In this document: piece after piece, positions 1-64,000 of the stretch
How positions within the stretch are numbered: position 1 is the first letter of the stretch
Layout: the number at the start of each line of letters is the position of its first letter
Source of the DNA: Candidatus Latescibacterota bacterium
GTDB taxonomy: Bacteria > Latescibacterota > UBA2968 > UBA8231
Direction: 5' to 3'
NCBI GenBank assembly: GCA_965223905.1
Contig: CBDCXV010000011.1
Coordinates: 1,248,001 to 1,312,000 of the forward strand
Length of the DNA: 64,000 nucleotides
Position numbers and translations under genes: made by a program
Notes under the pieces: generated by a model
Databases searched by the model: none
Told to the model about the DNA's origin: nothing
What the model saw: the letters and a program-made list of their open reading frames with translations, nothing else

Positions 1-157
1 AAAATTCAACCTTTTCTCCCGCTTGCGGAAGTAGGGCCGCATCGGCGCCGCGGAACCAGATCAGGACCGGCGGTTCGCCGCAGCTGCCGGAAGAATCGCC
101 GGAACCGTTCAAGGCCACTTCCCCTTTCCGTGAGAATCCCCTGCAAGGGCATTTCTC

Positions 158-2468
158 CTAGCGCATCACCCGGAAGCGGGCGCGGTCCCGGAAGCCGTGG
201 GCGTCGACGATCTCGAGCGCGTGGGCTCCCGGTTCCAGCGAAACCGCCATGCGGTGGCGGTTGACGGTCCGGCCCAGAAAGCGGCGATCGACGTACCAGA
301 ACAGGGCGCGGTCGCGATCCCTGTGGGCGGCGCTCAGGACGATCTTCCGCCGCTTGCCGTCGAAATCCCTGCCGGTCTGCAGGCGCGCCCCCGGGGTCGG
401 GTAGAGGACCTTCAGGGGCCGGGTCTCGAGCTGCGCCGGGCAGTCCGCCTTGTGGGGCGGCGGAGCCTCGAGCGCCTGTCCCCGCTCCCGCAGGTACTGC
501 ACGACATCGGGGGGATAGACCGTTTGCCGCGCCGGGCGGTGGTCGCCCGGCTTCCAGCACAGCGAGCAGACCTGGCGGGTCCCCGCTCCGTTGAGGACGA
601 TCCCGCGATGGTAGGGGCAGCGGTCCATGGGCCGCATGTGCCGGGGAGCCCGGGCCCGGGTCGGATGAGGGCAATGGGGGCCGGCGGGCCGGCCGCTGTC
701 GCGGCAGAGGGTGACGGTCGCCAGATCGGCTTCGGGCCGGGGAAACCAGGCGCGGTCGAGGTCCTTGGGCACGCGGTTGAAGATGTCGAACAGCAGGGGG
801 CCGGCGGTGCGCGCCCCGCTCAGCTCCGGGTTCCCCTCCCCCGGGAAGTTGCCGACCCAGACGGCGATGGTCCACGAGGGACTGACGCCGACCGCCCAGG
901 CGTCCCGCTGCCCGTAGCTGGTCCCCGTCTTCCAGGCCAGCGGCCACTGGTCCTGGTACTGGTGCCAGTAATGCTCGACCCCAGGCCGCCGCACCTCGCG
1001 CAGGGCCTCGAGCACGAGACAGGCGGCCCCCGGGCTGACGAGGGGCGCCGCGGCCGCCGGTTCCGCCTCCCCCTGCAGGCATGTGAGGGGCTCGATCCGC
1101 CCGCCTCGGGCGAGGCCGCGGAAGAGCCTGGCCATGTCCCGCAGGGTGACCTCGGCGCCGCCGAGAATCAGCGGCAGGCCGTAGTCGTCGGCAGGGCGCA
1201 CCAGGGTGGAGACGCCGGCATCCTGAAGGAAGCGGTAGAAATTGAACAGGCCGTAGCGCCGCGAGGAGGCGCACCGCCGGGACGTTGAGGGAACGGACCA
1301 GGGCCTCTTCGGCCCGCACCAGGCCGTCGTAGCTCTCGTCGGCGTTGCGGGGAGAGAAGCCGTGATAGTAGGTGGGGACGTCCTTGACCAGGGTCCCGGG
1401 AAGGACCAGGCCCTCGTCCATGCTCAGGGCGTAGAGAAAGGGCTTGAGCAGCGAGCCTGAAGAGCGCGGCGCGACCACGCCGTCGACCTGTCCCTGGTGC
1501 TCCGGATCGAAGAAGTCCCGCGAGCCGACCCAGGCCCTCACTTTCCCGCTGCCGGTCTCGACCAGCAGGGCGGCGCCGTTGCCGATGCCGAGGTGGTCGA
1601 GGTAGCGCAGGTGCCGTGCGACCAGGGCTTCGAGGTCCCGCTGCAGGCCGGCGTCCAGGGTGGTTCGGACGATGCGGCCCCGGCGGGCGCTCGCCAGCGC
1701 CCGCGACAGGTGGGGCGCCGTCACCGGCAACGGAAAGGCCCGCTCCGGCACCGGTTCGGCCACCGCCAGGCGCAGGGTCTCGGCGTCGAAATACCCGGCT
1801 CGCTGCAGGCCGGCGAGCAAACGGTTTCGCTTTTGCGCCAGGCGCCGCGGGTCCGCAGTTGGAGAGACGAGCCCCGGGGCGTTCGGCAGCACCGCCAGGG
1901 TCGCCGCCTCGCTCCAGGTCAGCTCCCCGGGCTGCTTGCGGAAGTACCTGCGGGAGGCCGCCCGGTAGCCGACGATGTTGCCGCCGTAGGGGGCGTGGTC
2001 GAGGTAGAGGCGCAGGATCTCCTCCTTGGGGGTGTGCAGCTCGATCCTGAGCGCCAGCAGGGTTTCCAGGGCCTTGTTGAACAAGGTGCGGGGCTTGGGG
2101 CGCATCAGCCGCGCCACCTGCATGGTGAGGGTGCTGGCGCCGCTGCGGACCTGCCCGGCCTCGGCGTTCTGGTACAGGGCGCGGACCAGCGCCAGCGGGT
2201 CGATGCCACGGTGGCCGTAGAAGCGCCGGTCCTCGAACCGGAGGACCGCGGCGCGCAGCTTGAGTGGGACGGCGAGGCTGGAATCGGGGGGAAAGCACCA
2301 CTGCTCCCCCTCGTTGAGGAAGGCGCGCAGGAGCCGGCCCTCGCTGTCGAGGATCAGGGTGCTGTAGTCCGGGGCGAACAGGGACCGCGGCAGGGGGAGG
2401 AGGAAATACAGGACCGCGCCGATGGCCGGCACGGCGAGGAGATACAGTCCCCACCTGGCGATGCGCAT
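158..2468 (-). CDS. pbpC: Penicillin-binding protein 1C, split by one frameshift near 1262
   Basis: Transglycosylase motifs FEDRRFY and GASTLTMQVARL; transpeptidase motifs SLLKPF and SLN; second frame (158-1201) has KTGTSYG and the PBP1C C-terminus. Directly downstream of alpha-2-macroglobulin. Confidence 0.9.
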
Positions 2469-2497
2469 GGCACCGGATTCTCCGCGGCGGTTCGGTC

Positions 2498-5400
2498 TCA
2501 CGGCCCCACAACGACCTTGCGTCCGGCCCGGCGGGCGCGGAAGTCGCGGTCGTACATCGCCTCCACCTGCGTCGGCGGCAGGAAGAATTCCCCCCGGGTC
2601 ACCGCGTTGAGCTTAAGGGCGAAGTCGAGGCTGCCCCTCCGGGGCAAGTCGAAGAACCAGTCGGCGCGGTCGTCGCGGATATCGAGGTATTCCTCGGCGT
2701 TGAGCCGCCACTTCTTCATCCAGCCGGGGCGGGCATCGGGGGTCAGCCGCGTGTTTTCAATCTCCCATCCGGCAGGCAGCAGTTGGGTGAGGGCCACTTC
2801 CTCCAGGGCCTGCTCGCGGCTGGGGTTGCCGACGCGGATATGCCCCCAGAAGCTGGTCCCCCGGGACAGGGTGTCCGGGTCGATGCGCATCCCGTCCTCG
2901 TCGAGCCACTGCACCGTCAGCCTGATACGGGACTCTTGGTCCTCCACCTCGGCGCGCAGGGGCACCCCTTCCCAGTCGAGGGCGGCGAACGCCCGCTCCA
3001 CCGAGTTGGTGGAGTCGAGCCGCACCTCGGCGTCGCCTCCGAAGCCGCTGGTGATCTCCAGCTGGTATCCCAGGGACTCGGTGCTGAAGGGCAGGGATTC
3101 CCCTCCGGGCAGACGGATGCTGCCGGTGAGCGGTTCCGGTGAACCGCCGCCCCGCTGCAGGGAGCGGGCGTACTTGCCCAGGGCCAGCAGCGCCACGCTC
3201 GTCGTCTGGGTGGAGTGCCATCCCCTTTTCATTTCGAGAGCCACCTCCCTGGCCAGCGCGTCGGCGGCATGCCAGCGCTCGAAGGAGACCAGGGCGTCGA
3301 GGATGAGGGCCCGGTCGCGCAGGTCCGAGCCGTAGGTGTTGCCCGATTCCCGGTACTGCTCGACCTCGACCCCGGCGCCGCGGGCGATCTCGTCGGCCGT
3401 CGCTTCGATCCCGGCGTGCAGGTAGGCCGCGGCGAGCATCCACTTCTCCGCGTTCTTCATGCTGCCGAGCTCGTTCTCCTTGAGCAGGTTCATCGCCCCT
3501 ATGGCCGGATCGCCCGCCAGGGCCAGCAGGTAGACCCGGTACACGCGCGCCTTCAGGAGGTCGCGGGTCAGGGGGGCCTGGGCGTGCTGGTAGCGGAGCC
3601 ATCCCTGGAGCATGTCGTCGGGCACGTGGTAGCCGAGTGCGCGGGCCTCGATCAGGAAGTGGCCGGCGTAGTTGCTGCCCCACAGCGAAGGGGAGCGCTG
3701 GCCCGGCCACAGGCTGAAGGAGCGGTCGGGCAGCTGAAAGCGCCGCATCCTCCGGATCGCCTTGTTCACGCGCTCGTCGATATCGGCGGCGACGAGGCCG
3801 CGCTCCTCCGGCTTCAAGTCGAGCAGGTCCTTGAGATACAGCTGGGGAAAGACCGAGGAGACGGTCTGCTCCAGGCAGCCGTACGGGTAGCGCACCAGGC
3901 GCAGCATCTGGTTGTCGAGGTTGAAGCCGGGGCGGCGGCGCACGCTGATCCGCGCCCGGTTGGTGCCGGGCATCCCCTTGTCCGGCACGGTGAAGGTCAC
4001 CGACCCGCCGGGGCTCACCCCGCGCTCGTCGCTCTCGTAGACAGTCGGGGACGAGGCCCGGACCTCGATATCGGTCCGCCGCGAGGCGCGAGCCGAGGCC
4101 GCCGCGGCCTCCACCCGCACGGTCGCCGGCCCCACGGCCATGTCGGCCTGCAGCTCGAAGGTCAGGTCGCGTTCCCCCGCGCCGGCGAACTCTACCTGCT
4201 TGCGCGCCTCCCCGGCGACGGCGAGGGGACCCTGCACTTCGATCGACACCTCGACCGTCCCCAGGCTCCCGGCCATGGCGAAGGCGGTGACCGGCACCGC
4301 GATCCGGTCTCCGGGGCCGATGACCCGGGGCAGGGTCGAAAGCACCATCAGGTCGCTCTTGACCTCCACGGTCTTCTCGGCGTGGCCGAACCTCCTCCCC
4401 CGGGCACCCACCACCATGGCGCGCACGGCGCCGACGTAGTTCGGCATGGTGAACGCCACCCGGGCGCGGCCGGCCGCATCGGTATCGAGGGGGCCGGCGA
4501 ACATGGAGACCGCGGGAAAGCGCCGGCGCCGCTGGCGCTGCGCCCGCTCCTGGGCGGCGAAACCGCCGCCGATGGAGAAGACCCGGAACGGGTCCCCCCT
4601 GGCCACGCCGATGACGTGGGCGAACAGGTCGAAGGTGCGCACCCCCAGGCGCCGTTTGCGGAAGAAGGACTCCCACGGGTCCGGGGTGTGGAAATCAGTC
4701 AGGGCCAGCAGGCCCTCGTCGACCACGGCGACGGTGAACGCCGCCGAGTCCGCGGCGCTGTGCACCTCGACCTCGAAAGGCTCCCCGGGACGCAGCAGGT
4801 CGGGCATGCGGATATCGAAACCGAGGCGGGTGCCCGGATCGTCGACCTGTATGGGAACCACCCCGAAAAGGCGCATGGGCCGGTCGTTCCCGGTCTGGGC
4901 GTGGGGCTGAATGAGGGAGACGGAGGCGTAGGCCGTGGGGATCATCCCGTCACTGACGGGAACCGGGATGCGAGCCTCCTCCCGGGTGCCGTCGAGGCGG
5001 TACCACCGGGAGTCGAGGACCCGGCCTCCCTGTTCCAGCGAGAACAGGATCGAGCCCTCTCCGGGCACGGGAAAGCTGACGACGGCCTCGTCGCCGGGCT
5101 GGTAGCGCTCCCGGTCGGTCTTCAGGGCCAGCACGCCGTCGCTGCCGCCTTCCGGGGCGCAGCCCCAGTGGTGGGCGCTCAGGAAGAAGGCCGCGGTATG
5201 GCCCCTGTCGTCGCCGTCGGCGACCTCTATCAGGTACTCTCCTCCCTCTTCCGGCTCGAAGACCAGATCGACCGGCGCCGGCGCGGAGAGGACCCGCTCC
5301 TCGGAGAGGAGCTCGGTGCCGCGGTCGCTCTTGAAGCGCCGCCGGAAGGCCTGGCGGTTCTCGTATTCCCACCACCAGTGGGTCATTCCCCGGTAGACGC

Positions 5401-8065
5401 GGTAGCGCAGGTTGCGGCCGGCCACGAGGTTGCCCTCGACGTCGGCCACGACCGCGGGGATGCGCAGCGGCGACCCGACCCGGGTATAGCCGTAGTCGAG
5501 CTCCGGTTTCTGCAGGCCGACGTAGTGATCGTACGGGTCGATGGGGAGCCGCAGCCGGCGGTGGTTGGGGCGGCCCCCCTTCTCCAGCACCTTGGCCGTG
5601 AGCAGGGCCTGCAGGGCGGAAGGCACACCTGCCATGTCCGGAAGGGTCCACTCGACGGCCGCCCGCCCCTTGGCGTCGAGCCGGCCCTTGAAGATCACCG
5701 CCTTCACCGGCTGGTAGTCGATCAGCTCGTTGGTGAAGCTGAAGCCCGAGAAGCCCGCAAAGGTTTTTTCCGCGCTCTGCAGGGAGACGGCCAGCTCCGC
5801 CTCCAGCCCGGCAGCGGGACTGCCGAACAGGTAGGCGCTGCGCAGCTCGGCCCCGAGGACCCCGTCCCTGCCCAGTCGCTCCTCGGCCACATCGATTTCG
5901 GTCTTGAGCCGGAAGGGGACGATGGTCTCGATTTTCAGCACATGGTCGAAAGTGCTGTCCCCGATCAGCACCCGGGCGCGCCAATTCCCCGTGGGATCGC
6001 CGGGACCGGTGGCGAAGGAGAAGCTGTACAGCCCTTCCCGACCCCCTCTGCGCACCTGCTGAAAGACCATCTGACCCCGGGGGTTGAAAATCCTGCAGGT
6101 GGCGGGATGTCCCTCCGGGAAGGTGAAGTCCTGGTGGCGGGCGATGACGGAGATGTTGATCTCGTCCCCGGGCCGGTACACCCCCCGTTCGGTGTAGATG
6201 AAGGCGCGGGTGCCCGGCAGCGACTCGGCGCCGCCGGTGTCGAAGCTCGACAGGTTCCAGGCCATGTCCCCCGGTTTGACCAGGCTGCGCTGGCCCCGGT
6301 GCTCGGCTTCGACGTAGAAGACCTCCTCCTCCACGCCATCGAAACGCGCCATCCCGCGGCCGTCGGTGGTGCCTCTGGCCGCGATCTGGTTCTGGTAGGT
6401 GCGCAGGGTGACCTCGACTCCGGGCAGGGGCCGGGCATTGTCGATGCGGCTGGCGTACACGAGGTGCTGGTCGTGGCCGCGCTTCCAGGTCAGGCCGATA
6501 TCGCTGACGACCAGGGCCTTCCAGACCCTGCCGTGGGCCCTGACGTAGCCCTCGGATTGCGGATCGGAGTAGTAGGTGTCGTTGCGGCGACGCTGCTGGT
6601 AGTGCCGGCGAACCTCCTCGGCCCCGGCGGCCGCAGACCGGTACAGCATGTCGTCCCGGCCGAAGCTCAGGCCGACCAGGAAGAGGCCCCGTTCCCCCTC
6701 GGCGATCAGGGCGCCGAGATCGAGCTCGTGCTCCAGCCAGGCGTTGCGCCGGTCGGAGATCTCGAGGGTGTCGAGGGCGACCCGCACGCCGACGCGGCGC
6801 ACGTTGTAGTCCCGGAAGTTATCGCGCCGCTGCTTGCCGCTGTGCAGGCGCTCGGTCTGCAGAAACTGCCCGAGGTTGGAGGCGTAGACCTTCTTCACCT
6901 CCAGAACCACGCGGGCCAGGTTCAGGGTGGCGAAGCGCAGCCGCTTGTCCCTCGACGACGGCAGGAACATCCCGTCGCGGGCGAAGCGGAGCTGCGGCTT
7001 GCGGTCGGCGAAACCGATCTCCCGCGGCGTCGCTTCCCCGGTGCGGGTGCCCCAGCGGCTGCGGATGCCGGCATGGACTTCCAGCTCATAGGTGCGTCCG
7101 TGGGCGAACTCCCCGTCGACGAGGATCTGCTTCCCCGAAGCCTTCAGGCGGACCGGCACCTCGGGCCGCACCTGGACGAGCCCCTCGATATCCTGGCGCA
7201 GGTCCAGCTCGTCGGAGAACCGCAGGGTCAGCCGCGGGTAATCCCCCTCCTCTTCCTTCTCGACCTTCTCCAGCCGCATCTCCTGCAGCGGGGCCAGGGA
7301 GATCTCCTTTCGGTACTCGTGGGAGATCTCCAGTCTGCCGTCGTCTACGGTCAGCTCGAAATTCTGCCGGGTCGTATCCCTCCGGATGGCGGCGCTGGTG
7401 AAGGTGAAAACCTTGCCTGCCGCGTCCCCCTCCCAGTCCAGGTTCAGCAGGGTCTCTCCCCGGCGCAGGGACACCGCCTCCCGCACCTCGGGAAGACCGG
7501 CCTCCTCGGTCAGCTCGAGGCGGCCCCCGTAGACCAGGTAGCGGGGGTCGTCGGAGGCCTTCAGGTCGAAATCCCCTTCGAGAGAGAGGATCTCGCGGCC
7601 GGCGACGGTGAAGTCGAAGTCCAGGGGCTGCAGGCCGGCGCGCCGCGGCAGGAGGGCGGCAAGATCGAGGCGGCCCCGGTACTGCTGGCGCGCCGGCAGG
7701 GACCGGTTGGGGCGAAAGACCAGCTCGCGGGTCGTTTCCCACAGGGCCATGCCGTCCAGCGGCGGGGTGAAGGTGAACACCCGCTTCTTCAGGGGGTGGC
7801 CGGCCAGACTGGAGTCGACGGCCGGCTTAATAAACCGGACTCTGACGGCGTCTCCCGACGACACCGTTCCCGACGTCACCGTGCTGACCAGCCGGGCGGT
7901 TTCCGGCGTCACCGTTCCCGGCAGGTCCTCCACCGGCTCCCGGGCGCAACCCAGGGCCAGGGCGGCCACCGGCAGGAGGCGTTTGACGAGGTATTCGGCG
8001 GTCCGGCTGCAAACTCGCTGATCCCGGGAAACCTTCCTTTCCGGGTTCGAAGTCGGTTGGTCCAT
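2498..8065 (-). CDS. yfhM: Bacterial alpha-2-macroglobulin (lipoprotein)
   Basis: 1855 aa; lipobox-like LALGC; YTERGVYRPG MG2 motif; thioester motif YPYGCLEQ; classic pairing with pbpC. Confidence 0.93.
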   Translation of the reverse strand: MDQPTSNPERKVSRDQRVCSRTAEYLVKRLLPVAALALGCAREPVEDLPGTVTPETARLVSTVTSGTVSSGDAVRVRFIKPAVDSSLAGHPLKKRVFTFTPPLDGMALWETTRELVFRPNRSLPARQQYRGRLDLAALLPRRAGLQPLDFDFTVAGREILSLEGDFDLKASDDPRYLVYGGRLELTEEAGLPEVREAVSLRRGETLLNLDWEGDAAGKVFTFTSAAIRRDTTRQNFELTVDDGRLEISHEYRKEISLAPLQEMRLEKVEKEEEGDYPRLTLRFSDELDLRQDIEGLVQVRPEVPVRLKASGKQILVDGEFAHGRTYELEVHAGIRSRWGTRTGEATPREIGFADRKPQLRFARDGMFLPSSRDKRLRFATLNLARVVLEVKKVYASNLGQFLQTERLHSGKQRRDNFRDYNVRRVGVRVALDTLEISDRRNAWLEHELDLGALIAEGERGLFLVGLSFGRDDMLYRSAAAGAEEVRRHYQQRRRNDTYYSDPQSEGYVRAHGRVWKALVVSDIGLTWKRGHDQHLVYASRIDNARPLPGVEVTLRTYQNQIAARGTTDGRGMARFDGVEEEVFYVEAEHRGQRSLVKPGDMAWNLSSFDTGGAESLPGTRAFIYTERGVYRPGDEINISVIARHQDFTFPEGHPATCRIFNPRGQMVFQQVRRGGREGLYSFSFATGPGDPTGNWRARVLIGDSTFDHVLKIETIVPFRLKTEIDVAEERLGRDGVLGAELRSAYLFGSPAAGLEAELAVSLQSAEKTFAGFSGFSFTNELIDYQPVKAVIFKGRLDAKGRAAVEWTLPDMAGVPSALQALLTAKVLEKGGRPNHRRLRLPIDPYDHYVGLQKPELDYGYTRVGSPLRIPAVVADVEGNLVAGRNLRYRVYRGMTHWWWEYENRQAFRRRFKSDRGTELLSEERVLSAPAPVDLVFEPEEGGEYLIEVADGDDRGHTAAFFLSAHHWGCAPEGGSDGVLALKTDRERYQPGDEAVVSFPVPGEGSILFSLEQGGRVLDSRWYRLDGTREEARIPVPVSDGMIPTAYASVSLIQPHAQTGNDRPMRLFGVVPIQVDDPGTRLGFDIRMPDLLRPGEPFEVEVHSAADSAAFTVAVVDEGLLALTDFHTPDPWESFFRKRRLGVRTFDLFAHVIGVARGDPFRVFSIGGGFAAQERAQRQRRRRFPAVSMFAGPLDTDAAGRARVAFTMPNYVGAVRAMVVGARGRRFGHAEKTVEVKSDLMVLSTLPRVIGPGDRIAVPVTAFAMAGSLGTVEVSIEVQGPLAVAGEARKQVEFAGAGERDLTFELQADMAVGPATVRVEAAAASARASRRTDIEVRASSPTVYESDERGVSPGGSVTFTVPDKGMPGTNRARISVRRRPGFNLDNQMLRLVRYPYGCLEQTVSSVFPQLYLKDLLDLKPEERGLVAADIDERVNKAIRRMRRFQLPDRSFSLWPGQRSPSLWGSNYAGHFLIEARALGYHVPDDMLQGWLRYQHAQAPLTRDLLKARVYRVYLLALAGDPAIGAMNLLKENELGSMKNAEKWMLAAAYLHAGIEATADEIARGAGVEVEQYRESGNTYGSDLRDRALILDALVSFERWHAADALAREVALEMKRGWHSTQTTSVALLALGKYARSLQRGGGSPEPLTGSIRLPGGESLPFSTESLGYQLEITSGFGGDAEVRLDSTNSVERAFAALDWEGVPLRAEVEDQESRIRLTVQWLDEDGMRIDPDTLSRGTSFWGHIRVGNPSREQALEEVALTQLLPAGWEIENTRLTPDARPGWMKKWRLNAEEYLDIRDDRADWFFDLPRRGSLDFALKLNAVTRGEFFLPPTQVEAMYDRDFRARRAGRKVVVGP

Positions 8066-8177
8066 CTGTGTCTCCTCCGTGGCTACTCTTTCGAACCTCG
8101 AGGTGCGAGGCCAGTTCCGGAACCGCTGCTCCGGGCTATCTGAGGTAGAGCAGCCAGCGTGTCCGGCGCCGCGGGCG

Positions 8178-8549
8178 TCACTGTATTGAATCGAGAACTT
8201 CGGCTACCGGAGGTGGTGCTGTTTCTCGAGCCAGTTTCCGGGCCACCAGGGCGTTCATGCTGATACCTGCCCGCGCTGCTTCCATCGCCAGCCGCCGATG
8301 CAGGCACTTGTCGATGCGCACGTTGAATTGACCGCTGTATTCCTTTCGGGCGGGGGCGACCGGCACCTGCTCACCGTGGGCCCGGTAGCTTTCCTTGGCC
8401 GCCTCCCAGGCTGCGGCCAACTCCTCCAGGGCTGCGGCCGGCGTGTCGGCAAAGGCCGAAATGGCGGGCATTTCCACCAGGTGCGCCAGCCAGTCCCTGT
8501 CTTCATCCTGAAAGAGATTGACCGAGAAGCCGTCGAAATCATCCTGCAT
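8178..8549 (-). CDS. hicB: HicB-family antitoxin with C-terminal ribbon-helix-helix
   Basis: N-terminal HicB fold (WLAHLVEMPAISAFADTP) and YSGQFNVRI..LHRRLA..A RHH motif; ATG at 8549 overlaps hicA end. Confidence 0.88.
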   Translation of the reverse strand: MQDDFDGFSVNLFQDEDRDWLAHLVEMPAISAFADTPAAALEELAAAWEAAKESYRAHGEQVPVAPARKEYSGQFNVRIDKCLHRRLAMEAARAGISMNALVARKLARETAPPPVAEVLDSIQ

Positions 8550-8783
8550 CGCCCGATTCCTCCGCAAAATGCCGCAAGAATTGCTTGACTTGATAACCTT
8601 TGGCCCGGTTTCCCTTGGCCTGGATCGACAAGCGCACTCCTTGGGGCGAATACCAGATCCGGTGCGAGCCCCGTTGCCGGTCAAAGGTCCATCCGCACTG
8701 TGTCAGCAAGGTTTCGAATTCGTTGAAGCGCAACCCGTTGGGGGTTCGGATTGCCCTGTCGAGCAGCATTTCCTTGCTGACAT
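8539..8783 (-). CDS. hicA: HicA-family toxin; likely start 8783 is out of frame with the body by 1 nt (in-frame ATG at 8769)
   Basis: RQRGSHRIWY and AKGYQVKQ HicA motifs. Confidence 0.85.
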
Positions 8784-8784
8784 A

Positions 8785-8802
8785 GTAACTGTATACGGTT
8801 AC
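8785..8802. promoter_or_regulatory. Imperfect palindrome GTAACTGTATACGGTTAC, probable hicAB operator overlapping the promoter
   Basis: 18-bp inverted repeat with one mismatched pair just upstream of ATG 8783; minus strand shows TTGCAT-16-TACAGT. Confidence 0.55.
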
Positions 8803-9099
8803 ACCGAAGATGCAAGGAGGGTGGTTATCTGATCGTCCAGACCAGCTGCCTCAGGGTCTGATGTTGCGAGGCCCAAGGCATCTCGTGGTGTTGGATCTGG
8901 GTGAATGGGACCCGGCGACACCTTGATTGAATGGAACGCCCTGTCACGGGCCATCCACCTCCCGCGGGATTTGGACGCGGGCTTGGCAGTAGCCTGCTTG
9001 AAGGCGGCACTGGCCAGTTGCGAAAGTCCCAATCCGCGCCGGACGCCAAGCCCCGGCGCCGGCCCGGAGCCCCTCCGGCCTGTCCCCGTAACGGAGCCG

Positions 9100-11721
9100 C
9101 TACTTGAGCAGGAGCATCCCCATGCAGAGGTGCCCCTGCGGCGTGCTCAGGAGGGCGTGGTAGCGGCCGCTGGCCAGCGGCCGGCCCGCCTGGTCGGTTC
9201 CGTCCCAGGCGATTCGGTAGGCCCCCGGGTCGCGGTGGCCTTCGTCGAGGATCCGGATCAGTTGCCCGAGGCTGTTGTAGATACCGAGGCGCACCGGTCC
9301 GGCCGCGGCCAGTTGAAAGGGAATGACGGTGAGGGCGTTGAACGGGTTGGGGTGGTTGGGCTCCAGGAGGAACCGGTCCGGACGGGTCGGTTCGGATTCG
9401 ACCGCGGTGGGCCACCCCTCCCCGGGAGAGAGGATCGGCCGGTCGGCGAGGTGGACGGCGGTCAGCCGGGCTTTCCCGTTGCGGGTGTCGGAATCGAGGT
9501 ACATGCGCAGCAGCTCCCCCTCCCCGAGGGCCGGCCGGGCCCCGGCAAATGCGATCCGGGTGCCGCCGTCCCCGTGCCGGTAGTCCAGCAGAAAACCGGC
9601 CAGGTCGGCATCCAGCTCCACCCGCCCCCGGACGCCTTCGAGAAGCATGCTGCCGGACGGAGCTGCCGAGCGCTCGTCGATCCAGACCGCCAGGAAGCCC
9701 GGAGTAACCTTCAAGGCCAGCCGGGGTTCCAGGTTCAGGGTTTTGGATGCCGGGCTGAGGATCCGGGGATGGTTATCCGATCCGTCCTCCTGCACGGGAA
9801 AGCGGCTGATCAGGCCGACCCGATGCTGCAGAATGAGAGAGGCGTCCAGGGGGGAGATGCTGCCGGCCGCGGCGTCGAAGGCCTGGGCGTCGACATTGGC
9901 GGCGAGCGAATCGAGGCCCGTCAGAAAGGGCTCCAGCACGTGGGAAAGCACCCGGGCGGCGTCGAAGGTCTGCAACCGTCCGTTGCCGTCGGCGTCGCCG
10001 AAGAGGCCGACGATGGCCGTCGCCGCGGTTCGCACTTCGGGGATGCCCGTCTGCGTCAGGGCGTCCGCGTAGCTCACTTCGACCCGGTCCCCCCGGGCCA
10101 CGGCCAAGCCAGTCCCGGACCCCGTCAGGGTTACCGGCAGGCGGCCGGCGAACTGGCTGTCGTCCGCACCCGCCTCCAGCAGGCTTACGGCGACAGGGAT
10201 GCCCGCGAGGTTGCGCCGCGCCTCCACGGCGACCCGCTCGCGGACCAGTGGATCGAGGTTGAGGTCCATGTCGGTCACCAGAATCCGCAGCGAGTCCCCC
10301 GGCTCGGCCGCGGTTGTGACGGCCAGCACGCCATCCTCGCCGCCCACCGATACCGGGACACAGTGTTTCAATGCGCCTCCCGCGGCGTCGAGCTCGTCGT
10401 CGTAACAGGCCGTCAAAGCGCTGCCAGCTCCGACTTCGATCCGGTCGTTTCCAGGCACCGGGGTTCCCCGGACCGTGCCGAGAGAGCCCTGGAACAGACC
10501 GGTGCTGGCGTCGACTTCGAGGAGGTTCACCTCTTCGCTGTCGGCCCCCCCTTCCACGCGAACCGCCAGTTGGTCCGGAGCATCGGGGTCGAGATCTCCA
10601 TCCCCGTCCCGCAACTTCAGGGTCAGGGCCGTCCCGGGAAAAAGCAGCAGGGGCTCGGCTTCGAGAGTGCCGGTGGCCCCGGTCCAGCGCAGCCGGCCGT
10701 CGGTCTTGAAGACCCCCAGGGCGCCGTCGTTGAGCAGGGCGTGGGTCAGGTAGAGCGGGGCCGTGGTGACCTGGCGGCGTTCCGCGGTGTCGAAAGAGAG
10801 ACGCACCAGGGTGCCGTCCTCCGCCAGCGGATCGCCGGTGGAGGCCAGGACGATCTTGAGGGTGTTGAAATCGGTGCCGGCCGCGTTATTCACCTCGAGA
10901 ACCCAGTCGGTCGTCAGGTCGGTGAGAGCGACCGCTGCCGGAGCCGCGGTCAGCAGGTCGGGGTCATAGGCCACGAAAAGCTCGACCGCGACGATGCCCT
11001 CGCCGGTGACCCCGGTCAGCCGCACCGGAAGGTCGATGCGCGTTCCGTAAGAGGCCGTCGTATCGGGCAGGACCAGCCTCGGGCCCGAGGGAGTGCCGCT
11101 CCCGGGTGTGGAGGGTTGGCCCGGACCCGGCGGGGATGCACCGGTCCCGGGGGTAGGAGTATCCTGGGCGGTGAAGTCGGCCAGGTTGTCGCCGGTGTCC
11201 GACCCGTCCGCGGCCCGGGAGAGACTCTGGCCCGCCTCCACCTGAGGCGCCGGAGTCCCCTCGCCGGCGTTGTGCTCGCCTGCATCTCCGTACTGAAGGG
11301 CGTCGACGACCTGGTCCTGGGGATCGCGCAGCTGAACCGCGTCGGGGCCGTTCTGCCAGTCGACGTTGGCGGTGAAATCCCGGTGAGTCAGGGCCGCCCC
11401 TGTGGCATTTTCGTGGGCCACGACCAGCAGGCCGTCCGCGGGAATGGTCGCCCCGTCGAGGGCGATGGTGCGATAGGCCTCCCCGTTGCTGCCGTTGACG
11501 CCGACCAGGCTCCAGCCGTCGAGAGCCGTCCCGGCCTCCCCGGCGATTTCGGTGAATGCCTCTTCCGCATCGCTGCCGGACCCGTCGTAGAGCACCTCCT
11601 GAATGCGGGGCGGGGGGTTCTGGCCTTCAGCCGGGTGAACGGTGGAAAGGGCGAGAGCCAGCAGACCGCTCGCCAGACCGAGGGTTCGGGGATATGAGGA
11701 TGCAGCAGTGCGCTGTGTCAT
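9100..11721 (-). CDS. Secreted modular protein: lamin-tail domain, cohesin, dockerin-like, C-terminal FlgD-Ig domain
   Basis: Signal peptide; IQEVLYD..EFTEI-like LTD; LPDTTASYGTRIDLPV..YDPDLL cohesin; GDADGNG..DAARVL and ISPLDASLIL dockerin pair; NHPNPFN..WDGTDQAG..ASG.Y tail. Confidence 0.75.
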   Translation of the reverse strand: MTQRTAASSYPRTLGLASGLLALALSTVHPAEGQNPPPRIQEVLYDGSGSDAEEAFTEIAGEAGTALDGWSLVGVNGSNGEAYRTIALDGATIPADGLLVVAHENATGAALTHRDFTANVDWQNGPDAVQLRDPQDQVVDALQYGDAGEHNAGEGTPAPQVEAGQSLSRAADGSDTGDNLADFTAQDTPTPGTGASPPGPGQPSTPGSGTPSGPRLVLPDTTASYGTRIDLPVRLTGVTGEGIVAVELFVAYDPDLLTAAPAAVALTDLTTDWVLEVNNAAGTDFNTLKIVLASTGDPLAEDGTLVRLSFDTAERRQVTTAPLYLTHALLNDGALGVFKTDGRLRWTGATGTLEAEPLLLFPGTALTLKLRDGDGDLDPDAPDQLAVRVEGGADSEEVNLLEVDASTGLFQGSLGTVRGTPVPGNDRIEVGAGSALTACYDDELDAAGGALKHCVPVSVGGEDGVLAVTTAAEPGDSLRILVTDMDLNLDPLVRERVAVEARRNLAGIPVAVSLLEAGADDSQFAGRLPVTLTGSGTGLAVARGDRVEVSYADALTQTGIPEVRTAATAIVGLFGDADGNGRLQTFDAARVLSHVLEPFLTGLDSLAANVDAQAFDAAAGSISPLDASLILQHRVGLISRFPVQEDGSDNHPRILSPASKTLNLEPRLALKVTPGFLAVWIDERSAAPSGSMLLEGVRGRVELDADLAGFLLDYRHGDGGTRIAFAGARPALGEGELLRMYLDSDTRNGKARLTAVHLADRPILSPGEGWPTAVESEPTRPDRFLLEPNHPNPFNALTVIPFQLAAAGPVRLGIYNSLGQLIRILDEGHRDPGAYRIAWDGTDQAGRPLASGRYHALLSTPQGHLCMGMLLLK

Positions 11722-12159
11722 GGCCGTACCGCCTTGGATTCAGATGAGCTGGGATCAGGGCAGTTGGTGCGTCGGCCAGCTCTTCTGCACGGACCGTGCC
11801 AGCGCCGCCGGGGGGCTGCCCGGGGCAGGCCAACCTATTGTGGAGCAAGGCGATAGGACCGAGCCCCCGGGGGCGGTCCACCGGTGGGGGGTGTCACCTG
11901 TTCGGGGCACTGGGTGGGGCGGTATGGGTACAGTTCGGGGACGGTCGCAGGATCGCGGCTGCCGTATGTCCTCAGTGTTGCGGCTGTCTACCTACTGCAT
12001 CGGGCAACCGCGTACCCGTTCAGGGGTGCCGCGCGGGGACCGGAGAACGGGGTCACCTGGCCTTCACCGGTGCTAGACGGAAAGGCAGGTGCCGGAGGTG
12101 TGGTGTCGCCCGAGTACAGTCAGGCGGCCAGGGGGTGCTCCGGGGAAATACGCGGTGGG

Positions 12160-12819
12160 CTACCGGAGCAGGAGCAGTCGCCGCGTTTGTACCCCGCCGG
12201 GATTGCTCAGCCGGCTGAGGTAGACGCCGGTGGCCACTGCAGCGCCCTGTTGATCGCGGCCGTCCCAGCGGACCTCGTAGGAGCCGGCGGTCTGGAATTC
12301 CTCCACCAGGGTGCGTACCGGCTGCCCCAAGGTGTTGTAGATCACCAGCCGCACCGGGCCGGCCACGGCCAGACGGTAGGGGATCTTCGTGGTGCCGTTG
12401 AAGGGATTGGGGTGATTGGGCTCCAGGCTGCTGGCGGACGGCGCCACAGGCGCTGACGCCTCCGCAACGTGCGTCGAGGCGCCTCCTGTATCCCACAGGA
12501 GAACGGTGCCGTCCCTGCTGCCGCTGGCAAGGGTGCGGCCGTCCGGAGAGAAAGCCACGGAACTGACCCGCTTCCGTTCCCCATACGCGTCAATGGACCT
12601 CTTTTTCCCGCCGGTATTCGAATCCCACACCTCGATCGGGCCGCGGCCTCCGCCAGCCAAGGTTCCATCGGAAGAAAACGACACGGAAGAGACCGATCCC
12701 CCATGCTCCAGGGTCGCCTGAAGCTGGCCGCCGAGGTTCCATAACCGGATGCCGTCGCGACTTCCGCTGGCCAGGGTGCAGCCATTCGGGGCGAACTGCT
12801 CATCGATGCAGCGCATCAA
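12160..12819 (-). pseudogene. 5'-truncated WD40-repeat protein with C-terminal FlgD-Ig domain
   Basis: Only about 2.5 WD40 repeats (VAFSPDGRTLASGSRDGTVLLWD), no signal peptide, starts mid-repeat; NHPNPFN tail. Confidence 0.7.
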
Positions 12820-12977
12820 CTGCCGGTTGAAGGAGCTGCCTGATCTGGCGGTGCGCTCAGCGCCTTGACCGAAAGTCCAAAAAGGTGCCGCATTTTACCT
12901 ACTCCTTTGGGGTATATTCAGCCCTGAGCTGAGAACGTGTGTGCCAGTGGCGGACCTGCAAGGTCTCTGAGGCTTAC

Positions 12978-15092
12978 ATGCACCTGCCGATCCTTCCAAC
13001 AATCCTCCTGGGGCTGACGGCACTCGGGATTCCCGCAACGGCGGCGGAGACCGAGGTACCCTTTGCCGCCGGCACCGACCACAGCGGCCGGGCGCGGGCG
13101 GTGAGCGATGCGGAAGGCCGGGTGATGATCGAGTCGCCGGAGTTCCCCCGCGGCCTGTGGGTGGACCTGACGGATGAAGCCGGGCAGGCCTTGGCGGGCA
13201 TCCAGGTGGAGTATCAGGGCCGGGCCGACAGCCTGGTGGTCATCTGGTCCGTCGATCCGTCCGGTTTGCGGCAGGAGACGCTGCTGTGGACCCGCACCGA
13301 CGGGGACGCCTTGCGCCTGACCCTCCAGGCTGCGGACCCAGCTGACCTGCCACCGGGCTTGGCCTCCATCGACTGGCGGATCGACCCGGGCGCCGAAGAG
13401 CTGCTGGTGCTGAATCCGGTGGAAGGGCCCCTGCTCGCAGGCTGGGGGGACCTGAGGGCTTTCCTGCAGGAGCGCTGGATGGGGCGCACAGGGCGGGTAG
13501 CCGTGCAGGTCGACAGCACCACCCTGGCCGTGGACCTGGCTCACCCGGAGCCTGTAGACCGGCTGGTCGGCTACCTCCAGGACCAATCCCGGAGGTCACT
13601 GGGAGAAGCGCAAGCCCCCCTCGTGCAGACATTCCTGAGTCCATACGCATTTGACGAGGACCTTGCTCTCCTCAAGGACTCGATTGTCCTCATCGCCTAC
13701 CTCGTCCTGGTCCCGGGATCGGAGTTGGAACAGTGGGTATTGGGGTCATTGTCCAGATCCAGCGGCCCGGTCACCCTGTCGGAAGCCGCCGCGTTGACAA
13801 GGCTCGATGTCCCGGGCCGCAAGATCGTCGACGTGAGCCCTCTGGCGGCCCTGACCAACCTGGAAGCGTTGGTCCTGCGTTACAACGAGATCGTCGACCT
13901 GAGCCCTCTGGGCGGCCTGGCCCGATTGGAAGTGCTGGACCTGCGAAAAAACCAGATCGCCGATGTGAGTCCTCTGGCGGCCTTGACCAGCCTGCAACAG
14001 CTGCGGTTGGAGGACAACGAGATCGTCGACGTGAGCCCTCTGGCGGCCTTGACCGGATTGGAACTGCTGGCCCTGGCGGGCAACCAGATCACCGATGTGA
14101 GTCCTCTGGCGGCCTTGACCAGCCTGCAACAGCTGGGACTGAGCGAAAACCGGATCGTCGATGTGAGTCCTCTGGGTGCCCTGACCAGCTTGAAGTGGCT
14201 GACGCTTAATGACAGCGAGATCGTCGATGTGGGCGCTCTTGCCGCCCTGACTGGTTTGGAGGGACTGGTTTTGGCTGGAAACGAGATCGTCGACGTGGGT
14301 CCTCTGGCCGCCCTGACCGGCTTGAAGGAACTGGGGCTGCATTACAACGAGATCGTCGATGTGGATCCTCTGGCCGCCCTGACTGGCTTGGAAAGGCTTA
14401 GGCTGCGTGGGAACCGGATCGGCGATGTGCGTTCACTGGCCAACCTGACCCGTCTGGAATGGCTGGAACTGGGCGACAACCAGATCTTCGATGCGAGTCC
14501 TCTGGCGGCCATGACCCGTCTGGAATGGCTGGAACTGGGCGACAACCAGATCGTTGATGTGAGCTTCCTGGCGGCCATGACCGGCCTGGAAAGGCTTAGA
14601 CTGCATTACAACGGAATTGTCGATGTGAGTCCTCTGGCCTCCCTGACCCGCTTGGAGGGGCTGGGCCTAAGTGGTAACCGGATCCTCGATGTGAGGCCCC
14701 TGGGCTCCCTGACCCGCTTGGAACAGCTTGCGCTGGCTGGAAACGGAATCGTCGATGTGGGACCGTTGGCCTCCCTCACCAGCCTGTTCCTCCTGATCTT
14801 GTCCGACAACCAGATTCAGGACATCAGTCCTCTGGCCGCCATTACCGACTTGGAAGAGTTGGAGCTGGCTGGCAACGTGATCGTCGATCTGACCCCTCTC
14901 GCCACCCTGAGCGAGCTTTACTATCTGAACTTGCGCAACAACCAGGTCCAGGACATCAGTCCTCTGGTCGCCAGTACCGGTTTGGGTGAGGGAAGCTATG
15001 TCGACTTGCGAAACAACCCCCTCAGTGACCTGGCCATGAAGGAACAGATTCCCGCCCTGGAGGCACGGGGTGTCGAAGTCGACTACTACTGA
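12978..15092 (+). CDS. Secreted internalin-like leucine-rich repeat protein
   Basis: Signal peptide MHLPILPTILLG; 18 tandem 22-aa LxxLxLxxNxIxDxSPL repeats; VDLRNNPL cap. Confidence 0.9.
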   Translation: MHLPILPTILLGLTALGIPATAAETEVPFAAGTDHSGRARAVSDAEGRVMIESPEFPRGLWVDLTDEAGQALAGIQVEYQGRADSLVVIWSVDPSGLRQETLLWTRTDGDALRLTLQAADPADLPPGLASIDWRIDPGAEELLVLNPVEGPLLAGWGDLRAFLQERWMGRTGRVAVQVDSTTLAVDLAHPEPVDRLVGYLQDQSRRSLGEAQAPLVQTFLSPYAFDEDLALLKDSIVLIAYLVLVPGSELEQWVLGSLSRSSGPVTLSEAAALTRLDVPGRKIVDVSPLAALTNLEALVLRYNEIVDLSPLGGLARLEVLDLRKNQIADVSPLAALTSLQQLRLEDNEIVDVSPLAALTGLELLALAGNQITDVSPLAALTSLQQLGLSENRIVDVSPLGALTSLKWLTLNDSEIVDVGALAALTGLEGLVLAGNEIVDVGPLAALTGLKELGLHYNEIVDVDPLAALTGLERLRLRGNRIGDVRSLANLTRLEWLELGDNQIFDASPLAAMTRLEWLELGDNQIVDVSFLAAMTGLERLRLHYNGIVDVSPLASLTRLEGLGLSGNRILDVRPLGSLTRLEQLALAGNGIVDVGPLASLTSLFLLILSDNQIQDISPLAAITDLEELELAGNVIVDLTPLATLSELYYLNLRNNQVQDISPLVASTGLGEGSYVDLRNNPLSDLAMKEQIPALEARGVEVDYY
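13790..14970 (+). repeat. Tandem 66-bp LRR-coding repeats (about 18)
   Basis: Recurrent AACxAGATCGTCGAxGTGAGxCCTCTGGCGGCC at 66-bp period. Confidence 0.85.
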
Positions 15093-15183
15093 CCCGACAT
15101 CTCCGGTTCCTCTCCTGCTGAACGGAACTACCGGTAGCGTTTTCCCGGTTGCAACCGTTCCTCCACGACCCGTCATCCCCTGC

Positions 15184-15727
15184 TCAGGGCACCAGATAAA
15201 GACTGCCGACGCCATCGACGTCATAGCTCTGTCCCTTGGTCGGCCTCCACATGATCCACCACTGGCCGCTCACGCGCCTCACCGTGAGGTTGAACCGGAT
15301 GCTGCCGCCCGGCGAGATCCGGAGGTTCCAGCGGCACCTCCCACTCGGCGCTCCACCGGCCATCTCCGACTCGGGCCCCGTACCTCACCCCGCGGGCGAG
15401 CCGTTGCCTCGCCTCCTCGCTCGCGCCCGTCTCGTTCTTGGTCTCCCAGGTCCCTTCGGTGTAGCCGCGCAGCACCTGCGTCTCCGCGAAGAGGTCGTCC
15501 GCCGCGTTGAAGGCGAGTTCCACGGCATCGCTGCCCCCCTAGACGGTCCCGAGATCGCGGGTCTCGGCGAGCTCGGTGACCAGGCCCACCCTGAGGGCGC
15601 TGCCGTCATGGGTCAGCCACGCCCACGCCGCCGGCTCGACGAGCGCTCCCGACACGTGCGCCTTGAGAACCATGGCTGCCTCCGGCGACAGGCCGCCCCA
15701 CTCCTCCGGCTGCAGCTCGCCGTCCAC
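15184..15727 (-). pseudogene. CBM9/DOMON-like sugar-binding domain remnant
   Basis: VDGEL..EEW, DAVELAF, WSAEWEVPL, RFNL motifs; in-frame TAG at 15539-15541, a frameshift near 15305, no 5' end. Confidence 0.6.
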
Positions 15728-15768
15728 GATTATCTCATAAAAAACATGCTATGGTATAGGAGAGAGAC

Positions 15769-16426
15769 ATGCAGCGTTTTGTTTCGGTGCCCGCGTTCCT
15801 GACGGTCTTTGCAATGGCCTCACATACCTCTGCTCAGAAGATGGATACTTGGCGGAAATTGGTTTTTTCGCCCGACCTCCTGAAGGACTCCGTGCTTGTT
15901 ATTCAGGATGAGCGTGCGGACGTACTCACCGATCCACTTCGTTGGGGTATCCTCGAAATTCTCGGAGATGGGAAGTCCATTACGGAGATTTCGCAGACCC
16001 TGGAAGTAACCGATGCCCGGGTGCTCTATCACCTCCGACGCTTGGCACGAACGGGTGTCGTACGATTGGAGGAAGATGAAGGAGACCCTCGGGAATGGCG
16101 CTGTTTGCCGGCGGCAGGAACACTACGGGTCCGAGAGCCCCTTCCCGGAAAGGACCCAACTACTGAGGCCATACCAGCCGAGGTTGCCACCCAGTTCAAT
16201 CAAGCATTTCGCGAAGCTGCCGAGGGCTTGTACGGTTCGACATTTCAGATGGCAGTCAACCACAACCGGGCACGCCTGTCTGAAGAACAAGCAGCAGAAT
16301 TTAGTCGTCGAACTATTGGCTCTGATCGAAGAATACTTTCCCCCCGGGAAAGGGGACCGATCAGGCATCAAGTACGGTTTCCATGGGGTTCTCACCCCGA
16401 TTGACCTCCACCTTCTTGGGGACTGA
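15769..16426 (+). CDS. ArsR-like winged-helix regulator, frameshifted near 16311
   Basis: DPLRWGILEIL..KSITEISQTL..VLYHLRRL..GVV HTH; C-terminus (LLALIEEYF) continues in another frame after an extra A. Confidence 0.75.
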
Positions 16427-16429
16427 AAA

Positions 16430-16695
16430 CCGGTTCGACGATTTGCTCTAAAGACTGACATGACCTTACCGCCGACCCCGGATGGTTCCCCGAGTACACC
16501 GAACCTGCGGTTCCTGTCTTCCCGGATACGCGGTCTTTCTTCAACGTCAACCCCACCGCTCGAGGCACCGTTCCTGATCGCCAAGTGTCCCGGCCATAGG
16601 TGAGTCCCCACCGGCGACGGCTTGCAGACCCAGGGGGGATCATTACCCCCTCCATCGGAGCTGGTGACCTTCCCGACCCCCGGTGCCAATCTGAC
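16430..16695 (-). mobile_element. Probable 5' fragment (domain I) of a group II intron
   Basis: Minus strand reads GTCAGATTGGCACC..AAGGTCACCAGCTCC..GGGGGTAATGATCCCCC..GCAAGCCGTCGCCGG..CAGGAACGGTGCCTCGAGC..CCGGGGTCGG; resembles intron 5' regions from memory. No RT ORF or domain V seen. Confidence 0.45.
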
Positions 16696-17081
16696 ATGCT
16701 TCCGTGTCGGAAACCTGAGCTTCTTCAACCGAAATCGGGGAGATGCGCTTTCCAGATCACCTGACTTTTTCAGCACGAATCCTGTGAAAATTGCCCGCCA
16801 GCCGACATCCCCCGTTTCCCCCTAAACAGCAAGGATCTGGATGTCCTGGTTCTCATTTTTCTCTATATGGTTATACCACACTTTTATTCATTTTGTTAGC
16901 TGACTTTTCGTAACATTCCGATGTAATTCCTTTTTCTTTGAGTGAATGAACCCAGTTATCACCATATGCCCGCATACAGTCGACCGCAGCTCGACGGTTG
17001 GAGGGGGTGGGTGTGACTATCCGCATTGCCCGCCAGCGGGAACAGTCCGGCCTCCCGCAAGCCGAGCCTTCCCGTTACGGG

Positions 17082-17150
17082 CTACCTGAGCAGGAGCAGC
17101 CGCCGAGTCTGCACCCCGCCGGGGTATCTCAGGCGGGCAAGATAGACCCC
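17082..17150 (-). pseudogene. Isolated last 22 codons of an FlgD-Ig tail
   Basis: Translates GVYLARLRYPGGVQTRRLLLLR*, nearly identical to the end of the 12160 gene (GVYLSRLSNPGGVQTRRLLLLR*). Confidence 0.75.
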
Positions 17151-17316
17151 CGTAAGGGCACGGTGTGGACCATATCGTATACGTAAGCAGTGCGAGTTCG
17201 GAGCCGGCCTGTGCGCAAAATGGCCATGTAATTGACATTACCTCCCCCGCAATTTTTTTGGATAACCCCCAATTGGAACCCCCTGCGCCAACAACCCCTG
17301 GGAGCGACGGCGACTT

Positions 17317-18123
17317 GTGATCTCCGCATTCATCGAAACAGTCAACCCGCGTCCGAACTCACTCGGGAAACCGCTGGTTCGGCGGCTTGGTCGGATCCCG
17401 GCGGCCCTTCTCGTCGCCTGTGTGTCGGGCGCATCCTGTATCCACACGCAGGAGGCGGCCGAGGTGGAATTCAGCTTCTCTTTCCAAAGCGATGCCGAGG
17501 GGTGGAGCGCCGGATTCGCGGACCTGCCTGCCGACTTCGCCCCATCGATCTACGAGCTCGACTCCGGGCATCGCCGGCTTCCCGACGGCCTCGAAGGCAA
17601 CGGCCTCTACATCCAGGGGCACAATCGCAGCGACGACCTCTTCATGTTCTTCAAGAGGCAGGTCGGCGGACTGAAGGCCGATGCGGAATACACCGCCGTC
17701 CTGTACCTCGATCTGGCGACCAACGTCCCGGAAGGTCTGGTCGGCATCGGCGGCTCTCCCGGGGAGAGCGTGTTCGTGAAAACGGGAGCGTCCACCGTCG
17801 AGCCCCTGGCTCCCGAGGACGACAACGGATACTTCAGGATGAACATCGACAAGGGAAACCAGTCCAACGGGGGCCGGTCGATGGTTGTTCTGGGACACGT
17901 CGCTCACCCGGAGGTGACCGGCGAGGAGTACCGCATCAAATCCCTCAACAACTCCGGCAGTCCGGTGCATGTCACCGCGGACGGAGAAGGCAGGCTGTGG
18001 CTTGTCGCCGGCACCGATTCCGGATTCGAGGGTCTGAGCGCCTTCTACTACGCCCGCATCGCCTGCACGCTCACCCCGGTGGAAACTCCGGGCACGGGGG
18101 CTTCCCTCCTCGGGGTCGAATAG
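17317..18123 (+). CDS. Exported or lipoprotein hypothetical protein
   Basis: Hydrophobic N-terminus with Cys; GC3-rich codon use; beta-rich body (GHNRSDDLFMF, GTDSGFEG). Start uncertain. Confidence 0.75.
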   Translation: MISAFIETVNPRPNSLGKPLVRRLGRIPAALLVACVSGASCIHTQEAAEVEFSFSFQSDAEGWSAGFADLPADFAPSIYELDSGHRRLPDGLEGNGLYIQGHNRSDDLFMFFKRQVGGLKADAEYTAVLYLDLATNVPEGLVGIGGSPGESVFVKTGASTVEPLAPEDDNGYFRMNIDKGNQSNGGRSMVVLGHVAHPEVTGEEYRIKSLNNSGSPVHVTADGEGRLWLVAGTDSGFEGLSAFYYARIACTLTPVETPGTGASLLGVE

Positions 18124-18147
18124 AGTTCGGACAGGTCGGGTTTACGA

Positions 18148-21100
18148 CTACGGCCTCCGGGCTTCCTCCGAAAACGCGCACACCCCGTTGGCCAGCCGCA
18201 TCTGCCGCACCGAGCGGCACTCCGGCTCGAACAGCTTCGGGCTCGCCACCAGGACGCAGACGCAGCGGGCGCGGCTGGTGGCGACGTTGAGCCGGTTGAG
18301 GCTGTACAGGAACTCCATGCCGCGCGGCGCATCCTCCGGGCTCGAGGTGGTCATGCTGTAGACGACGGCCGCGGCCTCCTGGCCCTGGAACCTGTCGACG
18401 GTGCCGACCTTCGCCCGGCGGCCGAGCTTCAGCTGCAGCTCGGCAACCTGGGCGTTGTAGGGGGCCACCACGAGGATGTCCTCGAGCCGCAGCGGTTTCG
18501 ATTTTCCGCCGACGTCCCTCCAGGTCACCCCCTCCCGGGTCAGCTCCGCCACCACCTCCGCGACCCGCGCCACCTCTTCCGGGCTGGTGCCCTGGTTCCC
18601 CTCGTGTTCCACCTCCTCCACCCACAGGCCGGCGCCGCGGTACTTCGTCGGCCCGGCAACGGCCTGGCGCTCCATGCCTTCGCGGGACGTCAGCTGCCCC
18701 TCGTAGAACTGCCGCGAGGTGAAGCCGCAGATCGCCGGGTGCAGGCGCCAGGTCTGCTCGAGGAACAGGCCCTTCTCCTCCGGCATGACGCTGCCCTCGC
18801 CGATCACGTGCTGCAGCGCCGACACGCCGGTCCCTTCCGGGTGGCTTCCCTTCTGCGGCTGTTCCAGCTGCTGCGGGTCGCCGAGCAGCACGAGGTTGCG
18901 GGTGCACGGACTCATGGCCAGGACGTTGGCGAGGCTCATCTGCCCCGCCTCGTCGACGAACAGCACGTCCAGCGACCCGGCGTACTGCTCGCGCGACCAC
19001 AGCCAGGCGGTACCGCCCACCACGTTGGCTTCCCCCGCCTCGAGGGCGGCGAGCAGCGCGTCGTTGCTATTGGTCTCCTCGATTCCCTCGGGCGGCTTGG
19101 CCGAGAGCTCGGTCACCTTGTGAATACAGGCCAGTTCCACCCGTTCGTCCGCCGCGGCTTTCAGGGCGCTCTGCAGCAGGTTGTCGATCACCTTGTGGCT
19201 CACCGCGGAGACCCCCACCCGCTTCCCCCGCTTCACCAGCTCGACGATCATGCGGCCCCCGGTGAAGGTCTTGCCGCTGCCCGGCGGACCCTGGACCGGC
19301 AGCGTTCCTCCGTCGAGCTCGCCGGCGAGGCGGCGGGCGGCATCGACTGCGGATTCCCCTTCGCGGCGCAGCGGACCGGGGGCGTTCCGCCGTGGAGAGA
19401 GTCGCAGCAGCAGGTCGCGGCCGGCGCGGGCGCAGCTGCCGGCATCACCGGCGTCCACTCCGTTTTCTGCAACCCATTCCCCGAGGCGCATCAGGCTATC
19501 CCGCAATACGTTCGTGCGCACTACGCCGAACTCGTACAGGCAACGCGGACGGTCCTCTTCCCTCCCTCCCGCCTGCTTGACATCCACCGTCCCGGCGATG
19601 AGGTCGATGCCGACAAGGTTCCCCAGCTTCGCGCCTTCGCCGTCATACAGCTCCGCCCCTTCCCCGATCTCGACGATCTGCTCCGGGTAGGAGTACCGGT
19701 GGCGAGGGTTCCTCTCCTTTCCCACCTTGGGCAGCTGCTCCTTCCAGACGAGCCCGGCGATCGCCGCCTTCTCGTCGAGGAGCTCCTCCCCGGGCAGGTC
19801 GCGGAGCCGGAAGAACTCCCACCAGGCCGTCTTCTCCTCGCGCCAGTGCCAGTCGAGCATGTAGGCGAGCAGCCAGCGCCCCTGCTCTTCGCCGTTGCGC
19901 TCCTCGGGCAGCTGTGACACCCCCTCCGTCAGTTGCCGGCGCAGATCCTCCAGCTCCTGCTGCCGCTCCGTCAGCTCCTCCCCGGGCTCCCCTTCCTTCA
20001 GCTGCGGCCGCGGCACCTCTTTCCCTTCCGCGACGCGGGCCCGCAGCTCCTCCAACCACTGCCGCAGCCGCCACGTCGACACGCAGTCGTCCTCGTTGTA
20101 CCCGCGCACGATCTCGCGGATCTCCTCCGGCGCATCCTGCCCCTGTCCGGTCTCCAGCAGCGCCTCCAGAAGGCGCTTCGGGCGGCTCACATCCGGCAGG
20201 GCGACGCGGCGCTCGTACCCGAAGAACCGCTCCAGCTCCTTGATCGAGTAGCTCTCGACGCCGGCGCGCACCGCCTGCCGCGTCACCCGGTAGAGGTCGA
20301 CGAAGGCCTCGGCGCGCAGCAGCTCGTCCACTTCCTGCTCGCGCGTGGCGTAGCGGCCCATCAGCCGCTTCAGGGCTGCGGGCTCGTACGCGGCGTAGTG
20401 GTAGACGTGCATCCCCGGATGCCGCCGGCGCCGCTCCATCACCATGTCGATGAAGTGCTCGAAGGCAGCTTTTTCCGATAGCCCGTCGTGCGCCCAGGTA
20501 TGGCAGTAGGCCGGATCCCCGCTGCTCCCGCCCGGGACTTCCGCCCACCCGAACAGGTACTCGAGGCCGGCCTCGCCGGCGAACGGGTCCCCCTCGAGAT
20601 CGAAGAACAGGTCCCCGGCATCCGGCTCCGGCAGGCGCGTCAGGCCGCTGTCCTCGCAGACCTCGAGCATCTCGTAGCAGGGCTCGGGGCTGGTGCGGTC
20701 CTTCAGCTGCACGTGCGCCTGGTGCTGGGAATGGTCCAGGCTCTCGCGGCTGCCCCGCTCCGGTTTCAGGCCGGGTTCGAGAGGTTCGCGGCCGAATCGC
20801 GCGAGGGTGTCGATCTCCCACCCGGTCAGCTCGCTCCGCTGCCCGCGCGTGATCCCCGCCACCAGGCTGAGGTGATCGTCGGCGCGGCGCTGCCCGTCGC
20901 ACAATCTCCACCAGTCGCAGACGTTGCAGTGCTCGCACGGCTCCGGGTAGGTGCCGGCTCCGTTGCGGGCCGCCTCCTCGAGGCGCGCCTTCACCCGACG
21001 GTAACAGGCCTCGTAGTGATCGACGCGGTACACCTCCGGCTCGAAACCGGTACCCGGGGTCACCACCTTGAGCTCGTCGGGCCTCCGCCCCTGCAGCCTG

Positions 21101-21555
21101 CCCAGCATCTCGGCGTAGAGGCAGAGCTGCAGGATGGTTCCCGGTTTCGTCTGCGCCGACAGCTTGGTATCCACCACCTCGTAGTGGTACTCCCCAAGGG
21201 TGCTTTTCCCAGGCACCCGCAGCAGCACGTCGGCGCGGCCGGTCCAGCACCCGTCCTCCAGCCAGGCCTGGGTGATGGCCCCGGAGCCCGCGGCCATGGC
21301 CTGGCGGGTCGCTGCGAGGTTCTGGTTTCCCCGCACCTCCTCCACTCGCACGCCCTGATCCCTGAGGTGGTCCAGGTAGGAGCGCTCGTGCTCCTCCCCT
21401 TTCTGCTGCAGCACCTCCAGGCCGGGGTCGTACCAGTAGGGTTTCTGCAGCTCACCTTTTGCCCGGCGCAGGTCGAGCTGGGTCTTGTGGCGGCAGGCGA
21501 GGTGACTGGCGAGGTCGGTGGCTGACAGCCTGAGACCGGATTCCGAGAAATGCAT
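18148..21555 (-). CDS. TM0106-family RecB-like nuclease fused to RNase H-like and SF1 (DNA2/NAM7-like) helicase domains
   Basis: LSATDL, GRADVL..EVVDTKL nuclease; FFDLEGDP, YSIKELE, YNEDDC RNase H-like; QGPPGSGKT, DEAGQ, GDPQQL, TVDRFQGQE, NRLNVATSRA helicase. Confidence 0.9.
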   Translation of the reverse strand: MHFSESGLRLSATDLASHLACRHKTQLDLRRAKGELQKPYWYDPGLEVLQQKGEEHERSYLDHLRDQGVRVEEVRGNQNLAATRQAMAAGSGAITQAWLEDGCWTGRADVLLRVPGKSTLGEYHYEVVDTKLSAQTKPGTILQLCLYAEMLGRLQGRRPDELKVVTPGTGFEPEVYRVDHYEACYRRVKARLEEAARNGAGTYPEPCEHCNVCDWWRLCDGQRRADDHLSLVAGITRGQRSELTGWEIDTLARFGREPLEPGLKPERGSRESLDHSQHQAHVQLKDRTSPEPCYEMLEVCEDSGLTRLPEPDAGDLFFDLEGDPFAGEAGLEYLFGWAEVPGGSSGDPAYCHTWAHDGLSEKAAFEHFIDMVMERRRRHPGMHVYHYAAYEPAALKRLMGRYATREQEVDELLRAEAFVDLYRVTRQAVRAGVESYSIKELERFFGYERRVALPDVSRPKRLLEALLETGQGQDAPEEIREIVRGYNEDDCVSTWRLRQWLEELRARVAEGKEVPRPQLKEGEPGEELTERQQELEDLRRQLTEGVSQLPEERNGEEQGRWLLAYMLDWHWREEKTAWWEFFRLRDLPGEELLDEKAAIAGLVWKEQLPKVGKERNPRHRYSYPEQIVEIGEGAELYDGEGAKLGNLVGIDLIAGTVDVKQAGGREEDRPRCLYEFGVVRTNVLRDSLMRLGEWVAENGVDAGDAGSCARAGRDLLLRLSPRRNAPGPLRREGESAVDAARRLAGELDGGTLPVQGPPGSGKTFTGGRMIVELVKRGKRVGVSAVSHKVIDNLLQSALKAAADERVELACIHKVTELSAKPPEGIEETNSNDALLAALEAGEANVVGGTAWLWSREQYAGSLDVLFVDEAGQMSLANVLAMSPCTRNLVLLGDPQQLEQPQKGSHPEGTGVSALQHVIGEGSVMPEEKGLFLEQTWRLHPAICGFTSRQFYEGQLTSREGMERQAVAGPTKYRGAGLWVEEVEHEGNQGTSPEEVARVAEVVAELTREGVTWRDVGGKSKPLRLEDILVVAPYNAQVAELQLKLGRRAKVGTVDRFQGQEAAAVVYSMTTSSPEDAPRGMEFLYSLNRLNVATSRARCVCVLVASPKLFEPECRSVRQMRLANGVCAFSEEARRP

Positions 21556-21743
21556 TTACCTGATTCCTGGGTTGGACAGCGGTGGAAGGCCGTTCGGGCT
21601 GCGATGGATTGGGCCATTCCACATAACGGCGGTTGGGTATGGTGGCCGCAAAGATCGAACAATCCCCCTGTACAAGCCGGGCAAGAGCTGACGAGCGCAT
21701 TGGTCCCGTCCGCCACCGTCGTTGGTCCACATCCGGGCGGCGG

Positions 21744-23006
21744 TTACCCCGTTCCCTCCCCCTCCTCGGCGAACTGCCCCTCCCTTTCGAGCCGTTCCCA
21801 TACGCGCCGGAACGCCTCGCTGCCGTCCTCCTGCCAGAGCTCGAAACCGATGCCGCGGATCGCCCCCTCCTCCGTGCCGGTCTCCCTGCCGACCTGGGGG
21901 AAGGACTGGGTGTACAGAGTCGTGCCGTAGGGCAGGCGCAGCACCCCGATACCCTTCGGGATGCTCTCGTACGGATCGGGGTTGGCCGCCAGCCTGTGCA
22001 GGGCCTCGTCGTCGACCTCGACACCGAGGCCGGGAGCCTCGGGCACGCGCGCGCAGCCCTCGCTCACCCGGATCGGCTCGCGCAGGACGTCCTCCTCGTA
22101 CTGTTCCATCTGCGTGATCGCGTGGCCGGTTGCCGTGGGCAGCACCGCGGCGAGGTGCAGGACCAGGGCGGTGCTCAGCCCGTTGCCGACCAGCTGGAAC
22201 ATCACCTGGGTGTTGAGCAGCCCCAGAGCGGTGCCGCAGGCCAGCACGTTGCCGATGCCGCCGCCCCCGAGCATGTAGAGGTCGGCCATGCCGAGGGTGG
22301 CGTCCATGGCGGTTCCGAGCTGGCCGCCGTGCCCCATGATGAGGGGCATGCGGGTGCGCTCCCGCAGGTTGCGCCAGCCGTGGACGTCCCAGCGCGCCAG
22401 CGGATCATCGACGAACCCGACCACCGGGCGATCCTCGAGCTGCCGCAGGACCGGCAGCACCGTGGCCACGGTACGCGGCTGGCGGCTGTGGAGGGCGCCT
22501 CCGTTGAAGTCGTAGTGGATGCGGAAACCGGCAGGCGACGCGGCCTCGGCGCAGGCGGTATGCTCCATCACGTCCCACAGCGGCGAGGTGTGCATCTTGA
22601 GGATGGTGTAACCCCCGGCCGCGGCGTGCCGCACCTCTTCAGCGAACTCGGCAGGAGAGCAGGGCCGCGTCCAGGCCGCCAGCGACACGGCATCGCGCCG
22701 CTTCTGCCCCATCAGCTTGTAGGCCGGGACCTCGAGCCGCTTCCCCATCAGGTCGTACAGGGCCGCGACCAGGCCGTGGTTGAGGTTGCTGCCGACGAAG
22801 TCGAACGGGTCGCGGCCGATGACCGGCTCCACCGCGGACCGGGGCGGCACCGGGCCCCGCGTCTCCCCGTAGCCGACCAGCCCGGAGTCGGTGGCGACGC
22901 GGTACACGGCGATCTTGGAGACCTGCCCGTAAAAGGCGAAGTTGCCGCGGTTGCGGGCCTGGTTTCGGGGATGGATCTGGAAGAGGTCTACGTCGGTGAT
23001 TTTCAT
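21744..23006 (-). CDS. Mandelate racemase/muconate lactonizing enzyme family protein
   Basis: TDSGLVGYGE, ALYDLMGK, LKMH, PEAPGLGVEVD enolase-superfamily motifs. Confidence 0.88.
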   Translation of the reverse strand: MKITDVDLFQIHPRNQARNRGNFAFYGQVSKIAVYRVATDSGLVGYGETRGPVPPRSAVEPVIGRDPFDFVGSNLNHGLVAALYDLMGKRLEVPAYKLMGQKRRDAVSLAAWTRPCSPAEFAEEVRHAAAGGYTILKMHTSPLWDVMEHTACAEAASPAGFRIHYDFNGGALHSRQPRTVATVLPVLRQLEDRPVVGFVDDPLARWDVHGWRNLRERTRMPLIMGHGGQLGTAMDATLGMADLYMLGGGGIGNVLACGTALGLLNTQVMFQLVGNGLSTALVLHLAAVLPTATGHAITQMEQYEEDVLREPIRVSEGCARVPEAPGLGVEVDDEALHRLAANPDPYESIPKGIGVLRLPYGTTLYTQSFPQVGRETGTEEGAIRGIGFELWQEDGSEAFRRVWERLEREGQFAEEGEGTG

Positions 23007-23260
23007 GGGGGCCCGGGGCTCCCGGGGACAGCAACACGGACAGAGGCAGGCAGCCTGGAGGGGGACGTCAGAAGGCTTTTTCGCCGCCGGATTCCTTCAG
23101 GATGTGATGGCGGTGTGACGCGATTTTATTTTTCGGGCAACGGTAACGTGTCTTTTTGTCAGAGGGCTGTACCAGATCTCGTGACTGCCCTTCCCATCCC
23201 GAACTTTATGGCATCCCATATCCGTGAGCAGTCTTCTGACCTGCCTTGAAAAATCCGCCA

Positions 23261-23494
23261 CTACACAAACTCAAGCACTGTTTCGCCGTGTATTTTGCAG
23301 GGAAGGGAGGCGGCCGTGTCGCCTGTAACGCCGTTCAGGCGCAGCAATTCCGGCACCAGGCTGCGCGCCTCCTCGATTATGCCATCGAGGGTGTCTGCTT
23401 CAATGACCAAGCCCGGGACCTCCTCACTGGTGGCAACCCATACCTTCGCTTCGGAATCCCAGATCGAACTTATAGTGATTTCCCCGACGGCCAT
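23261..23494 (-). CDS. DUF1902/HicB-like orphan antitoxin
   Basis: WDSEAKVWVATSEEVPGLVIEADT..VPELLRLN; GGAGG RBS upstream. Confidence 0.8.
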   Translation of the reverse strand: MAVGEITISSIWDSEAKVWVATSEEVPGLVIEADTLDGIIEEARSLVPELLRLNGVTGDTAASLPCKIHGETVLEFV

Positions 23495-24276
23495 ATCGCT
23501 CCTCCTTGATTCGAAACAGTACCGGAGGTGATCAACGCGTTTTCCGCCCCTTGCTCCCTCTGGACAGGGGGCCTTGCTGGTCCGGGTACCACATGCCGAT
23601 CAATCCGGCGCCGCCTCGCGGCGGCGGAGATCACCCTGCAAAATCGTTCTGTCAACGCGAGCCCTCGTCCAAACCAGCTGGCCGAACGGGATGCTGGGAC
23701 ATGGCTCCATTCCAGGCAGGACTTGCCGGGTGCAACCCTGAAAGTTTTCGGAGTGACGAGGGCGACGTCGACGCGGTCGGCATACCTGCCTCGGTGCTGA
23801 AAACAGAGAGCATTCTCCGCCACCCGGGCCAGTTGGTTACGGTGAAGGTCATGGGTGACATCATGGGACAGATCCGAATACATCTTCATCTCGCAGAAGC
23901 ATATCCAAGGCTCGGAAACATCATCGAGCTCTATCCCGCCCTTGGTTTCCCCCCTGCCACGGATAGTGCCAATGGCGAGGTCGAGATGGGTGTTCCCCTC
24001 CTGTTTTCTCGGGGGCAGCGGCATGGCTTCCATCCATATCTTCGGGTAGCGCTGATACAGGTCGGCGCCAGTCAGGATTTTCGTGAGCCGGGCCACACCG
24101 TCGGCTCCCACAATCGCGTACCCGCAGGCGGCTAGAAAAAGTCCAGAGTTGCTCATCTCGGCCGGCTGAATTTCCGCACACCCGCTGTGCCAATCGTCCT
24201 ATTCGACGCTGCCCAGAGAGAGGTACCGGGTTATGGCGCTGCAGTTTTCTCTCAATAATTCCTCAAGGGGTTTCAT
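23470..24276 (-). pseudogene. Degraded gene with PD-(D/E)xK-like nuclease motif
   Basis: RBS plus ATG at 24276, frameshifts in the first 150 nt; THLDL..CEMK..NQLAR motif; 3' part looks scrambled. Confidence 0.45.
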
Positions 24277-24307
24277 TTCTCCCTCCTTATGAACGATCCC
24301 GATGGTA

Positions 24308-24631
24308 TTAGCCTTTGCCTACATCCGAGAAGTTGGTTATTACAACCTCCCCTTCAGGAAACTCGGCGACGATCTTCAGCTGTCCGCCTAACGCTTCGAT
24401 GTAGGATCGAAGGGTCGAGATGTACATGTCCGTCCGCCGCTCCATCTTGGCGATGGCGGGTTGGTTTACCGTCAAGGTTGCGGCGAGCGCCTTCTGTGTC
24501 ATAACCAGCGCCTGCCGCAGCTCGTGCAGCGGCATGGCGACCCGCAACTCGGCCTTCTTTTCTTCGACCCGCTGACGGCGCTCCGGCGTGAAGTCTTTGG
24601 TCAACTCACGAAAGGGACGGTGTCTGCTCAT
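24308..24631 (-). CDS. XRE/HigA-type HTH antitoxin
   Basis: LHELRQAL.MTQ..LA..L.VNQPAIAKMERRTDMYISTLRSYIEALGG. Confidence 0.9.
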   Translation of the reverse strand: MSRHRPFRELTKDFTPERRQRVEEKKAELRVAMPLHELRQALVMTQKALAATLTVNQPAIAKMERRTDMYISTLRSYIEALGGQLKIVAEFPEGEVVITNFSDVGKG

Positions 24632-24864
24632 GGGATCAATCCTTCCTTTCGCAAGGTTTCAAGATGCTCGTCGTAGAGTCTATCAGCTACCGGCACGTAC
24701 TGATCGTAAAACCGTTCGTTGCCCGTCTTGTCTCCCCCGATCAACAGGATCGCTACCCGTCTCGGATCAAAGGCATAGAAGACGCGGATCGGCTTACCGC
24801 CGCTTTGTATTCTGAGCTCGCGCATATGTCCGTGGCACGACCCACGTATGTCCGAGGAATAAGG

Positions 24865-26328
24865 GGGTCTATCCGGGTTTTTCAACGCCGAAACGTAAGT
24901 ACGGAAAGTACCTGAGCCCTTGCTGTCCATCTGAGTACATGACAAGGCCATAGGTCGTTCCCTATGCTTGGTGTATCCCCATCAAGCACTCCCCAAGAAA
25001 GGGAAGGGAAGGCGACCTATGACCGCTATGAAGTTCGTCTCCAAGCTGTTCCAATTCAAGGGATTTCGCGCGGTGGGCGTGTGGTTCGAAGGACACGGGG
25101 AAGAAGCGGCCGTCGTGGTCGCGGTGAAGCCCCAAAGGAACGGGTGCCGGTGTCCCGAGTGTGGGCGCCGCGGCAAGATCGTACAGGTCATGGAGTTCCG
25201 CCGCTGGCGCGACGTCCGCGTTTGCGGCCGTACCCTCTGGTTGCACCACGCCCCTCGGGAGATCCGCTGCCCGACCCACGGCCGTCGCGTCGAGGAGGTG
25301 CCCTGGGCGGCGCCCTCGGCCCAGGTCAGCTACCGCTTCGAATACCTGCTGCTGAGGTACTGCCAGTGGATGACGCAGGCCGCCGCCGCGCGCCTGCTGG
25401 GTCTGGCCCCGTCGACCCTGTCCGACCAGCTGCACCGGCTCATCGAGCGCCGGCGTACGGGGCACCGCATCCGCCGGCTGAAGACCCTCGGCATCGACGA
25501 GATCTCCTACGCCAAGGGCCATAAATACGCTACCCTGGTCTACGACCTGGAACGCTCCCGTGTCGTCTGGGTCGGCAAGGGCAAGGCACGGAAGACCATC
25601 GACGCGTTTTTCCGGGACCATCTCAGCGCCTTCCAGAAGGACCGCATCCGCTGGGCCTGCTGCGACCTGAGCGAGACCTTCATCGGCGCCATCCGGCAGC
25701 ATGGTCCCAACGCCGAGTTGGTCCTGGACCGATTCCACGTCGTCAAGGCCCTCAACGAAGCCGTCGACGAGGTGCGCAAGGAGCAGTGGCGGCAAGCCTG
25801 TGGCGAGGACCGCAAGCTGCTCAAGGGCCTGCGCTGGGTGCTGCTGCATCACTCCGCCCAGCGCTCGCGAAAGGATCGGCGCACGCTCCAAACCCTGGAG
25901 AAGGCCAACCGCCGCATCTACCGCGCCTGGCGCCTGAAGGACGAGTTCGAGCACTTCTGGCGCTACAAGGCGCGCTGGGCCGCCGAACGCTTCCTCAAGA
26001 AGTGGACGACGGCGGCCCTGCGCAGCCGCCTGCAGCCCCTGCGCAAGTTCGTCAACACGGTGCGCAAGCAGGCGGCCGGCATCACCGCCTTCGTCGACAC
26101 GCACCTGACCAACGCCGCCGCCGAAGGGCTCAATCGCATTATCCGCATGGTCAAGAATCGAGCCAGTGGATTTAAAACTCTGGATGCCTTTGCCGACCTG
26201 ATTTACCTGTGCGTCGGAGACCTCGATATCCCTGCGCAGATTCCGGCCCGATTCCGTACAGTATGAAACCCTAAAAATCTCATTGGGGAAACGCTATAAA
26301 TACCACGTTGAAAAACCCGTATATAGCC
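24865..26328 (+). mobile_element. ISL3-family insertion sequence, copy 1 (1464 bp)
   Basis: Inverted repeats GGGTCTATCCGGGTTTTTCAACG / CGTTGAAAAACCCGTATATAGCC; 8-bp target duplication GAATAAGG at 24857-24864 and 26329-26336. Confidence 0.95.
24968..26266 (+). CDS. ISL3 transposase
   Basis: CPECG zinc finger, LGIDE, DRFHV, TNAAAEGLN..I; real start may be ATG near 25020. Confidence 0.95.
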   Translation: MVYPHQALPKKGKGRRPMTAMKFVSKLFQFKGFRAVGVWFEGHGEEAAVVVAVKPQRNGCRCPECGRRGKIVQVMEFRRWRDVRVCGRTLWLHHAPREIRCPTHGRRVEEVPWAAPSAQVSYRFEYLLLRYCQWMTQAAAARLLGLAPSTLSDQLHRLIERRRTGHRIRRLKTLGIDEISYAKGHKYATLVYDLERSRVVWVGKGKARKTIDAFFRDHLSAFQKDRIRWACCDLSETFIGAIRQHGPNAELVLDRFHVVKALNEAVDEVRKEQWRQACGEDRKLLKGLRWVLLHHSAQRSRKDRRTLQTLEKANRRIYRAWRLKDEFEHFWRYKARWAAERFLKKWTTAALRSRLQPLRKFVNTVRKQAAGITAFVDTHLTNAAAEGLNRIIRMVKNRASGFKTLDAFADLIYLCVGDLDIPAQIPARFRTV

Positions 26329-26445
26329 GAATAAGGATGCGGCAGTTGAGGACCGCGCTCTTGGAGCAACTCCACCATTGCAGCAATGTCTTCCTGTTGC
26401 GAAGCCGAAAGTCCCAGCCACCATTCGCCAAACTCGTTTGTATAT

Positions 26446-26895
26446 TCAACCTCCCACACCTGATTCTTTGATCTCGACCACAGCCAGCACGACGCCTCCG
26501 CGCAGGATGTCATTAGTGAAGATGATAGACGTAGCCCCCTGGCTTTGTTCGACTATATAATCGCGCCCTTTTTTCAGCTTGCCGAAGCGGGCTATCAACT
26601 CCTTCAGCCTTTGATCCGGTTTGAGGGCCAGAGATTCGCCGATGGATACGATTTTGACTCGGGGATCGTCGACTCCAGGTTTTTTGCCAAGCCTATATAT
26701 TTTTCCCAAGCTCAAACCGCCGCCCGTTTCGAGAAAGCCGTCTTTCTTGAGACGCTCCTCGGTCCCTACTACAAAGGCCGAAACTTCCGTCTTCTCCATG
26801 TCGGCCCGTAGCTCGGCCTTCTTCGCTTCGACACGCTGACGGCGCTCCGGCGTGAAGTCTTTGGTCAACTCACGAAAGGGACGGTGTCTGCACAT
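26446..26895 (-). CDS. Chimeric hypothetical protein starting with a copy of the antitoxin N-terminus
   Basis: First 30 aa nearly identical to the 24631 antitoxin; the rest is unrelated, lower GC, with no HTH; stop overlaps the toxin start. Confidence 0.65.
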   Translation of the reverse strand: MCRHRPFRELTKDFTPERRQRVEAKKAELRADMEKTEVSAFVVGTEERLKKDGFLETGGGLSLGKIYRLGKKPGVDDPRVKIVSIGESLALKPDQRLKELIARFGKLKKGRDYIVEQSQGATSIIFTNDILRGGVVLAVVEIKESGVGG

Positions 26896-26912
26896 GGATC
26901 AATCCATTCAGT

Positions 26913-26938
26913 CATACATTCCTTAGAAGGAATGTATG
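26913..26938. promoter_or_regulatory. Perfect inverted repeat CATACATTCCTT-AG-AAGGAATGTATG, probable antitoxin operator
   Basis: 12-bp arms ending 17 nt upstream of ATG 26895, at the head of the toxin-antitoxin operon. Confidence 0.7.
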
Positions 26939-27100
26939 GTCGCCATGGGGACATCGCAATTGCCCATTTGGTCGCCTTCATGGGTATGGAGCCCACGCGG
27001 CGCCTGTTCATCCTGCGTCCAGCGCCCTCTATATTGATCTTGCCGGGGGCATAGGCCGTCCCTCCAGAAATCCCCCGCACCACCAATCCTGCATCCGTCC

Positions 27101-28480
27101 ATGGACCCATTCACCAACGCGTGCCCGGAGCTCCAGGCCCTCCTTGGAAAACGCCTGTCCGTGGCCGGCGAAGTGCTCGCCTCCCACTCGAAGGACGCCT
27201 CCCACCACCGGCCGCAGCCGCCCCAGGCGGTCGCCTTCCCGAACGGCAATCCCGAGGTCGCGGCCCTGGTCGAGATCTGCCGGCGCCACCGCCTGCCGGT
27301 CATCCCCTTCGGCAAGGGGACCGCAGTGGAAGGGGGCGTGGTCGCGGTCAGCGGCGGGCTCAGCGTCGACCTCTCCCGCATGAACGCCATCCTCGAGGTC
27401 AACGCCGGCGACCTCGATGCCAGGGTCGAGGCGGGGGTGACGCGCAAGCAGCTCAACCGCCATCTCGCGGAAGCCGGCACCGGCCTGCACTTCCCGGTCG
27501 ACCCGGGGGCCGACGCCAGCCTCGGCGGCATGGCGGCCACCCGGGCTTCCGGCACCGAGGCGGTCGGCTACGGCACCATGCGCGAGAACGTGCTGGGGTT
27601 GACGGTGGTGACCGCGGACGGGCGGCTGGTGCGGACCGGCGGCCGCGCGCGCAAATCGGCCGCGGGGTACGACCTCACCCGGCTGCTGGTCGGCTCCGAA
27701 GGGACCCTCGGCATCATCACCGAGGTCTGCGTCAGGCTGGCGCGCCTGCCCGAGGCCATCGCCGCGGCGGTCTGCCCCTTTCCCGGGATCGAAGCGGCCA
27801 CCGCGGCGGTAATCGAGCTGATTTCGGCAGGCATCCGGGTCGCGCGAAGCGAGCTCCTCGACGAGATCCAGATCGACGCCGTCAACCGCTACGCCGGCTT
27901 CGACCACCCAGTCACGCCGACGCTGTTCCTCGAGTTCCACGGCAGCGAGCAGGCTGTCGCCGAGCAGGCCGCGGCCGCCGGGGCCATCGCCGCCCGCCAC
28001 GGGGGAGCGGATTTCCGCTGGGCCACCGAGGCATCGGAGCGGGAGCGTCTCTGGCAGGCCCGCCACGACGGGTACTACGCCTGCCTGGCCCTGCGCCCCG
28101 GCTCGGTCGGGTACGTCACCGACGTCTGCGTGCCGGTCTCACGGCTGGCCGACTGCATACTGCGAGCCAAGCGCGACCTTTCCGGCTCGGAGCTGATTGC
28201 CCCGGTCTTCGGGCACGTGGGGGACGGCAACTTCCACGTCGTCTACCTGCTCGACCCGCAGCGCCCCGAAGAGCTGGAGGAGGCCCGCCGTCTCGGGGAC
28301 CGCCTGATTGCCCACGCCCTCGAGCTGGGCGGCACCTGCAGCGGCGAGCACGGCATCGGCATCGGCAAGCTCGACGCCCTCGAGCGGGAGTTCGGCGAGG
28401 GAGTGGAGCTCATGCGCGACATCAAGCGGGCCCTGGATCCGGACAACATCATGAACCCGGGAAAGGTGGTGCGGCTGTAG
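27101..28480 (+). CDS. FAD-linked oxidase (D-lactate dehydrogenase/GlcD family)
   Basis: PFGKGTAVEG, GSEGTLG, GHVGDGNFH, SGEHGIG, DP.NIMNPGK. Confidence 0.92.
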   Translation: MDPFTNACPELQALLGKRLSVAGEVLASHSKDASHHRPQPPQAVAFPNGNPEVAALVEICRRHRLPVIPFGKGTAVEGGVVAVSGGLSVDLSRMNAILEVNAGDLDARVEAGVTRKQLNRHLAEAGTGLHFPVDPGADASLGGMAATRASGTEAVGYGTMRENVLGLTVVTADGRLVRTGGRARKSAAGYDLTRLLVGSEGTLGIITEVCVRLARLPEAIAAAVCPFPGIEAATAAVIELISAGIRVARSELLDEIQIDAVNRYAGFDHPVTPTLFLEFHGSEQAVAEQAAAAGAIAARHGGADFRWATEASERERLWQARHDGYYACLALRPGSVGYVTDVCVPVSRLADCILRAKRDLSGSELIAPVFGHVGDGNFHVVYLLDPQRPEELEEARRLGDRLIAHALELGGTCSGEHGIGIGKLDALEREFGEGVELMRDIKRALDPDNIMNPGKVVRL

Positions 28481-28604
28481 CCCCTCGGAGGGGCCGCGAA
28501 GGCCGCGATCGGCTTTACCCTCGGCAGGCGATTTTCTATCGTTAGCCGCCCTCGACGGCACCCCCACCCGCGCAGAAAACAGCCTCCCACCCGGAAAAAG
28601 CCTA

Positions 28605-29831
28605 ATGAAGATCACCGACGTAGAAGTCTTCCACATCAACCCGCGCCTGGCCGACCGCAACGCCGGCCAGAAGCCGCGTTTCGTCGGCATCGACACCCAG
28701 ACCGTGTACAAGGTCGCCACCGACAACGGCATCGTCGGCTACGGCGAAACGCGCGGCCACTCCCATCTCCCGGAGAAGACCCTCGGCGCGCTCGTCGGCC
28801 GCAATCCCTTCGAGTTCGTCAACGCCCCCTGGACCGGCGGCCTGACCGGGGCGCTCTTCGACGTCATGGGCAAGCACGTCGAGCTGCCGGCGTACCGGCT
28901 GATGGGAGAGAAGGTGCGGGAGCGCGTGCCGGTGGCGGCCTGGACGCGGCCGGCTTCCCCGGAGGACTTGGCGGCCGAGGTGCAGCGCGCCGCGGACGAG
29001 GGGTACACTCTCTTCAAGATGCACACCTGCACCTACTACGACGTGCTCGAGCAGCACCGGGCGGTCGAGGACGTCGCCCCCCCGGGATTCCTCATGCACT
29101 ACGACTTCAACCACAACCGCACCCCGGACTCGGTGTCGCGGCTGATCGAGGAGCTGGAGAAGTCGCCGATCACCGGCTTCATCGAGGACCCGGTGCGCTG
29201 GCAGGACCTCGACGGCTGGCGCTCCCTGCGGGCGAGGACGCGGCTGCCGCTGGTGATGCACGTGCCCCAGCTCGGAGGCGGGCCGGAGATCATCCACGGC
29301 TGCGCCGACTTGTACATGGTCGGCGAAGGGGGTACCGGCACCCCGGTGCAGTGCGGCTTCGCCTGCGCCCAGGCCAACCTGTCGGTGGTGATCCAGATGA
29401 CCGGCGGCACCCTGTGCAAGGCCCTGGCCATGCACCTGGGGGCGGTGCTGCCGAACCTGTCGCATTCCATCAACCTCGACGACCAGTACGGCGAGGACGT
29501 CACCGGCGGCCGCCTCGAGGTCGCCGAGGGCAGCACCCCGGTCCCCGAGGAGCCGGGGCTCGGCGTCTCCGTCGACGAGGCGGAGCTGGCGCGCATCGCC
29601 CGGAACCCGAAGACGGTGCTGCCGCGATTCATCACGGTGACGCGCCTGCCCCGCGGCGGGGTCTACTCGACGGCGGGCTGGCCCAGCGTCGAGAGCCTCA
29701 CCGGTTTCGCCGAGGGAACGGTAAGGGGGATCCGCCTCGACATGCGCGACGACGACGGCAGCGACGAGTTCGACCGCCTCTACCGGGAGCTCTCGGAGCA
29801 GGGCCCCCGCTTCGACAACCCCAACGCCTGA
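28605..29831 (+). CDS. Mandelate racemase/muconate lactonizing enzyme family protein, paralog of 21744-23006
   Basis: Same MKITDV start, TDNGIVGYGETRG, FKMHT, IEDP, PGLGV. Confidence 0.88.
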   Translation: MKITDVEVFHINPRLADRNAGQKPRFVGIDTQTVYKVATDNGIVGYGETRGHSHLPEKTLGALVGRNPFEFVNAPWTGGLTGALFDVMGKHVELPAYRLMGEKVRERVPVAAWTRPASPEDLAAEVQRAADEGYTLFKMHTCTYYDVLEQHRAVEDVAPPGFLMHYDFNHNRTPDSVSRLIEELEKSPITGFIEDPVRWQDLDGWRSLRARTRLPLVMHVPQLGGGPEIIHGCADLYMVGEGGTGTPVQCGFACAQANLSVVIQMTGGTLCKALAMHLGAVLPNLSHSINLDDQYGEDVTGGRLEVAEGSTPVPEEPGLGVSVDEAELARIARNPKTVLPRFITVTRLPRGGVYSTAGWPSVESLTGFAEGTVRGIRLDMRDDDGSDEFDRLYRELSEQGPRFDNPNA

Positions 29832-29929
29832 GCGCAAGCCGGCCAGGTATCCACCACCCCACAAGCCGGCCGCCCTGTGCGGCCGAGCGATAACGAGACA
29901 GCTCGCGCTGTGCTCATGGGCGACATCGG

Positions 29930-31069
29930 ATGACTCTCATCGACCAACTGACCCGCATCGGCAGCGGCACGACGGGCCGCGCCTCCTCCTGGGACACCAG
30001 CGGCCGCAACGCCGACTTCTGGGCCTTCGAGCCGGGGGAATCCCGGGTGCTCGCCGACCTCGACGGCCCCGGCGCCATCACCCACCTGTGGATGACCCAG
30101 CCGAACCACTACCGCGAGGTGCTGCTGAAGATCACCTGGGACAATGCCGGGCAGCCGAGCGTGCTCTGTCCGCTCGGGGACTTCTTCGGGCTCGGCCACG
30201 GGATCGTCAACTCCTACCAGTCGCTCCTGTTCACCGCCTCGACCCGCCGCGACAACTGCTTCAACGAGGGATGCGCCCTCAACAGCTACGCGCGCATGCC
30301 GTTCCGCGAACGCGCCGTCGTCGAGCTCGTCAACGAGAGCAGGGAGCTTCACCGCCAGTACTTCTACGTCGACTACGAGCAGGACGCCTCGTCGCCGCCC
30401 GAGGACGCCGGGTATTTCCACGCCGAGTTCCGCCGCGAGAACCCGTTCGGCGGCTGGGCGCACGACATCCTCGTCAACCACCCGGAAGCCGACGTCGTCA
30501 ACAAGGAGCGCACCGCCTGGGAGAACAACTACGTCATCCTCGACACCGCGGGCCGCGGCCACTACATCGGCTGCAACCTCAGTGTCACCAACTTCCAGGG
30601 GACCTGGTGGGGGGAGGGGGACGACATGATCTGGGTCGACGGGTACAAGTGGCCCCCCGACCTGCACGGCACCGGCAGCGAGGACTACCTCAACCAGGCC
30701 TGGGGCATGCAGGACAACGCCTTCCTGCGCAACGGCTCGTCGATCCACGAGGAGAACACCGGCGGCTACCAGACCAGCTACGTCCACCACCTCGAAAACC
30801 CGGTCCGCTTCGAGAGGGAGATCAAGGTCACCATCGAGCACGGGCACGGGAACCATCTCTGCAACGAGATGAGCAGCGTCGCCTACTGGTACGCGGCGGA
30901 GCCGGGCCGGGTGAAGAAGCCGCCCGCGGTGGCCAGGCGCATGCCGGTGCTCCGCGACAACCGGGGAAACTGGCTGTATCAGCGCCGCAACCAGACGACG
31001 TCGAGGCGGGTCGAGCCGAACCGCGAGATGCGGGGGATGGCGGAGAAGTGGAAGAAGCGGGGCTCCTGA
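29930..31069 (+). CDS. DUF2961 / glycoside hydrolase family 172 protein
   Basis: GPGAITHLWMT, PLGDFFG, WWGEGDD, GTGSEDY, IEHGHGN, SSVAYWY. Confidence 0.88.
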   Translation: MTLIDQLTRIGSGTTGRASSWDTSGRNADFWAFEPGESRVLADLDGPGAITHLWMTQPNHYREVLLKITWDNAGQPSVLCPLGDFFGLGHGIVNSYQSLLFTASTRRDNCFNEGCALNSYARMPFRERAVVELVNESRELHRQYFYVDYEQDASSPPEDAGYFHAEFRRENPFGGWAHDILVNHPEADVVNKERTAWENNYVILDTAGRGHYIGCNLSVTNFQGTWWGEGDDMIWVDGYKWPPDLHGTGSEDYLNQAWGMQDNAFLRNGSSIHEENTGGYQTSYVHHLENPVRFEREIKVTIEHGHGNHLCNEMSSVAYWYAAEPGRVKKPPAVARRMPVLRDNRGNWLYQRRNQTTSRRVEPNREMRGMAEKWKKRGS

Positions 31070-31123
31070 TCCCTGCCGCAATCTCCTCACCCACCCGCAT
31101 GCAAGGCGAATCCGCGGACTGCC

Positions 31124-32323
31124 TTGGTTGAACCGTCCTTCGAGCCGGCCGTCTTCGCGCCCTCGGGACTCGACGGGGAGGCCCTCTACTTCGCCTTCCG
31201 CGGCGACCGCCTGCTGGTGCGAATGGCCGCAGGCCGCCCCGAGGTTCCGCGGCTGGCTTCCTTCGCCGAGGCCCGAGTCGAGAGGCACGCGGGTCCGGGC
31301 GAACCGGGAGATGGCGGCCCTGAACCAGGGGAATCCCCGGGAGCCAGCGGGGACCCAGTCGGAGCCCCCGCCGAAAACCGGGGTTCTGAAGGCCGCGGAC
31401 AAGGAGAAACCCAGGGAGCCGGCACGGGCGGGGACGAACCGTCGGATGCAGGTGGCGGCGGCAACCCTTCGGAATCCCCGGGAGCCGGCGGGGACCGGGC
31501 CGAACTGGGGGGTGCGGGCGGCCGCGACCAGGCAGAATCCCCGACGGGAGCCGGGCGGAGCGGGGCCCAACCTCAGGATACGGACGTTGGCAACAGGTCT
31601 GAATCCCCGGGAGCCTGCCCCGCCGAGCATTACCTCGGGGTCATCGCCGAGGCCCACCCCGGTGAGCACGCCGGCCTTGCCTGCATCGCCGTCGACCTTC
31701 CCGCCTCCGCCGAGGCGGCTGACGGCCTCGCCTTCGAGGGGCTGAGGCAGCTCTTCGGCCTCATCGACGACGAGCTGTTCGCCGTGGCCGGCCGCGCCTT
31801 CCAGGTCGTCGAGTGGGACCGCACCCACCGCTTCTGCGGGCGCTGCGGCGGCGCCACCGTCCACCACGAGCGGGACCGCGCCCGCCAGTGCCCGGGCTGC
31901 GGCCTGGTCTCCTACCCGAGAGTATCGCCGGCCGTCATCGTCCTCGTCAGCCGCGGCGACCGCTTCCTGCTCGCCCGCAACGCCAGCTTCCCCGGAAAGC
32001 GCTACAGCATCCTCGCCGGTTTCGTCGAGGCCGGGGAGACCCTCGAGGCCGCGGTGGTCCGCGAGATCCGCGAGGAGGTCGGAATCGAGGTTCGCGACGT
32101 CACCTACTTCGGCAGCCAGCCGTGGCCGTTCCCCCACTCCCTGATGGTCGGCTTCACCGCGGAGCACGCCTCCGGGGAGATCGCCATCGACGGCGAGGAG
32201 ATCGTCGACGCGGGCTGGTACGGCGCCGATCCCGAGCAGCTTCCCGAGCTGCCGAACCGGATCAGCATCTCGCGGCGGATCATCGATTCGTTCCTGAACG
32301 CCCACGGGGTGCACCTCCCGTGA
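31124..32323 (+). CDS. nudC: NAD(+)/NADH diphosphatase with a long low-complexity insertion
   Basis: FCGRCG..CPGC zinc finger, Nudix box GFVEAGETLE.AV.REIREE.G, SQPWPFP signature. Confidence 0.9.
   Translation: MVEPSFEPAVFAPSGLDGEALYFAFRGDRLLVRMAAGRPEVPRLASFAEARVERHAGPGEPGDGGPEPGESPGASGDPVGAPAENRGSEGRGQGETQGAGTGGDEPSDAGGGGNPSESPGAGGDRAELGGAGGRDQAESPTGAGRSGAQPQDTDVGNRSESPGACPAEHYLGVIAEAHPGEHAGLACIAVDLPASAEAADGLAFEGLRQLFGLIDDELFAVAGRAFQVVEWDRTHRFCGRCGGATVHHERDRARQCPGCGLVSYPRVSPAVIVLVSRGDRFLLARNASFPGKRYSILAGFVEAGETLEAAVVREIREEVGIEVRDVTYFGSQPWPFPHSLMVGFTAEHASGEIAIDGEEIVDAGWYGADPEQLPELPNRISISRRIIDSFLNAHGVHLP
31331..31615 (+). repeat. Five degenerate in-frame repeats (core GAATCCCCGGGAGCC) inside nudC
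   Basis: Cores at 31331, 31406, 31472, 31535 and 31601; spacings 75, 66, 63, 66. Confidence 0.75.
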
Positions 32324-32982
32324 CGGCCCGGGGCAAGCCCTTCACCCGGGCGCAGAAGGCCGAGGTGATCGCCAACACCCTCGACGAGCTGTTCCCGGCC
32401 CCGGCGATCCCCTTGCGGCACCGCGACCCCTACACCCTGCTGGTCGCCGTGGTGCTGTCGGCGCAGTGCACGGACGTTCGCGTCAACGAGGTGACCCCGG
32501 TGCTGTTCGCCGCAGCGGATACCGCGAGAAAGATGGCGCGGCTGACCGCGGCGCAGATCGAGAAGATCATCAAGCCCTGCGGGCTGGCCCCCACCAAGGC
32601 CAAGAACATCCGCGAGACCTCGCGCATCCTGGCCGAGCAGTACGGCGGAGAAGTGCCGCGCGGCCTCGCCGAGCTGGAGGAGCTGCCAGGAGTGGGGCAC
32701 AAGACCGCGCAGGTGGTGGTGTCGCAGGCCTTCGGCATCCCCGCCTTTCCCGTGGACACCCACATCCACAGGCTGGCCTACCGCTGGGGGCTGTCGACGG
32801 GCAGGAACGTCGTGCAGACGGAGAAGGACCTGAAGCGCACCTTCCCGAAGGAACGCTGGAACGACCTCCACAAGCAGATCATCTACTTCGGCCGCCAGTA
32901 CTGCCCGGCCCGCGGCCATGACCCGGAGGAGTGCGTCCTGTGCCGCGTCGTCGGCCGCAGGAGTCTGTTTCCTAAGCGGTAG
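32320..32982 (+). CDS. nth: Endonuclease III
   Basis: LVAVVLSAQCTD, LPGVGHKTA HhH, PVDTHIHR; GTG start overlaps the nudC stop (GTGA). Confidence 0.92.
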   Translation: MTARGKPFTRAQKAEVIANTLDELFPAPAIPLRHRDPYTLLVAVVLSAQCTDVRVNEVTPVLFAAADTARKMARLTAAQIEKIIKPCGLAPTKAKNIRETSRILAEQYGGEVPRGLAELEELPGVGHKTAQVVVSQAFGIPAFPVDTHIHRLAYRWGLSTGRNVVQTEKDLKRTFPKERWNDLHKQIIYFGRQYCPARGHDPEECVLCRVVGRRSLFPKR

Positions 32983-35330
32983 GGTGAGGTGGGAAGGTGG
33001 GTGGGGGTCTGGGGGTCTTGAATCCTTCGGTTACCAGTACTGGACTCCGAACCGTTCGTTCAGGTTGTCCAGCTCCCGGTTCGCCTCCAAATGTGTAGGC
33101 CAAATCCGTTCCAGCCGTCGAAACTCTGGAGTGTGGCCTTCATGGAGGTGGACGTGCAGGAACTCGTGCCAAAGCAGGAACCTGATCGTTTCCGAGGAGA
33201 TGTCGGGACTGTTCAGCAGGCAGTTGATGCGGATCCGCGGAGGCCGCTCTTCGTAGTAGGCCATCCCGTACCATCCCTTCAAGATCCGGCCCGTCCACTC
33301 AAGGTCCCCGGGGTATTCCAGCTTGGTGGGAAGCTCCAGCAACTTTGCCCCTGCATCGAGAACCTCTGCCATCAGTGGATCAAGGTCGTGTTCAGGTCCT
33401 TCCGACAGCGTCTCTTCGCCACGAGGGTGAAAGACCGGAACCGCCTTGGCTCGCTGAGTGGCCTCGTCGGGGTGGTCGATTTCCCATAAGGCGTCGTCGA
33501 TGGCCGCCTGATACTCCCGCGGATTTGGATAAATCGCTTTCGCCAGAGAGGAGTCGGAATAGGTACTCTCCACGAGCTGTCGAGTACCGCGATACCCAAG
33601 TTCTTCCTGGACGATGCAACGAGCGACTTCGTGAGGATCGCACTGCTTCCGGTTGCTCAATGGATGGTATTCAGGATCTTCTCCCCCTTGCGCGAAATGT
33701 TCCACGATCATGCCGACGTGATGCCGCGATGGTGCAGGACTGTCGCAGTCGCCGAAGAACTCCTCGTACAGCGCATCCAATTCCTCCAGTCCTGAATCTG
33801 CTTTCCGGGATTTCAAGCACCCGACAAGGGCGTCGTAGCATGGGCGCTGATGTTCGTAAACGGAAATCGGAACGCGGATGCTCTCGTCCTCATCCTCCCG
33901 TTCGAGAAGAAACCAGCCATCAGGTACAGCCTCGAAGGCGTCTGCCTTGTGTTCCACCGAAAGGCGGCGCATCGTGGCTGCGACCGCCCGAATCGTCTCC
34001 CAGGGAAGGTGTTCGTACAGAGACTCCACATCGCGAATCGGCGCGCTCTCGATATCCTCGGGTACGGCGATGGCCTCGATATCAGGAACGAGATCAAAGG
34101 GGCTGTCCCAGTCGCTGAACCGATCCCATGTGTCTTCAAAACTCACAAGGAAAGCTTCGTGTGAACCACCCATTGCGGGACCCCGGAGAGCACGCCCGAT
34201 CATCTGCCGCATCAGGATCTCGCTGTTCGTAGGCCTGGCCAGGAAGACCGTCTTTATCATTGGCAGATCGACGCCCTCCGTGATCATCTGGACGTTCACG
34301 AGCACGTCAAGGTCGCCATCCCGAAACCGCTGAGTCACGCTGGAAGATTCCCCGTCGCTTCCATCTGGTCGGTAGCTGGCGACGTAGTCCGCACGAACAC
34401 CGACGGCTTTGAGCTCCTCCGTGAGAAGAGCGGCGTGCTTGACGTTGACCGCAAATACGAGGGTCGGCCCGTATTTGTCCTGCCGTTGCAGATAGTGCTC
34501 CACGATGGTTCTGTTGCGCTCGGACAGGTGGGCAATGCGGTCGAGCCAAGGTTCGCTGAGTTCTCCGAAACGGTCATAATGGCGCCGGTCCTCGTCGGTC
34601 AGCCCTTCTTCGATCTTCGCATTGGTCCGCACCACAACCGGAATCGGGCGGGCGAGGATTCTCTTCTCCACGAGTTGGGGAAGATCGACCTTGGCGATTA
34701 CGTTGCCCCCAAACAGCCGGGTCAACAGGGGGCGTTCCTGCTCGAGGGTCCGCGTGGGCGTGGCGGTCAGGCCAAGAATGCGCCACTGTTTCTTCGCCTT
34801 GAACTCATCGATGATGTCCCTGTAGGATTTCGCCGGGGCATGGTGTGCCTCGTCGATGACGATGAACAGTTTCGGGTCATCCAGCAGCTGACTTCTGACT
34901 TCCGGATTTCGCGCAAGGCTTGAAACCGAAGCGACGACGACATCGTCCGCGGGATCGATCTGCGTCGTGGCGCAGTGTTCCCCGGATACGATCCGGACTC
35001 TTAGGCGTTCTTTCGTGGTCACGAGCCCCGAGAGACTGTGGAATTGCTCCGCTGCCTGGTTGAGAAGTTCGCTTCGATGCGCCATCCACAGCACTCGAAG
35101 TCCCTCATCCAGAACCCGCCTGCACAGCCAGTGAACTGCAGTGAACGTCTTGCCGGATCCGGTGGGCATGACGAGCATGCCCTGAAAAACGCCGGTGGTG
35201 TTGGACTCTGCGAGGGTCGTGTTCAGCTTGTCCCAAGCCTCGGCTTGGTAGGAGTGAGGGCGGGTCGGATTTTCCGGTTGGTCACCGGGGTTCAAGACGA
35301 CAAAACGGCGTATGAAATTGAAATCAAATT

Positions 35331-36794
35331 GGGTCTATCCGGGTTTTTCAACGCCGAAACGTAAGTACGGAAAGTACCTGAGCCCTTGCTGTCCATCTGA
35401 GTACATGACAAGGCCATAGGTCGTTCCCTATGCTTGGTGTATCCCCATCAAGCACTCCCCAAGAAAGGGAAGGGAAGGCGACCTATGACCGCTATGAAGT
35501 TCGTCTCCAAGCTGTTCCAATTCAAGGGATTTCGCGCGGTGGGCGTGTGGTTCGAAGGACACGGGGAAGAAGCGGCCGTCGTGGTCGCGGTGAAGCCCCA
35601 AAGGAACGGGTGCCGGTGTCCCGAGTGTGGGCGCCGCGGCAAGATCGTACAGGTCATGGAGTTCCGCCGCTGGCGCGACGTCCGCGTTTGCGGCCGTACC
35701 CTCTGGTTGCACCACGCCCCTCGGGAGATCCGCTGCCCGACCCACGGCCGTCGCGTCGAGGAGGTGCCCTGGGCGGCGCCCTCGGCCCAGGTCAGCTACC
35801 GCTTCGAATACCTGCTGCTGAGGTACTGCCAGTGGATGACGCAGGCCGCCGCCGCGCGCCTGCTGGGTCTGGCCCCGTCGACCCTGTCCGACCAGCTGCA
35901 CCGGCTCATCGAGCGCCGGCGTACGGGGCACCGCATCCGCCGGCTGAAGACCCTCGGCATCGACGAGATCTCCTACGCCAAGGGCCATAAATACGCTACC
36001 CTGGTCTACGACCTGGAACGCTCCCGTGTCGTCTGGGTCGGCAAGGGCAAGGCACGGAAGACCATCGACGCGTTTTTCCGGGACCATCTCAGCGCCTTCC
36101 AGAAGGACCGCATCCGCTGGGCCTGCTGCGACCTGAGCGAGACCTTCATCGGCGCCATCCGGCAGCATGGTCCCAACGCCGAGTTGGTCCTGGACCGATT
36201 CCACGTCGTCAAGGCCCTCAACGAAGCCGTCGACGAGGTGCGCAAGGAGCAGTGGCGGCAAGCCTGTGGCGAGGACCGCAAGCTGCTCAAGGGCCTGCGC
36301 TGGGTGCTGCTGCATCACTCCGCCCAGCGCTCGCGAAAGGATCGGCGCACGCTCCAAACCCTGGAGAAGGCCAACCGCCGCATCTACCGCGCCTGGCGCC
36401 TGAAGGACGAGTTCGAGCACTTCTGGCGCTACAAGGCGCGCTGGGCCGCCGAACGCTTCCTCAAGAAGTGGACGACGGCGGCCCTGCGCAGCCGCCTGCA
36501 GCCCCTGCGCAAGTTCGTCAACACGGTGCGCAAGCAGGCGGCCGGCATCACCGCCTTCGTCGACACGCACCTGACCAACGCCGCCGCCGAAGGGCTCAAT
36601 CGCATTATCCGCATGGTCAAGAATCGAGCCAGTGGATTTAAAACTCTGGATGCCTTTGCCGACCTGATTTACCTGTGCGTCGGAGACCTCGATATCCCTG
36701 CGCAGATTCCGGCCCGATTCCGTACAGTATGAAACCCTAAAAATCTCATTGGGGAAACGCTATAAATACCACGTTGAAAAACCCGTATATAGCC
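35331..36794 (+). mobile_element. ISL3-family insertion sequence, copy 2 (1464 bp)
   Basis: Same ends as copy 1; target duplication ATCAAATT at 35323-35330 and 36795-36802. Confidence 0.95.
35434..36732 (+). CDS. ISL3 transposase
   Basis: Translation identical to 24968-26266. Confidence 0.95.
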   Translation: MVYPHQALPKKGKGRRPMTAMKFVSKLFQFKGFRAVGVWFEGHGEEAAVVVAVKPQRNGCRCPECGRRGKIVQVMEFRRWRDVRVCGRTLWLHHAPREIRCPTHGRRVEEVPWAAPSAQVSYRFEYLLLRYCQWMTQAAAARLLGLAPSTLSDQLHRLIERRRTGHRIRRLKTLGIDEISYAKGHKYATLVYDLERSRVVWVGKGKARKTIDAFFRDHLSAFQKDRIRWACCDLSETFIGAIRQHGPNAELVLDRFHVVKALNEAVDEVRKEQWRQACGEDRKLLKGLRWVLLHHSAQRSRKDRRTLQTLEKANRRIYRAWRLKDEFEHFWRYKARWAAERFLKKWTTAALRSRLQPLRKFVNTVRKQAAGITAFVDTHLTNAAAEGLNRIIRMVKNRASGFKTLDAFADLIYLCVGDLDIPAQIPARFRTV

Positions 36795-37456
36795 ATCAAA
36801 TTCACCTTCGTCCTGATTGTCCTGATCCCCATACCGAATCATCGCTTCGCACAAGTACTGACGAAGGCGCTTCGAATTCCTGCACTTCTTGATGTAGCCA
36901 ACGTACCCGCGTTGGGACCGCGGACGGCCCATGGGCCCGATGCCGATATCCAGCAGTCGCTCCACGATTTCCTTTGCTCCGGCGTATTCCGGCAGCCAGG
37001 CTCGTTGAAGAACCTCCTTCGTTTCCCCTACGAACTCCGGCGTGGGTCGTTTGACCTTCGTAGAGAGCCATTTCCTCGCTTCCGCGAAAGGGCCGTCGAA
37101 TCCGATGGCATTGGCCAAGTGGAGGACCGTTCGATCGTTGAATGTGTCCCATGAAAAACGGTACGATGGCATCGCTTTATTACTCGCTCCTGTGTCGTTC
37201 GGCTTTTAGAAAAACAAGGGGTGGTTTTATCCCATCCCCGCTACCTTGACGAGCCTTCCGGCTTCGAAGATGGGCTTGAATTTGGATCGACAGCGCGTGC
37301 GTTTCGGTTTACGGGAATCTTCCCGCGGCCCGATGAAACCTTCAGGCGACTACGGGTTATGGTTTGGTTCCAAGTGGACCGCCCATGCAGGGTGTGATCC
37401 CCTGTGAGGTTCGGCAACGCCGTTCTCCGGTCATCCGTTTGGGCTTGCCGAGTTTT

Positions 37457-38092
37457 TCAAGTGGGTTTGAGGGTTTGCAGGTACTCCACGAGGCAATGAA
37501 CCTCGGTCGAAGGGTCGTATCTTGCCGTCGCCTCGACATCTGACAGCGCGAGTCTCGCGTTGGACTTCGCGTTTTCCATCCGGTCTTCCAATTCTTCGAA
37601 CACGCCTGCGTTACCCTTTGTGTAGCCGGGCAGGTACTGCCGCAGCTCTTTAACGCAATTCTCCGCCGCGGTCCTGTTGCCTGATGGGGCGTAGGGCCGA
37701 CGGTGGTAGACAAAGTGCAACAGAAGCCAGAATTCGAAGCACGGCCATGAGCGGGCCAGCTTCAGTTTGGCGGAATGTGCTTCAAAAGTCGCGGTGTCGA
37801 AGTGCGCATGCTCGTCACGGTCGAAAACGCAATAGACCGCGTCGTATCGGTCTCCCCGTCGTTTCTCGTCGTCCCGCAATCTTTTTGCCCTATTGACCAG
37901 CGACCTGGGATCCGAGCCGCTTGCCGCAACATCGATGTTGGCGGTGCTCAGCCGGAACTGATCCACCAGGGACCGGAAGTACGACGGCTCCGTTTTTTCC
38001 CCCTCACAGAGGATGAGCACTCGATCGTACGGCTCCCGTTCAGGCCCCCTCCGTTGAAGCTGGCCACGTCGGCGTCCTTCTCGTCGAGCCAT
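37457..38092 (-). CDS. rloB: RloB-family protein
   Basis: LILCEGEKTEPSYF, VYCVFDRD, S.PCFEFWLLLHF, PSTEV..LV. Confidence 0.9.
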   Translation of the reverse strand: MARREGRRRGQLQRRGPEREPYDRVLILCEGEKTEPSYFRSLVDQFRLSTANIDVAASGSDPRSLVNRAKRLRDDEKRRGDRYDAVYCVFDRDEHAHFDTATFEAHSAKLKLARSWPCFEFWLLLHFVYHRRPYAPSGNRTAAENCVKELRQYLPGYTKGNAGVFEELEDRMENAKSNARLALSDVEATARYDPSTEVHCLVEYLQTLKPT

Positions 38093-38095
38093 CGC

Positions 38096-39373
38096 TCAGT
38101 CTGATGGCTGGCAGCCCGACCCTCGGATGTAGGGAAGCGCTCCAAAACGCCCGGCCAGATATGCCTTTTCCAGGTTGTCAAAGCCCCTCCTTAGCCGGAA
38201 ATCGCTGAGCGGAAAAAGGCTGGTCTCCAGGCGTTCATTGCGTTCACAGAACCAGATCTGATCTGATCGCAACAAACCCTGATCGAGAATAGACGTATCG
38301 TGGGTCGAGAAAACGAGCTGTGCTCCGTGCGGATTCGCTTCCGGATCGTGGAAACGGTTGACCAGGAACCGGACAAGTTCCGGATGCAGATTGTCATGCA
38401 GTTCATCGAACACAATGACGTTGCCTTCAGCAAGGGAATGGAGCCAGGGACCGGCGAGAGCGAACATCTTTTGGGTTCCGTCCGACTCTTCGTCTATATC
38501 CAGTTCCGCGGGCCTACCGCCTATCGGTTTATGCTCCAAGAAGATATCCACGGTCTTTTTTCTCGTGAGTTCTTTGGCGACATGCTCTTTCAATTCCTTG
38601 GGCATATCTGCGGGAAGCATATCCGGGGAGAAATCCTTTTCGACGATCCGCATGCCGGCAACCGCAAGATCGGCTGCCGCGAGAAACTCAACGACGCCGG
38701 CTTTGTCGTTGTTGTTACAGTATTCCAAGGAAAAACCGGGGTTCCATCCACCCACGTCGGCGATGTGGAGCCGCTTGCGGAACCAGTCGAAAAGGGGTTG
38801 CATCTGAGTGCTGTTGAGCGAAACAGCCGTCGACAAGAACAGTGCTTGGGGACGGGTTGCTCTTCTCCAGACCTCACGGTCCCCCGTGAGCTTCCCGCCG
38901 AGCTTCCAGGAGGGTTCACCGGACGTCTCGCTGCGGCTTCTCTCGAACCAGACCTGCATCCTTCCGCTCGGCCACGCATAAAGCCACTCGCCGGTCACCT
39001 CTTGGGGTGTGGCGGAAAAGCCGTATTGGTATCGAACGCCATCCGCGATACACACTACCTCGAAAGATGTCGGCCGGTCGTTGCATGCGGGATCGAATCG
39101 GAACGTCGTCACGGGGAGTCCTTCGAGACTGCCGGAGGCTCGGAGCACGATGTCGTGCATCGTCTGCAGGCCCCTGAGGAGATTGGTCTTGCCCGAGGCA
39201 TTCGCACCGTAGATCGCCGCCGATCGCAGGAGCCGAATCGGTCGTGCGTCTTCGGAAAGATTGGGCACGACCACGTTGGAGTCACCATGCTTCTTGTCGT
39301 TGCCGGCGACGAGGCTGAGACGTGCCTCTTCCTTGATCGATCTGAAATTGGTAACCGAAAATTCAACAAGCAT
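38096..39373 (-). CDS. RloA-like AAA_21 ATPase (abortive-infection-type)
   Basis: F.V.NFRSI, IYGANASGKTN, ESDGT, DEL..LHP, QLVFSTH, DQIWF, YL.GRFGA.P. Confidence 0.9.
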   Translation of the reverse strand: MLVEFSVTNFRSIKEEARLSLVAGNDKKHGDSNVVVPNLSEDARPIRLLRSAAIYGANASGKTNLLRGLQTMHDIVLRASGSLEGLPVTTFRFDPACNDRPTSFEVVCIADGVRYQYGFSATPQEVTGEWLYAWPSGRMQVWFERSRSETSGEPSWKLGGKLTGDREVWRRATRPQALFLSTAVSLNSTQMQPLFDWFRKRLHIADVGGWNPGFSLEYCNNNDKAGVVEFLAAADLAVAGMRIVEKDFSPDMLPADMPKELKEHVAKELTRKKTVDIFLEHKPIGGRPAELDIDEESDGTQKMFALAGPWLHSLAEGNVIVFDELHDNLHPELVRFLVNRFHDPEANPHGAQLVFSTHDTSILDQGLLRSDQIWFCERNERLETSLFPLSDFRLRRGFDNLEKAYLAGRFGALPYIRGSGCQPSD

Positions 39374-39522
39374 ATTTCTAAGGTTCCGCGAAATTACCTC
39401 ACCGGAAGACGCGAATCGTCTTCGGGCACCAAGGTTTTCAAATCAGGCATAATAAGGCGCCATCTATCGATATTCAAGGCGATTGGAACGTGCGAAAAGG
39501 TCACGCAAGGTCTCTGACGAGA

Positions 39523-42500
39523 ATGTTTGCGGTTGCTCGAGGCGCGACGAAAAAAACCCCATCGGGCAGACCATCGCCGTCGGCAGCGGCTTCCCGGAGC
39601 CGCCGCGTGACGATAGGTGCGGCGATCCTCCTTCTATGCGCCTGCCTGCTCGCCCCGGGCCCGGGAAGCGCCGTCGAGTTCTTCGTCTCCCCGGACGGCG
39701 ACGACGCCAACCCCGGCACCCGGAAGCGACCCTTCGCCAGCCTCGAGCGCGCCCGCGACGCCGTGCGCGCTTCCGCAGCGGGCGATACCGGAAGCGCAGG
39801 CGCTGCTGTCTGGATCCGGGGCGGCCGCTACTTCAGGGACGCGGAGTTCCGCCTCGGCCCCGGGGATTCCGGCGGCGAGGGAGCCCCGGTTGCGTACAAG
39901 GCCTTCGACGGCGAGGTCCCCCGCTTCATCGGCGGGGCCGCCATCGAGGCGGACTGCTTCTCCCGAACGGGGGCGGACTCCCCCGTCTGGCACCGGCTCG
40001 ATGCATCCGCCCGCGGAAACCTCGTCGAATGCGACCTGCCCGCCCTCGGCATCGCCGGCTTCGGCGACCTCACCAGCGCGCACTACCGGCCGATCCACTC
40101 CGAGCTCAGCTTCAACGGCGAGGTCATGCCCCTGGGCCGCTGGCCGAACGAGGACTTCGCCCTCATCTACCGGGCCCTCAGCGAGACGACCTTCGTGTAC
40201 GACCACGACCGCCCGGACCGCTGGACGGAAGCCACGGCCCCCTGAGTCAACGGGTACTGGCGCTACCTGTGGGCGAACAAGTACCTGCCGGTCACCGCCA
40301 TCGACACGGTCGCCAACGTCTTCACCATCGCCGACCGCCCGGGGTACCCGATCGCGACCGGCCGCTTCTGGTACGGACTCAATCTCCTCGAATAGATCGA
40401 CCTGCCCGGGGAGTGGTACCTCGAACGCAACCCGGATGCGCCCGGGACCTACGGCAAGCTCTATCTCTGGCCGCCGGACAAGCTGGATACCGCCGAGATC
40501 ATGCTGTCCCTGCACGGGGGCGACGGCTCGGCCCTCGTCCGTCTCGACAGCGTCCGCCATGTCCGCTTCGAGGGATTGACCTTCGAGCTGACCCGCGGCG
40601 ACGGCATCGTCATCGAGAACTCGCGCGACGCGGTGATCGACCGCTGCGTCCTGCGCAACATCGGCGGCCAGGGGATCACGACGGACAGTTGCACCCGCGT
40701 CGGCGTGCTCAACAGCGAGCTCTACGGCATCGGCTCCGAGGCGGTCCGCCTTTCGGGAGGTGACCGCCGCACCCTGACGCCGGGGGGCAACTATGTGCGC
40801 AATTGCCACATCCACCACTTCGGCCGCTGGAAGCGCACCTACTCGCAGGCGGTCCGGTTTGACGAGGGAGCCGGCAACGAGGCGACCCACAACCTCATCC
40901 ACGGCACCCCCCACATCGCCATCCAGTACAGCGGCAACGAGCACCTGATCCAGTACAACGAGATCTTCGATTCCTGTTGGGAGACCGGCGACGCCGGGGT
41001 CATCATGGGGGACTGGGGATGGGACAGCCGCGGCAACCGCATCGTCGGCAACTACCTCCACGACAACGTCAGCCGCGTCCCGGGCCGCGGAGGCTTCAAC
41101 GCCGTGTACCTCGACGGGTCCTGCGCCGGCGACACGATCGCCGGCAACATCATCTACGACTCCGGCGAGTTCGGGGTCATGCACAACAGCGGCCGCGAGG
41201 TCGTGATCGACAACAACGTCTTCGTCGGCGCCAAGGCGGCCATCCACGCGACGGCGCATGGGTGGTACGACACGACCAACGGCCACGCGATGAACTTCCT
41301 CGAGCGCATCCAGAAATTCGACTACCGCAATCCACCCTGGAGCCGGGCCTATCCGGCGCTCGCCGCCACCCCCGGCGACCGCAGCCACCCGGACTTCGAG
41401 CGGTTCAAGTTTCCCGTCGGCAGCGTGCTCGTGCGCAACGTCCCGTGGCGCAACCGCTACTGGCTCGACCCGCGCCGCCTGGAGGCGTACGACCACTACG
41501 AGCGCATCGCCGACAACATCGACGGGGAAGACCCCCGGTTCCTCGACGAGGCCGGGCGCCAGCTGGCGCTTCGCGGCGATTCGCCGGCGTGGGACATTCC
41601 CGGTTTCCGGCGTATCCCCTTCGAGAAGATGGGCCGCCTGAAGCCGAGCAAAGCCTCCCGCCCGCATCCCCCGGACGGGTACGACTACCCTCTCCCCGAG
41701 GGCGGAGAGGAAATGCTGCGCTGGGCTCCCGCCCTCGACGGAGTCGCCCGCGATCTCTATCTGGGCGAAGATCCCGGCGACCTCGAGGGCAAGCCGGCCT
41801 CGACCGGGATGCAGAGCGAGGAGTTCGCCGCTGCCAACCTCGAACCCGGGAAGCGGTACTTCTGGCGCGTCGACGAGCGGGGCGCCGGGGGTGAGGTCCT
41901 TGCCCGCGGCGACGTCTGGAGCTTCACGACCGGGCTCGGCCCGGATGCCCCGGCCGGGGCGGCAACCTGGCGCTTCGACACCACCCGTCTCACCGCTGAC
42001 GTCGGCGGCGGGTTGTTACGCGGCGAGGTCGAAGACGGGGTCGCCGTGTACCGGTTCGATGACCTCGAGGTCCCGCCAGGAGTAACCGTGGTTGGCGCAG
42101 GGCAGCGCGCCCTGGAGCTGAGAAGCGCCCGCGATATCGCGGTTCGCGGCGTCATCGACGTTTCCGGCGAGGGCGGCGGGGACGGTTTCGCCGGCCCGGC
42201 TCGCGGAGGCCAAGGCCGGCTGGGAGGTTTCGATGGAGGAGACGCGGGCGCGACCGATTCCACCGGCAGCGTGGGAATGGGGCCGGGGGCGGGAGGTGCG
42301 AGCACCAGCATCTTCCTCGCCGACGGGGTGACGGCAGCGGCTTTCGCCGCACCGGAGGGGGCGGCAGCGGGGGCATGATCGCGCTGCAGGCCGAAGGCGC
42401 CGTCGAGATCGAAGGGCGGGGCCCTTTTCAGCGCCCGCGGGGGAAAGGGGGCGACTGCGCCTGGATGGGGGCCAACGGCGGAGGAGGCGGGGGCGGCAGG

Positions 42501-42686
42501 ACCTCCATTGCCGCCCAGCGCTTGACGATCAGCGGCGGCCCGCACCCGCCCGGGCCGGTCCCCGACGCCCCCGAGCTGGTGGTTTCCGGTGGCCGCGGGG
42601 GGGGGGGGTATTATGCGGTTGACGCGGTCAACAACGCCGCTAAGGGTTCCGACGGCACCGTGTTCTTCAGGGTCAGCGAAAAATGA
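39523..42686 (+). pseudogene. Secreted right-handed beta-helix protein with Gly-rich tail; two nonsense codons and a distal frameshift
   Basis: FFVSPDGDD.NPGT..PFASLERA start; in-frame TGA at 40243 and TAG at 40393; PGEWY, beta-helix repeats; frame change near 42340-42375. Confidence 0.8.
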
Positions 42687-42860
42687 AACCCGGATGCGAG
42701 CAAACCGCACAGTTTCCCCTCCCTGAACCTAGGCTGCCAAGATTGGCGACAACCCGGAAATCATTCCCTTGATCCGGGGCGTTTTTCAAGCCCGCGTTCG
42801 ATTGCCAGATCATCGGCGGCAAGGAAACGCAAACGTTCCGCAAACTGGTTAAATTCAATC

Positions 42861-42959
42861 CGGAAGAACTGGCCCACGCGTGAGAACCCATACATCAACA
42901 CCGCCTACTGGCACAGCTCTTGGCTGCTCGTGTTGCTCGGATTGGAACCGGTAGGATGA
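42861..42959 (+). pseudogene. C-terminal remnant of an ABC peptide substrate-binding protein
   Basis: Translates RKNWPTRENPYINTAYWHSSWLLVLLGLEPVG*, typical of family 5 SBP ends; lies just before the permease. Confidence 0.65.
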
Positions 42960-42993
42960 GGTACGGCGATTCCGGCGCGTCGCCGCGGCCGGC

Positions 42994-44004
42994 ATGAGTC
43001 GCAGTTTCGTCCTCCGGCGCGTCGCCCTCTTCGTCGTCGTCATCTGGGCCGCGGCCAGCATAAACTTCTTCATACCCAGACTGGCAACGGGTAGGGACCC
43101 CATCCGCGAAAAACTGGGACTGCTCGCGGCCACGGGCGGTCTGCGCCAGGAAGGCGTCGAGGCGATGGTCAAAGCCTACCAGGTCAAGTTCGGTCTCGAC
43201 AAACCGCTCTACGTGCAGTACCTGAACTTCCTCAGCGACACCTTCCGTTTCGACCTGGGATACTCGCTGGCCAACTATCCGATTCGCGTTGGCCGGATGA
43301 TCGGCGATGCCATGCCGTGGACGATCGGATTGCTGCTGGTCGCCACGTTAATGGGGTTCTCCGCCGGCACCTTGACGGGGGCCCTGGCCGCCTGGCCACG
43401 CGCGCCGGCTTTCTTCCGGCATGCCGTGTTCCCCTTGATGACGCTGTCGGCGATTCCCCCATATCTCCTCGGCCTGGTCGTCCTCTACTTCCTGGGCTTG
43501 CAGTGGAAGCTGTTTCCTCTTTCGGGTGGATATGGGCCCGGGACCCTACCCAGCTTCAGGCTCGACTTCATCCTGGAGGTCATGCACCATTCCACCCTGC
43601 CCGCGCTGGCCATCGTCCTGCAATCGATGGGATTCTGGGCTCTTGGCATGCGCGGCATGATGGTCAGCACCACAGGCGAGGATTTCATGGCCCTGGCCCA
43701 TGCCAACGGCTTGAGACGGCCCACCATATTTCTTCGGTACGCGGTGCGCAACGCGTTCCTGCCACAGTATACGGCGCTGGGACTCTCCCTGGCATTCGTC
43801 GTGACCGGACAGGTGATTGTCGAGGTGATTTTCGCTTATCCTGGTGTCGGGACCTTGCTGTTCAAAGCCATCCAGGGGTCTGATTACACCGTTATCAACG
43901 GCATCGTTTTCATCACCATCCTGTCCATCGGGCTGGTGACGATGGTTATGGATTTCACCTATCCACTGCTCGACCCCCGAATATCCCATCACCGGCACGA
44001 CTGA
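42994..44004 (+). CDS. Peptide/nickel-type ABC transporter permease (DppB/OppB-like)
   Basis: FGLDKPL..QY, DLGYS, VE.IF.YPG.G, LDPRI. Confidence 0.92.
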   Translation: MSRSFVLRRVALFVVVIWAAASINFFIPRLATGRDPIREKLGLLAATGGLRQEGVEAMVKAYQVKFGLDKPLYVQYLNFLSDTFRFDLGYSLANYPIRVGRMIGDAMPWTIGLLLVATLMGFSAGTLTGALAAWPRAPAFFRHAVFPLMTLSAIPPYLLGLVVLYFLGLQWKLFPLSGGYGPGTLPSFRLDFILEVMHHSTLPALAIVLQSMGFWALGMRGMMVSTTGEDFMALAHANGLRRPTIFLRYAVRNAFLPQYTALGLSLAFVVTGQVIVEVIFAYPGVGTLLFKAIQGSDYTVINGIVFITILSIGLVTMVMDFTYPLLDPRISHHRHD

Positions 44005-44006
44005 TA

Positions 44007-44864
44007 GTGGAACGTCTGCTGGCCGCCCTGCTCTATCTGCGAGAGAGCCCCATGCTCGGTGGCGGGTTGGCGGTGATGGGCCTGATCCTGGTGTTCGCGC
44101 TGGCGGGTCCCCTCTTTGTGGACACCGATGCGGCGCAGCCGCTGTCTGCCACTCCCCGTTTGGCCCCTTCAGGGGCGCACCCGTTCGGCACGGACGATTC
44201 GGGGCGGGATTTGCTCGCGGTCATGGTCGTCGGCGTGCCGTTGACCTTGCGCATCGGCTTTCTGGCAGGGGCGGTCGGCCTCGGGATCGGCATCGTTCTC
44301 GGATTCCTCAGCGGCTACGTGGGCGGCAAGATCGATGCCGTCGTGCGGGGCACCGTCGACACGCTGCTGACGGTTCCCGGCCTCGTCGTGCTGATCTCCA
44401 TCGCCTCGACCATTCGAGAGGAGATCAGTGTCAACCTGATGGCGTTGGTGGTCGCCTCTCTCGCTTGGATGTGGCCTACCCGGACCATCCGGTCTCAGGT
44501 TTTGACTCTGCGGACGAGAGCCTACGTGGACATGGCAAAGCTCAACGGCATGAACACGATGGAGATTATCTGGCGCGAGCTGGTCCCCAACCTGCTTCCC
44601 TACCTGGCCTCCAACCTGGCAGGCGCCGTGTCGTGGGCGATCCTGGCCACGATCGGCCTCGAAGCCCTCGGCTTGGGTCCGCAGAACGAGCCCACCGTCG
44701 GCATGACCATCTACTGGTCGATCACCTTCAGCGCCCTCATCCGCGGCCTGTGGTGGTGGTGGTCGATTCCCATCGTCTTCCTGGTGCTGCTGTTCGTCAG
44801 CTTGATCATGATCGCCGCAGGCCTCGACGAGCTGGCCAATCCCAAGCAGCGCAGGGCGGTCTGA
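44007..44864 (+). CDS. Peptide ABC transporter permease (DppC/OppC-like)
   Basis: HPFGTDDSGRD, EAA-like loop, PNLLP. Confidence 0.92.
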   Translation: MERLLAALLYLRESPMLGGGLAVMGLILVFALAGPLFVDTDAAQPLSATPRLAPSGAHPFGTDDSGRDLLAVMVVGVPLTLRIGFLAGAVGLGIGIVLGFLSGYVGGKIDAVVRGTVDTLLTVPGLVVLISIASTIREEISVNLMALVVASLAWMWPTRTIRSQVLTLRTRAYVDMAKLNGMNTMEIIWRELVPNLLPYLASNLAGAVSWAILATIGLEALGLGPQNEPTVGMTIYWSITFSALIRGLWWWWSIPIVFLVLLFVSLIMIAAGLDELANPKQRRAV

Positions 44865-45859
44865 TGACGCGTTCGGGGAGCCGCATACTGCTGCAGACCG
44901 CGGGGCTGGAGGTTCAGTACGAGACGCGCCGGGGTATCGTCCGCGCCGTCAACGAACTGGACCTGACGCTCTACGAAGGGGAGCGCTTCGGTCTGGTCGG
45001 CGAGTCCGGAAGCGGCAAGACCACGGCCATCCTGGCACTGCTGCGCTTGATCGAGGCACCCGGACGTATCGCCGCGGGTGAAATCCACATGGATGGCGTC
45101 GATCTGTTGCAGCTGTCGGAAGAAGAGATGAGGCAGGTTCGACTGGCCCGCATCGCCATGGTCCCGCAGGGCGCGATGAATTCGCTCAATCCAGTCGCGC
45201 GAGTCGGGGATCAGATGCGACTGACGATACTCGAACACGAACGGGAGCTGAACAGGGACGACGCCGAGAGCCGTGTCGTCGAGCTGTTGCAGATGGTCGG
45301 CCTCTTGCCTTCTGTAGCGAAGCTGTATCCCCATGAGCTCAGCGGCGGCATGAAGCAGAGAGTGTGTGTCGCCACCGCCATCTCGCTCCGCCCGCGGCTG
45401 ATCCTGGCAGACGAACCGACGAGTGCCCTGGACGTGGTCGTCCAGCGTCAGATCATGCAGACGTTGCGCTCGTTGCAGGAGCGCATTAACGCGACGGTCC
45501 TGCTGGTGGGACACGACATGGGGCTGATGGCGCAGTTCGTCGAACGCATCGGCATCATGTACGGAGGCAGACTGGTCGAAGTGGGAAATGTGCAGGATAT
45601 CTTCCGCAACCCGCGTCATCCCTACACGCAGTTGCTGATATCGAGTATCCCTTCCTTCGAGACCCGGGGAGAGTTCAAAGGCATCCCCGGCGTCGGACTG
45701 TCGCTGCTGCACCCGCCCAGCGGCTGCCTCTTCCACCCTCGGTGTCCACGCGCCCTGGAGGAATGCGCGGAGGCGGTCCCAACTCTCAACCGTGTGACCG
45801 ACACCCAAAGCGCCGCCTGCCTGCTGTACGGAGAGGAGCATCATGCCTCCGATACTTGA
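44864..45859 (+). CDS. Peptide ABC transporter ATPase (DppD/OppD-like)
   Basis: GESGSGKT, YPHELSGGMKQR, ADEPT, HPYT, GC.FHPRC; ATG overlaps the upstream stop. Confidence 0.92.
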   Translation: MTRSGSRILLQTAGLEVQYETRRGIVRAVNELDLTLYEGERFGLVGESGSGKTTAILALLRLIEAPGRIAAGEIHMDGVDLLQLSEEEMRQVRLARIAMVPQGAMNSLNPVARVGDQMRLTILEHERELNRDDAESRVVELLQMVGLLPSVAKLYPHELSGGMKQRVCVATAISLRPRLILADEPTSALDVVVQRQIMQTLRSLQERINATVLLVGHDMGLMAQFVERIGIMYGGRLVEVGNVQDIFRNPRHPYTQLLISSIPSFETRGEFKGIPGVGLSLLHPPSGCLFHPRCPRALEECAEAVPTLNRVTDTQSAACLLYGEEHHASDT

Positions 45860-46874
45860 GGCGCGACGGGTCCGCAAGGTGTTCCACGGCGGCGGCGTAT
45901 TCGGCCGCGGGTCGGAAACGGTGGCCGTGGAGGATTTCTCCCTGAGCGTGTCCCCCGAATCGCCGTCCTTCATCACGATCGCCGGCGAGAGCGGCAGCGG
46001 CAAGACGACGATCGCCCGGCTGCTCCTCGGCCTCGCAGCCCCCTCCAGGGGTCAGGTTCTCTATCAGGGCGACGACGTGCAGAAACTCAAGGGCGACAGA
46101 CTGCGAGCCTTTCGCAAGGACGTGCAGGCTATCTTCCAGGATCCCTTCGAGGTGTACAACCCGTTTTACAAGGTGGACCATATCCTGACAACGCCGATCC
46201 GCAAGTTCAGACTCGCCGACTCGAAGGCCCAGGCCCGCGAACTGGCCGCCGACGCTCTGGAGACGGTGGGCTTACGGCCCGACGAGACCCTCGGTCGCTA
46301 TCCACACCAGTTGAGCGGGGGACAGCGCCAGCGCATTACCGTCGCGCGGGCGTTGATTTTGAAACCTCGGTTGATTATCGCCGACGAGCCGGTGTCCATG
46401 GTCGACGCCTCCCTGCGGGCGACGATCCTCGAGAGCATGCATCGACTGTACAGCGAGTTTGACATTTCCTTCATTTACATCACGCACGATTTGACCACGG
46501 CCTTCCAAGTCACCGACAACATCATCATTCTCTACCATGGCGCCGTGGCGGAAGCAGGGCCGGTAGAGGAGGTAATCGATGATCCGAAGCACCCTTATAC
46601 CAGGGAGTTGATCGGTGCCATCCCGGTTCCAGACCCGACCGTGGGATGGCTCGACGACAAGGTCGCACAGACTGCGGATGAAGACATGTCGACCGAAGCC
46701 GGCGGATCGGGATGCAACTACGCCGCTCGCTGCGTCGATGTCATGAAGCGCTGCCGATCGGAGGTCCCGGCACTATATCGGACCGACGCCGGTCGGGCAT
46801 GCGCCTGCTTCCTGCACGAGGCGGCGCCCACCCGAGTGCAGGGAGACATAGCAACCCTCTTTACGGACTCGTGA
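45843..46874 (+). CDS. Peptide ABC transporter ATPase (DppF/OppF-like)
   Basis: GESGSGKT, YPHQLSGGQRQR, ADEPVS, HPYT. Confidence 0.92.
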   Translation: MPPILEARRVRKVFHGGGVFGRGSETVAVEDFSLSVSPESPSFITIAGESGSGKTTIARLLLGLAAPSRGQVLYQGDDVQKLKGDRLRAFRKDVQAIFQDPFEVYNPFYKVDHILTTPIRKFRLADSKAQARELAADALETVGLRPDETLGRYPHQLSGGQRQRITVARALILKPRLIIADEPVSMVDASLRATILESMHRLYSEFDISFIYITHDLTTAFQVTDNIIILYHGAVAEAGPVEEVIDDPKHPYTRELIGAIPVPDPTVGWLDDKVAQTADEDMSTEAGGSGCNYAARCVDVMKRCRSEVPALYRTDAGRACACFLHEAAPTRVQGDIATLFTDS

Positions 46875-47154
46875 CCTGATCGCCGTAAATTGCGCGCCGC
46901 GGTGTCCGCGGCCGCTCGCACATTCCCCAGAACCTTGCGCGCAATTCCCCCCGACTCCGACGCCGTGTCCTCCTTCTTCCTGGGTTTTCGAAATGGAAGT
47001 CCCGGCAGGTCCACGGGAACAGCCGCGGCCGAAGAAAGTCGAGATCCCTGCGGATGATCCCTTTCGGAAAAGGTTTGTCAGCTCCCGCCCGTCATGCGTG
47101 GAATGCAGTGCCGCAGCGGCATCAACACACCATTCCCAATATCAGGACCATCGT

Positions 47155-48849
47155 TCATCGGCCGATCAGGATCGTCACCCGGTGCGGCTCGGTTCCCGGC
47201 GGCCGTTTCCGGGCTCCGTGAGCATCGCGCAGGGTGAACGGGTGATGCACGAGGATGTCCTGCCTGCCGTCCCTGTCGAGGTCCACCAGCCAGGCGAACT
47301 CCCCGTCGTGCAGCGACACCGCCACCTTCCTGGGCCGCCGGGCGAACAGGTCCGGCCCCGGAACTCCGGCAAAAACGTCAAGCTCTCGGAATTCGGGTTC
47401 GATCAGCAGGTCCGAGCGGCCGTCGCCGGTCACGTCCCCGATGAGCAAGGCCCGGTTGAATGCGCGCGGCCAGGCTTGTTGCGTCATGCGGCTCTCGTGC
47501 GTCCCCCCTCGGAGCAGGATGTCCAGTGGAACCCAACCCGGTTCGCGATGACTGGGCACACCGTCCAGCGCAATTCTGTGGATGGCGTTGGGTGCGTCCG
47601 GGAAGGGGCCGTCTCCCGTTCGGTAGAACTCGAGATTCAGGACGACGTCATCCCCCATGAACCCCTTGATTCTCTTCCAGAGACTGCTCTCGAGGAACCT
47701 CGCCTCGATAGTCGTGAACATCAGGTCGATATGGCCGTCGCCATCGAAGTCGTGACGGTCCATCCCGAGCTGAATGTTGCCGTCCGACTGGAACCTGGCC
47801 CCGGCCTCCGGCGCGAAAACGGTACCGCCACCGGGTGTCCGGGCGCCGAAATGCACCTCGCAGGCGGAACGCTTGCTGGAGATGCGACTGCCCTCCAGCG
47901 AGAAAACCACCAGGTCGGCGACGCCATCGCCGTTCAGGTCGGTCAACGAGTGCAGCGCCCTCCCCGTCATGTCTCCGGTGGCGAGCGAGGAGAGATCGTC
48001 CGATTCGAACTCCACCTCGGTTGTGAAGGTCCGGCCCACAGGGGGAAACAGACCGCGCTCGTCCTGGAGATGAACTACGAAGTGGTCCTCGTTCCAGAAC
48101 ACCAGGTCCCCGCGACCATCTCCGTTGTAGTCCATCTCGTGGATACGGCTCTGGCTCCAGGGATCGTATCGGTAACCGTCGGCTCCCAGAATCCGGCGCA
48201 TGTCGGTGGAGGGGCCGATCTTCACCGGATCTGCGTAGGTTCCGCCGCTCATCTGGATGAACACCCGGAAGCCGTCGACATCCGGCACCAGAAGGTCGTC
48301 GCGGCCGTCGCCGTTCACGTCACGGGTGACGTCCACATGGGGAATTTCCGTTTTGCGAGGGGGGGCGAAGTTGGAAGAAACCGCAAGCAGCGGGCGCTCC
48401 GTCCCCGATTCGGGATCGAACCAGCTCAGGCGGCCGGGTTCGAAGGTGACCAGCCGGTCGCGGCCGCCGATGCCGGCCACGTCGACGAAAGCCACTTCGG
48501 GACGCAGGGTTGCCTCGAGTCCCGGAACCCAGGTGCCGTCGCCGAAGGCGTAGATGCGCAAGAGGCGGTCGCCGCTGTCTTCGACGGTCAGCACCGCAAG
48601 TTCCGCGACAGCCCCGCCGAGAAGGAATCCCGTCAGAACGGTCTGGCGTTTCGCCAGGCCGGTGACAACCTCGAACTGCTCGAAACCGAATTCCGCGGCA
48701 ACAGATTCCCCTATCCAGGTTCCCTCCGGGGTCGTGAATCTCGACAGGAATACGGCAAGAACCAGTATGAAGAACCGGCTGCGTCGATACTGCCTCCGAC
48801 ACCGTTCCAGGGGAACCCTTTCCCCAGGGAGGAATCGAATCATTTTCAT
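47155..48849 (-). CDS. FG-GAP/VCBS repeat protein
   Basis: Repeated DxNGDGxxDL motifs (about 6); N-terminal hydrophobic segment. Confidence 0.85.
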   Translation of the reverse strand: MKMIRFLPGERVPLERCRRQYRRSRFFILVLAVFLSRFTTPEGTWIGESVAAEFGFEQFEVVTGLAKRQTVLTGFLLGGAVAELAVLTVEDSGDRLLRIYAFGDGTWVPGLEATLRPEVAFVDVAGIGGRDRLVTFEPGRLSWFDPESGTERPLLAVSSNFAPPRKTEIPHVDVTRDVNGDGRDDLLVPDVDGFRVFIQMSGGTYADPVKIGPSTDMRRILGADGYRYDPWSQSRIHEMDYNGDGRGDLVFWNEDHFVVHLQDERGLFPPVGRTFTTEVEFESDDLSSLATGDMTGRALHSLTDLNGDGVADLVVFSLEGSRISSKRSACEVHFGARTPGGGTVFAPEAGARFQSDGNIQLGMDRHDFDGDGHIDLMFTTIEARFLESSLWKRIKGFMGDDVVLNLEFYRTGDGPFPDAPNAIHRIALDGVPSHREPGWVPLDILLRGGTHESRMTQQAWPRAFNRALLIGDVTGDGRSDLLIEPEFRELDVFAGVPGPDLFARRPRKVAVSLHDGEFAWLVDLDRDGRQDILVHHPFTLRDAHGARKRPPGTEPHRVTILIGR

Positions 48850-49500
48850 TCAATCCAGCCCCGGCCCAATTCCACCGCGACGCTCTTCTTGCCCTTGTCT
48901 TCCACCGCCTGATCCGCGTTGTCATCGCCGACGGGTCCGAGGATCTTTATCCCCGAGCATCCATCGACATCGACGGGCATCCCGACAAAGCGCGGCACCT
49001 CGTCCATATAGAGCAATCCCACCCCCGGACTCGGGAACTTCAGCGCATCTCCCGCGCCCAAAGCGGCCAGCTCTCAAGCTCTGGCCCATCTGCGCGATTT
49101 CCTCGACGCTGCATTTCCGACCGCCCTTTTCCCATACCGCGTCCGTCACGAAAAGCGGCGTGCCTTTGACAGCCGCCACGCACATCGCGTCGCTGGGCCT
49201 GGCGTCCAGCTCTGTCACCGTTTCGCCGCTGCGGACCACGGCCACCGCGTAGTAGACATCCTGCTCCAGTTTTTCCACCCGCACCTCCACCAACTCCGCC
49301 TCGAGCGCATCGAGAATGTTGGCCGTCAACTGCGCCCCCAACGGGCGCGGGAAGCTGATTCCTCGACGCAAATACTTCAGCGCGGAGCCCTCGGCCTCGC
49401 CGATCACCACCGGCAATCTGCGTTTGCCATCGCGGTCCAACAGCCAGACCAGGAACTGGTCGCCCTGGGAGATCACATCGGCGATTTCAACCTTGGTCAT
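48846..49500 (-). CDS. Bifunctional nuclease (DUF151) domain protein, probable frameshift near 49070
   Basis: LPVVIGEAE, PRP, YYA, LDARPSDA motifs; the alternate frame 48846-49061 gives a plausible C-terminus overlapping the next start. Confidence 0.75.
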
Positions 49501-49581
49501 GTCCTGCTTCCTTTCATCGATATCGCCAGCAATAGCCCAAAAGCCGCTGAAGGCGGGTTGAAGATCGTCCCGCCTGGGAAC

Positions 49582-49909
49582 TCACCCGGCCGCACGATCC
49601 GTTCTTTCAGGTCGCCGAGGAGTCGACGGCGGTTCGTAGCGCACTACCTCGATCTGGTCTTCGCCCCTGCGAGCCTGCGCCAGATCGTACGAAGCCTGCC
49701 GGCGCAGCCAGAACTCCGCGCTCGACCATCCCGCCTTCTCCAGGCGAATGGCCATCTCCGGTGAAACGCCCGCATGGCCGTTCAATACGCGCGAAAAGCG
49801 TGTGGCGGGCGACACCCAACACTCTTGCCGCCTCGGTGACGTTCAGACCAAGAGGTTCCAGGCAGTTCATCCTGATGCTGAGGCCGGGATGGGGGGGGTT
49901 CATGGCCAT
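49582..49909 (-). pseudogene. higA: HigA antitoxin, frameshifted in a T run near 49796
   Basis: NPPHPG..LGLNVTEAA..LGV.R.TL|SRVLNG.A.VSPEMA.RL..FWLR.Q..YDL. Confidence 0.85.
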
Positions 49910-49926
49910 GGTTTTTCGCCTCTTCG

Positions 49927-50063
49927 CTAATGGTAGTCGATCAAGTCGACATCCCAGGCGTCACCCTCCTCAAAGCGGAAGATGATTCGCCGGTTGGCGG
50001 AAATCGAGATGCTCCAGACCCTTTCAGACTACCCTTCAGCGGATGAAGCCGATACCCCGGTAA
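49927..50063 (-). pseudogene. higB: HigB toxin C-terminal remnant
   Basis: LPGYRLHPLKG..(frameshift)WSISISANRRIIFRFEEGDAWDVDLIDYH*; 5' half absent. Confidence 0.8.
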
Positions 50064-50492
50064 CAGGAACGCCCATACCCTGGCGGGCAGGGAAGCTCCC
50101 AGCCTAGGGACCGCTGAACCCGCGGAATTCTGGTAGCGGCACCCTGTTATGGCGATTATCTCGCCGGCGCGGCCGCGCTTGCGCCAGGGTTACGTCCACC
50201 GGCTCCAGCCCCCGGACCTGTTCATTCGAGGATCTCCGTCACCATGGCTCAGCAAAGGTAAGCCCGGCACGCCGTCATGAGCCTGCGAGCCGAGGCTGCG
50301 CGCAGCCGCCCCGATTTCATCCTGTTCGTGCCCCGAGGAGGAGGAGGCTATGGAAAGCCCCATACCCCGGCGCCGGAAGCAGCCGTACCACCTCCTGGGT
50401 CAAGGTCTGTGAGGCCACGGGCACTGCCGGGAACGGACCCCTGGTCGCCCGAGGCGACAGTGCACCATCGTAATCAATGGGGAGTTGAGTTC

Positions 50493-53400
50493 ATGAAGGC
50501 GGCAATCATCTGTTCCATCGCGCTGTTCGGGTCTTTCGGCCATGCAGAAGCCCAACCCCTGGTCGAGGGCCGGGTGCGGCTTTCATCGGGCCAACCCGCG
50601 GCCGGCGCCCAGGTGCGGCTGTTCGATCTGTCCGATCTGCGGCGCTCGCTGGCAACGACGACCGATGAGACCGGGTACTTCGCCCTGCCCTCCGGGGCAT
50701 TGCGGGTGCCCGCGGCCGGGGACCTCCACTTGGGGCCGAACTACCCCAATCCGTTCAACCCCTCCACAGTCATCCCGTTCCACCTGCCGGCCTCGACGCC
50801 GGTGCGGCTCGAGGTCTTCAACCTCCTCGGGCAGCGGATCGCCACCCTGGTCGACGGGGAGCTGACCGCCGGATATCACACGGTTCCCTGGAACGGCACG
50901 GACGCCGCGGGGCGGCCGGTCGCCGCGGGGGTCTATCTCTACAGGCTGAGCTTTCCCGGAGGGGCGGAGACCGGGTCGATGGTGCTGACCGACGGCCGGG
51001 CGGGTGCTCCGGGCGCTGGCGGGGGCGCTCCTGCCGCGGCCCCCGGGCAGACCGCGGAGTCCGCCCCGGTGTACGGGCTGACGGTAGCCGGACCTGGCCT
51101 GGAGGCCTTCGTAGACCCGGCCTTCCGGGTGGAGGCAGGCATGGCCCCGGTCGACCTCGTCGTCGAAGCCCTCGGGGGCAGGCCGCGCCCCAAGGCCGCG
51201 GCAGCCTCCGGGCTGTTGGGGGACGTCGACAACAGCGGTCTCGTCGATATCGTCGACGCCCTGCTCCTCGCCATGTACAGCGCCAACCCCTCCATCGTCA
51301 TGCCCAACGGCGGCGACATCTCCCTGGGGGACGTCAACCAGGACGGCACGACCGACTTCACCGACGCCTGGCTCGTCGCCAGATACAGCCTCGATCCGTC
51401 CGATCCCTTGCTACCCCCGGGGATCGGAGAGCCGCTGGCTCCCCCCGCGGCCCTGTCGCCGGACCCGTCCACCGTCGAGTTCGGGAACGACGGCGCCTGG
51501 CACGCCTTCACGGTCCAGGCCGGCGAGCCCGTCGTGGTGGTGGCAAACCCGGGGGAGGGCGCCCCGCTGATGGAGATCAGCGCCAGGAGCACCCGGTTCA
51601 GCTTCTGTCCGGCCGAAGCCGGCGACGCCGTATCGACCGAGGACGGCAGCTCCATCTACCTGTCCGGGTGCGAGGCCGGCACCGGCACGGTCGAGCTGCG
51701 GCGGGCGGAGGACCAGTCGGTCCTGCGGACCTACACCATCGAGATCGAGGATACCGGCGGCAGCCCCCCCGACCTCGTCGTCGACCTCCCTGCGGTCAGC
51801 GACAGCAGCCTGAATACCGGACAGTCCTTCACCCTGAGCGTCACCGTCCGCAACCAGGGGGAGAAGGAATCGGAGGCGACCACCCTGCGCTACTACCGCT
51901 CTACGAACCGAACGATCTCCAGCTGGGATACGGAAGCCGGCACCGGGGCGGTGGGTGCTCTTTCCGCGGCCGGCACCGGCACCTTGTCGATCTCCCTGAC
52001 GGCACCGGCGAGCCCGGGAACCTGGTACTACGGCGCCTGTGTCGAGAGCGTCAGCGGAGAGGGGAACACGCGGAACAACTGCTCCCGAGGGGTGAAGGTG
52101 ACCGTCGGCAGCGCCGACCTCATCGTCGAATCCCCTGCGGCCAGCGACGCCAGCCCGGACGCCGGGGCGGCCTTCACCCTGAGCGCTACGGTCCGCAACC
52201 GGGGAGACAGCCGCTCGACCCTGACGGTGCTGCGCTACTACCGCTCGGATGACGCCACGATCTCGACCAGCGACACGCAGGTCGGCACCGACGCGGTGAG
52301 CTCCCTTTCGGGAAACGCCACCAGCCCCGAGTCGGTGCGGTTGACGGCACCGGCGAACCCGGGAACCTGGTACTACGGGGCCTGCGTCAGGCCCGTGCCC
52401 GGAGAATCCGACACCGGCAACAACTGCTCCGCGGCGGTCGAGGTGACCGTCGCAAGCTCCGACCTGGTGGTCGAGTCCCCCGCGGTCAGCGACGGCAGCC
52501 CGGAGACCGGGGCCTCCTTCACCTTGAGCGCCACGGTCCGCAACCAGGGCAGCAGCCAGTCCGCCTCGACCGTGCTGCGCTACTACCGCTCGCAGGACGC
52601 GGCGATCTCCACGAGCGACGCACAGGTGGGAACCAACGCTGTGGGTGCCCTCCCCGCCTCCGGCACCAGCGCCGAGTCGATCTCCCTGAGGGCTCCGGCG
52701 AGCCCGGCAACCTGGTACTACGGGGCCTGCGTTTCCCCGGTGTCAGGGGAATCCGATACCGGGAACAACTGTTCGTCCGCGGTGGAAGTAACGGTCACGG
52801 CCCCGGAGCCTCGGCTCTCGAAGATGTACTGGACCGACTGGGGAACCGACAGGATTCGCCGCGCCGATCTCGACGGCTCTCAGGTGGAGGAGCTGGTTGC
52901 CGGGGCGGGGCTTGAGGGCCCGGACGGGCTGGCCATCGACGCGGACGGCGGCAGGATGTACTGGACCGACGCGGGCACGGCCAAAATCCAGCGGGCCAAC
53001 CTGGACGGATCCGGGGTGGTAGACCTGGTGACCTCCGGACTCACCATACCCGCGGGGATTGCCCTCGACACGGATGCCGGCAAGATGTACTGGGCCGACG
53101 CCGGCACCGGGAAGATCCAGCGCGGCAACCTCGACGGCTCCGGGGTCGAGGACCTGGTCACCCGGGACGACGGGCTGGCCTTTCCCACGGGGCTGGCTCT
53201 CGATCCGGCGGGAGGGAGGATCTACTGGACGGACCCCGGCACCGACAGGATCCAGCGCGGAAACCTCGACGGCTCCCAGGTGCAGGACCTCGTTACCAGC
53301 GGGATCGACAATCCATCGGCGATCGCCCTCGATTTGAACGGGGGCAGGATGTACTGGACCGACCGCGGCACCCGGAAAATCCAGCGGGCAAACCTCGATG

Positions 53401-53615
53401 GTTCTGGGGTGGAAGACCTGGTCCCCAGGGACCTGGATCTTCCCGGCGGGATGGCGCTGGACCTGCGTGGCGGAAAGATGTACTGGACCGACCGGGGCAC
53501 CGGAAGGATCCTGCGGGCAAACCTCGACGGATCCGGGGTCGAGGAACTCCTGACCAGCGCGGTCGGGTTGGAGAATCCGTCGGGGTTGGCCCTGGCTCCG
53601 GAGGCCGGGAATTGA
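50493..53615 (+). CDS. Secreted modular protein: FlgD-Ig, dockerin, 3 CARDB, YWTD (LDL-receptor class B) propeller
   Basis: Signal peptide from ATG 50493; NYPNPFNPST; GDVDNSG and GDVNQDG dockerin; 3x DL.V..P..TL.ATVRN..LRYYRS..YYGACV..NNCS; 6x MYWTD..I.RANLDGS. Confidence 0.88.
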   Translation: MKAAIICSIALFGSFGHAEAQPLVEGRVRLSSGQPAAGAQVRLFDLSDLRRSLATTTDETGYFALPSGALRVPAAGDLHLGPNYPNPFNPSTVIPFHLPASTPVRLEVFNLLGQRIATLVDGELTAGYHTVPWNGTDAAGRPVAAGVYLYRLSFPGGAETGSMVLTDGRAGAPGAGGGAPAAAPGQTAESAPVYGLTVAGPGLEAFVDPAFRVEAGMAPVDLVVEALGGRPRPKAAAASGLLGDVDNSGLVDIVDALLLAMYSANPSIVMPNGGDISLGDVNQDGTTDFTDAWLVARYSLDPSDPLLPPGIGEPLAPPAALSPDPSTVEFGNDGAWHAFTVQAGEPVVVVANPGEGAPLMEISARSTRFSFCPAEAGDAVSTEDGSSIYLSGCEAGTGTVELRRAEDQSVLRTYTIEIEDTGGSPPDLVVDLPAVSDSSLNTGQSFTLSVTVRNQGEKESEATTLRYYRSTNRTISSWDTEAGTGAVGALSAAGTGTLSISLTAPASPGTWYYGACVESVSGEGNTRNNCSRGVKVTVGSADLIVESPAASDASPDAGAAFTLSATVRNRGDSRSTLTVLRYYRSDDATISTSDTQVGTDAVSSLSGNATSPESVRLTAPANPGTWYYGACVRPVPGESDTGNNCSAAVEVTVASSDLVVESPAVSDGSPETGASFTLSATVRNQGSSQSASTVLRYYRSQDAAISTSDAQVGTNAVGALPASGTSAESISLRAPASPATWYYGACVSPVSGESDTGNNCSSAVEVTVTAPEPRLSKMYWTDWGTDRIRRADLDGSQVEELVAGAGLEGPDGLAIDADGGRMYWTDAGTAKIQRANLDGSGVVDLVTSGLTIPAGIALDTDAGKMYWADAGTGKIQRGNLDGSGVEDLVTRDDGLAFPTGLALDPAGGRIYWTDPGTDRIQRGNLDGSQVQDLVTSGIDNPSAIALDLNGGRMYWTDRGTRKIQRANLDGSGVEDLVPRDLDLPGGMALDLRGGKMYWTDRGTGRILRANLDGSGVEELLTSAVGLENPSGLALAPEAGN

Positions 53616-53656
53616 GATCTGGTACCGTGCGGAGTTTTTTATCAAAGGAGATGTAA

Positions 53657-53911
53657 TTGATGAACGAATCAGCAATACGACTCCGTATCGAGCCTTTGGA
53701 TGAAGGAGGGTTTCTCGCCACGAGCCCTGACGTTCCAGGCTTGGTTGCACAAGGTCGCAGCGTCACTGAAGTCGCGGAGATAGCACAGGGGCTGGCACGA
53801 AAGATTGCAGAGTCGTGCATTGAACACGGCGACCCCCTGCCGCACGCATTGAGATCACACCCGAAGGATCACACCGAAATCGATCTGATGGTACCCGTCA
53901 GCGTTCCGTAA
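53657..53911 (+). CDS. HicB-like antitoxin
   Basis: IEPLDEGGFLATSPDVPGLVAQGRS..E. Confidence 0.85.
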   Translation: MMNESAIRLRIEPLDEGGFLATSPDVPGLVAQGRSVTEVAEIAQGLARKIAESCIEHGDPLPHALRSHPKDHTEIDLMVPVSVP

Positions 53912-53970
53912 TGGGACGACTCTCCGGGTTCAAGTATCGAGAAGTCGTTTGGCGCCTGCGATATTTTTAG
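53911..53970 (+). pseudogene. Truncated HicA toxin (19 codons)
   Basis: TAATG-coupled MGRLSGFKYREVVWRLRYF*, a typical HicA N-terminus that stops before the GSH motif. Confidence 0.65.
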
Positions 53971-54095
53971 CACAAGCTTACCCTCCTGCGGTAGGCGCCT
54001 AAAAGAATCTTCAGCTTCGAATTGGCCAATGTGGCACCCATGCCGGACATGCGGGGGCGCCATTTCCAGGACATTGAAACTCTCCTGAATCCAGC

Positions 54096-54248
54096 GGCCA
54101 GGTTTTGTCCCCTTGCGAAAACCGGTCCACCCCGGCAACTGCCCGCCATTTCAACTTTACAGCAATTGTCTGCATTGCCATGCGGGGCAGACGATTGAGT
54201 CCTGTCAATGCGTAGCACTTAAAAAGCGGTCAGATTTTGTCCCCTTGC
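54096..54248. promoter_or_regulatory. Two GGnCA-N5-TGTCCCCTTG boxes upstream of the Omp85 operon
   Basis: GGCCAGGTTTTGTCCCCTTGC from 54096 and GGTCAGATTTTGTCCCCTTGC from 54228. Confidence 0.5.
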
Positions 54249-54470
54249 ACTTTTTTCCGGCCCCCAGGTCGACTGCTCGCTTGTTTCAATTCTTTGGAAT
54301 CTTATGCATCCCATGCAGGTCAGACATGAACCCTGTCGATCTGAAGCACGCTGAATGGTGTCGGTCTATGAGCCGGCCTTTCTGATTTTACGGTTTCGAT
54401 CTCCAGATTGCGTTTGACGCGCCCCACGCGTCCTGACTAGGATACAGGCCATGCAAAAGGTGAACCCTGC

Positions 54471-55829
54471 ATGATAACCAAAGGTGTCACGATGCTTCGA
54501 TCCCTTTCCCTTGTCCTGGTGTTGACCGCACTGGCTGCGCCGGCTGTGGGGCAAACCGTCCCCACCGCAGCCGCGGAAACCGACACAACCGACGTCTACG
54601 AGACGCGGAACAACCACGTGCTCGCCTTTCCGAAGTACGTCTGGAACGCCCTGGTGTTCCCGCTCGGCAAGTTCACCATCTGGCTCGAACGGAAAGAGGT
54701 TCTCCAGCGGCTGATCGAGATGTTCACCTTCCAGGACATCTTCGAGCTGTATCCGAACGCGACCCTGGGTGGGGAAACCGGAACCGCCGGCGGATACGAG
54801 ATGTTTTACACCAATCTGTTCGGACGCGGAAAAGGGATCTCGACCAGCCTGATCGCCAACCGCTCCAACTACAGCTGGGTCGTCCTGTACGAGGACCCGG
54901 GGATCGGCGGCGGTCCCTGGTACTGGAACGCCTCTGTCGAAGCGCTGAAGACGGGTTATGAGGACGCCACCATAAACGGCGAGCTGCGTGGGTCGGGGTC
55001 CCTGCTCGAGCACGAACAGAGAGATACCAGGATTTCTTTTGGGCGCCGCTCCAACTACGGCGAGACCGAGGGGTACGAACCGGAAGCGGTTCTCGAGCTG
55101 CGGCTGTCCCACGGCTTCCGCGAGTTCGCGGCAGGCGATCTCCACCCCGGCGACTTTCCCGGCCTGAACGAGTCGGTCAACCTGTTCTCGGTCGGCGCCA
55201 TGGCGGCCTTCGACGACCGGGACTTCAAGCCGCCGGCCGCCTCGATCAGCCTTCCGCTGAACTACCAGCTGCCCGGGCGGGTCCTTCTTTTCGCCGACGA
55301 CCGCTACTACAGCTTTCGCGACACCGCCTTCCCCGAGCGCGGAGGGCTCGCCCGCATCGAGGCGGATTACGCAGCCGGCTCCGAGGACGTCCGGTATTTC
55401 CGTTACACAGCCGAGCTCCAGCGCTTCTTCACCCTGTTTTTCAGGAACCGCATCCTCGGGATCAGGGCGCGGCTCGAGAAGGCGCATGCCCTGGGAGACG
55501 TCAGCTTCATCCCCTATTCCGACATGCCCACTCTGGGCGGCGATGGGCAGTTGCGCGGGTACCGGCGCGGATTCTTTCGCGACACGGGCAGCCTGCTGTT
55601 CAGCGCCGAATACCGCTACCCGATCTGGGACACCTGGAACGCCGTCCTGTTCTGGGACGAAGGGCAGGTGTTCGGCAAGTACGGCGACCTCGAACCGGGC
55701 GGGTTCGAGTACAGCTACGGCGCCGGCATCAGCGTGCGCACGGAGCGTTCCTTCCTGTTCGGGGTGCGCATCGCCCGCAGCAAGGAGGAGAAGGCGTTGA
55801 CCGGCTTCTCGCTGGAAAAGGAGTTCTGA
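54471..55829 (+). CDS. Omp85/BamA-TamA family outer-membrane barrel without obvious POTRA domains
   Basis: Signal peptide; LGG..LRGY..FRD, AEYRYP, F.D.G.V, YG.G motifs; terminal Phe. Start may be 54492. Confidence 0.85.
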   Translation: MITKGVTMLRSLSLVLVLTALAAPAVGQTVPTAAAETDTTDVYETRNNHVLAFPKYVWNALVFPLGKFTIWLERKEVLQRLIEMFTFQDIFELYPNATLGGETGTAGGYEMFYTNLFGRGKGISTSLIANRSNYSWVVLYEDPGIGGGPWYWNASVEALKTGYEDATINGELRGSGSLLEHEQRDTRISFGRRSNYGETEGYEPEAVLELRLSHGFREFAAGDLHPGDFPGLNESVNLFSVGAMAAFDDRDFKPPAASISLPLNYQLPGRVLLFADDRYYSFRDTAFPERGGLARIEADYAAGSEDVRYFRYTAELQRFFTLFFRNRILGIRARLEKAHALGDVSFIPYSDMPTLGGDGQLRGYRRGFFRDTGSLLFSAEYRYPIWDTWNAVLFWDEGQVFGKYGDLEPGGFEYSYGAGISVRTERSFLFGVRIARSKEEKALTGFSLEKEF

Positions 55830-57505
55830 TGGGCTCTCGGCGAGTCGCCATGCTGCTGGTTCCTGTGCTGTTGCTGCCGATCGCCGGCATGGCCGCCCCG
55901 GAGCTGACCGCCGATCCCGTCAAGTGGTTCGACGCCGACAACAAGCCGGTCCCCGAGCCGGCCGAGGCCGAGGAGAACAAGGTCTGGGACTTCATTGACA
56001 AATCCTCCTTTTACCAGGTCGGCAAGGTGCTGGACCTGGGGTGGACCGCGCGTCGAGTCGGAGACCTCCTCGGCGTCGTCGGACCGCGCCAGGCCGACAA
56101 CGTCAACGCCCTCGACGAGGTCCCCAACTCCTCCTGGTTCACCAACCGGCACTTCCTGCTGCCGATGACCCTGGAAGAGCTGGCGGAAGGACCCGGTTTC
56201 GCCGAAGCCGACGACAGCGGCCCCTGGGAGATCGTCGCCGGCAAGTTCGAGGGGATCACCGCGGGTTTCACCATCAAGGACGCCTCGAAGCGGTACTTCC
56301 TGCTCAAGTTCGATTCCGAAGGGAACAACGAGATGGGATCCGGGGCCGAGGCGGTCGCCACCAAGGTGCTGTACGCGGCCGGCTACAACGTTCCCCACAA
56401 CTCCGTCCTCTACTTCGATCCCGGACAGCTGCAGATCGGACCGAAGGCCAGGGTGCCGGCGAAAGACGGCGGCAAGCGGCCGATGACCCCGAAGGACCTC
56501 CGGGAAATCCTCGCCCACATCACCCCGCAGCCCGACGGCACCCTGCGCTGCCTCGCCAGCCAGTTCCTCACGGGAAAACCGGTCGGCGTCTTCAACTACA
56601 ACGGGCGACGCAGGGACGACCCCAACGACCGGGTCGACCACGAGCACCGGCGCGAGCTGAGGGGGCTGCGCGTCATCGGCTCCTGGCTCAACGATGCCGA
56701 CCGCCGGGCGGCCAATACCCTGGACATGTACGTGACCGGGGCGGACGGCCGCCGCTACGTCCGCCACTACCTGATCGACATGGGCTCCGCCCTCGGCAGC
56801 GGCAGCTGGAGACCGCACCAGCCCAAGCACGGCAACGAGTACATGGTGGACCCGCGCACGATCTTGCGGTCGCTGGTATCGCTGGGGTTCTACATGAAGA
56901 AGTGGGAAGAGCCGGTGCCGATGCCGTACATCTCGCTCGGATACTTCGAGAACGAGACCTTCCGTCCCGGGGGCTGGGTGCCGGACTATCCCAACCCGGC
57001 GTTCGAACGCTGCACCAACCGGGACGGGTACTGGGGCGCCAAGATCGTCATGGGCTTCCGCGACGACGAAATCCGCGCCATGGTCGAGAGGGGGCGCTAC
57101 TCCGATCCGGGCGCCACCGCGGAGCTGACCCGGCTCCTGGCCGAACGCCGGGACATGATCGGGCGCTACTGGTTCGAGCGCGTCAACCCGCTGGATCGCT
57201 TTGAAGTGGAAGACAGCCGGCTTCGGTTCGTCGATCTCGCCGTGGAGGGGGAGCTGGTACCGCGCGAATCGCGGCAGTGGCGGTATGCCGTTGTCGATGC
57301 AGACGGGGACCGTATTGCGGAGCCGCGTGTTATATCCGAGCCGGTCATCCCGATCGGCGAGGAGGCGCGGGCGGGGCAGTTCTTCGGCTACCGGATCCGG
57401 AGCCGCAGCGGCGAGAGCGGGAAGTGGAGCAAGAAGACCACGGTGTTTCTATACAAGCACGAGGACGGCCGCCTGCAACTGGTGCGGATCGACCGGGAAG
57501 AGTGA
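55829..57505 (+). CDS. Secreted protein with atypical (HipA/PI3-4K/CotH-like) kinase motifs
   Basis: Signal peptide; EGITAGF..LLKFD, GAEAVATK..AAGYNVP, WLNDADRRAAN, YLIDMGS; translationally coupled (TGATG) to Omp85. Confidence 0.7.
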   Translation: MGSRRVAMLLVPVLLLPIAGMAAPELTADPVKWFDADNKPVPEPAEAEENKVWDFIDKSSFYQVGKVLDLGWTARRVGDLLGVVGPRQADNVNALDEVPNSSWFTNRHFLLPMTLEELAEGPGFAEADDSGPWEIVAGKFEGITAGFTIKDASKRYFLLKFDSEGNNEMGSGAEAVATKVLYAAGYNVPHNSVLYFDPGQLQIGPKARVPAKDGGKRPMTPKDLREILAHITPQPDGTLRCLASQFLTGKPVGVFNYNGRRRDDPNDRVDHEHRRELRGLRVIGSWLNDADRRAANTLDMYVTGADGRRYVRHYLIDMGSALGSGSWRPHQPKHGNEYMVDPRTILRSLVSLGFYMKKWEEPVPMPYISLGYFENETFRPGGWVPDYPNPAFERCTNRDGYWGAKIVMGFRDDEIRAMVERGRYSDPGATAELTRLLAERRDMIGRYWFERVNPLDRFEVEDSRLRFVDLAVEGELVPRESRQWRYAVVDADGDRIAEPRVISEPVIPIGEEARAGQFFGYRIRSRSGESGKWSKKTTVFLYKHEDGRLQLVRIDREE

Positions 57506-57528
57506 GCGCAAGGAGAAAGGAATAGGGA

Positions 57529-58977
57529 ATGGACGTTCTGGGGTTCGAGTTTTTCCAGGGTTTCATGCATTACCTCGGCGTGCTGCAGTGGCCGCTGGTC
57601 GTCGTCTTCCTGCTGTTCATCGCCTGGCAGATACGGGGTTTCGCGCCGGAGGAGCGGCTGCAGACCGGCCTGATGTTTTCCTACTTCTTCCTGGTGATCA
57701 CGACCTTCTGGATCCTCAAGCCGATCAAGAAGGGGCTCTTCATCAGCTACTACAAAGAGGTCGGCGGCTTCGACCTGCTGGGCTGGTGGCAGTTCGACGC
57801 GGCGCAGGCCGAGCTGCTTGCCAAAGTCCTCAACATGGCGGTCGCCGCCGCGGCGGTCGCCGTCTTCACCCTTCTCGCCCGCTCCTTCCGTCGCCAGCAG
57901 CTCACCTTCATTCTGTCGGGCTTCTTCATTCTCTGTTACCTGGCCTACAGCTTCCTCCTCGACAATGCCGGCGGCGGCACCGTCTGGACCTTCTACCTGT
58001 TCGGCGACCTGTTCAGCACGTTGATGGTCGCCACCTTCTTCGCCTTCCTCAACGACAGCGTCGATCCTTCCTCCGCCAAGCGGCTCTACGGGCTGATCGG
58101 TCTCGGGGGGGTTTCGGGAGGTTTCTTCGGCAGCGCCGTCGTCGGCGTCAACGTCAAGAGCCTCAGCCCGGCGCTGTCCATGTGGTTGTGCCTGGCGATC
58201 GCCGTCGCCATCGCGCTTGTCGCCCTGGCCGCGGGCCGGGTAGTAAGCCGCAAGCTGGCGGCGCAGGAAACCGGGGGAAGCAAAGCGGAGGATGCATCCG
58301 ATTCTCAAGCCGCCCAGACTGAAGATCAGCCCCAGGGGAATCCGGCCTGGGAAGGTGCGCGGCTCGCCCTGCGCTCGCGGTATCTACTGTCGGTGGTGGC
58401 CATCGTCGGTCTCTACGAAATGGTCTCCACCATAATGGATTTCCAGTTCACCTCGACGGTGCTCCACTACCTCGACGGCCCGCAGATCGGAGAGCATTTC
58501 CCGCGCGTGTTCACGTTCACCAACATGGTCGCCCTCGTCGTTCAGCTGTTTCTCACCAGCTTCGTGATGACGCGGTTCGGTGTCGGCCCGGCGCTGCTGT
58601 TCCTTCCGGTTGCTGCCCTTCTGGGTTCGGCAGGATTCCTGATCGCCCCGGTGCTCCTCCTCGGGAGCCTGTTGAACACGACCGACAACGGCTTCAGCTA
58701 CTCGATCAACCAGTCGGCGAAGGAAGCCCTCTACGTTCCCACCACGCGGGACGAGAAGTACAAGGCCAAGGCTTTCATCGACATGTTCGTGCAGCGGTTC
58801 GCCAAGGCACTGGCCGTCGGCCTGAGTCTTTTGATTACGACCCTGTTTGCAGGGTATTCGAGCATTCGCTGGTTGTCGCTGGTGACCGCCGCCATCCTGT
58901 TGTTGTGGATCCTCGCCGCCCGTTACGCAGGCCGGAGTTTCCGCGAGAAGGAGGAGGGGGCTGCCGCGTCGGTGTGA
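57529..58977 (+). CDS. NTT/TLC family (Npt1-like ATP/ADP translocase) MFS transporter
   Basis: About 12 TM segments; ILKPIK, F..LND..AKRLYGLI, YSINQSAKEALYVP..EKYKAK..ID..R. Confidence 0.82.
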   Translation: MDVLGFEFFQGFMHYLGVLQWPLVVVFLLFIAWQIRGFAPEERLQTGLMFSYFFLVITTFWILKPIKKGLFISYYKEVGGFDLLGWWQFDAAQAELLAKVLNMAVAAAAVAVFTLLARSFRRQQLTFILSGFFILCYLAYSFLLDNAGGGTVWTFYLFGDLFSTLMVATFFAFLNDSVDPSSAKRLYGLIGLGGVSGGFFGSAVVGVNVKSLSPALSMWLCLAIAVAIALVALAAGRVVSRKLAAQETGGSKAEDASDSQAAQTEDQPQGNPAWEGARLALRSRYLLSVVAIVGLYEMVSTIMDFQFTSTVLHYLDGPQIGEHFPRVFTFTNMVALVVQLFLTSFVMTRFGVGPALLFLPVAALLGSAGFLIAPVLLLGSLLNTTDNGFSYSINQSAKEALYVPTTRDEKYKAKAFIDMFVQRFAKALAVGLSLLITTLFAGYSSIRWLSLVTAAILLLWILAARYAGRSFREKEEGAAASV

Positions 58978-59378
58978 CAGACAGAAGAGACGAAACGGGA
59001 CCGAAGTCATTCAGTCCCCCGGCGGCCGTGTGACGCCGATCCTCGGGGTGCTCGCTTCTTTGGTCGGAACGAAGGGCACGACCGCTCGATCCGTATGACC
59101 TGCGGTCTAAGGCCGTCCAAAAGCTTAACTCCGATCCGGGCAGCACCTGGAATAGCCTCAGCTGAGAACTGGGCGCTGTCATTCCGCTAGGAACGGATGG
59201 CGGTGGCAAACCTGCGAGGCGACCGTCGCCTTGCCCCCCTGATCTATCGTTCGACCCTGGACCGTTGGTAAGGTCCATGTTCTGAGTCTAATGGCTGATT
59301 CTATCTATATTATCCCCCAAAATAAACCCAGGGGGATTCGGCGGCTCCTGGAGGATGCTCTGCAACTTAAGTGCCTGC

Positions 59379-60302
59379 TCAAACATGGACACCGGGGATC
59401 GATGGTTCTCCTGAGGGGTGTTCGAGCGAGAAATGGCGGTAGGCAAACTCTATCCGGTCGTTCTTGCCGAAGGCGTCGACGATTTTCCCCACGATCTCGC
59501 TGGAGATGCGTTCCCGCTCCACCGCAATGGACTTGTACCGCAGCCGCATCGTTATGCCGGAATGAAAGAATTCAGCACGGACGAACGGAGTCTCTCCGGT
59601 CTCCTCGATGATCTCCGGGGTCACCTCGGAGGCGCAGTCGATCAATGTCTGTTCCGACAGCCGGTATTCCGACTGATAGGAGATACGGACCGGAACCTCG
59701 TCGAGTATGTACTTGGCTTCCTGGGAAACTGCGTAGTTGGTGACCATCTGGTCGAACAGTACGGCATTGGGGATAAGAACCGCTCGATTGGATTTTTCTT
59801 CCCCGCCGATAGTCCCGCCCACTTCCCCCAGAAGAATATGGGTGGGACTTATGTCCAGCACGTCCCCCCGCACTCCCTGAAGTATGATCCGGTCGCCGAT
59901 CTGGAAGGGCCGTTTGATCATAACCATGAGCCAGGCGGCCACTCCGGTGACCGGCCGTTGGAGAGACCAGCCCAGGATCATGCTGAGGAAAGCAGCGCTT
60001 ATCCCCATGGCCGCGAATGAACCGGACAAGCTGACGACAATCAGAATGATCCCCGCCAAAAGAAAGGTGTACTTCAACAGGGAGTGGACCCGGTGGATCT
60101 GCACCTCCCGGCGATTCTGGGCTCGCATGGCTCCCAGGACCACACCCTTGACCGTTTTGTAGATGATATAAATGACGACAAGCGCCAAAGTTGCAGGCAG
60201 GAGGTATAGTATCACTTCAAGGATATCCCTCACCAGTTCAGGGACATGGTGGGAGACCCATCCCTCGGTGCTGTTCAGCCAGTCAGTTATTACCTGTGGC
60301 AT
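59379..60302 (-). CDS. Small-conductance mechanosensitive channel (MscS family)
   Basis: TM N-terminus; RPFQIGDRI..G.V.DI, IPNA.L..V.N; purine-rich RBS before ATG 60302. Confidence 0.88.
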   Translation of the reverse strand: MPQVITDWLNSTEGWVSHHVPELVRDILEVILYLLPATLALVVIYIIYKTVKGVVLGAMRAQNRREVQIHRVHSLLKYTFLLAGIILIVVSLSGSFAAMGISAAFLSMILGWSLQRPVTGVAAWLMVMIKRPFQIGDRIILQGVRGDVLDISPTHILLGEVGGTIGGEEKSNRAVLIPNAVLFDQMVTNYAVSQEAKYILDEVPVRISYQSEYRLSEQTLIDCASEVTPEIIEETGETPFVRAEFFHSGITMRLRYKSIAVERERISSEIVGKIVDAFGKNDRIEFAYRHFSLEHPSGEPSIPGVHV

Positions 60303-60697
60303 CGGTCGGTTCCTCTTTCCTCTTCCTTGGCGATGGTAAAATGCCTTTGGTACCTCGGTTTCATCGGGATGCCGCGCCAAAGGCATCCCGGTCCACGGCC
60401 GGTCCGGCTCCCCCCTTCCCTGACGCGCCGTCCGCGATCCTTTGATCAAAAAAGAAGCCTGTCATCTGCAAGCTATCCGGACAGAAAAGCGCGTCAACGC
60501 ACCCGGGGTTCTGGTTCCGTGCCCAGGAAGGCCGCTGGCTTTACCGACGATCCGGATGCTCACATCGAGACAATCCGGTGCCTGATCCCCTCAAGGGTAA
60601 ACCTGCCCATGCCCTGGCTACCATCCTCAACAGGGCTTCCGGTGAGTCGGGGCGGGATCCGCGTCTGTAGGGGAAGCGGCTTCGCTGGAATTAAAAG

Positions 60698-60761
60698 GGA
60701 CAGTAACTGTCCGCATTGAGATTTTTTTTTACATGCTGGACGCAACGGACACCCCCTGTCC
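60698..60761. promoter_or_regulatory. Two GGACA-N5-TGTCC palindromes, probable WYL-regulator binding sites
   Basis: GGACAGTAACTGTCC (60698-60712) and GGACACCCCCTGTCC (60747-60761) directly upstream of the WYL gene. Confidence 0.7.
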
Positions 60762-60798
60762 CCTTGGAGCCCATCTTTATCGTCGGGAGGATGAAGCT

Positions 60799-61794
60799 AT
60801 GCTCATTGCCGATGCTATCCACAAGGCGGATCGACTCGAACAGATAAAGGTACTGTTCCGGCGGCGGCCCGAGGGGGTAGGGACCGGTGAAATCGCCCGG
60901 CTGTTGGGGGTCAGCCAACGGACCGCCCGGCGCTATGTGAAGGAGCTGTCGGAGCACGGACGGCTGCCGGTGTACCGGGAAGGCCGTGTCTGGAAGTTGG
61001 TGGAAGGCGGGCACATCGACCTGCTTCGCCTCCAGCTGAACCTCGACGAGGCCCTCTCGCTCTACCTGGCGGCGCGGATGCTGTCCGCCTACAGCGACAA
61101 GCACAATCCGCACGTGGTAGCATCCCTGCTCAAGCTCGCGGCAACCTTGCCCGACGCCATCGGGGCGCACGTCGAGCAGGCGGCCGTGGCGGTTTCCCAA
61201 AGACGGCTTGCCCCGGACTACATGAAAGTCCTCGAAGGTCTCACCCGGGCCTGGGCCGGCCGGCGGCAGGTACAGATCGTTTATCGCGATCCCATCACCG
61301 GGGCGCGCTCCGAGCGCCTGTTCGACCCCTTTTTCATCGAGCCTTCCTTCTTGGGCTATTCCTGCTACGTGTTCGGGTTCGATCACTTCCGCCGGGCGAT
61401 CCGCTCCTTCAAGGTCGAGCGGCTGGAAGAGGTCGAGGTGTTGGATTCCCGTTTCGAGCCGTTGCCGGATTTCGATCCCTACGACTACCTCAGGCACGCC
61501 TGGGGGATCAGGGGCGGCGACGAGGTGGTGGAGGTGAAATTGCGGTTTTCCATGAACGCGGTCTATCGGGTGAATGAATCCGACTGGCCGGGAGTGATCG
61601 CCCGGGAGGAAGACCGGGAGGGGCGTTGTACGCTGACGTTCCTGGTCAATCACGTTCTGGAAATCAAGTCCTGGATCAGGGCATGGGGACCCGAGTGCGA
61701 GGTGCTGGGCCCGGAGGAGTTGCGCCGGGAGATCGGGGAGGAGATGAAGGCGGCGACGGAACTGTATACGAACAACCCGGGAGTAGGGAGCTGA
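60799..61794 (+). CDS. wHTH-WYL-WCX transcriptional regulator
   Basis: EIARLLGVSQRTARRY HTH; I.Y..R..DP..YVFG..RSFKVERL WYL; WIRAWG..CEVL.P.ELR WCX; GGAGG RBS. Confidence 0.92.
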   Translation: MLIADAIHKADRLEQIKVLFRRRPEGVGTGEIARLLGVSQRTARRYVKELSEHGRLPVYREGRVWKLVEGGHIDLLRLQLNLDEALSLYLAARMLSAYSDKHNPHVVASLLKLAATLPDAIGAHVEQAAVAVSQRRLAPDYMKVLEGLTRAWAGRRQVQIVYRDPITGARSERLFDPFFIEPSFLGYSCYVFGFDHFRRAIRSFKVERLEEVEVLDSRFEPLPDFDPYDYLRHAWGIRGGDEVVEVKLRFSMNAVYRVNESDWPGVIAREEDREGRCTLTFLVNHVLEIKSWIRAWGPECEVLGPEELRREIGEEMKAATELYTNNPGVGS

Positions 61795-61944
61795 AATCAG
61801 CGGCATGCGGCCTGGTAGCGCCCTCTCCCGAGAAATTGGTCGGCGATTCCGGATGGATACGGGATTCGGGTAAAACCTGATTGCTCCGCCGAGCCGGCAC
61901 CAGATGCCCCGTCAGGGTGCGTACCTACCTATAGGATAGACCAG

Positions 61945-64000
61945 ATGAAGAATGCAATCGGCGGTCTCATGTGGCTGTTGTCGAGCCTGCACGCAGGAGC
62001 GGAGCCACTTGTGGAGGGGCGGGTCAGGCTGGCCTCGGGGGGACCGGCGGCCGGGGCGCAGGTGCTGCTGTTCGACCTGACCGACCTGCGCCTGGCGCCG
62101 GTCGCTGCGACCACCGATGAAGCGGGGTACTTCGCGCTGCCTTTCGGAGGGTTGCGGTCATGGGTGGCGGTTTTTCCGGAGCGGTTCGAGTTGGGGCAGA
62201 ACTATCCCAATCCATTCAATCCTTCCACCATAATCCCCTACCAGCTCCCGGCCTCGACCCGGGTGCGGCTCGAGATCTTCAACATCCTTGGACAGCGGGT
62301 GACGACCCTGGCCGACGGAGAGCGGGCGGCCGGCTTTCACACGGCTCGTTGGCACGCCACCGATTCCGCGGGGCGCGCCGTGGCCGCCGGGGTCTACTTC
62401 TACCGGCTGAAGGGCGAGGGGGTTCATCAGACCCGGCGCATGGTGTTGATCGACGGGCAGGCGGGGATTCCTTCGGCAGGGCCGGGCGGTCCGCCCGCCG
62501 CAGTCCTGGAGGCAGAGGAAACAACCCCGGTCTTCGGATTGGCCGTCTCGGGTGCGGGGCTTGTCCCCTACGTCGACCCCGCCTTCCGGGTGGAGGCGGG
62601 CATGGCTCCGGTGGACATCGTCGTCGAAGCTTCCGGCGGGATCCTGCATGCGAAGGTGGCCTCAGGCGGGATCCTGGGCGACGTCGACAACAACGGCCGG
62701 GTCGACATTTTCGACGCCCTGCTGGTTGCCGTGTACAGCGCCAATGCCAACCTCGTCATGCCGAACAACGGCGATATAACCCTCGGTGACGTCAACCGGG
62801 ACGGCCAGACGGATCTCACCGACGCCTACCACATCGCCACCTACACAGTGGATCCCTCCGATCCGACGCTGCCCGCAGGAATCGGGGAGGCCCTGGTCCA
62901 AGGGACGGCATCGCTGTCCCCCCTTCCCTCCACCGTCTCCTTCCAGGACGACGGAGTCTGGCACCGGTTTACGGTCCAGGCCGGCGAGCCGATCGTGGTG
63001 GTGGCCAATCCCACCGGAACCACCCCGCGTGTGGAGATCAACACCAGCAGCGGCTCCAATTACTGTCCGGCGGAAGCCGAGGACGACCGGGCGCGCCAGG
63101 ACGGTGAGGAAGTCTACCTCGCCGGCTGCTCCTCTGGTACGGGTACAGTTGAACTGCGACGGGCGTCCGACCAGACCGTCCTGCAAACCTATACCTTCAC
63201 GATACAGGGACAGGGAACAGGGGGAGGGGGAGGCGGCAATGCCCCCGACCTGATTGTCGAGACCCCTACGGTCACCAACAGCAGCCCGACCGCCGGCGCC
63301 TCCTTCACCCTGAGGGCCAGAGTCCGAAACCAAGGTGCGGCCCGGTCCAGCTCGACCACCCTGCGCTACTACCGCTCCACCGACGCGACGGTTTCCACCA
63401 GCGACACCCAGGTCGGCACCGACCTCGTGAGCAGCCTGTCCGCTTCCCGAACCAGCTCCGAGTCGATCAGCCTCCGCGCTCCCTCCAGCGCCGGAACCTA
63501 CTACTACGGCGCCTGTGTCGAGAGCGTCAGCAGCGAAACCAATACCGGGAACAACTGCTCCGCAGCGGTGACCGTAACCGTGGGCGCCGCACCGGCCCCG
63601 GATCTCCTCGTCGATGCTCCTACGGTCAGCAACAGCAGCCCGGCTGCCGGCGCCTCCTTCACCCTGAGGGCCACCGTACGAAACCAGGGTGCGGCCCGGT
63701 CCGGCTCAACCACCCTGCGCTACTACCGCTCCACCGACGCCACCGTTGACTCCAGTGACACCGAAGTCGGCACCGACCTGGTCAGCAGGCTGTCCGCTTC
63801 CCGAACCAGCTCCGAGTGGATCACCCTACGCGCACCTTCCAGCGCCGGTACCTACTACTACGGGGCCTGTGTCGAGAGCGTGAGCGGGGAAACCAATACC
63901 GGAAACAACTGCTCCGCTGCCGTAACCCTAACCGTGGGCGCCGCACCGGCCCCGGATCTCGTCGTCGATGCCCCAACGGTCACCACCAGCAGCCCGGCTG
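61945..64000 (+). CDS. Secreted FlgD-Ig/dockerin/CARDB protein, paralog of 50493-53615; runs off the window end
   Basis: Open frame from ATG 61945 (MKNAIGG..EPLVEGRVRL..NYPNPFNPST..GDVDNNG..); CARDB units at a 354-bp period (63244, 63598, 63952). Absent from the ORF track because it has no stop in the window. Confidence 0.88.
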   Translation, partial: MKNAIGGLMWLLSSLHAGAEPLVEGRVRLASGGPAAGAQVLLFDLTDLRLAPVAATTDEAGYFALPFGGLRSWVAVFPERFELGQNYPNPFNPSTIIPYQLPASTRVRLEIFNILGQRVTTLADGERAAGFHTARWHATDSAGRAVAAGVYFYRLKGEGVHQTRRMVLIDGQAGIPSAGPGGPPAAVLEAEETTPVFGLAVSGAGLVPYVDPAFRVEAGMAPVDIVVEASGGILHAKVASGGILGDVDNNGRVDIFDALLVAVYSANANLVMPNNGDITLGDVNRDGQTDLTDAYHIATYTVDPSDPTLPAGIGEALVQGTASLSPLPSTVSFQDDGVWHRFTVQAGEPIVVVANPTGTTPRVEINTSSGSNYCPAEAEDDRARQDGEEVYLAGCSSGTGTVELRRASDQTVLQTYTFTIQGQGTGGGGGGNAPDLIVETPTVTNSSPTAGASFTLRARVRNQGAARSSSTTLRYYRSTDATVSTSDTQVGTDLVSSLSASRTSSESISLRAPSSAGTYYYGACVESVSSETNTGNNCSAAVTVTVGAAPAPDLLVDAPTVSNSSPAAGASFTLRATVRNQGAARSGSTTLRYYRSTDATVDSSDTEVGTDLVSRLSASRTSSEWITLRAPSSAGTYYYGACVESVSGETNTGNNCSAAVTLTVGAAPAPDLVVDAPTVTTSSPA

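Follow-up and report, generated by a model that had tools for sequence, protein, structure and literature searches.

The two inverted repeats at 60698 and 60747 are, judged by sequence and position, part of the promoter of a wHTH-WYL-WCX regulator gene. Autoregulation of this gene is well supported by sequence comparison, because the proximal repeat keeps its position, repeat and recognition helix change together, and the repeat was found, among the genomes tested, only in regulator-carrying ones. We consider it very probable that the box is bound by the WYL protein and that this protein controls its own gene, and a WYL-type regulator with a binding site in its own promoter is a known kind of circuit. 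In the reading we prefer, the regulator would activate a special type of promoter, and to this reading as a whole, activator direction included, we assign a probability of about 0.5. The initial annotation, which had proposed autoregulation, shared control of an Omp85-kinase-NTT operon and a link to DNA damage or phage stress, is partly supported.

Four boxes and their frequency in the genome

The window (the whole stretch of 64 kb that was analysed) contains two perfect copies of GGACA-N5-TGTCC and two copies with one mismatch, as the initial annotation had described.

54096-54110, + strand only: one-mismatch box core GGCCAGGTTTTGTCC
54228-54242, + strand only: one-mismatch box core GGTCAGATTTTGTCC
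60698-60712, no strand assigned: distal WYL box GGACAGTAACTGTCC, a perfect palindrome in the sequence, 49 bp upstream of the proximal box
60744-60767, + strand: proximal WYL box with its flanks, AAC-GGACA-N5-TGTCC-CCTTGG, whose core GGACACCCCCTGTCC (60747-60761) is a perfect palindrome; proposed binding site from sequence, model score and conservation

The annotated continuation CCTTG was found directly 3' of three of the four boxes, and the 60698 box is followed by GCATTG instead. Within the 64-kb window, GGNCA-N5-TGTCC gave 6 strand matches against 0.78 expected, and none of 100 shuffles reached 6. The genome-wide scan called for in the initial annotation showed no enrichment of this loose motif: it gave 87 strand matches, while base composition predicts 99 and the reversed control gave 83. 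The enriched form is longer and consists of an A/T tract, AACGGACA-N5-TGTCC-(C/G/T)CTTGG, a short gap and (T/C)AT(C/A)TT. A box model, trained partly on sites of this genome so that their high scores are built in but the gap to background is not, gave 7 sites of at least 25 bits among 15.8 million positions, with a background of up to 17.5 bits. Two sites fell inside the gap between 17.5 and 25 bits, one at 24.2 bits and the other being the distal WYL box, which reached 22.2 bits under this proximal model.

Promoter of the WYL gene

60722-60730, + strand: T9 run in the sequence between the distal and proximal boxes
60772-60777, + strand: hexamer CATCTT, a putative -10 element by sequence, exactly 10 nt after the proximal right arm
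60785-60791, + strand: ribosome-binding site GGGAGGA
60799-61794, + strand: gene for the wHTH-WYL-WCX transcription factor (331 aa, assigned by Pfam)

The WYL gene most likely starts at ATG 60799, behind this ribosome-binding site, and the two boxes begin 101 and 52 nt before it. The proximal box scored 34.6 bits, which was rank 3 of 15.8 million positions, and it occupies the place where a -35 element would sit. A both-armed box was present 51-64 nt before the start codon in all 15 orthologous WYL loci scanned in the close clade (clade A). Moreover, the right arm was followed after 10 nt by a -10-like hexamer in all 16 aligned promoter-type sites. This hexamer is mostly TATCTT or TATATT in the orthologues and regulon sites and has C as its first base in this genome; its position 2 was A in 16/16 sites and its position 6 was T except in L051. 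The -10 assignment and the transcription start are predictions from these sequences. The hexamers 16-18 nt further upstream in the 16 sites read GACAnn, ACAnnn or CAnnnn and match TTGACA at up to about 1/6, and a promoter scan of 60440-60810 found no sigma-70-type promoter. Most of the regulon sites and orthologous promoters inspected also have an A- or T-rich tract on the upstream side of the box, and it may act like an UP element.

When a model was trained on 5 distal boxes from other genomes, the distal box came out first with 37.2 bits. Only the clade with at least 90% identity (6 loci) has such a box, 97-101 nt ahead of the start codon. Upstream of the distal box, L017, a duplicated copy of the WYL gene in G001, gradually loses its likeness to the other copies, in keeping with a promoter module. 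Orthologous distal boxes have GGTCA or GGACG as the left arm, and the right arm shows no compensating change, which disfavours an RNA hairpin.

Regulator and recognition helix

The WYL protein matched the Pfam families HTH_11 (5.8e-7), WYL (3.3e-12) and WCX (3.2e-16), as well as the WYL models of PADLOC. The closest sequences with solved structures were PafBC (6sj9, 9e-8, the best match) and a DeoR-family regulator (8tp8, 5e-7), which we take to be DriD; both matches are weak. BrxR and CapW were absent from the matches of this search at E up to 0.01, an absence that proves little.

In clade A, the recognition helix S(Q/E)RTARR goes together with the repeat GGACA-N5-TGTCC, and the helix of the protein studied here carries R41 and R45. 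In the distant clade B (8 loci), the helix is HR(S/T)T(V/I/A)YRD and the repeat at the same place is TGTCGCA-N5-TGCGACA, of which L008 and L018 have perfect copies and L009-L014 degenerate ones.

Distribution of the box and predicted regulon

The motif ACGGACA-N5-TGTCC gave 18 matches in 5 regulator-carrying relatives (0 for the reversed control) and 0 matches in 5 genomes that lack a WYL orthologue by protein search, although the compared genomes are related to each other and these co-occurrence counts are not independent. One genome without box and regulator, G004, belongs to the same genus as the box-bearing G020. The 18 matches against 0, the proximal box kept in 15/15 loci and its change with the helix argue for the autoregulation that had been proposed.

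The same promoter type precedes 6 other genes in this genome, and all 6 N-termini, judged by eye, are signal-peptide-like or lipoprotein-like. These genes encode 2 CARDB/T9SS-cargo-like proteins, 1 outer-membrane beta-barrel, 2 copies of a DUF2279 lipoprotein and 1 small secreted protein, the gene of which adjoins a gene for a WD40 protein. Similar genes follow another 7 promoter-type sites in G001, G002 and G020, and orthologues of the CARDB family beginning with 'MKAAIIC...' are among them. In L078, three such boxes lie around the WYL gene; one is its own, and the other two precede a T9SS-type cargo gene and a lipocalin-like gene. Several target genes adjoin transposase or integrase genes or look frameshifted, and some of them may be decaying copies.

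61945-63999, + strand: gene for a secreted protein directly downstream of the WYL gene (Pfam CarboxypepD_reg, FlgD_ig, Dockerin and CARDB)

The N-terminus of this protein, MKNAIGGLMWLLSSLHAGAEPLVEGRVRL, belongs to the same family as those encoded after the boxes at G000:C11:1344106 and C9:787425, and no box of its own was found before the gene. Since the predicted targets encode surface or envelope proteins, the regulon looks like one of secreted proteins rather than one of DNA repair or phage defence. For the suggested connection to DNA damage or phages nothing was found: PADLOC detected no defence protein among the 8 neighbouring genes, and the targets are secreted or envelope proteins.

Element upstream of the Omp85 operon

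54093-54116, + strand: copy 1 of the element, AGCGGCCAGGTTTTGTCCCCTTGC, from sequence and comparison (box core 54096-54110)
54225-54248, + strand: copy 2 of the element, AGCGGTCAGATTTTGTCCCCTTGC, from sequence, followed by CAC and a T6 run (box core 54228-54242)
54414-54443, + strand: sigma-70-like promoter TTGACG-N18-TAGGAT, from promoter scan and conservation, about 50 nt before the Omp85 start codon
54492-55829, + strand: gene for an Omp85-family protein (Pfam Omp85)
55829-57505, + strand: gene for a 558-aa protein of no known family, the 'kinase' of the initial annotation
57529-58977, + strand: gene for a TLC/MFS-type NTP/NDP transporter-like protein (Pfam TLC/MFS_1)

The 558-aa protein had no family in Pfam or NCBIfam, and Atlas gave weak kinase-like leads (0.79-0.81). 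The site TTGACG-N18-TAGGAT was the only promoter-like site in 53900-54500. G001, G002, G041, G042 and G045 retain both of its hexamers around a spacer that varies, and a weaker version (TTGAGG...TAGGGT) is found in G019. It is likely the promoter of the Omp85 operon.

The two Omp85-side boxes belong to one direct repeat of 24 nt, AGCGGYCAGRTTTTGTCCCCTTGC, which lies within a tandem duplication of 132 bp with units at 54093-54224 and 54225 to about 54356; this duplication was seen only in this genome. Because a single element was tandemly duplicated, the two boxes count as one independent occurrence. The Omp85-side pair is one genus-specific element in two tandem copies. Just upstream of it are the fossil 3' end of a gene for a secreted protein and a HicA-like frame that is truncated. 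The caveat that the boxes might belong to a lost gene fits this flank, but no gene remnant was found around the boxes themselves.

The element resembles a distal-type WYL box and may bind the regulator. That it is truly bound, with the operon under control of the WYL protein in this genus, is the view of the initial annotation and remains tentative. The arms of the element read GG(C/T)CA-N5-TGTCC, and TGTCCCCTTG is common to the element and the proximal box. The left arm GGTCA is also that of some genuine boxes, namely the proximal box of L007 and the distal boxes of L069 and L070, but the GGCCA arm of copy 1, G001 and G002 was found in no WYL-gene box. Copy 2 with its T-run aligned to the distal box and T-run of the WYL orthologues L070, L069 and L017 with z of 9.6, 6.3 and 5.0, respectively, values reached by 0/200 shuffles each. 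Copy 1 is identical in G002 and matches at 22/24 positions in G001. Conservation of the 24-nt element was 22-24/24 compared to 42-67% in its surroundings, in three closely related species and for a window picked after the alignment had been seen, and the element was kept in both copies after the duplication. Furthermore, the element is confined to the genus in which the WYL gene follows the operon at a distance of about 5 kb.

On the other hand, the element scored within background under both box models. Copy 1 reached 9.5 bits (rank 188) and copy 2 reached 13.5 bits (rank 61) under the box model, and under the distal model the element had rank 6, in the noise band of 14-18 bits and in reverse orientation only. 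No -10-like hexamer was found at the required distance after the element, which places it outside the proposed promoter type, and it lies about 170-300 bp upstream of the conserved sigma-70-like promoter. The orthologous operon had no box in 4/4 genomes outside the genus (G019, G041, G042 and G045), the last three of which carry a WYL gene that is 87-90% identical; within the genus the element is kept.

A second tentative explanation is that the element has nothing to do with the WYL regulator and looks like the box by chance; it would then bind another factor or be a small conserved part of a genus-specific 400-bp insertion. The genome-background frequency of the loose motif, the 22 occurrences of TGTCC(C/T)CTTG in the genome and the roughly 60 other positions that outscore the element under the box model would all fit such a chance likeness. 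Conserved islands of similar length occur in the same intergenic region, e.g., a 23-nt run further downstream, and outside the box and T-run no similarity of copy 2 to the WYL loci was found. However, the 40-nt alignment to the distal modules of L069 and L070 is well beyond shuffles. In addition, the genome has 5 instances of GGNCA-N5 directly followed by TGTCCYCTTG, namely 3 genuine promoter-type boxes and these 2 copies, and the element is 6.5 kb away from the WYL gene. The conserved element and its alignment to the distal box speak for the shared control that had been annotated, while the background score, the missing hexamer and the distance from the promoter speak against it; control of the Omp85 operon by the WYL regulator is weakly supported and doubtful.

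Direction of regulation and comparison with known WYL regulators

The promoter type we propose consists of an A/T-rich tract, the dyad AACGGACA-N5-TGTCC-CTTGG at the -35 place, a gap of 10 nt and (T/C)AT(C/A)TT, with no recognisable -35. By analogy with known WYL activators, a regulator dimer on this dyad would most likely help the housekeeping RNA polymerase to start, and the boxes at 60698 and 60747 would then give positive autoregulation of the WYL gene, as with DriD, PafBC and SiwR. Some ligand probably controls the regulator through the WYL domain.

DriD of Caulobacter crescentus (didA, bapE and CCNA_03891 promoters) is described as a homodimeric wHTH-WYL-WCX protein, an architecture like the one here, with sites that lie at a constant distance from the -10 and overlap the -35 position in promoters without a recognisable -35, one of which carries two sites as the WYL gene does (PMC13004042). 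For DriD, activation and an ssDNA ligand have been shown, whereas activation here is proposed by analogy. The box sequences differ, and DriD targets are DNA-damage genes, unlike the secreted and envelope proteins predicted here.

For PafBC, we likened the -26 element to the right arm TGTCC, 10 nt from the -10-like hexamer, using the consensus spacing of RecA-NDp promoters. This mycobacterial WYL-family activator of RecA-NDp promoters uses the -26 element just upstream of a canonical -10 without a -35, and it recognises a GTC triplet by a pair of arginines spaced four residues from each other (PMC8635444), to which R41 and R45 would correspond. PafBC is a heterodimer on an asymmetric single element, where it inserts between sigma and DNA. 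A homodimer is expected here, because a single chain goes with a symmetric dyad. The PafBC regulon is a DNA-damage response, unlike the predicted envelope regulon. The third activator, SiwR of Mycobacterium smegmatis, is a homodimer that binds a 19-bp imperfect palindrome between -35 and -10 before a neighbouring operon (PMC10693628). SiwR controls two adjacent DinB-like genes in genotoxic stress, whereas dispersed envelope genes and the regulator's own gene are predicted here.

A repressor of the BrxR/CapW kind, whose dimer blocks RNA polymerase until a WYL ligand releases it, is in our view unlikely but deserves weighing, and would mean negative autoregulation and de-repression of the surface-protein genes. 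BrxR is described as a wHTH-WYL-WCX protein whose sites near its own promoter are inverted repeats spaced by 5 bp, and it represses even through a second box with one poorly conserved arm, one arm being sufficient (PMC9122601). This geometry matches the one found here and is the closest among the systems compared, and by analogy the second box of BrxR, which has R-BOX1 and R-BOX2, is the best precedent for the degenerate Omp85-side boxes. CapW, of the same architecture, is likewise described as a repressor (PMC11662680). A protein bound to the dyad, which spans about -37 to -23, could keep sigma region 4 from the DNA; a dyad over the core promoter suits a repressor equally, and the upstream A/T tract could supply basal activity to these promoters without a -35. 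The matches to PafBC and DriD are also weak (E about 1e-7).

However, BrxR represses sterically from a box situated downstream of the -10, with arms of 11 bp compared to 5-8 bp here. The box described here lies upstream of the -10-like hexamer at a constant distance, as in the DriD, PafBC and SiwR promoters. With no -35-like hexamer at 16-18 nt spacing, the promoters would be expected to be weak alone. BrxR regulates a phage-defence island, but PADLOC found no defence protein among the 8 neighbouring genes. Furthermore, the solved-structure search returned PafBC and WYL-domain or DeoR-family entries, not BrxR or CapW.

It is very improbable that the long motif is instead the promoter of an alternative sigma factor (e.g., an ECF factor reading AAC), with the WYL gene as a mere member and a non-binding WYL protein: in its favour are asymmetric flanks, with AAC to the left and CTTGG to the right, a fixed distance to the downstream hexamer and envelope-protein targets, which are typical of ECF regulons, but AAC and GTC are 11 nt apart compared to the ECF consensus spacing of 16-17 nt, the distal box has the dyad and no downstream hexamer, the box was found among the tested genomes only where the WYL gene is present, and the core forms a perfect dyad around a 5-bp spacer, the sequence of the dyad varying along with the WYL recognition helix.

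Gene Layout and Frequency of the Boxes

A check of the sequence confirmed all four boxes of the initial annotation in place. Two of them lie upstream of the Omp85 operon (GGCCAGGTTTTGTCC at 54096 and GGTCAGATTTTGTCC at 54228), and two perfect palindromes precede the gene of a wHTH-WYL-WCX regulator, hereafter the WYL gene (GGACAGTAACTGTCC at 60698, the distal box, and GGACACCCCCTGTCC at 60747, the proximal box). The gene layout was derived from Pfam and NCBIfam and is listed below.

Table. Genes of the window near the boxes
50277-53615, plus strand: CARDB/LDL-receptor-repeat protein, probably secreted, judging from its domain types
53657-53911, plus strand: weak HicB-like frame (sub-threshold in Pfam, E 0.0055)
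54492-55829, plus strand: Omp85-family protein
55829-57505, plus strand: 558-aa protein with no Pfam or NCBIfam family; its nearest named Atlas clusters are Fam20C-like, HipA-like and PI3/PI4-kinase-like, weak kinase-like leads only (0.79-0.81)
57529-58977, plus strand: TLC/MFS nucleotide-transporter-like protein
59379-60449, minus strand: MscS-like channel
60799-61794, plus strand: wHTH-WYL-WCX regulator (HTH_11, WYL and WCX)
61945 onward, plus strand: CarboxypepD_reg/FlgD_ig/Dockerin/CARDB protein with a signal-peptide-like N-terminus

In the window, the motif gave six strand matches compared to 0.78 expected, and at least six were reached in 0 of 100 shuffles. In the whole genome of 7.92 Mb, GGNCA-N5-TGTCC gave 87 strand matches compared to 99 expected by composition and 83 in the reversed control. 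The initial annotation had itself named a background-like frequency as evidence against a shared operator, and the genome-wide frequency of the loose motif written there does match background. Perfect palindromes were mildly enriched (30 strand matches, 17.9 expected, 12 in the control). Among the 87 matches we recognized a long form, which consists of an A/T tract, AACGGACA-N5-TGTCC-(T/C/G)CTTGG, a short gap and TATCTT, and which is highly specific.

The 558-aa protein is conserved across the class, with 50-92% identity among the orthologues found. A paralogous pair of Omp85 and 558-aa genes (81% identity) lies at G000:C11:1364604-1370327, that is, on contig C11 of this genome, and has a PPK2 polyphosphate kinase gene as its neighbor. 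Here the pair and the PPK2 gene are separated by an inserted DUF2279 lipoprotein gene that carries a promoter-type WYL box; G001, from the same genus, has no such insertion. The roughly 250 bp of non-coding DNA 5' of the distal box (60450-60700) is kept in G002, also of this genus, and partly in one G001 copy; this DNA could hold the promoter of the MscS-like gene or a small RNA.

At a depth of 2-7, metatranscriptome contigs from four runs of one study covered stretches of the Omp85 operon and of the WYL gene, and one contig covered 60563-60755. They were left out as evidence, because starts, strand and level cannot be read from them and their gaps prove nothing (54167-54433 is without a contig).

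A Promoter Module Conserved Upstream of the WYL Gene

The WYL protein carries a winged helix-turn-helix at its N-terminus (Pfam HTH_11, residues 12-60, E 5.8e-7, plus other HTH models), a central WYL domain (PF13280, residues 144-214, 3.3e-12) and a C-terminal WCX domain (PF25583, residues 243-319, 3.2e-16), and the WYL models of PADLOC matched it at 7e-31 and 3e-29. Its nearest sequences of solved structure were PafBC and 8tp8, which we take to be DriD, at E about 1e-7, while BrxR and CapW gave no match at E 0.01 or better in the same search. The gene most likely starts at the ATG at 60799, with the ribosome-binding site GGGAGGA just 5' of it. From this start codon, the two copies of the inverted repeat GGACA-N5-TGTCC, each with a 5-bp spacer, begin 101 and 52 nt upstream.

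The upstream regions of WYL orthologues, taken from 41 related genomes and a public genome collection, shared a common order. A T-rich tract comes first, then an inverted repeat whose arms are 5 nt apart; 9-10 nt further on stands a hexamer (TATATT, TATCTT or CATCTT), and after about 20 more nt a GGAGG-type ribosome-binding site leads to the start codon. In clade A, with 54-97% protein identity, a two-armed box stood 51-64 nt 5' of the start codon at 15 of 15 loci. In clade B (eight loci, 45-50% identity) the same place carries TGTCGCA-N5-TGCGACA, as a perfect repeat in loci L008 and L018 and a degenerate one in L009-L014. With it the recognition helix changes, from S(Q/E)RTARR in clade A to HR(S/T)T(V/I/A)YRD in clade B. 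Nothing else speaks as strongly for binding of the box by the WYL protein as this joint change of box and helix; from the comparison of sequences, we estimate a probability of about 0.85 for such binding. Together with the placement of the box at all clade A loci, the joint change gives strong comparative support to the autoregulation proposed in the initial annotation.

The distance from the right arm TGTCC to the putative -10 hexamer was exactly 10 nt in 16 of 16 aligned sites. Position 2 of this hexamer was A in all 16 and position 6 was T in all except locus L051. In -10 elements these two positions are conserved best. If the hexamer is the -10, the dyad would cover about -37 to -23, the location of the -35. 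The promoter scan gave no sigma-70-type promoter within 60440-60810, and the aligned sites showed no -35-like hexamer at a spacing of 16-18 nt, with a match to TTGACA of about 1/6 or less. In L017, a duplicated copy of the gene in G001, the likeness to other copies fades upstream of the distal box, so the functional module seems to extend from the distal box through the start codon.

The Distal Box

The distal box, GGACAGTAACTGTCC, is followed by 9 nt and a T9 run and lies 49 bp upstream of the proximal box. Such distal boxes were limited to a clade of 90% identity or more (six loci), where they lie 97-101 nt before the start codon. Their left arm varies among GGACA, GGTCA and GGACG without a compensating change in the right arm, and therefore a protein site fits these boxes while an RNA hairpin or terminator does not. 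The terminator reading was rejected: 60698-60712 was flagged on the minus strand only, 9 nt separate stem and T-run on the plus strand, and compensating arm changes are missing. An Rfam search of 53600-61000 with E up to 1 returned only two chance microRNA matches within coding sequence. A small divergent gene upstream of the WYL gene was also rejected, since the similar small frames at loci L069 and L070 had no counterpart that could be found in the window.

Predicted Regulon

A weight matrix was built from 16 long-form sites of this genome and its relatives and used to scan the genome. Seven sites scored 25.1-40.2 bits, and the rest scored 17.5 bits or less apart from two: C10:2168610 (minus strand), whose left arm is degenerate, at 24.2 bits just under the accepted sites, and the distal WYL box at 22.2 bits. 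The six accepted sites away from the WYL gene, listed below, all lie 5' of frames whose N-termini, judged by eye, resemble signal peptides or lipoprotein signals. By its N-terminus, the gene directly 3' of the WYL gene is another member of this CARDB family.

Table. Accepted sites away from the WYL gene (contig:position)
C11:1344106: precedes a CARDB-family paralogue
C9:787425: precedes a truncated CARDB-family paralogue, beside an integrase gene
C10:527735: precedes a small secreted protein, which is followed by a WD40 protein; an IS110 transposase gene lies beside the site
C10:549321: precedes an OMP_b-brl_2 barrel, beside a Y2 transposase gene
C10:531329 and C11:1367052: precede two DUF2279 lipoprotein genes that are nearly identical to each other

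Across five relatives with the regulator, ACGGACA-N5-TGTCC gave 18 matches compared to 0 in the reversed control. Besides those in WYL promoters, seven of the 18 had the full promoter layout with similar genes downstream, including orthologues of the CARDB family and of the C10:527735 gene. The same motif gave 0 matches in five genomes where the WYL protein search returned no orthologue; one of these, G004, belongs to the same genus as the box-bearing G020. These counts are not independent, because the genomes are related. At locus L078 three boxes were found around the WYL gene, namely its own, one before a T9SS-type cargo gene and one before a lipocalin-like gene. Taken together, the predicted targets would be envelope, surface and secreted proteins.

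Two further G001 loci, L048 (G001:C3:998317) and L052 (G001:C3:1339010), carry ACGGACA-N5-TGTCC followed by a common 30-nt sequence and so form another repeated element. Since neither has a -10-like hexamer or a signal-peptide gene downstream, this element may be the end of a mobile element.

Activation or Repression

DriD promoters (PMC13004042) have no -35; the DriD site extends over its place and keeps a constant spacing to the -10, and two sites occur in one promoter. PafBC (PMC8635444) uses a -26 element with a -10, and two of its arginines, four residues apart, read a GTC triplet; SiwR (PMC10693628) binds a palindrome between -35 and -10. The module of the WYL gene resembles DriD promoters in its dyad at the presumed -35 location, its fixed 10 nt to the hexamer and its lack of a recognizable -35. 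The likeness to PafBC lies in R41 and R45 of the recognition helix and in the GTC of each box arm. This layout and the nearest solved sequences favor an activator, and, given binding to the box, we hold with modest confidence that the regulator would activate its own gene.

Repression is the less likely of the two readings, though with an appreciable probability: the box overlaps the -35 position, and a dyad over the core promoter is able to block the polymerase. A repeat with a 5-bp spacer upstream of the regulator's own gene, accompanied by a second box with one weak arm, also reproduces the geometry of BrxR (PMC9122601), and the inverted repeat and its spacer are likewise those of BrxR/CapW. 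However, the BrxR/CapW operator overlaps or follows the -10 or the start, whereas the box of the WYL gene ends 10 nt 5' of the -10-like hexamer. Moreover, BrxR and CapW are encoded beside a phage-defence system, whereas PADLOC assigned no defence family to the eight proteins neighboring the WYL gene.

The Element Upstream of the Omp85 Operon

The two boxes on the Omp85 side belong to a single 24-nt element, AGCGGYCAGRTTTTGTCCCCTTGC, which occurs twice in a 132-bp tandem duplication (54093-54356) of this genome only. G001 and G002 have a single copy, 254 and 267 nt 5' of the Omp85 start codon. Copies and species agree at 22-24 of the 24 positions of the element, a span picked after viewing the alignment, compared to 42-67% identity in the rest of the unit; outside the element the two 132-bp units share 53% identity. 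Copy 2 with its T-run aligned to the distal box and T-run of L070, L069 and L017 with z scores of 9.6, 6.3 and 5.0 (0 of 200 shuffles each), while its likeness to the other 11 WYL-upstream targets, and that of copy 1, was not outstanding. Its GGTCA arm also occurs in genuine boxes.

The matrix of the proximal box scored the copies at 13.5 and 9.5 bits (ranks 61 and 188), within background. A matrix of five distal boxes from other genomes found copy 2 in reverse orientation only, at rank 6 and inside the noise band of 14-18 bits. Neither copy is followed by a -10-like hexamer. In the Omp85 upstream region a single promoter-like site was found, TTGACG-N18-TAGGAT (54414-54443), about 170-300 bp downstream of the element. 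This promoter was kept in all orthologous regions read, in a weaker form (TTGAGG...TAGGGT) in G019.

Conservation before orthologous operons, which a shared operator had been expected to show, extended to G001 and G002; the element was missing in four of four related genomes outside the genus (G019, G041, G042 and G045). Of these, G041, G042 and G045 carry WYL genes of 87-90% identity. Outside the genus a secreted-protein gene ends about 100 bp 5' of Omp85, and the intergenic region holds that promoter only. The absence of the element and the short intergenic region indicate that it lies within an insertion of about 400 bp that is specific to the genus. The 22-mer of the element occurs nowhere else in the 41 genomes save at orthologous places, and its two-mismatch matches in G005 and G023 are about what chance would give by estimate.

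The motif is real at the WYL gene, and its proposed link to the Omp85 operon, which depends on this genus-specific element of uncertain function, is doubtful. Judged from the sequences, the chance that the regulator binds the element at all is about even, and control of the operon through it is the less probable, tentative part of the proposal. The conservation of the element, the alignment of copy 2 and the GGTCA arm speak for a real WYL site; the background scores, the missing hexamer, the distance from the promoter, the absence outside the genus and the lack of similarity to WYL loci beyond box and T-run speak against it.

Other origins of the element were considered and rejected. A genuine box about 260 nt upstream of the paralogous Omp85 operon (G000:C11:1367218) serves the divergent DUF2279 lipoprotein gene; an ancestral divergent lipoprotein promoter was rejected, because the G001 paralogue has the PPK2 gene directly upstream and no box. 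A fossil of the WYL cassette was not supported either, as no similarity was found outside box and T-run in 12 comparisons (best z 2.2). The spacing is unfit for a sigma-54 or ECF promoter, by eye against the consensus sequences.

At the upstream edge of the insertion we observed, by eye, a fossil 3' end of the old neighboring secreted-protein gene (53971-53994, ...KLTLLR stop). It closes a series (53657-53994) of the weak HicB-like frame, a HicA-like frame cut after about 19 codons (by eye) and this fossil. By blastn, 53970-54000 has five further matches in the genome, which may be 3' ends of genes for secreted proteins. All three species of the genus also share a second conserved island 5' of Omp85, about 23 nt long (GAAGCACGCTGAATGGTGTCGGT; 54341-54377 in the window), which runs into a short terminator-like hairpin (54360-54377) found by scan.

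Stress Link and Significance

WYL regulators have mainly been studied as switches of the DNA-damage response and of phage defence, and the initial annotation had tied the Omp85 operon to DNA damage or phage stress. This link found no support: PADLOC gave no defence family in the eight neighbors, no DevR/Cas7 was found in this genome, and the predicted targets are envelope proteins. A CRISPR link was rejected on the same absence of DevR/Cas7, and no box precedes the cas7 genes near two WYL orthologues (L072 and L077).

WYL regulators whose own promoter holds a dyad operator are already known as a kind, and what is unusual here is the predicted regulon of surface proteins. Such targets would widen the scope of control by the WYL family. 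For a WYL regulator of a candidate phylum known from metagenomes only, the analysis yields a well-defined box, the layout of its promoter and a predicted regulon of few genes. The 15-bp dyad, its constant spacing and the paired variants of helix and box are usable with synthetic DNA without culturing. Speculatively, and with a low probability as a whole, a DriD/PafBC-type WYL sensor of Latescibacterota may have been redirected from DNA damage or defence to -35-less promoters of surface and secreted proteins, among them T9SS-type cargo, an outer-membrane barrel and lipoproteins. A nucleic-acid signal inside the cell, e.g., ssDNA from damage or phage, would then remodel the surface, and in one genus a newly inserted distal-type box would begin to tie in the Omp85 operon.

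Copies and Relatives of the WYL Gene

The entire length of the WYL protein matched the first 317 positions (3-317) of the 1009-position PADLOC model Cas3c at E 1.2e-74, which suggests Cas3 proteins fused to such a regulator. Near the orthologues at L072 and L077 (79-80% identical) a DevR/Cas7 gene lies 1-3.5 kb away. On contig C3 of G001 the WYL gene is present in three full copies (907919, 983702 and 2403970) and one truncated copy (824394), with 91-93% identity, and a WYL orthologue was found in only 16 of the 41 related genomes. The multiple copies and the patchy presence suggest that the WYL gene moves or duplicates together with its promoter module.

Follow-up and report, generated by a model that had tools for sequence, protein, structure and literature searches.

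Kinases of the secretory-pathway lumen in eukaryotes rely on an ATP/ADP exchanger in the membrane, and we propose the same logic for the bacterial three-gene locus described here. To our knowledge, each of its parts belongs to a known superfamily and no characterised system combines all three; the original prediction had likewise named no system of this composition, and our literature searches found no description of a barrel–kinase–TLC trio. According to the part of Major et al. (2017, PMC5381601) available to us, all characterised NTTs carry nucleotides, NTT homologues in free-living bacteria are uncharacterised, and NTT-HEAT(-cNBD) fusions occur with a following cNMP-binding gene. For Omp85 proteins without POTRA domains, the function of the class is given as unknown (PMC4104836, PMC11358297). 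In Leptospira, a lipoprotein gene comes next after noNterm Omp85 genes (PMC11358297), and noNterm barrels are described as similar to a subfamily with a fused PF00149 domain (PMC4104836; PMC11358297).

The window, a 64,000-nucleotide stretch from the 7.9-Mb genome of a free-living Candidatus Latescibacterota bacterium, carries three consecutive genes:

54471–55829, + strand: Omp85 barrel gene (gene 1), 452 aa, a noNterm (POTRA-less) outer-membrane barrel
55829–57505, + strand: kinase-fold gene (gene 2), 558 aa, an exported atypical kinase-fold protein without a curated family
57529–58977, + strand: TLC gene (gene 3), 482 aa, a TLC/NTT-family inner-membrane transporter

The tight linkage claimed in the original prediction is borne out by the ORF coordinates. 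The barrel stop codon overlaps the ATG of the kinase-fold gene by one base (TGATG, 55827–55831), and genes 2 and 3 are separated by 23 nt that include a purine-rich ribosome-binding stretch ahead of the TLC gene. Measured against three orthologous loci, dN/dS was 0.29–0.33 for the barrel gene, 0.19–0.21 for the kinase-fold gene and 0.08–0.13 for the TLC gene; because all values fall within 0.08–0.33, we take the three to be real genes under purifying selection. Two RNA libraries contain pieces of all three genes, weak evidence of expression, and no contig in either spans a junction between them.

The pairing of barrel and kinase recurs widely. The barrel gene adjoins the kinase-fold gene on its upstream side in 61 of 69 loci, and barrel–kinase loci cover at least 8 phylum-level labels; among 15 order-inverted metagenome loci, the barrel is still adjacent in 11, the remaining 4 being too short to judge. 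The kinase-fold proteins are conserved across phyla at 40–60% identity. The pair is also duplicated in the window genome, where the paralogous copy has no TLC gene and is followed by a BipA GTPase gene. Some relatives, of the type seen at locus L024, have neither partner. A single apparent kinase–barrel fusion did not stand up, and none of 9 long forms of the kinase-fold protein was a kinase–TLC fusion.

The transporter is a looser companion. A same-strand TLC gene lies downstream of the kinase-fold gene in 39 of 70 loci, with none downstream in the other 31. Within the window phylum, TLC matches occur in 32 of 36 kinase-bearing genomes (4 have none) and in 15 of 115 others, these 15 carrying TLC only. 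Read from the transporter side, all 20 genomes of this phylum with an orthologue of gene 3 carry the kinase-fold gene, directly adjacent in 17, and in a second lineage all five such genomes have it within 3.2 kb. The window genome has a single TLC-family gene, which is gene 3 of the trio, and in four genomes (G000, G168, G169 and G170) every TLC-family gene sits within about 9 kb of a kinase-fold gene. Coupling was absent from a sample of 101 Nitrospiria genomes, with TLC in 6, the kinase-fold gene in 2 and both in 1. The co-occurrence anticipated for the NTT stood in the downstream counts and the two reciprocal lineages, and failed in the 31 loci without a TLC gene, the paralogous pair and the Nitrospiria. 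The TLC link is facultative, not universal, and it is too reciprocal to be due to chance. Among cultured organisms, Salinibacter altiplanensis AN15 (locus L055) has the full cluster; Nitrospira moscoviensis (locus L075) has the pair and a PAP2 gene, with a TLC gene 8.7 kb off.

The middle protein has no Pfam match at E ≤ 0.1 and no NCBIfam family. With relatives in 2879 representative clusters, it founds a large family that has no curated model. One relative, P0258, is a predicted protein fused to a GT4 glycosyltransferase. The features of the window protein are as follows, with residue conservation counted over 127 diverse relatives:

55829–55897, + strand: signal peptide-like N-terminus, residues 1–23, hydrophobic, model helix 2–20
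56174–57196, + strand: kinase core, residues ~116–456, from structure alignment
56306–56308, + strand: K160, strand-3 lysine (LLKFD), Lys in 119/127
56348–56350, + strand: E174, helix-C glutamate, E in 95/127 and D in 24/127 (E/D 119)
56615–56665, + strand: acidic/basic family-specific motif DDPND..HEHRRELRG, residues 263–279
56690–56716, + strand: catalytic loop NDADRRAAN, residues 288–296, family consensus HxDxxxxN
56765–56788, + strand: HYLIDMGS, residues 313–320, DFG-equivalent with a putative metal-binding Asp
57182–57496, + strand: C-terminal fibronectin-III-like β-sandwich, residues ~452–556, from the model

The signal peptide that had been predicted agrees with the hydrophobic, signal-like helix at model residues 2–20. 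By crude pattern searches, the N-terminal 12-mer is hydrophobic in 147 of 154 relatives, and a lipobox-like Cys occurs in 64 of the 154. The C-terminal domain, modelled at pLDDT above 90, matches FN3 and cytokine-receptor domains at Z 8.3–9.9 (rmsd 2.1–2.9, 80–93 residues aligned; VIA-align). Because of the signal peptide (of lipoprotein type in many relatives) and the FN3-like domain, we place the protein outside the cytoplasm.

To describe the fold, we compared the AlphaFold model (pLDDT 79.1, pTM 0.82) with known structures. By VIA-align over residues ~116–456, the core matches eleven kinase entries at Z 10.6–13.5. CtkA is the best match (Z 13.5, rmsd 3.7, 217 aligned), followed by Fam20 and Fam20C (Z 12.0–12.1), CotH (Z 11.6), PI4KII-alpha (Z 11.4), HipA (Z 10.8) and HipT (Z 10.7); the MavQ lipid kinase scores Z 8.9. 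By Foldseek, all 9 matches at E ≤ 0.001 are Fam20C or Fam20A (probability 0.93–1.00), the best being Fam20C (E 1.6e-4, probability 1.00). The model thus has a bilobal kinase fold within the CtkA/HipA–Fam20–CotH–PI4KII group of the protein-kinase-like superfamily. The two aligners recover the PI4KII, HipA/CtkA and CotH likenesses that the original prediction expected, and add Fam20C.

Profile comparison places the family near HipA. By hhalign, it aligns with HipA_2 (PF20613) at 66–69% probability and E about 5e-5, against comparison values of 1.5–1.7% for an Omp85 control and 0.1% for APH; for HipA_C (PF07804) the probability is 17–20%. Weak, collinear matches to HipA_2 and to HipA_C come from 11 of 83 relatives each, matches to any other family from at most 2. 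The best relative reaches 22.6 bits against HipA Pfam models with a cut-off of 27, and we rejected membership of HipA_2/HipA_C on these sub-threshold scores, regarding the protein as a remote relative. Membership of Fam20 (PF06702) was also rejected, with no match at E ≤ 0.1 and no place among the 25 families listed for the 83 relatives. A HipBA-type toxin–antitoxin assignment was set aside on the export signal, the Omp85 and TLC flanks and the lack of any PADLOC match.

All the kinase-like motifs named in the original prediction are present in the order given, namely GKFEGITAG (138–146), LLKFD (158–162), GAEAVA (172–177), NDADRRAAN (288–296) and HYLIDMGS (313–320). K160 closes model strand 156–160 and E174 lies within helix 169–183, and the two align with the invariant Lys and Glu of HipA_2. 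The D/N/D residues, whose conservation was to be examined, are kept in 123 (D291), 120 (N296) and 121 (D317) of the 127 relatives. At position 289, 79 of them have H, 19 N and 12 D. HYLIDMGS comes after model strands 297–315; its H313 is kept in 124/127, and the residue following D317 is F in 109/127. In the family-specific motif, D267, H271, R275 and R278 are invariant (127/127). Across six divergent members, the paralogue included, K160, E/D174, D291, N296 and D317 do not vary. A Lys/Glu/Asp/Asn/Asp set forms the ATP–Mg site of the protein-kinase-like fold, and, judged by sequence, the set is complete here.

Gene 1 matches Pfam Omp85 (PF01103) at E 4.3e-17, with 63.1 bits against a cut-off of 24, the only family reported for it at E ≤ 0.1. 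Three segments stand out:

54597–54680, + strand: conserved short N-terminal segment, barrel residues 43–70, at the usual place of POTRA domains
55551–55577, + strand: Omp85 loop-6 RGY/RGF signature, barrel residues 361–369
55650–55673, + strand: Omp85 strand-13 FxDxG signature, barrel residues 394–401

The model (pLDDT 76.1) has 16 long strands spanning residues 91–447, preceded by just helices 49–74 and 77–84. No POTRA family matched at E ≤ 0.1 in Pfam, and the two short helices (49–84) are all that the model holds ahead of the strands, as the description "POTRA-less" had implied; because POTRA domains are absent from both the profile search and the model, we assign the protein to the noNterm Omp85 class. 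For the noNterm subset that Grassmann et al. (2024) mark by a DUF5982 region covering strands one and two, the observation is PF01103 as the sole family reported at E ≤ 0.1, in a Pfam copy that may or may not contain a DUF5982 model. The motifs that define the superfamily, loop-6 (L/M)RG(W/Y/F) and strand-13 FxDxG, are quoted in PMC11358297. In an alignment of 26 partner barrels, loop-6 R362 and G363 are invariant or nearly so, F394, D396, G398, Q399 and V400 of strand 13 are conserved, and so are residues 43–70, whose helices are modelled at pLDDT about 57–66. With a 16-stranded C-terminal barrel and both signatures, the protein is an Omp85 superfamily member. By VIA-align (residues 89–452), it is closest to BamA (Z 25.3), the TamA barrel (Z 24.1) and Sam50 (Z 24.0), ahead of FhaC (Z 20.7) and CdiB (Z 19.8), with porins at Z 13.6 or less.

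Omp85/TpsB barrels export partners encoded alongside them (PMC11358297), and the kinase-fold protein could in principle be an effector or toxin that its own Omp85 secretes onto other cells in the manner of two-partner secretion, the TLC gene being an unrelated neighbour. Its top structural match, CtkA (Z 13.5), is entered as a proinflammatory kinase from Helicobacter pylori, and the HipA and HipT toxins also match. We regard this as very improbable. The barrel has no POTRA, the cargo has neither a TPS nor any other Pfam domain, and the barrel is closer to BamA/TamA/Sam50 (Z 23–25) than to FhaC/CdiB (Z 18–21). Cross-phylum identity of 40–60% with dN/dS of about 0.2 is unlike arms-race effectors, PADLOC gave no match, and the reciprocal TLC linkage does not suit a chance neighbour.

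Gene 3 matches Pfam TLC (PF03219) at E 1.5e-19, with 70.7 bits against a cut-off of 21, over profile positions 150–369 and 395–489, and also matches the solved NTTs 9j3n (E 1.5e-12) and 9j3j (E 2.6e-10). A crude hydropathy scan found 12 hydrophobic segments (19-mers), which fits about 12 transmembrane helices. For TIGR00769, the NCBIfam NTP/NDP exchange transporter model, its 62.4 bits fall well under the cut-off of 387.2, and equivalog membership was rejected. On sequence similarity, gene 3 is a distant member of the TLC/NTT family; because it scores so far below the NTT cut-off, its substrate may differ from that of NTTs.

Phosphoesterase genes recur near the kinase-fold gene: PAP2 in 22 loci, a Metallophos-type (PF00149-type) lipoprotein in 6, PhoD at locus L055 and a type I phosphodiesterase at locus L084. 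Such neighbours would suit a module that scavenges nucleotides or organic phosphate, in which the exported protein binds or processes external nucleotides, phosphatases free the phosphate and the TLC protein imports, with no export of ATP. The available part of PMC5381601 has all characterised NTTs importing nucleotides; import is how they act in intracellular bacteria, and the gene-linkage data are equally compatible with import and export. We nevertheless consider scavenging unlikely. A complete, conserved phosphotransfer active site would be needless in a binding protein, and an extracytoplasmic kinase would still require a donor. The barrel is of the BamA/TamA/Sam50 type (Z 23–25) and not porin-like (porins at Z 13.6 or less), and a 7.9-Mb free-living genome would have no evident need for energy parasitism.

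Some loci have lipid-related neighbours, among them PAP2, LPG_synthase_TM, phosphatidylserine decarboxylase and MlaA, and structural relatives of the kinase core include PI4KII-alpha (Z 11.4), hydra Fam20 (Z 12.1, deposited with a sugar) and MavQ (Z 8.9). The locus might accordingly encode a lipid or glycan enzyme module of the outer membrane, with gene 2 a lipid or sugar kinase, or a nucleotidyl-transferring enzyme with a non-ATP donor, and the TLC protein either carrying a non-ATP compound (a nucleotide derivative, or something lipid-linked) or being merely co-regulated. The predicted GT4 fusion and the distance of the TLC protein from the NTT equivalog cut-off lean the same way. However, the lipid-related neighbours vary by lineage and none is universal, and the Lys/Glu/Asp/Asn/Asp set is by established knowledge the ATP–Mg site of the fold. 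The available part of PMC5381601 yielded no example of a TLC-family protein that carries anything but nucleotides. On balance we judge a lipid or glycan module decidedly unlikely.

The reading we favour, tentatively and at somewhat short of an even chance, is that the barrel keeps an envelope kinase at the outer membrane and the TLC transporter provides its nucleotide. It builds on the fold, catalytic-residue conservation, export signals, barrel architecture and gene linkage established above. Gene 2 would be an active exported enzyme of the CtkA/HipA–Fam20–CotH–PI4KII structural group, and gene 1 a dedicated POTRA-less Omp85 barrel that acts with it, most likely holding or presenting it at the outer membrane; anchoring, export and supply of substrate, the roles named in the original prediction, are all possible. 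Gene 3 would most probably act as an inner-membrane nucleotide exchanger that sends ATP out and brings ADP in, giving the kinase a phosphate donor in an otherwise donor-poor compartment. The kinase target may be an envelope protein, lipid or glycan. Because PAP2 and other phosphoesterase neighbours recur, a cycle of phosphorylation and dephosphorylation on an envelope component is suggested. Catalytic activity, barrel–kinase contact, the kinase target, nucleotide as what the TLC protein carries and the direction in which it carries it are matters that we infer, as is export of ATP to a periplasmic kinase, the central mechanistic claim of the original prediction, whose interpretation as a whole is partly supported. 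Of the three refuting outcomes considered, on kinase fold, D/N/D residues and NTT co-occurrence, none was seen outright. ATP released to the periplasm could leak through porins, which counts against the export model.

The conserved linkage gives the kinase-fold family, the NTTs of free-living bacteria and the noNterm Omp85 proteins one joint, testable hypothesis. That the trio is kept together in many bacterial phyla may point to extracytoplasmic use of ATP by some bacteria. In its broadest form, that free-living diderms of many phyla run ATP-dependent extracytoplasmic phosphorylation with an NTT-type ATP/ADP exchanger, a barrel-held Fam20/CtkA-like kinase and phosphoesterases that reverse the mark, the idea is possible and, in our estimate, doubtful. 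If extracytoplasmic phosphorylation is the true reading, the trio would be the bacterial equivalent of the secretory-pathway kinases of eukaryotes and would assign a role both to the noNterm Omp85 proteins and to the uncharacterised NTTs of free-living bacteria. It would also contradict the idea of a periplasm without usable ATP. Supply of periplasmic ATP by the TLC protein would touch a textbook assumption on envelope energetics and open bacterial extracytoplasmic phosphorylation to study.

Among known kinases, Fam20C and Fam20, the Golgi casein kinase group, share an atypical kinase-like fold, a signal peptide and work outside the cytosol; they differ in being eukaryotic, in having no barrel partner and in showing no detectable sequence similarity, with 8–10% identity in structural alignments. 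The HipA-like kinases (HipA_2 PF20613, HipA/HipT and CtkA) are nearest by both sequence profile and structure, and their Lys, Glu and catalytic-loop Asp align with those of the kinase-fold protein. Unlike them, it is exported, twice the size and extended by N-terminal and FN3-like domains, and its gene follows an Omp85 gene instead of standing in a toxin–antitoxin pair. CotH spore-coat kinases and type II PI 4-kinases fall in the same structural group and share the DxxxxN loop followed by IDxG, a pattern that the original prediction had recognised, but there is no sequence-level membership and their settings are the spore coat and eukaryotic membranes.

Compared with the NTT/TLC transporters of Major et al. 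2017 (PMC5381601, in the part available), gene 3 scores above the Pfam threshold for TLC and has solved NTTs among its matches, whereas it lies far below the NTT equivalog cut-off and its host is free-living. Related loci have an NTT-HEAT fusion and a following cNMP-binding gene in the same cluster. That part of PMC5381601 says nothing of a neighbouring barrel or kinase gene, and the term "Omp85" has 0 occurrences in it. Two-partner secretion (TpsB/TpsA) also sets an Omp85-superfamily barrel gene beside the gene of an exported partner; we rejected this assignment on the missing POTRA, the missing TPS domain in the partner and a barrel nearer BamA/TamA/Sam50. The noNterm Omp85 proteins (Heinz & Lithgow 2014, PMC4104836; Grassmann et al. 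2024, PMC11358297) share the 16-stranded POTRA-less barrel and the loop-6 and strand-13 signatures, and their PF00149 connection has a parallel in the PF00149-type lipoprotein gene of 6 kinase-fold loci. The word "kinase" has 0 occurrences in PMC11358297. Unlike those noNterm barrels, this one is paired with a kinase-fold protein, and a transporter completes the trio.

The three genes at 54471-58977 lie where the original prediction had placed them, at the same coordinates and all on the forward strand, with a fourth gene converging on them from downstream:

54471-55829, forward strand: gene 1, Omp85 barrel of 452 aa (ORF, Pfam Omp85)
55829-57505, forward strand: gene 2, kinase-fold protein of 558 aa (ORF, without a Pfam or NCBIfam family)
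57529-58977, forward strand: gene 3, TLC transporter of 482 aa (ORF, Pfam TLC)
59379-60449, reverse strand: gene of an MscS-like mechanosensitive channel, convergent with gene 3

The TGATG overlap was confirmed, with the stop codon of gene 1 and the start codon of gene 2 sharing one base, as was the 23-nt spacer between genes 2 and 3, which holds a purine-rich ribosome-binding stretch before gene 3. A 560-nt leader of lower G+C precedes the genes and, since the MscS-like gene converges on them downstream, the unit comprises exactly three genes. Measured against three orthologous loci, dN/dS was 0.29-0.33 for the barrel, 0.19-0.21 for the kinase-fold protein and 0.08-0.13 for the TLC transporter; all three are therefore real genes under constraint. 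Metatranscriptome contigs from two libraries matched parts of all three genes at 95-99% identity, with DNA carry-over possible. As to co-transcription, no contig in the RNA libraries spanned any gene junction with 31 nt on each side. A promoter scan returned one site against 1.4 expected, no excess over chance; the only Rfam matches in 53500-59500 were two chance microRNA hits, and PADLOC gave no match for the three proteins.

Large paralogous secreted proteins are encoded on either side of the trio (50277-53615 and 61945-63999, both on the forward strand, the latter with an open 3′ end). They carry CarboxypepD_reg, FlgD_ig/T9SS-tail-like, Dockerin_1 and CARDB domains, joined in the first by six LDL-receptor class B (YWTD) repeats. 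The gene at 60733-61794 (forward strand) encodes an HTH-WYL-WCX regulator, with hits to WYL models of PADLOC and to the N-terminal portion of a Cas3c model. A small ORF at 53657-53911 (forward strand) weakly resembles HicB-like antitoxins, under the cut-off (E 0.0055), and comparison locus L045 likewise has a HicB-like gene close to the module.

Gene 2 encodes an enzyme with a kinase fold. In its AlphaFold model, built from 33 sequences (pLDDT 79.1, pTM 0.82), strands 133-160 end at K160 and helix C (169-183) holds E174; a helix at 275-286 leads into the catalytic loop, followed by strands 297-315 and D317. All nine Foldseek matches at E ≤ 0.001 were Fam20C or Fam20A, with PI4KII-alpha, Rio2, hydra Fam20 and CtkA ranking next. 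VIA-align, which is independent of Foldseek, placed CtkA first (Z 13.5, rmsd 3.7, 217 aligned), then Fam20 and Fam20C (Z 12.0-12.1), CotH (11.6), PI4KII-alpha (11.4) and HipA/HipT (10.7-10.8), matches that bear out the HipA, CotH and PI3/4-kinase folds anticipated by the original prediction. Residues 452-546 form a C-terminal FN3-like sandwich (Z 8.3-9.9).

The protein has many relatives, all unnamed: of 8000 candidates scored, 3221 reached E ≤ 0.001, and among representative clusters 2879 were related, 807 of these at E ≤ 1e-30. Among 127 diverse relatives, the consensus is HxDxxxxN followed by DFG, and D267, H271, R275, R278, D399 and W402 are invariant. The D/N/D residues expected to persist among homologs do so (D291 in 123/127, N296 in 120/127, D317 in 121/127), as do K160 and E174, the latter as E or D (119/127 each). 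The only Pfam families with recurrent weak matches are HipA_2 and HipA_C (11 of 83 relatives each), and these matches are collinear with the proposed lobes; any other family appears at most twice. By hhalign, a 40-sequence HipA_2 alignment was matched at 66-69% probability (E ~5e-5, 224-229 columns), pairing K160, E174 and D291 with the invariant Lys, Glu and loop Asp of HipA_2 and leaving the DFG region not cleanly aligned. The full alignment was needed, as single HipA_2 sequences were uninformative (1.3-1.5%); HipA_C reached 17-20%, APH 0.1% and an Omp85 negative control 1.5-1.7%. Searching PDB sequences with the protein and its profile yielded nothing useful; ESM Atlas has no model of the protein, and the named neighbours there (Fam20C, HipA_2, LepB_N, FJX1, PI3_PI4_kinase and CotH, scoring 0.78-0.81) serve as leads only. 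The kinase-fold protein is thus a remote relative of the HipA families and not a member of them.

The only HipA_C-type kinase gene of the window's own genome, G000 (G000:C2:220569-221194; loci L086 and L087), is split over two reading frames and is therefore a pseudogene or an assembly error. Elsewhere in the phylum, locus L129 (1063-1905, forward strand) encodes another exported atypical kinase, a PI3/PI4-kinase-like protein of 280 aa that has a lipoprotein-type signal and is unrelated in sequence to the gene 2 family; PI3/PI4-kinase genes occur in 3 of 168 genomes of the phylum, too few for a profile.

From its sequence, the kinase-fold protein is predicted to be exported. A hydrophobic N-terminal segment is present in 147 of 154 relatives and, by a crude pattern, a lipobox-like Cys in 64 of 154; the window's protein has a signal-like helix without a lipobox Cys. 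That it might instead act as a secreted effector strikes us as very improbable. Long forms of ~1000-1176 aa (P0365-P0371) carry a ~610-aa C-terminal extension that has no assigned family and is not Omp85-like, and one relative read at the protein level, P0258 (955 aa), has an N-terminal GT4 glycosyltransferase domain.

In the barrel model (pLDDT 76.1), a signal helix and a disordered linker lead to two short helices (49-84) and then to 16 long strands. Its highest VIA-align scores were with BamA (Z 25.3), the barrel of TamA (24.1) and Sam50 (24.0); FhaC (20.7), CdiB (19.8) and porins (at most 13.6) scored lower. The loop-6 signature, the strand-13 signature and the terminal Phe are conserved. 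With only two short helices before the 16 strands, and with these signatures, the barrel is a 'noNterm' Omp85.

We surveyed linkage at 79 loci, one genome per species, labelled as Latescibacterota, Gemmatimonadota, Planctomycetota, Calditrichota, Bacteroidota/Rhodothermales/Salinibacter, Nitrospirota, KSB1, Marinimicrobia, Zixibacteria, Krumholzibacteriota and one Gammaproteobacteria. A barrel gene ends within 400 nt upstream of the kinase gene, on the same strand, at 61 of the 69 loci with enough flank, and at several of the remaining eight a single gene sits between the two. A divergent relative used as query retrieved 15 metagenome loci; the two genes are adjacent in 11 of them, and the other four are too short to judge. 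The kinase gene comes first in five and the barrel gene in six, so the pairing survives inversion. G000 itself has a second pair, whose genes are 70% and 81% identical to those of the trio and which lies ~65 kb further downstream:

G000:C11:1367296-1370324 (locus L003, 5219-8328): second barrel and kinase pair, BipA/TypA GTPase gene next, no TLC gene

Upstream of this pair is a gene for a DUF2279 lipoprotein. Kinase-Omp85 fusions, which the original prediction had proposed to look for, did not materialise: the sole candidate, P0364, was rejected, as the two parts are separate genes in the three DNA relatives nearest to it (66-82% identity), the barrel gene with its own start and signal peptide. 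In P0364 the junction lies within that signal peptide, pointing to a one-off deletion or else to an artefact of assembly or gene calling.

Linkage to the transporter is looser. Of 70 loci with 1500 nt or more of flank, 39 have a TLC-like gene downstream on the same strand, which starts within 700 nt in 33 of them; of 55 loci with 5500 nt or more, 32 do, and four others have one elsewhere in the flank. Across 151 genomes of the window's phylum, 36 have the kinase gene and 47 a TLC match (32 with both, 4 with the kinase gene alone and 15 with TLC alone). Genes orthologous to the window's TLC (at least 59% identity) occur in 20 genomes, all with the kinase gene, which is directly adjacent in 17, ~9 kb away in one and more than 1 Mb away in two. 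In the class of Salinibacter, examined as a replicate, the orthologue is present in 5 of 101 genomes, with the kinase gene within 3.2 kb in all five; the phylum-wide sample was too sparse (2/121 genomes). In G000 and three comparison genomes (G168, G169 and G170), all TLC-family genes lie within ~9 kb of a kinase gene. Because related genomes are not independent, these counts are descriptive and not tests. Against a tight trio stand the 31 of 70 loci without a downstream TLC gene, the paralogous pair followed by the BipA GTPase gene in G000, which has one TLC gene, some Latescibacterota relatives that lack both partners, and 101 Nitrospiria genomes in which TLC occurs in six and the kinase gene in two, with one in common.

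The transporter scored 62 bits against an NTT cut-off of 387 bits, which likewise counts against a tight trio. At many loci a ~450-aa TLC gene is accompanied by a ~900-aa TLC-HEAT fusion with a cNMP-binding gene after it:

L016, L055 (Salinibacter altiplanensis AN15), L068, L082 and others: TLC-HEAT fusion genes (~900-1000 aa), often then a ~145-aa cNMP-binding gene, in the same clusters as the kinase gene

A passage of Major et al. 2017 (PMC5381601) describes the NTT-HEAT-cNBD arrangement as uncharacterised; its occurrence in these clusters ties such proteins to the module.

Our leading reading, held tentatively and at a little under an even chance, is that the module is an exported, catalytically competent kinase that would work at the outer membrane together with a dedicated Omp85 barrel, its nucleotide supplied in many lineages by the TLC transporter. 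ATP-out/ADP-in exchange would be the simplest route to feed a periplasmic kinase. Here we infer activity, barrel-kinase contact, substrate and transport direction alike. Transport could also run inward, the module then serving nucleotide scavenging, which we consider unlikely.

Recurrent neighbours, none universal, point to envelope and phosphate chemistry. PAP2 phosphatases occur near the module at 22 loci, mostly immediately upstream of the barrel in Nitrospira, and a Metallophos-type lipoprotein at six; PhoD, LPG_synthase_TM, PS decarboxylase and MlaA were single instances. MscS genes lie near the module at several loci (after the TLC gene in L084), with a related ORF cluster in five. A Cys-rich lipoprotein family of ~308 aa, without a Pfam or NCBIfam match, follows the kinase gene at 16 Nitrospira loci:

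L075 (Nitrospira moscoviensis) 7697-8617; L061 7737-8732; L064 4367-5308; 13 further Nitrospira loci: Cys-rich lipoprotein

A lipid or glycan enzyme, with the transporter carrying a non-ATP cargo, is in our estimate slightly less probable still than nucleotide import; the exported kinase remains our preferred reading.

Among the articles covered by our literature searches, none was found to describe the trio module. Sections of two papers treat noNterm Omp85 proteins as a class without known function (PMC4104836, PMC11358297). The Leptospira noNterm loci, as described in part of the second of these (PMC11358297), likewise pair the barrel with a downstream gene for an exported protein, there a lipoprotein gene that comes next.
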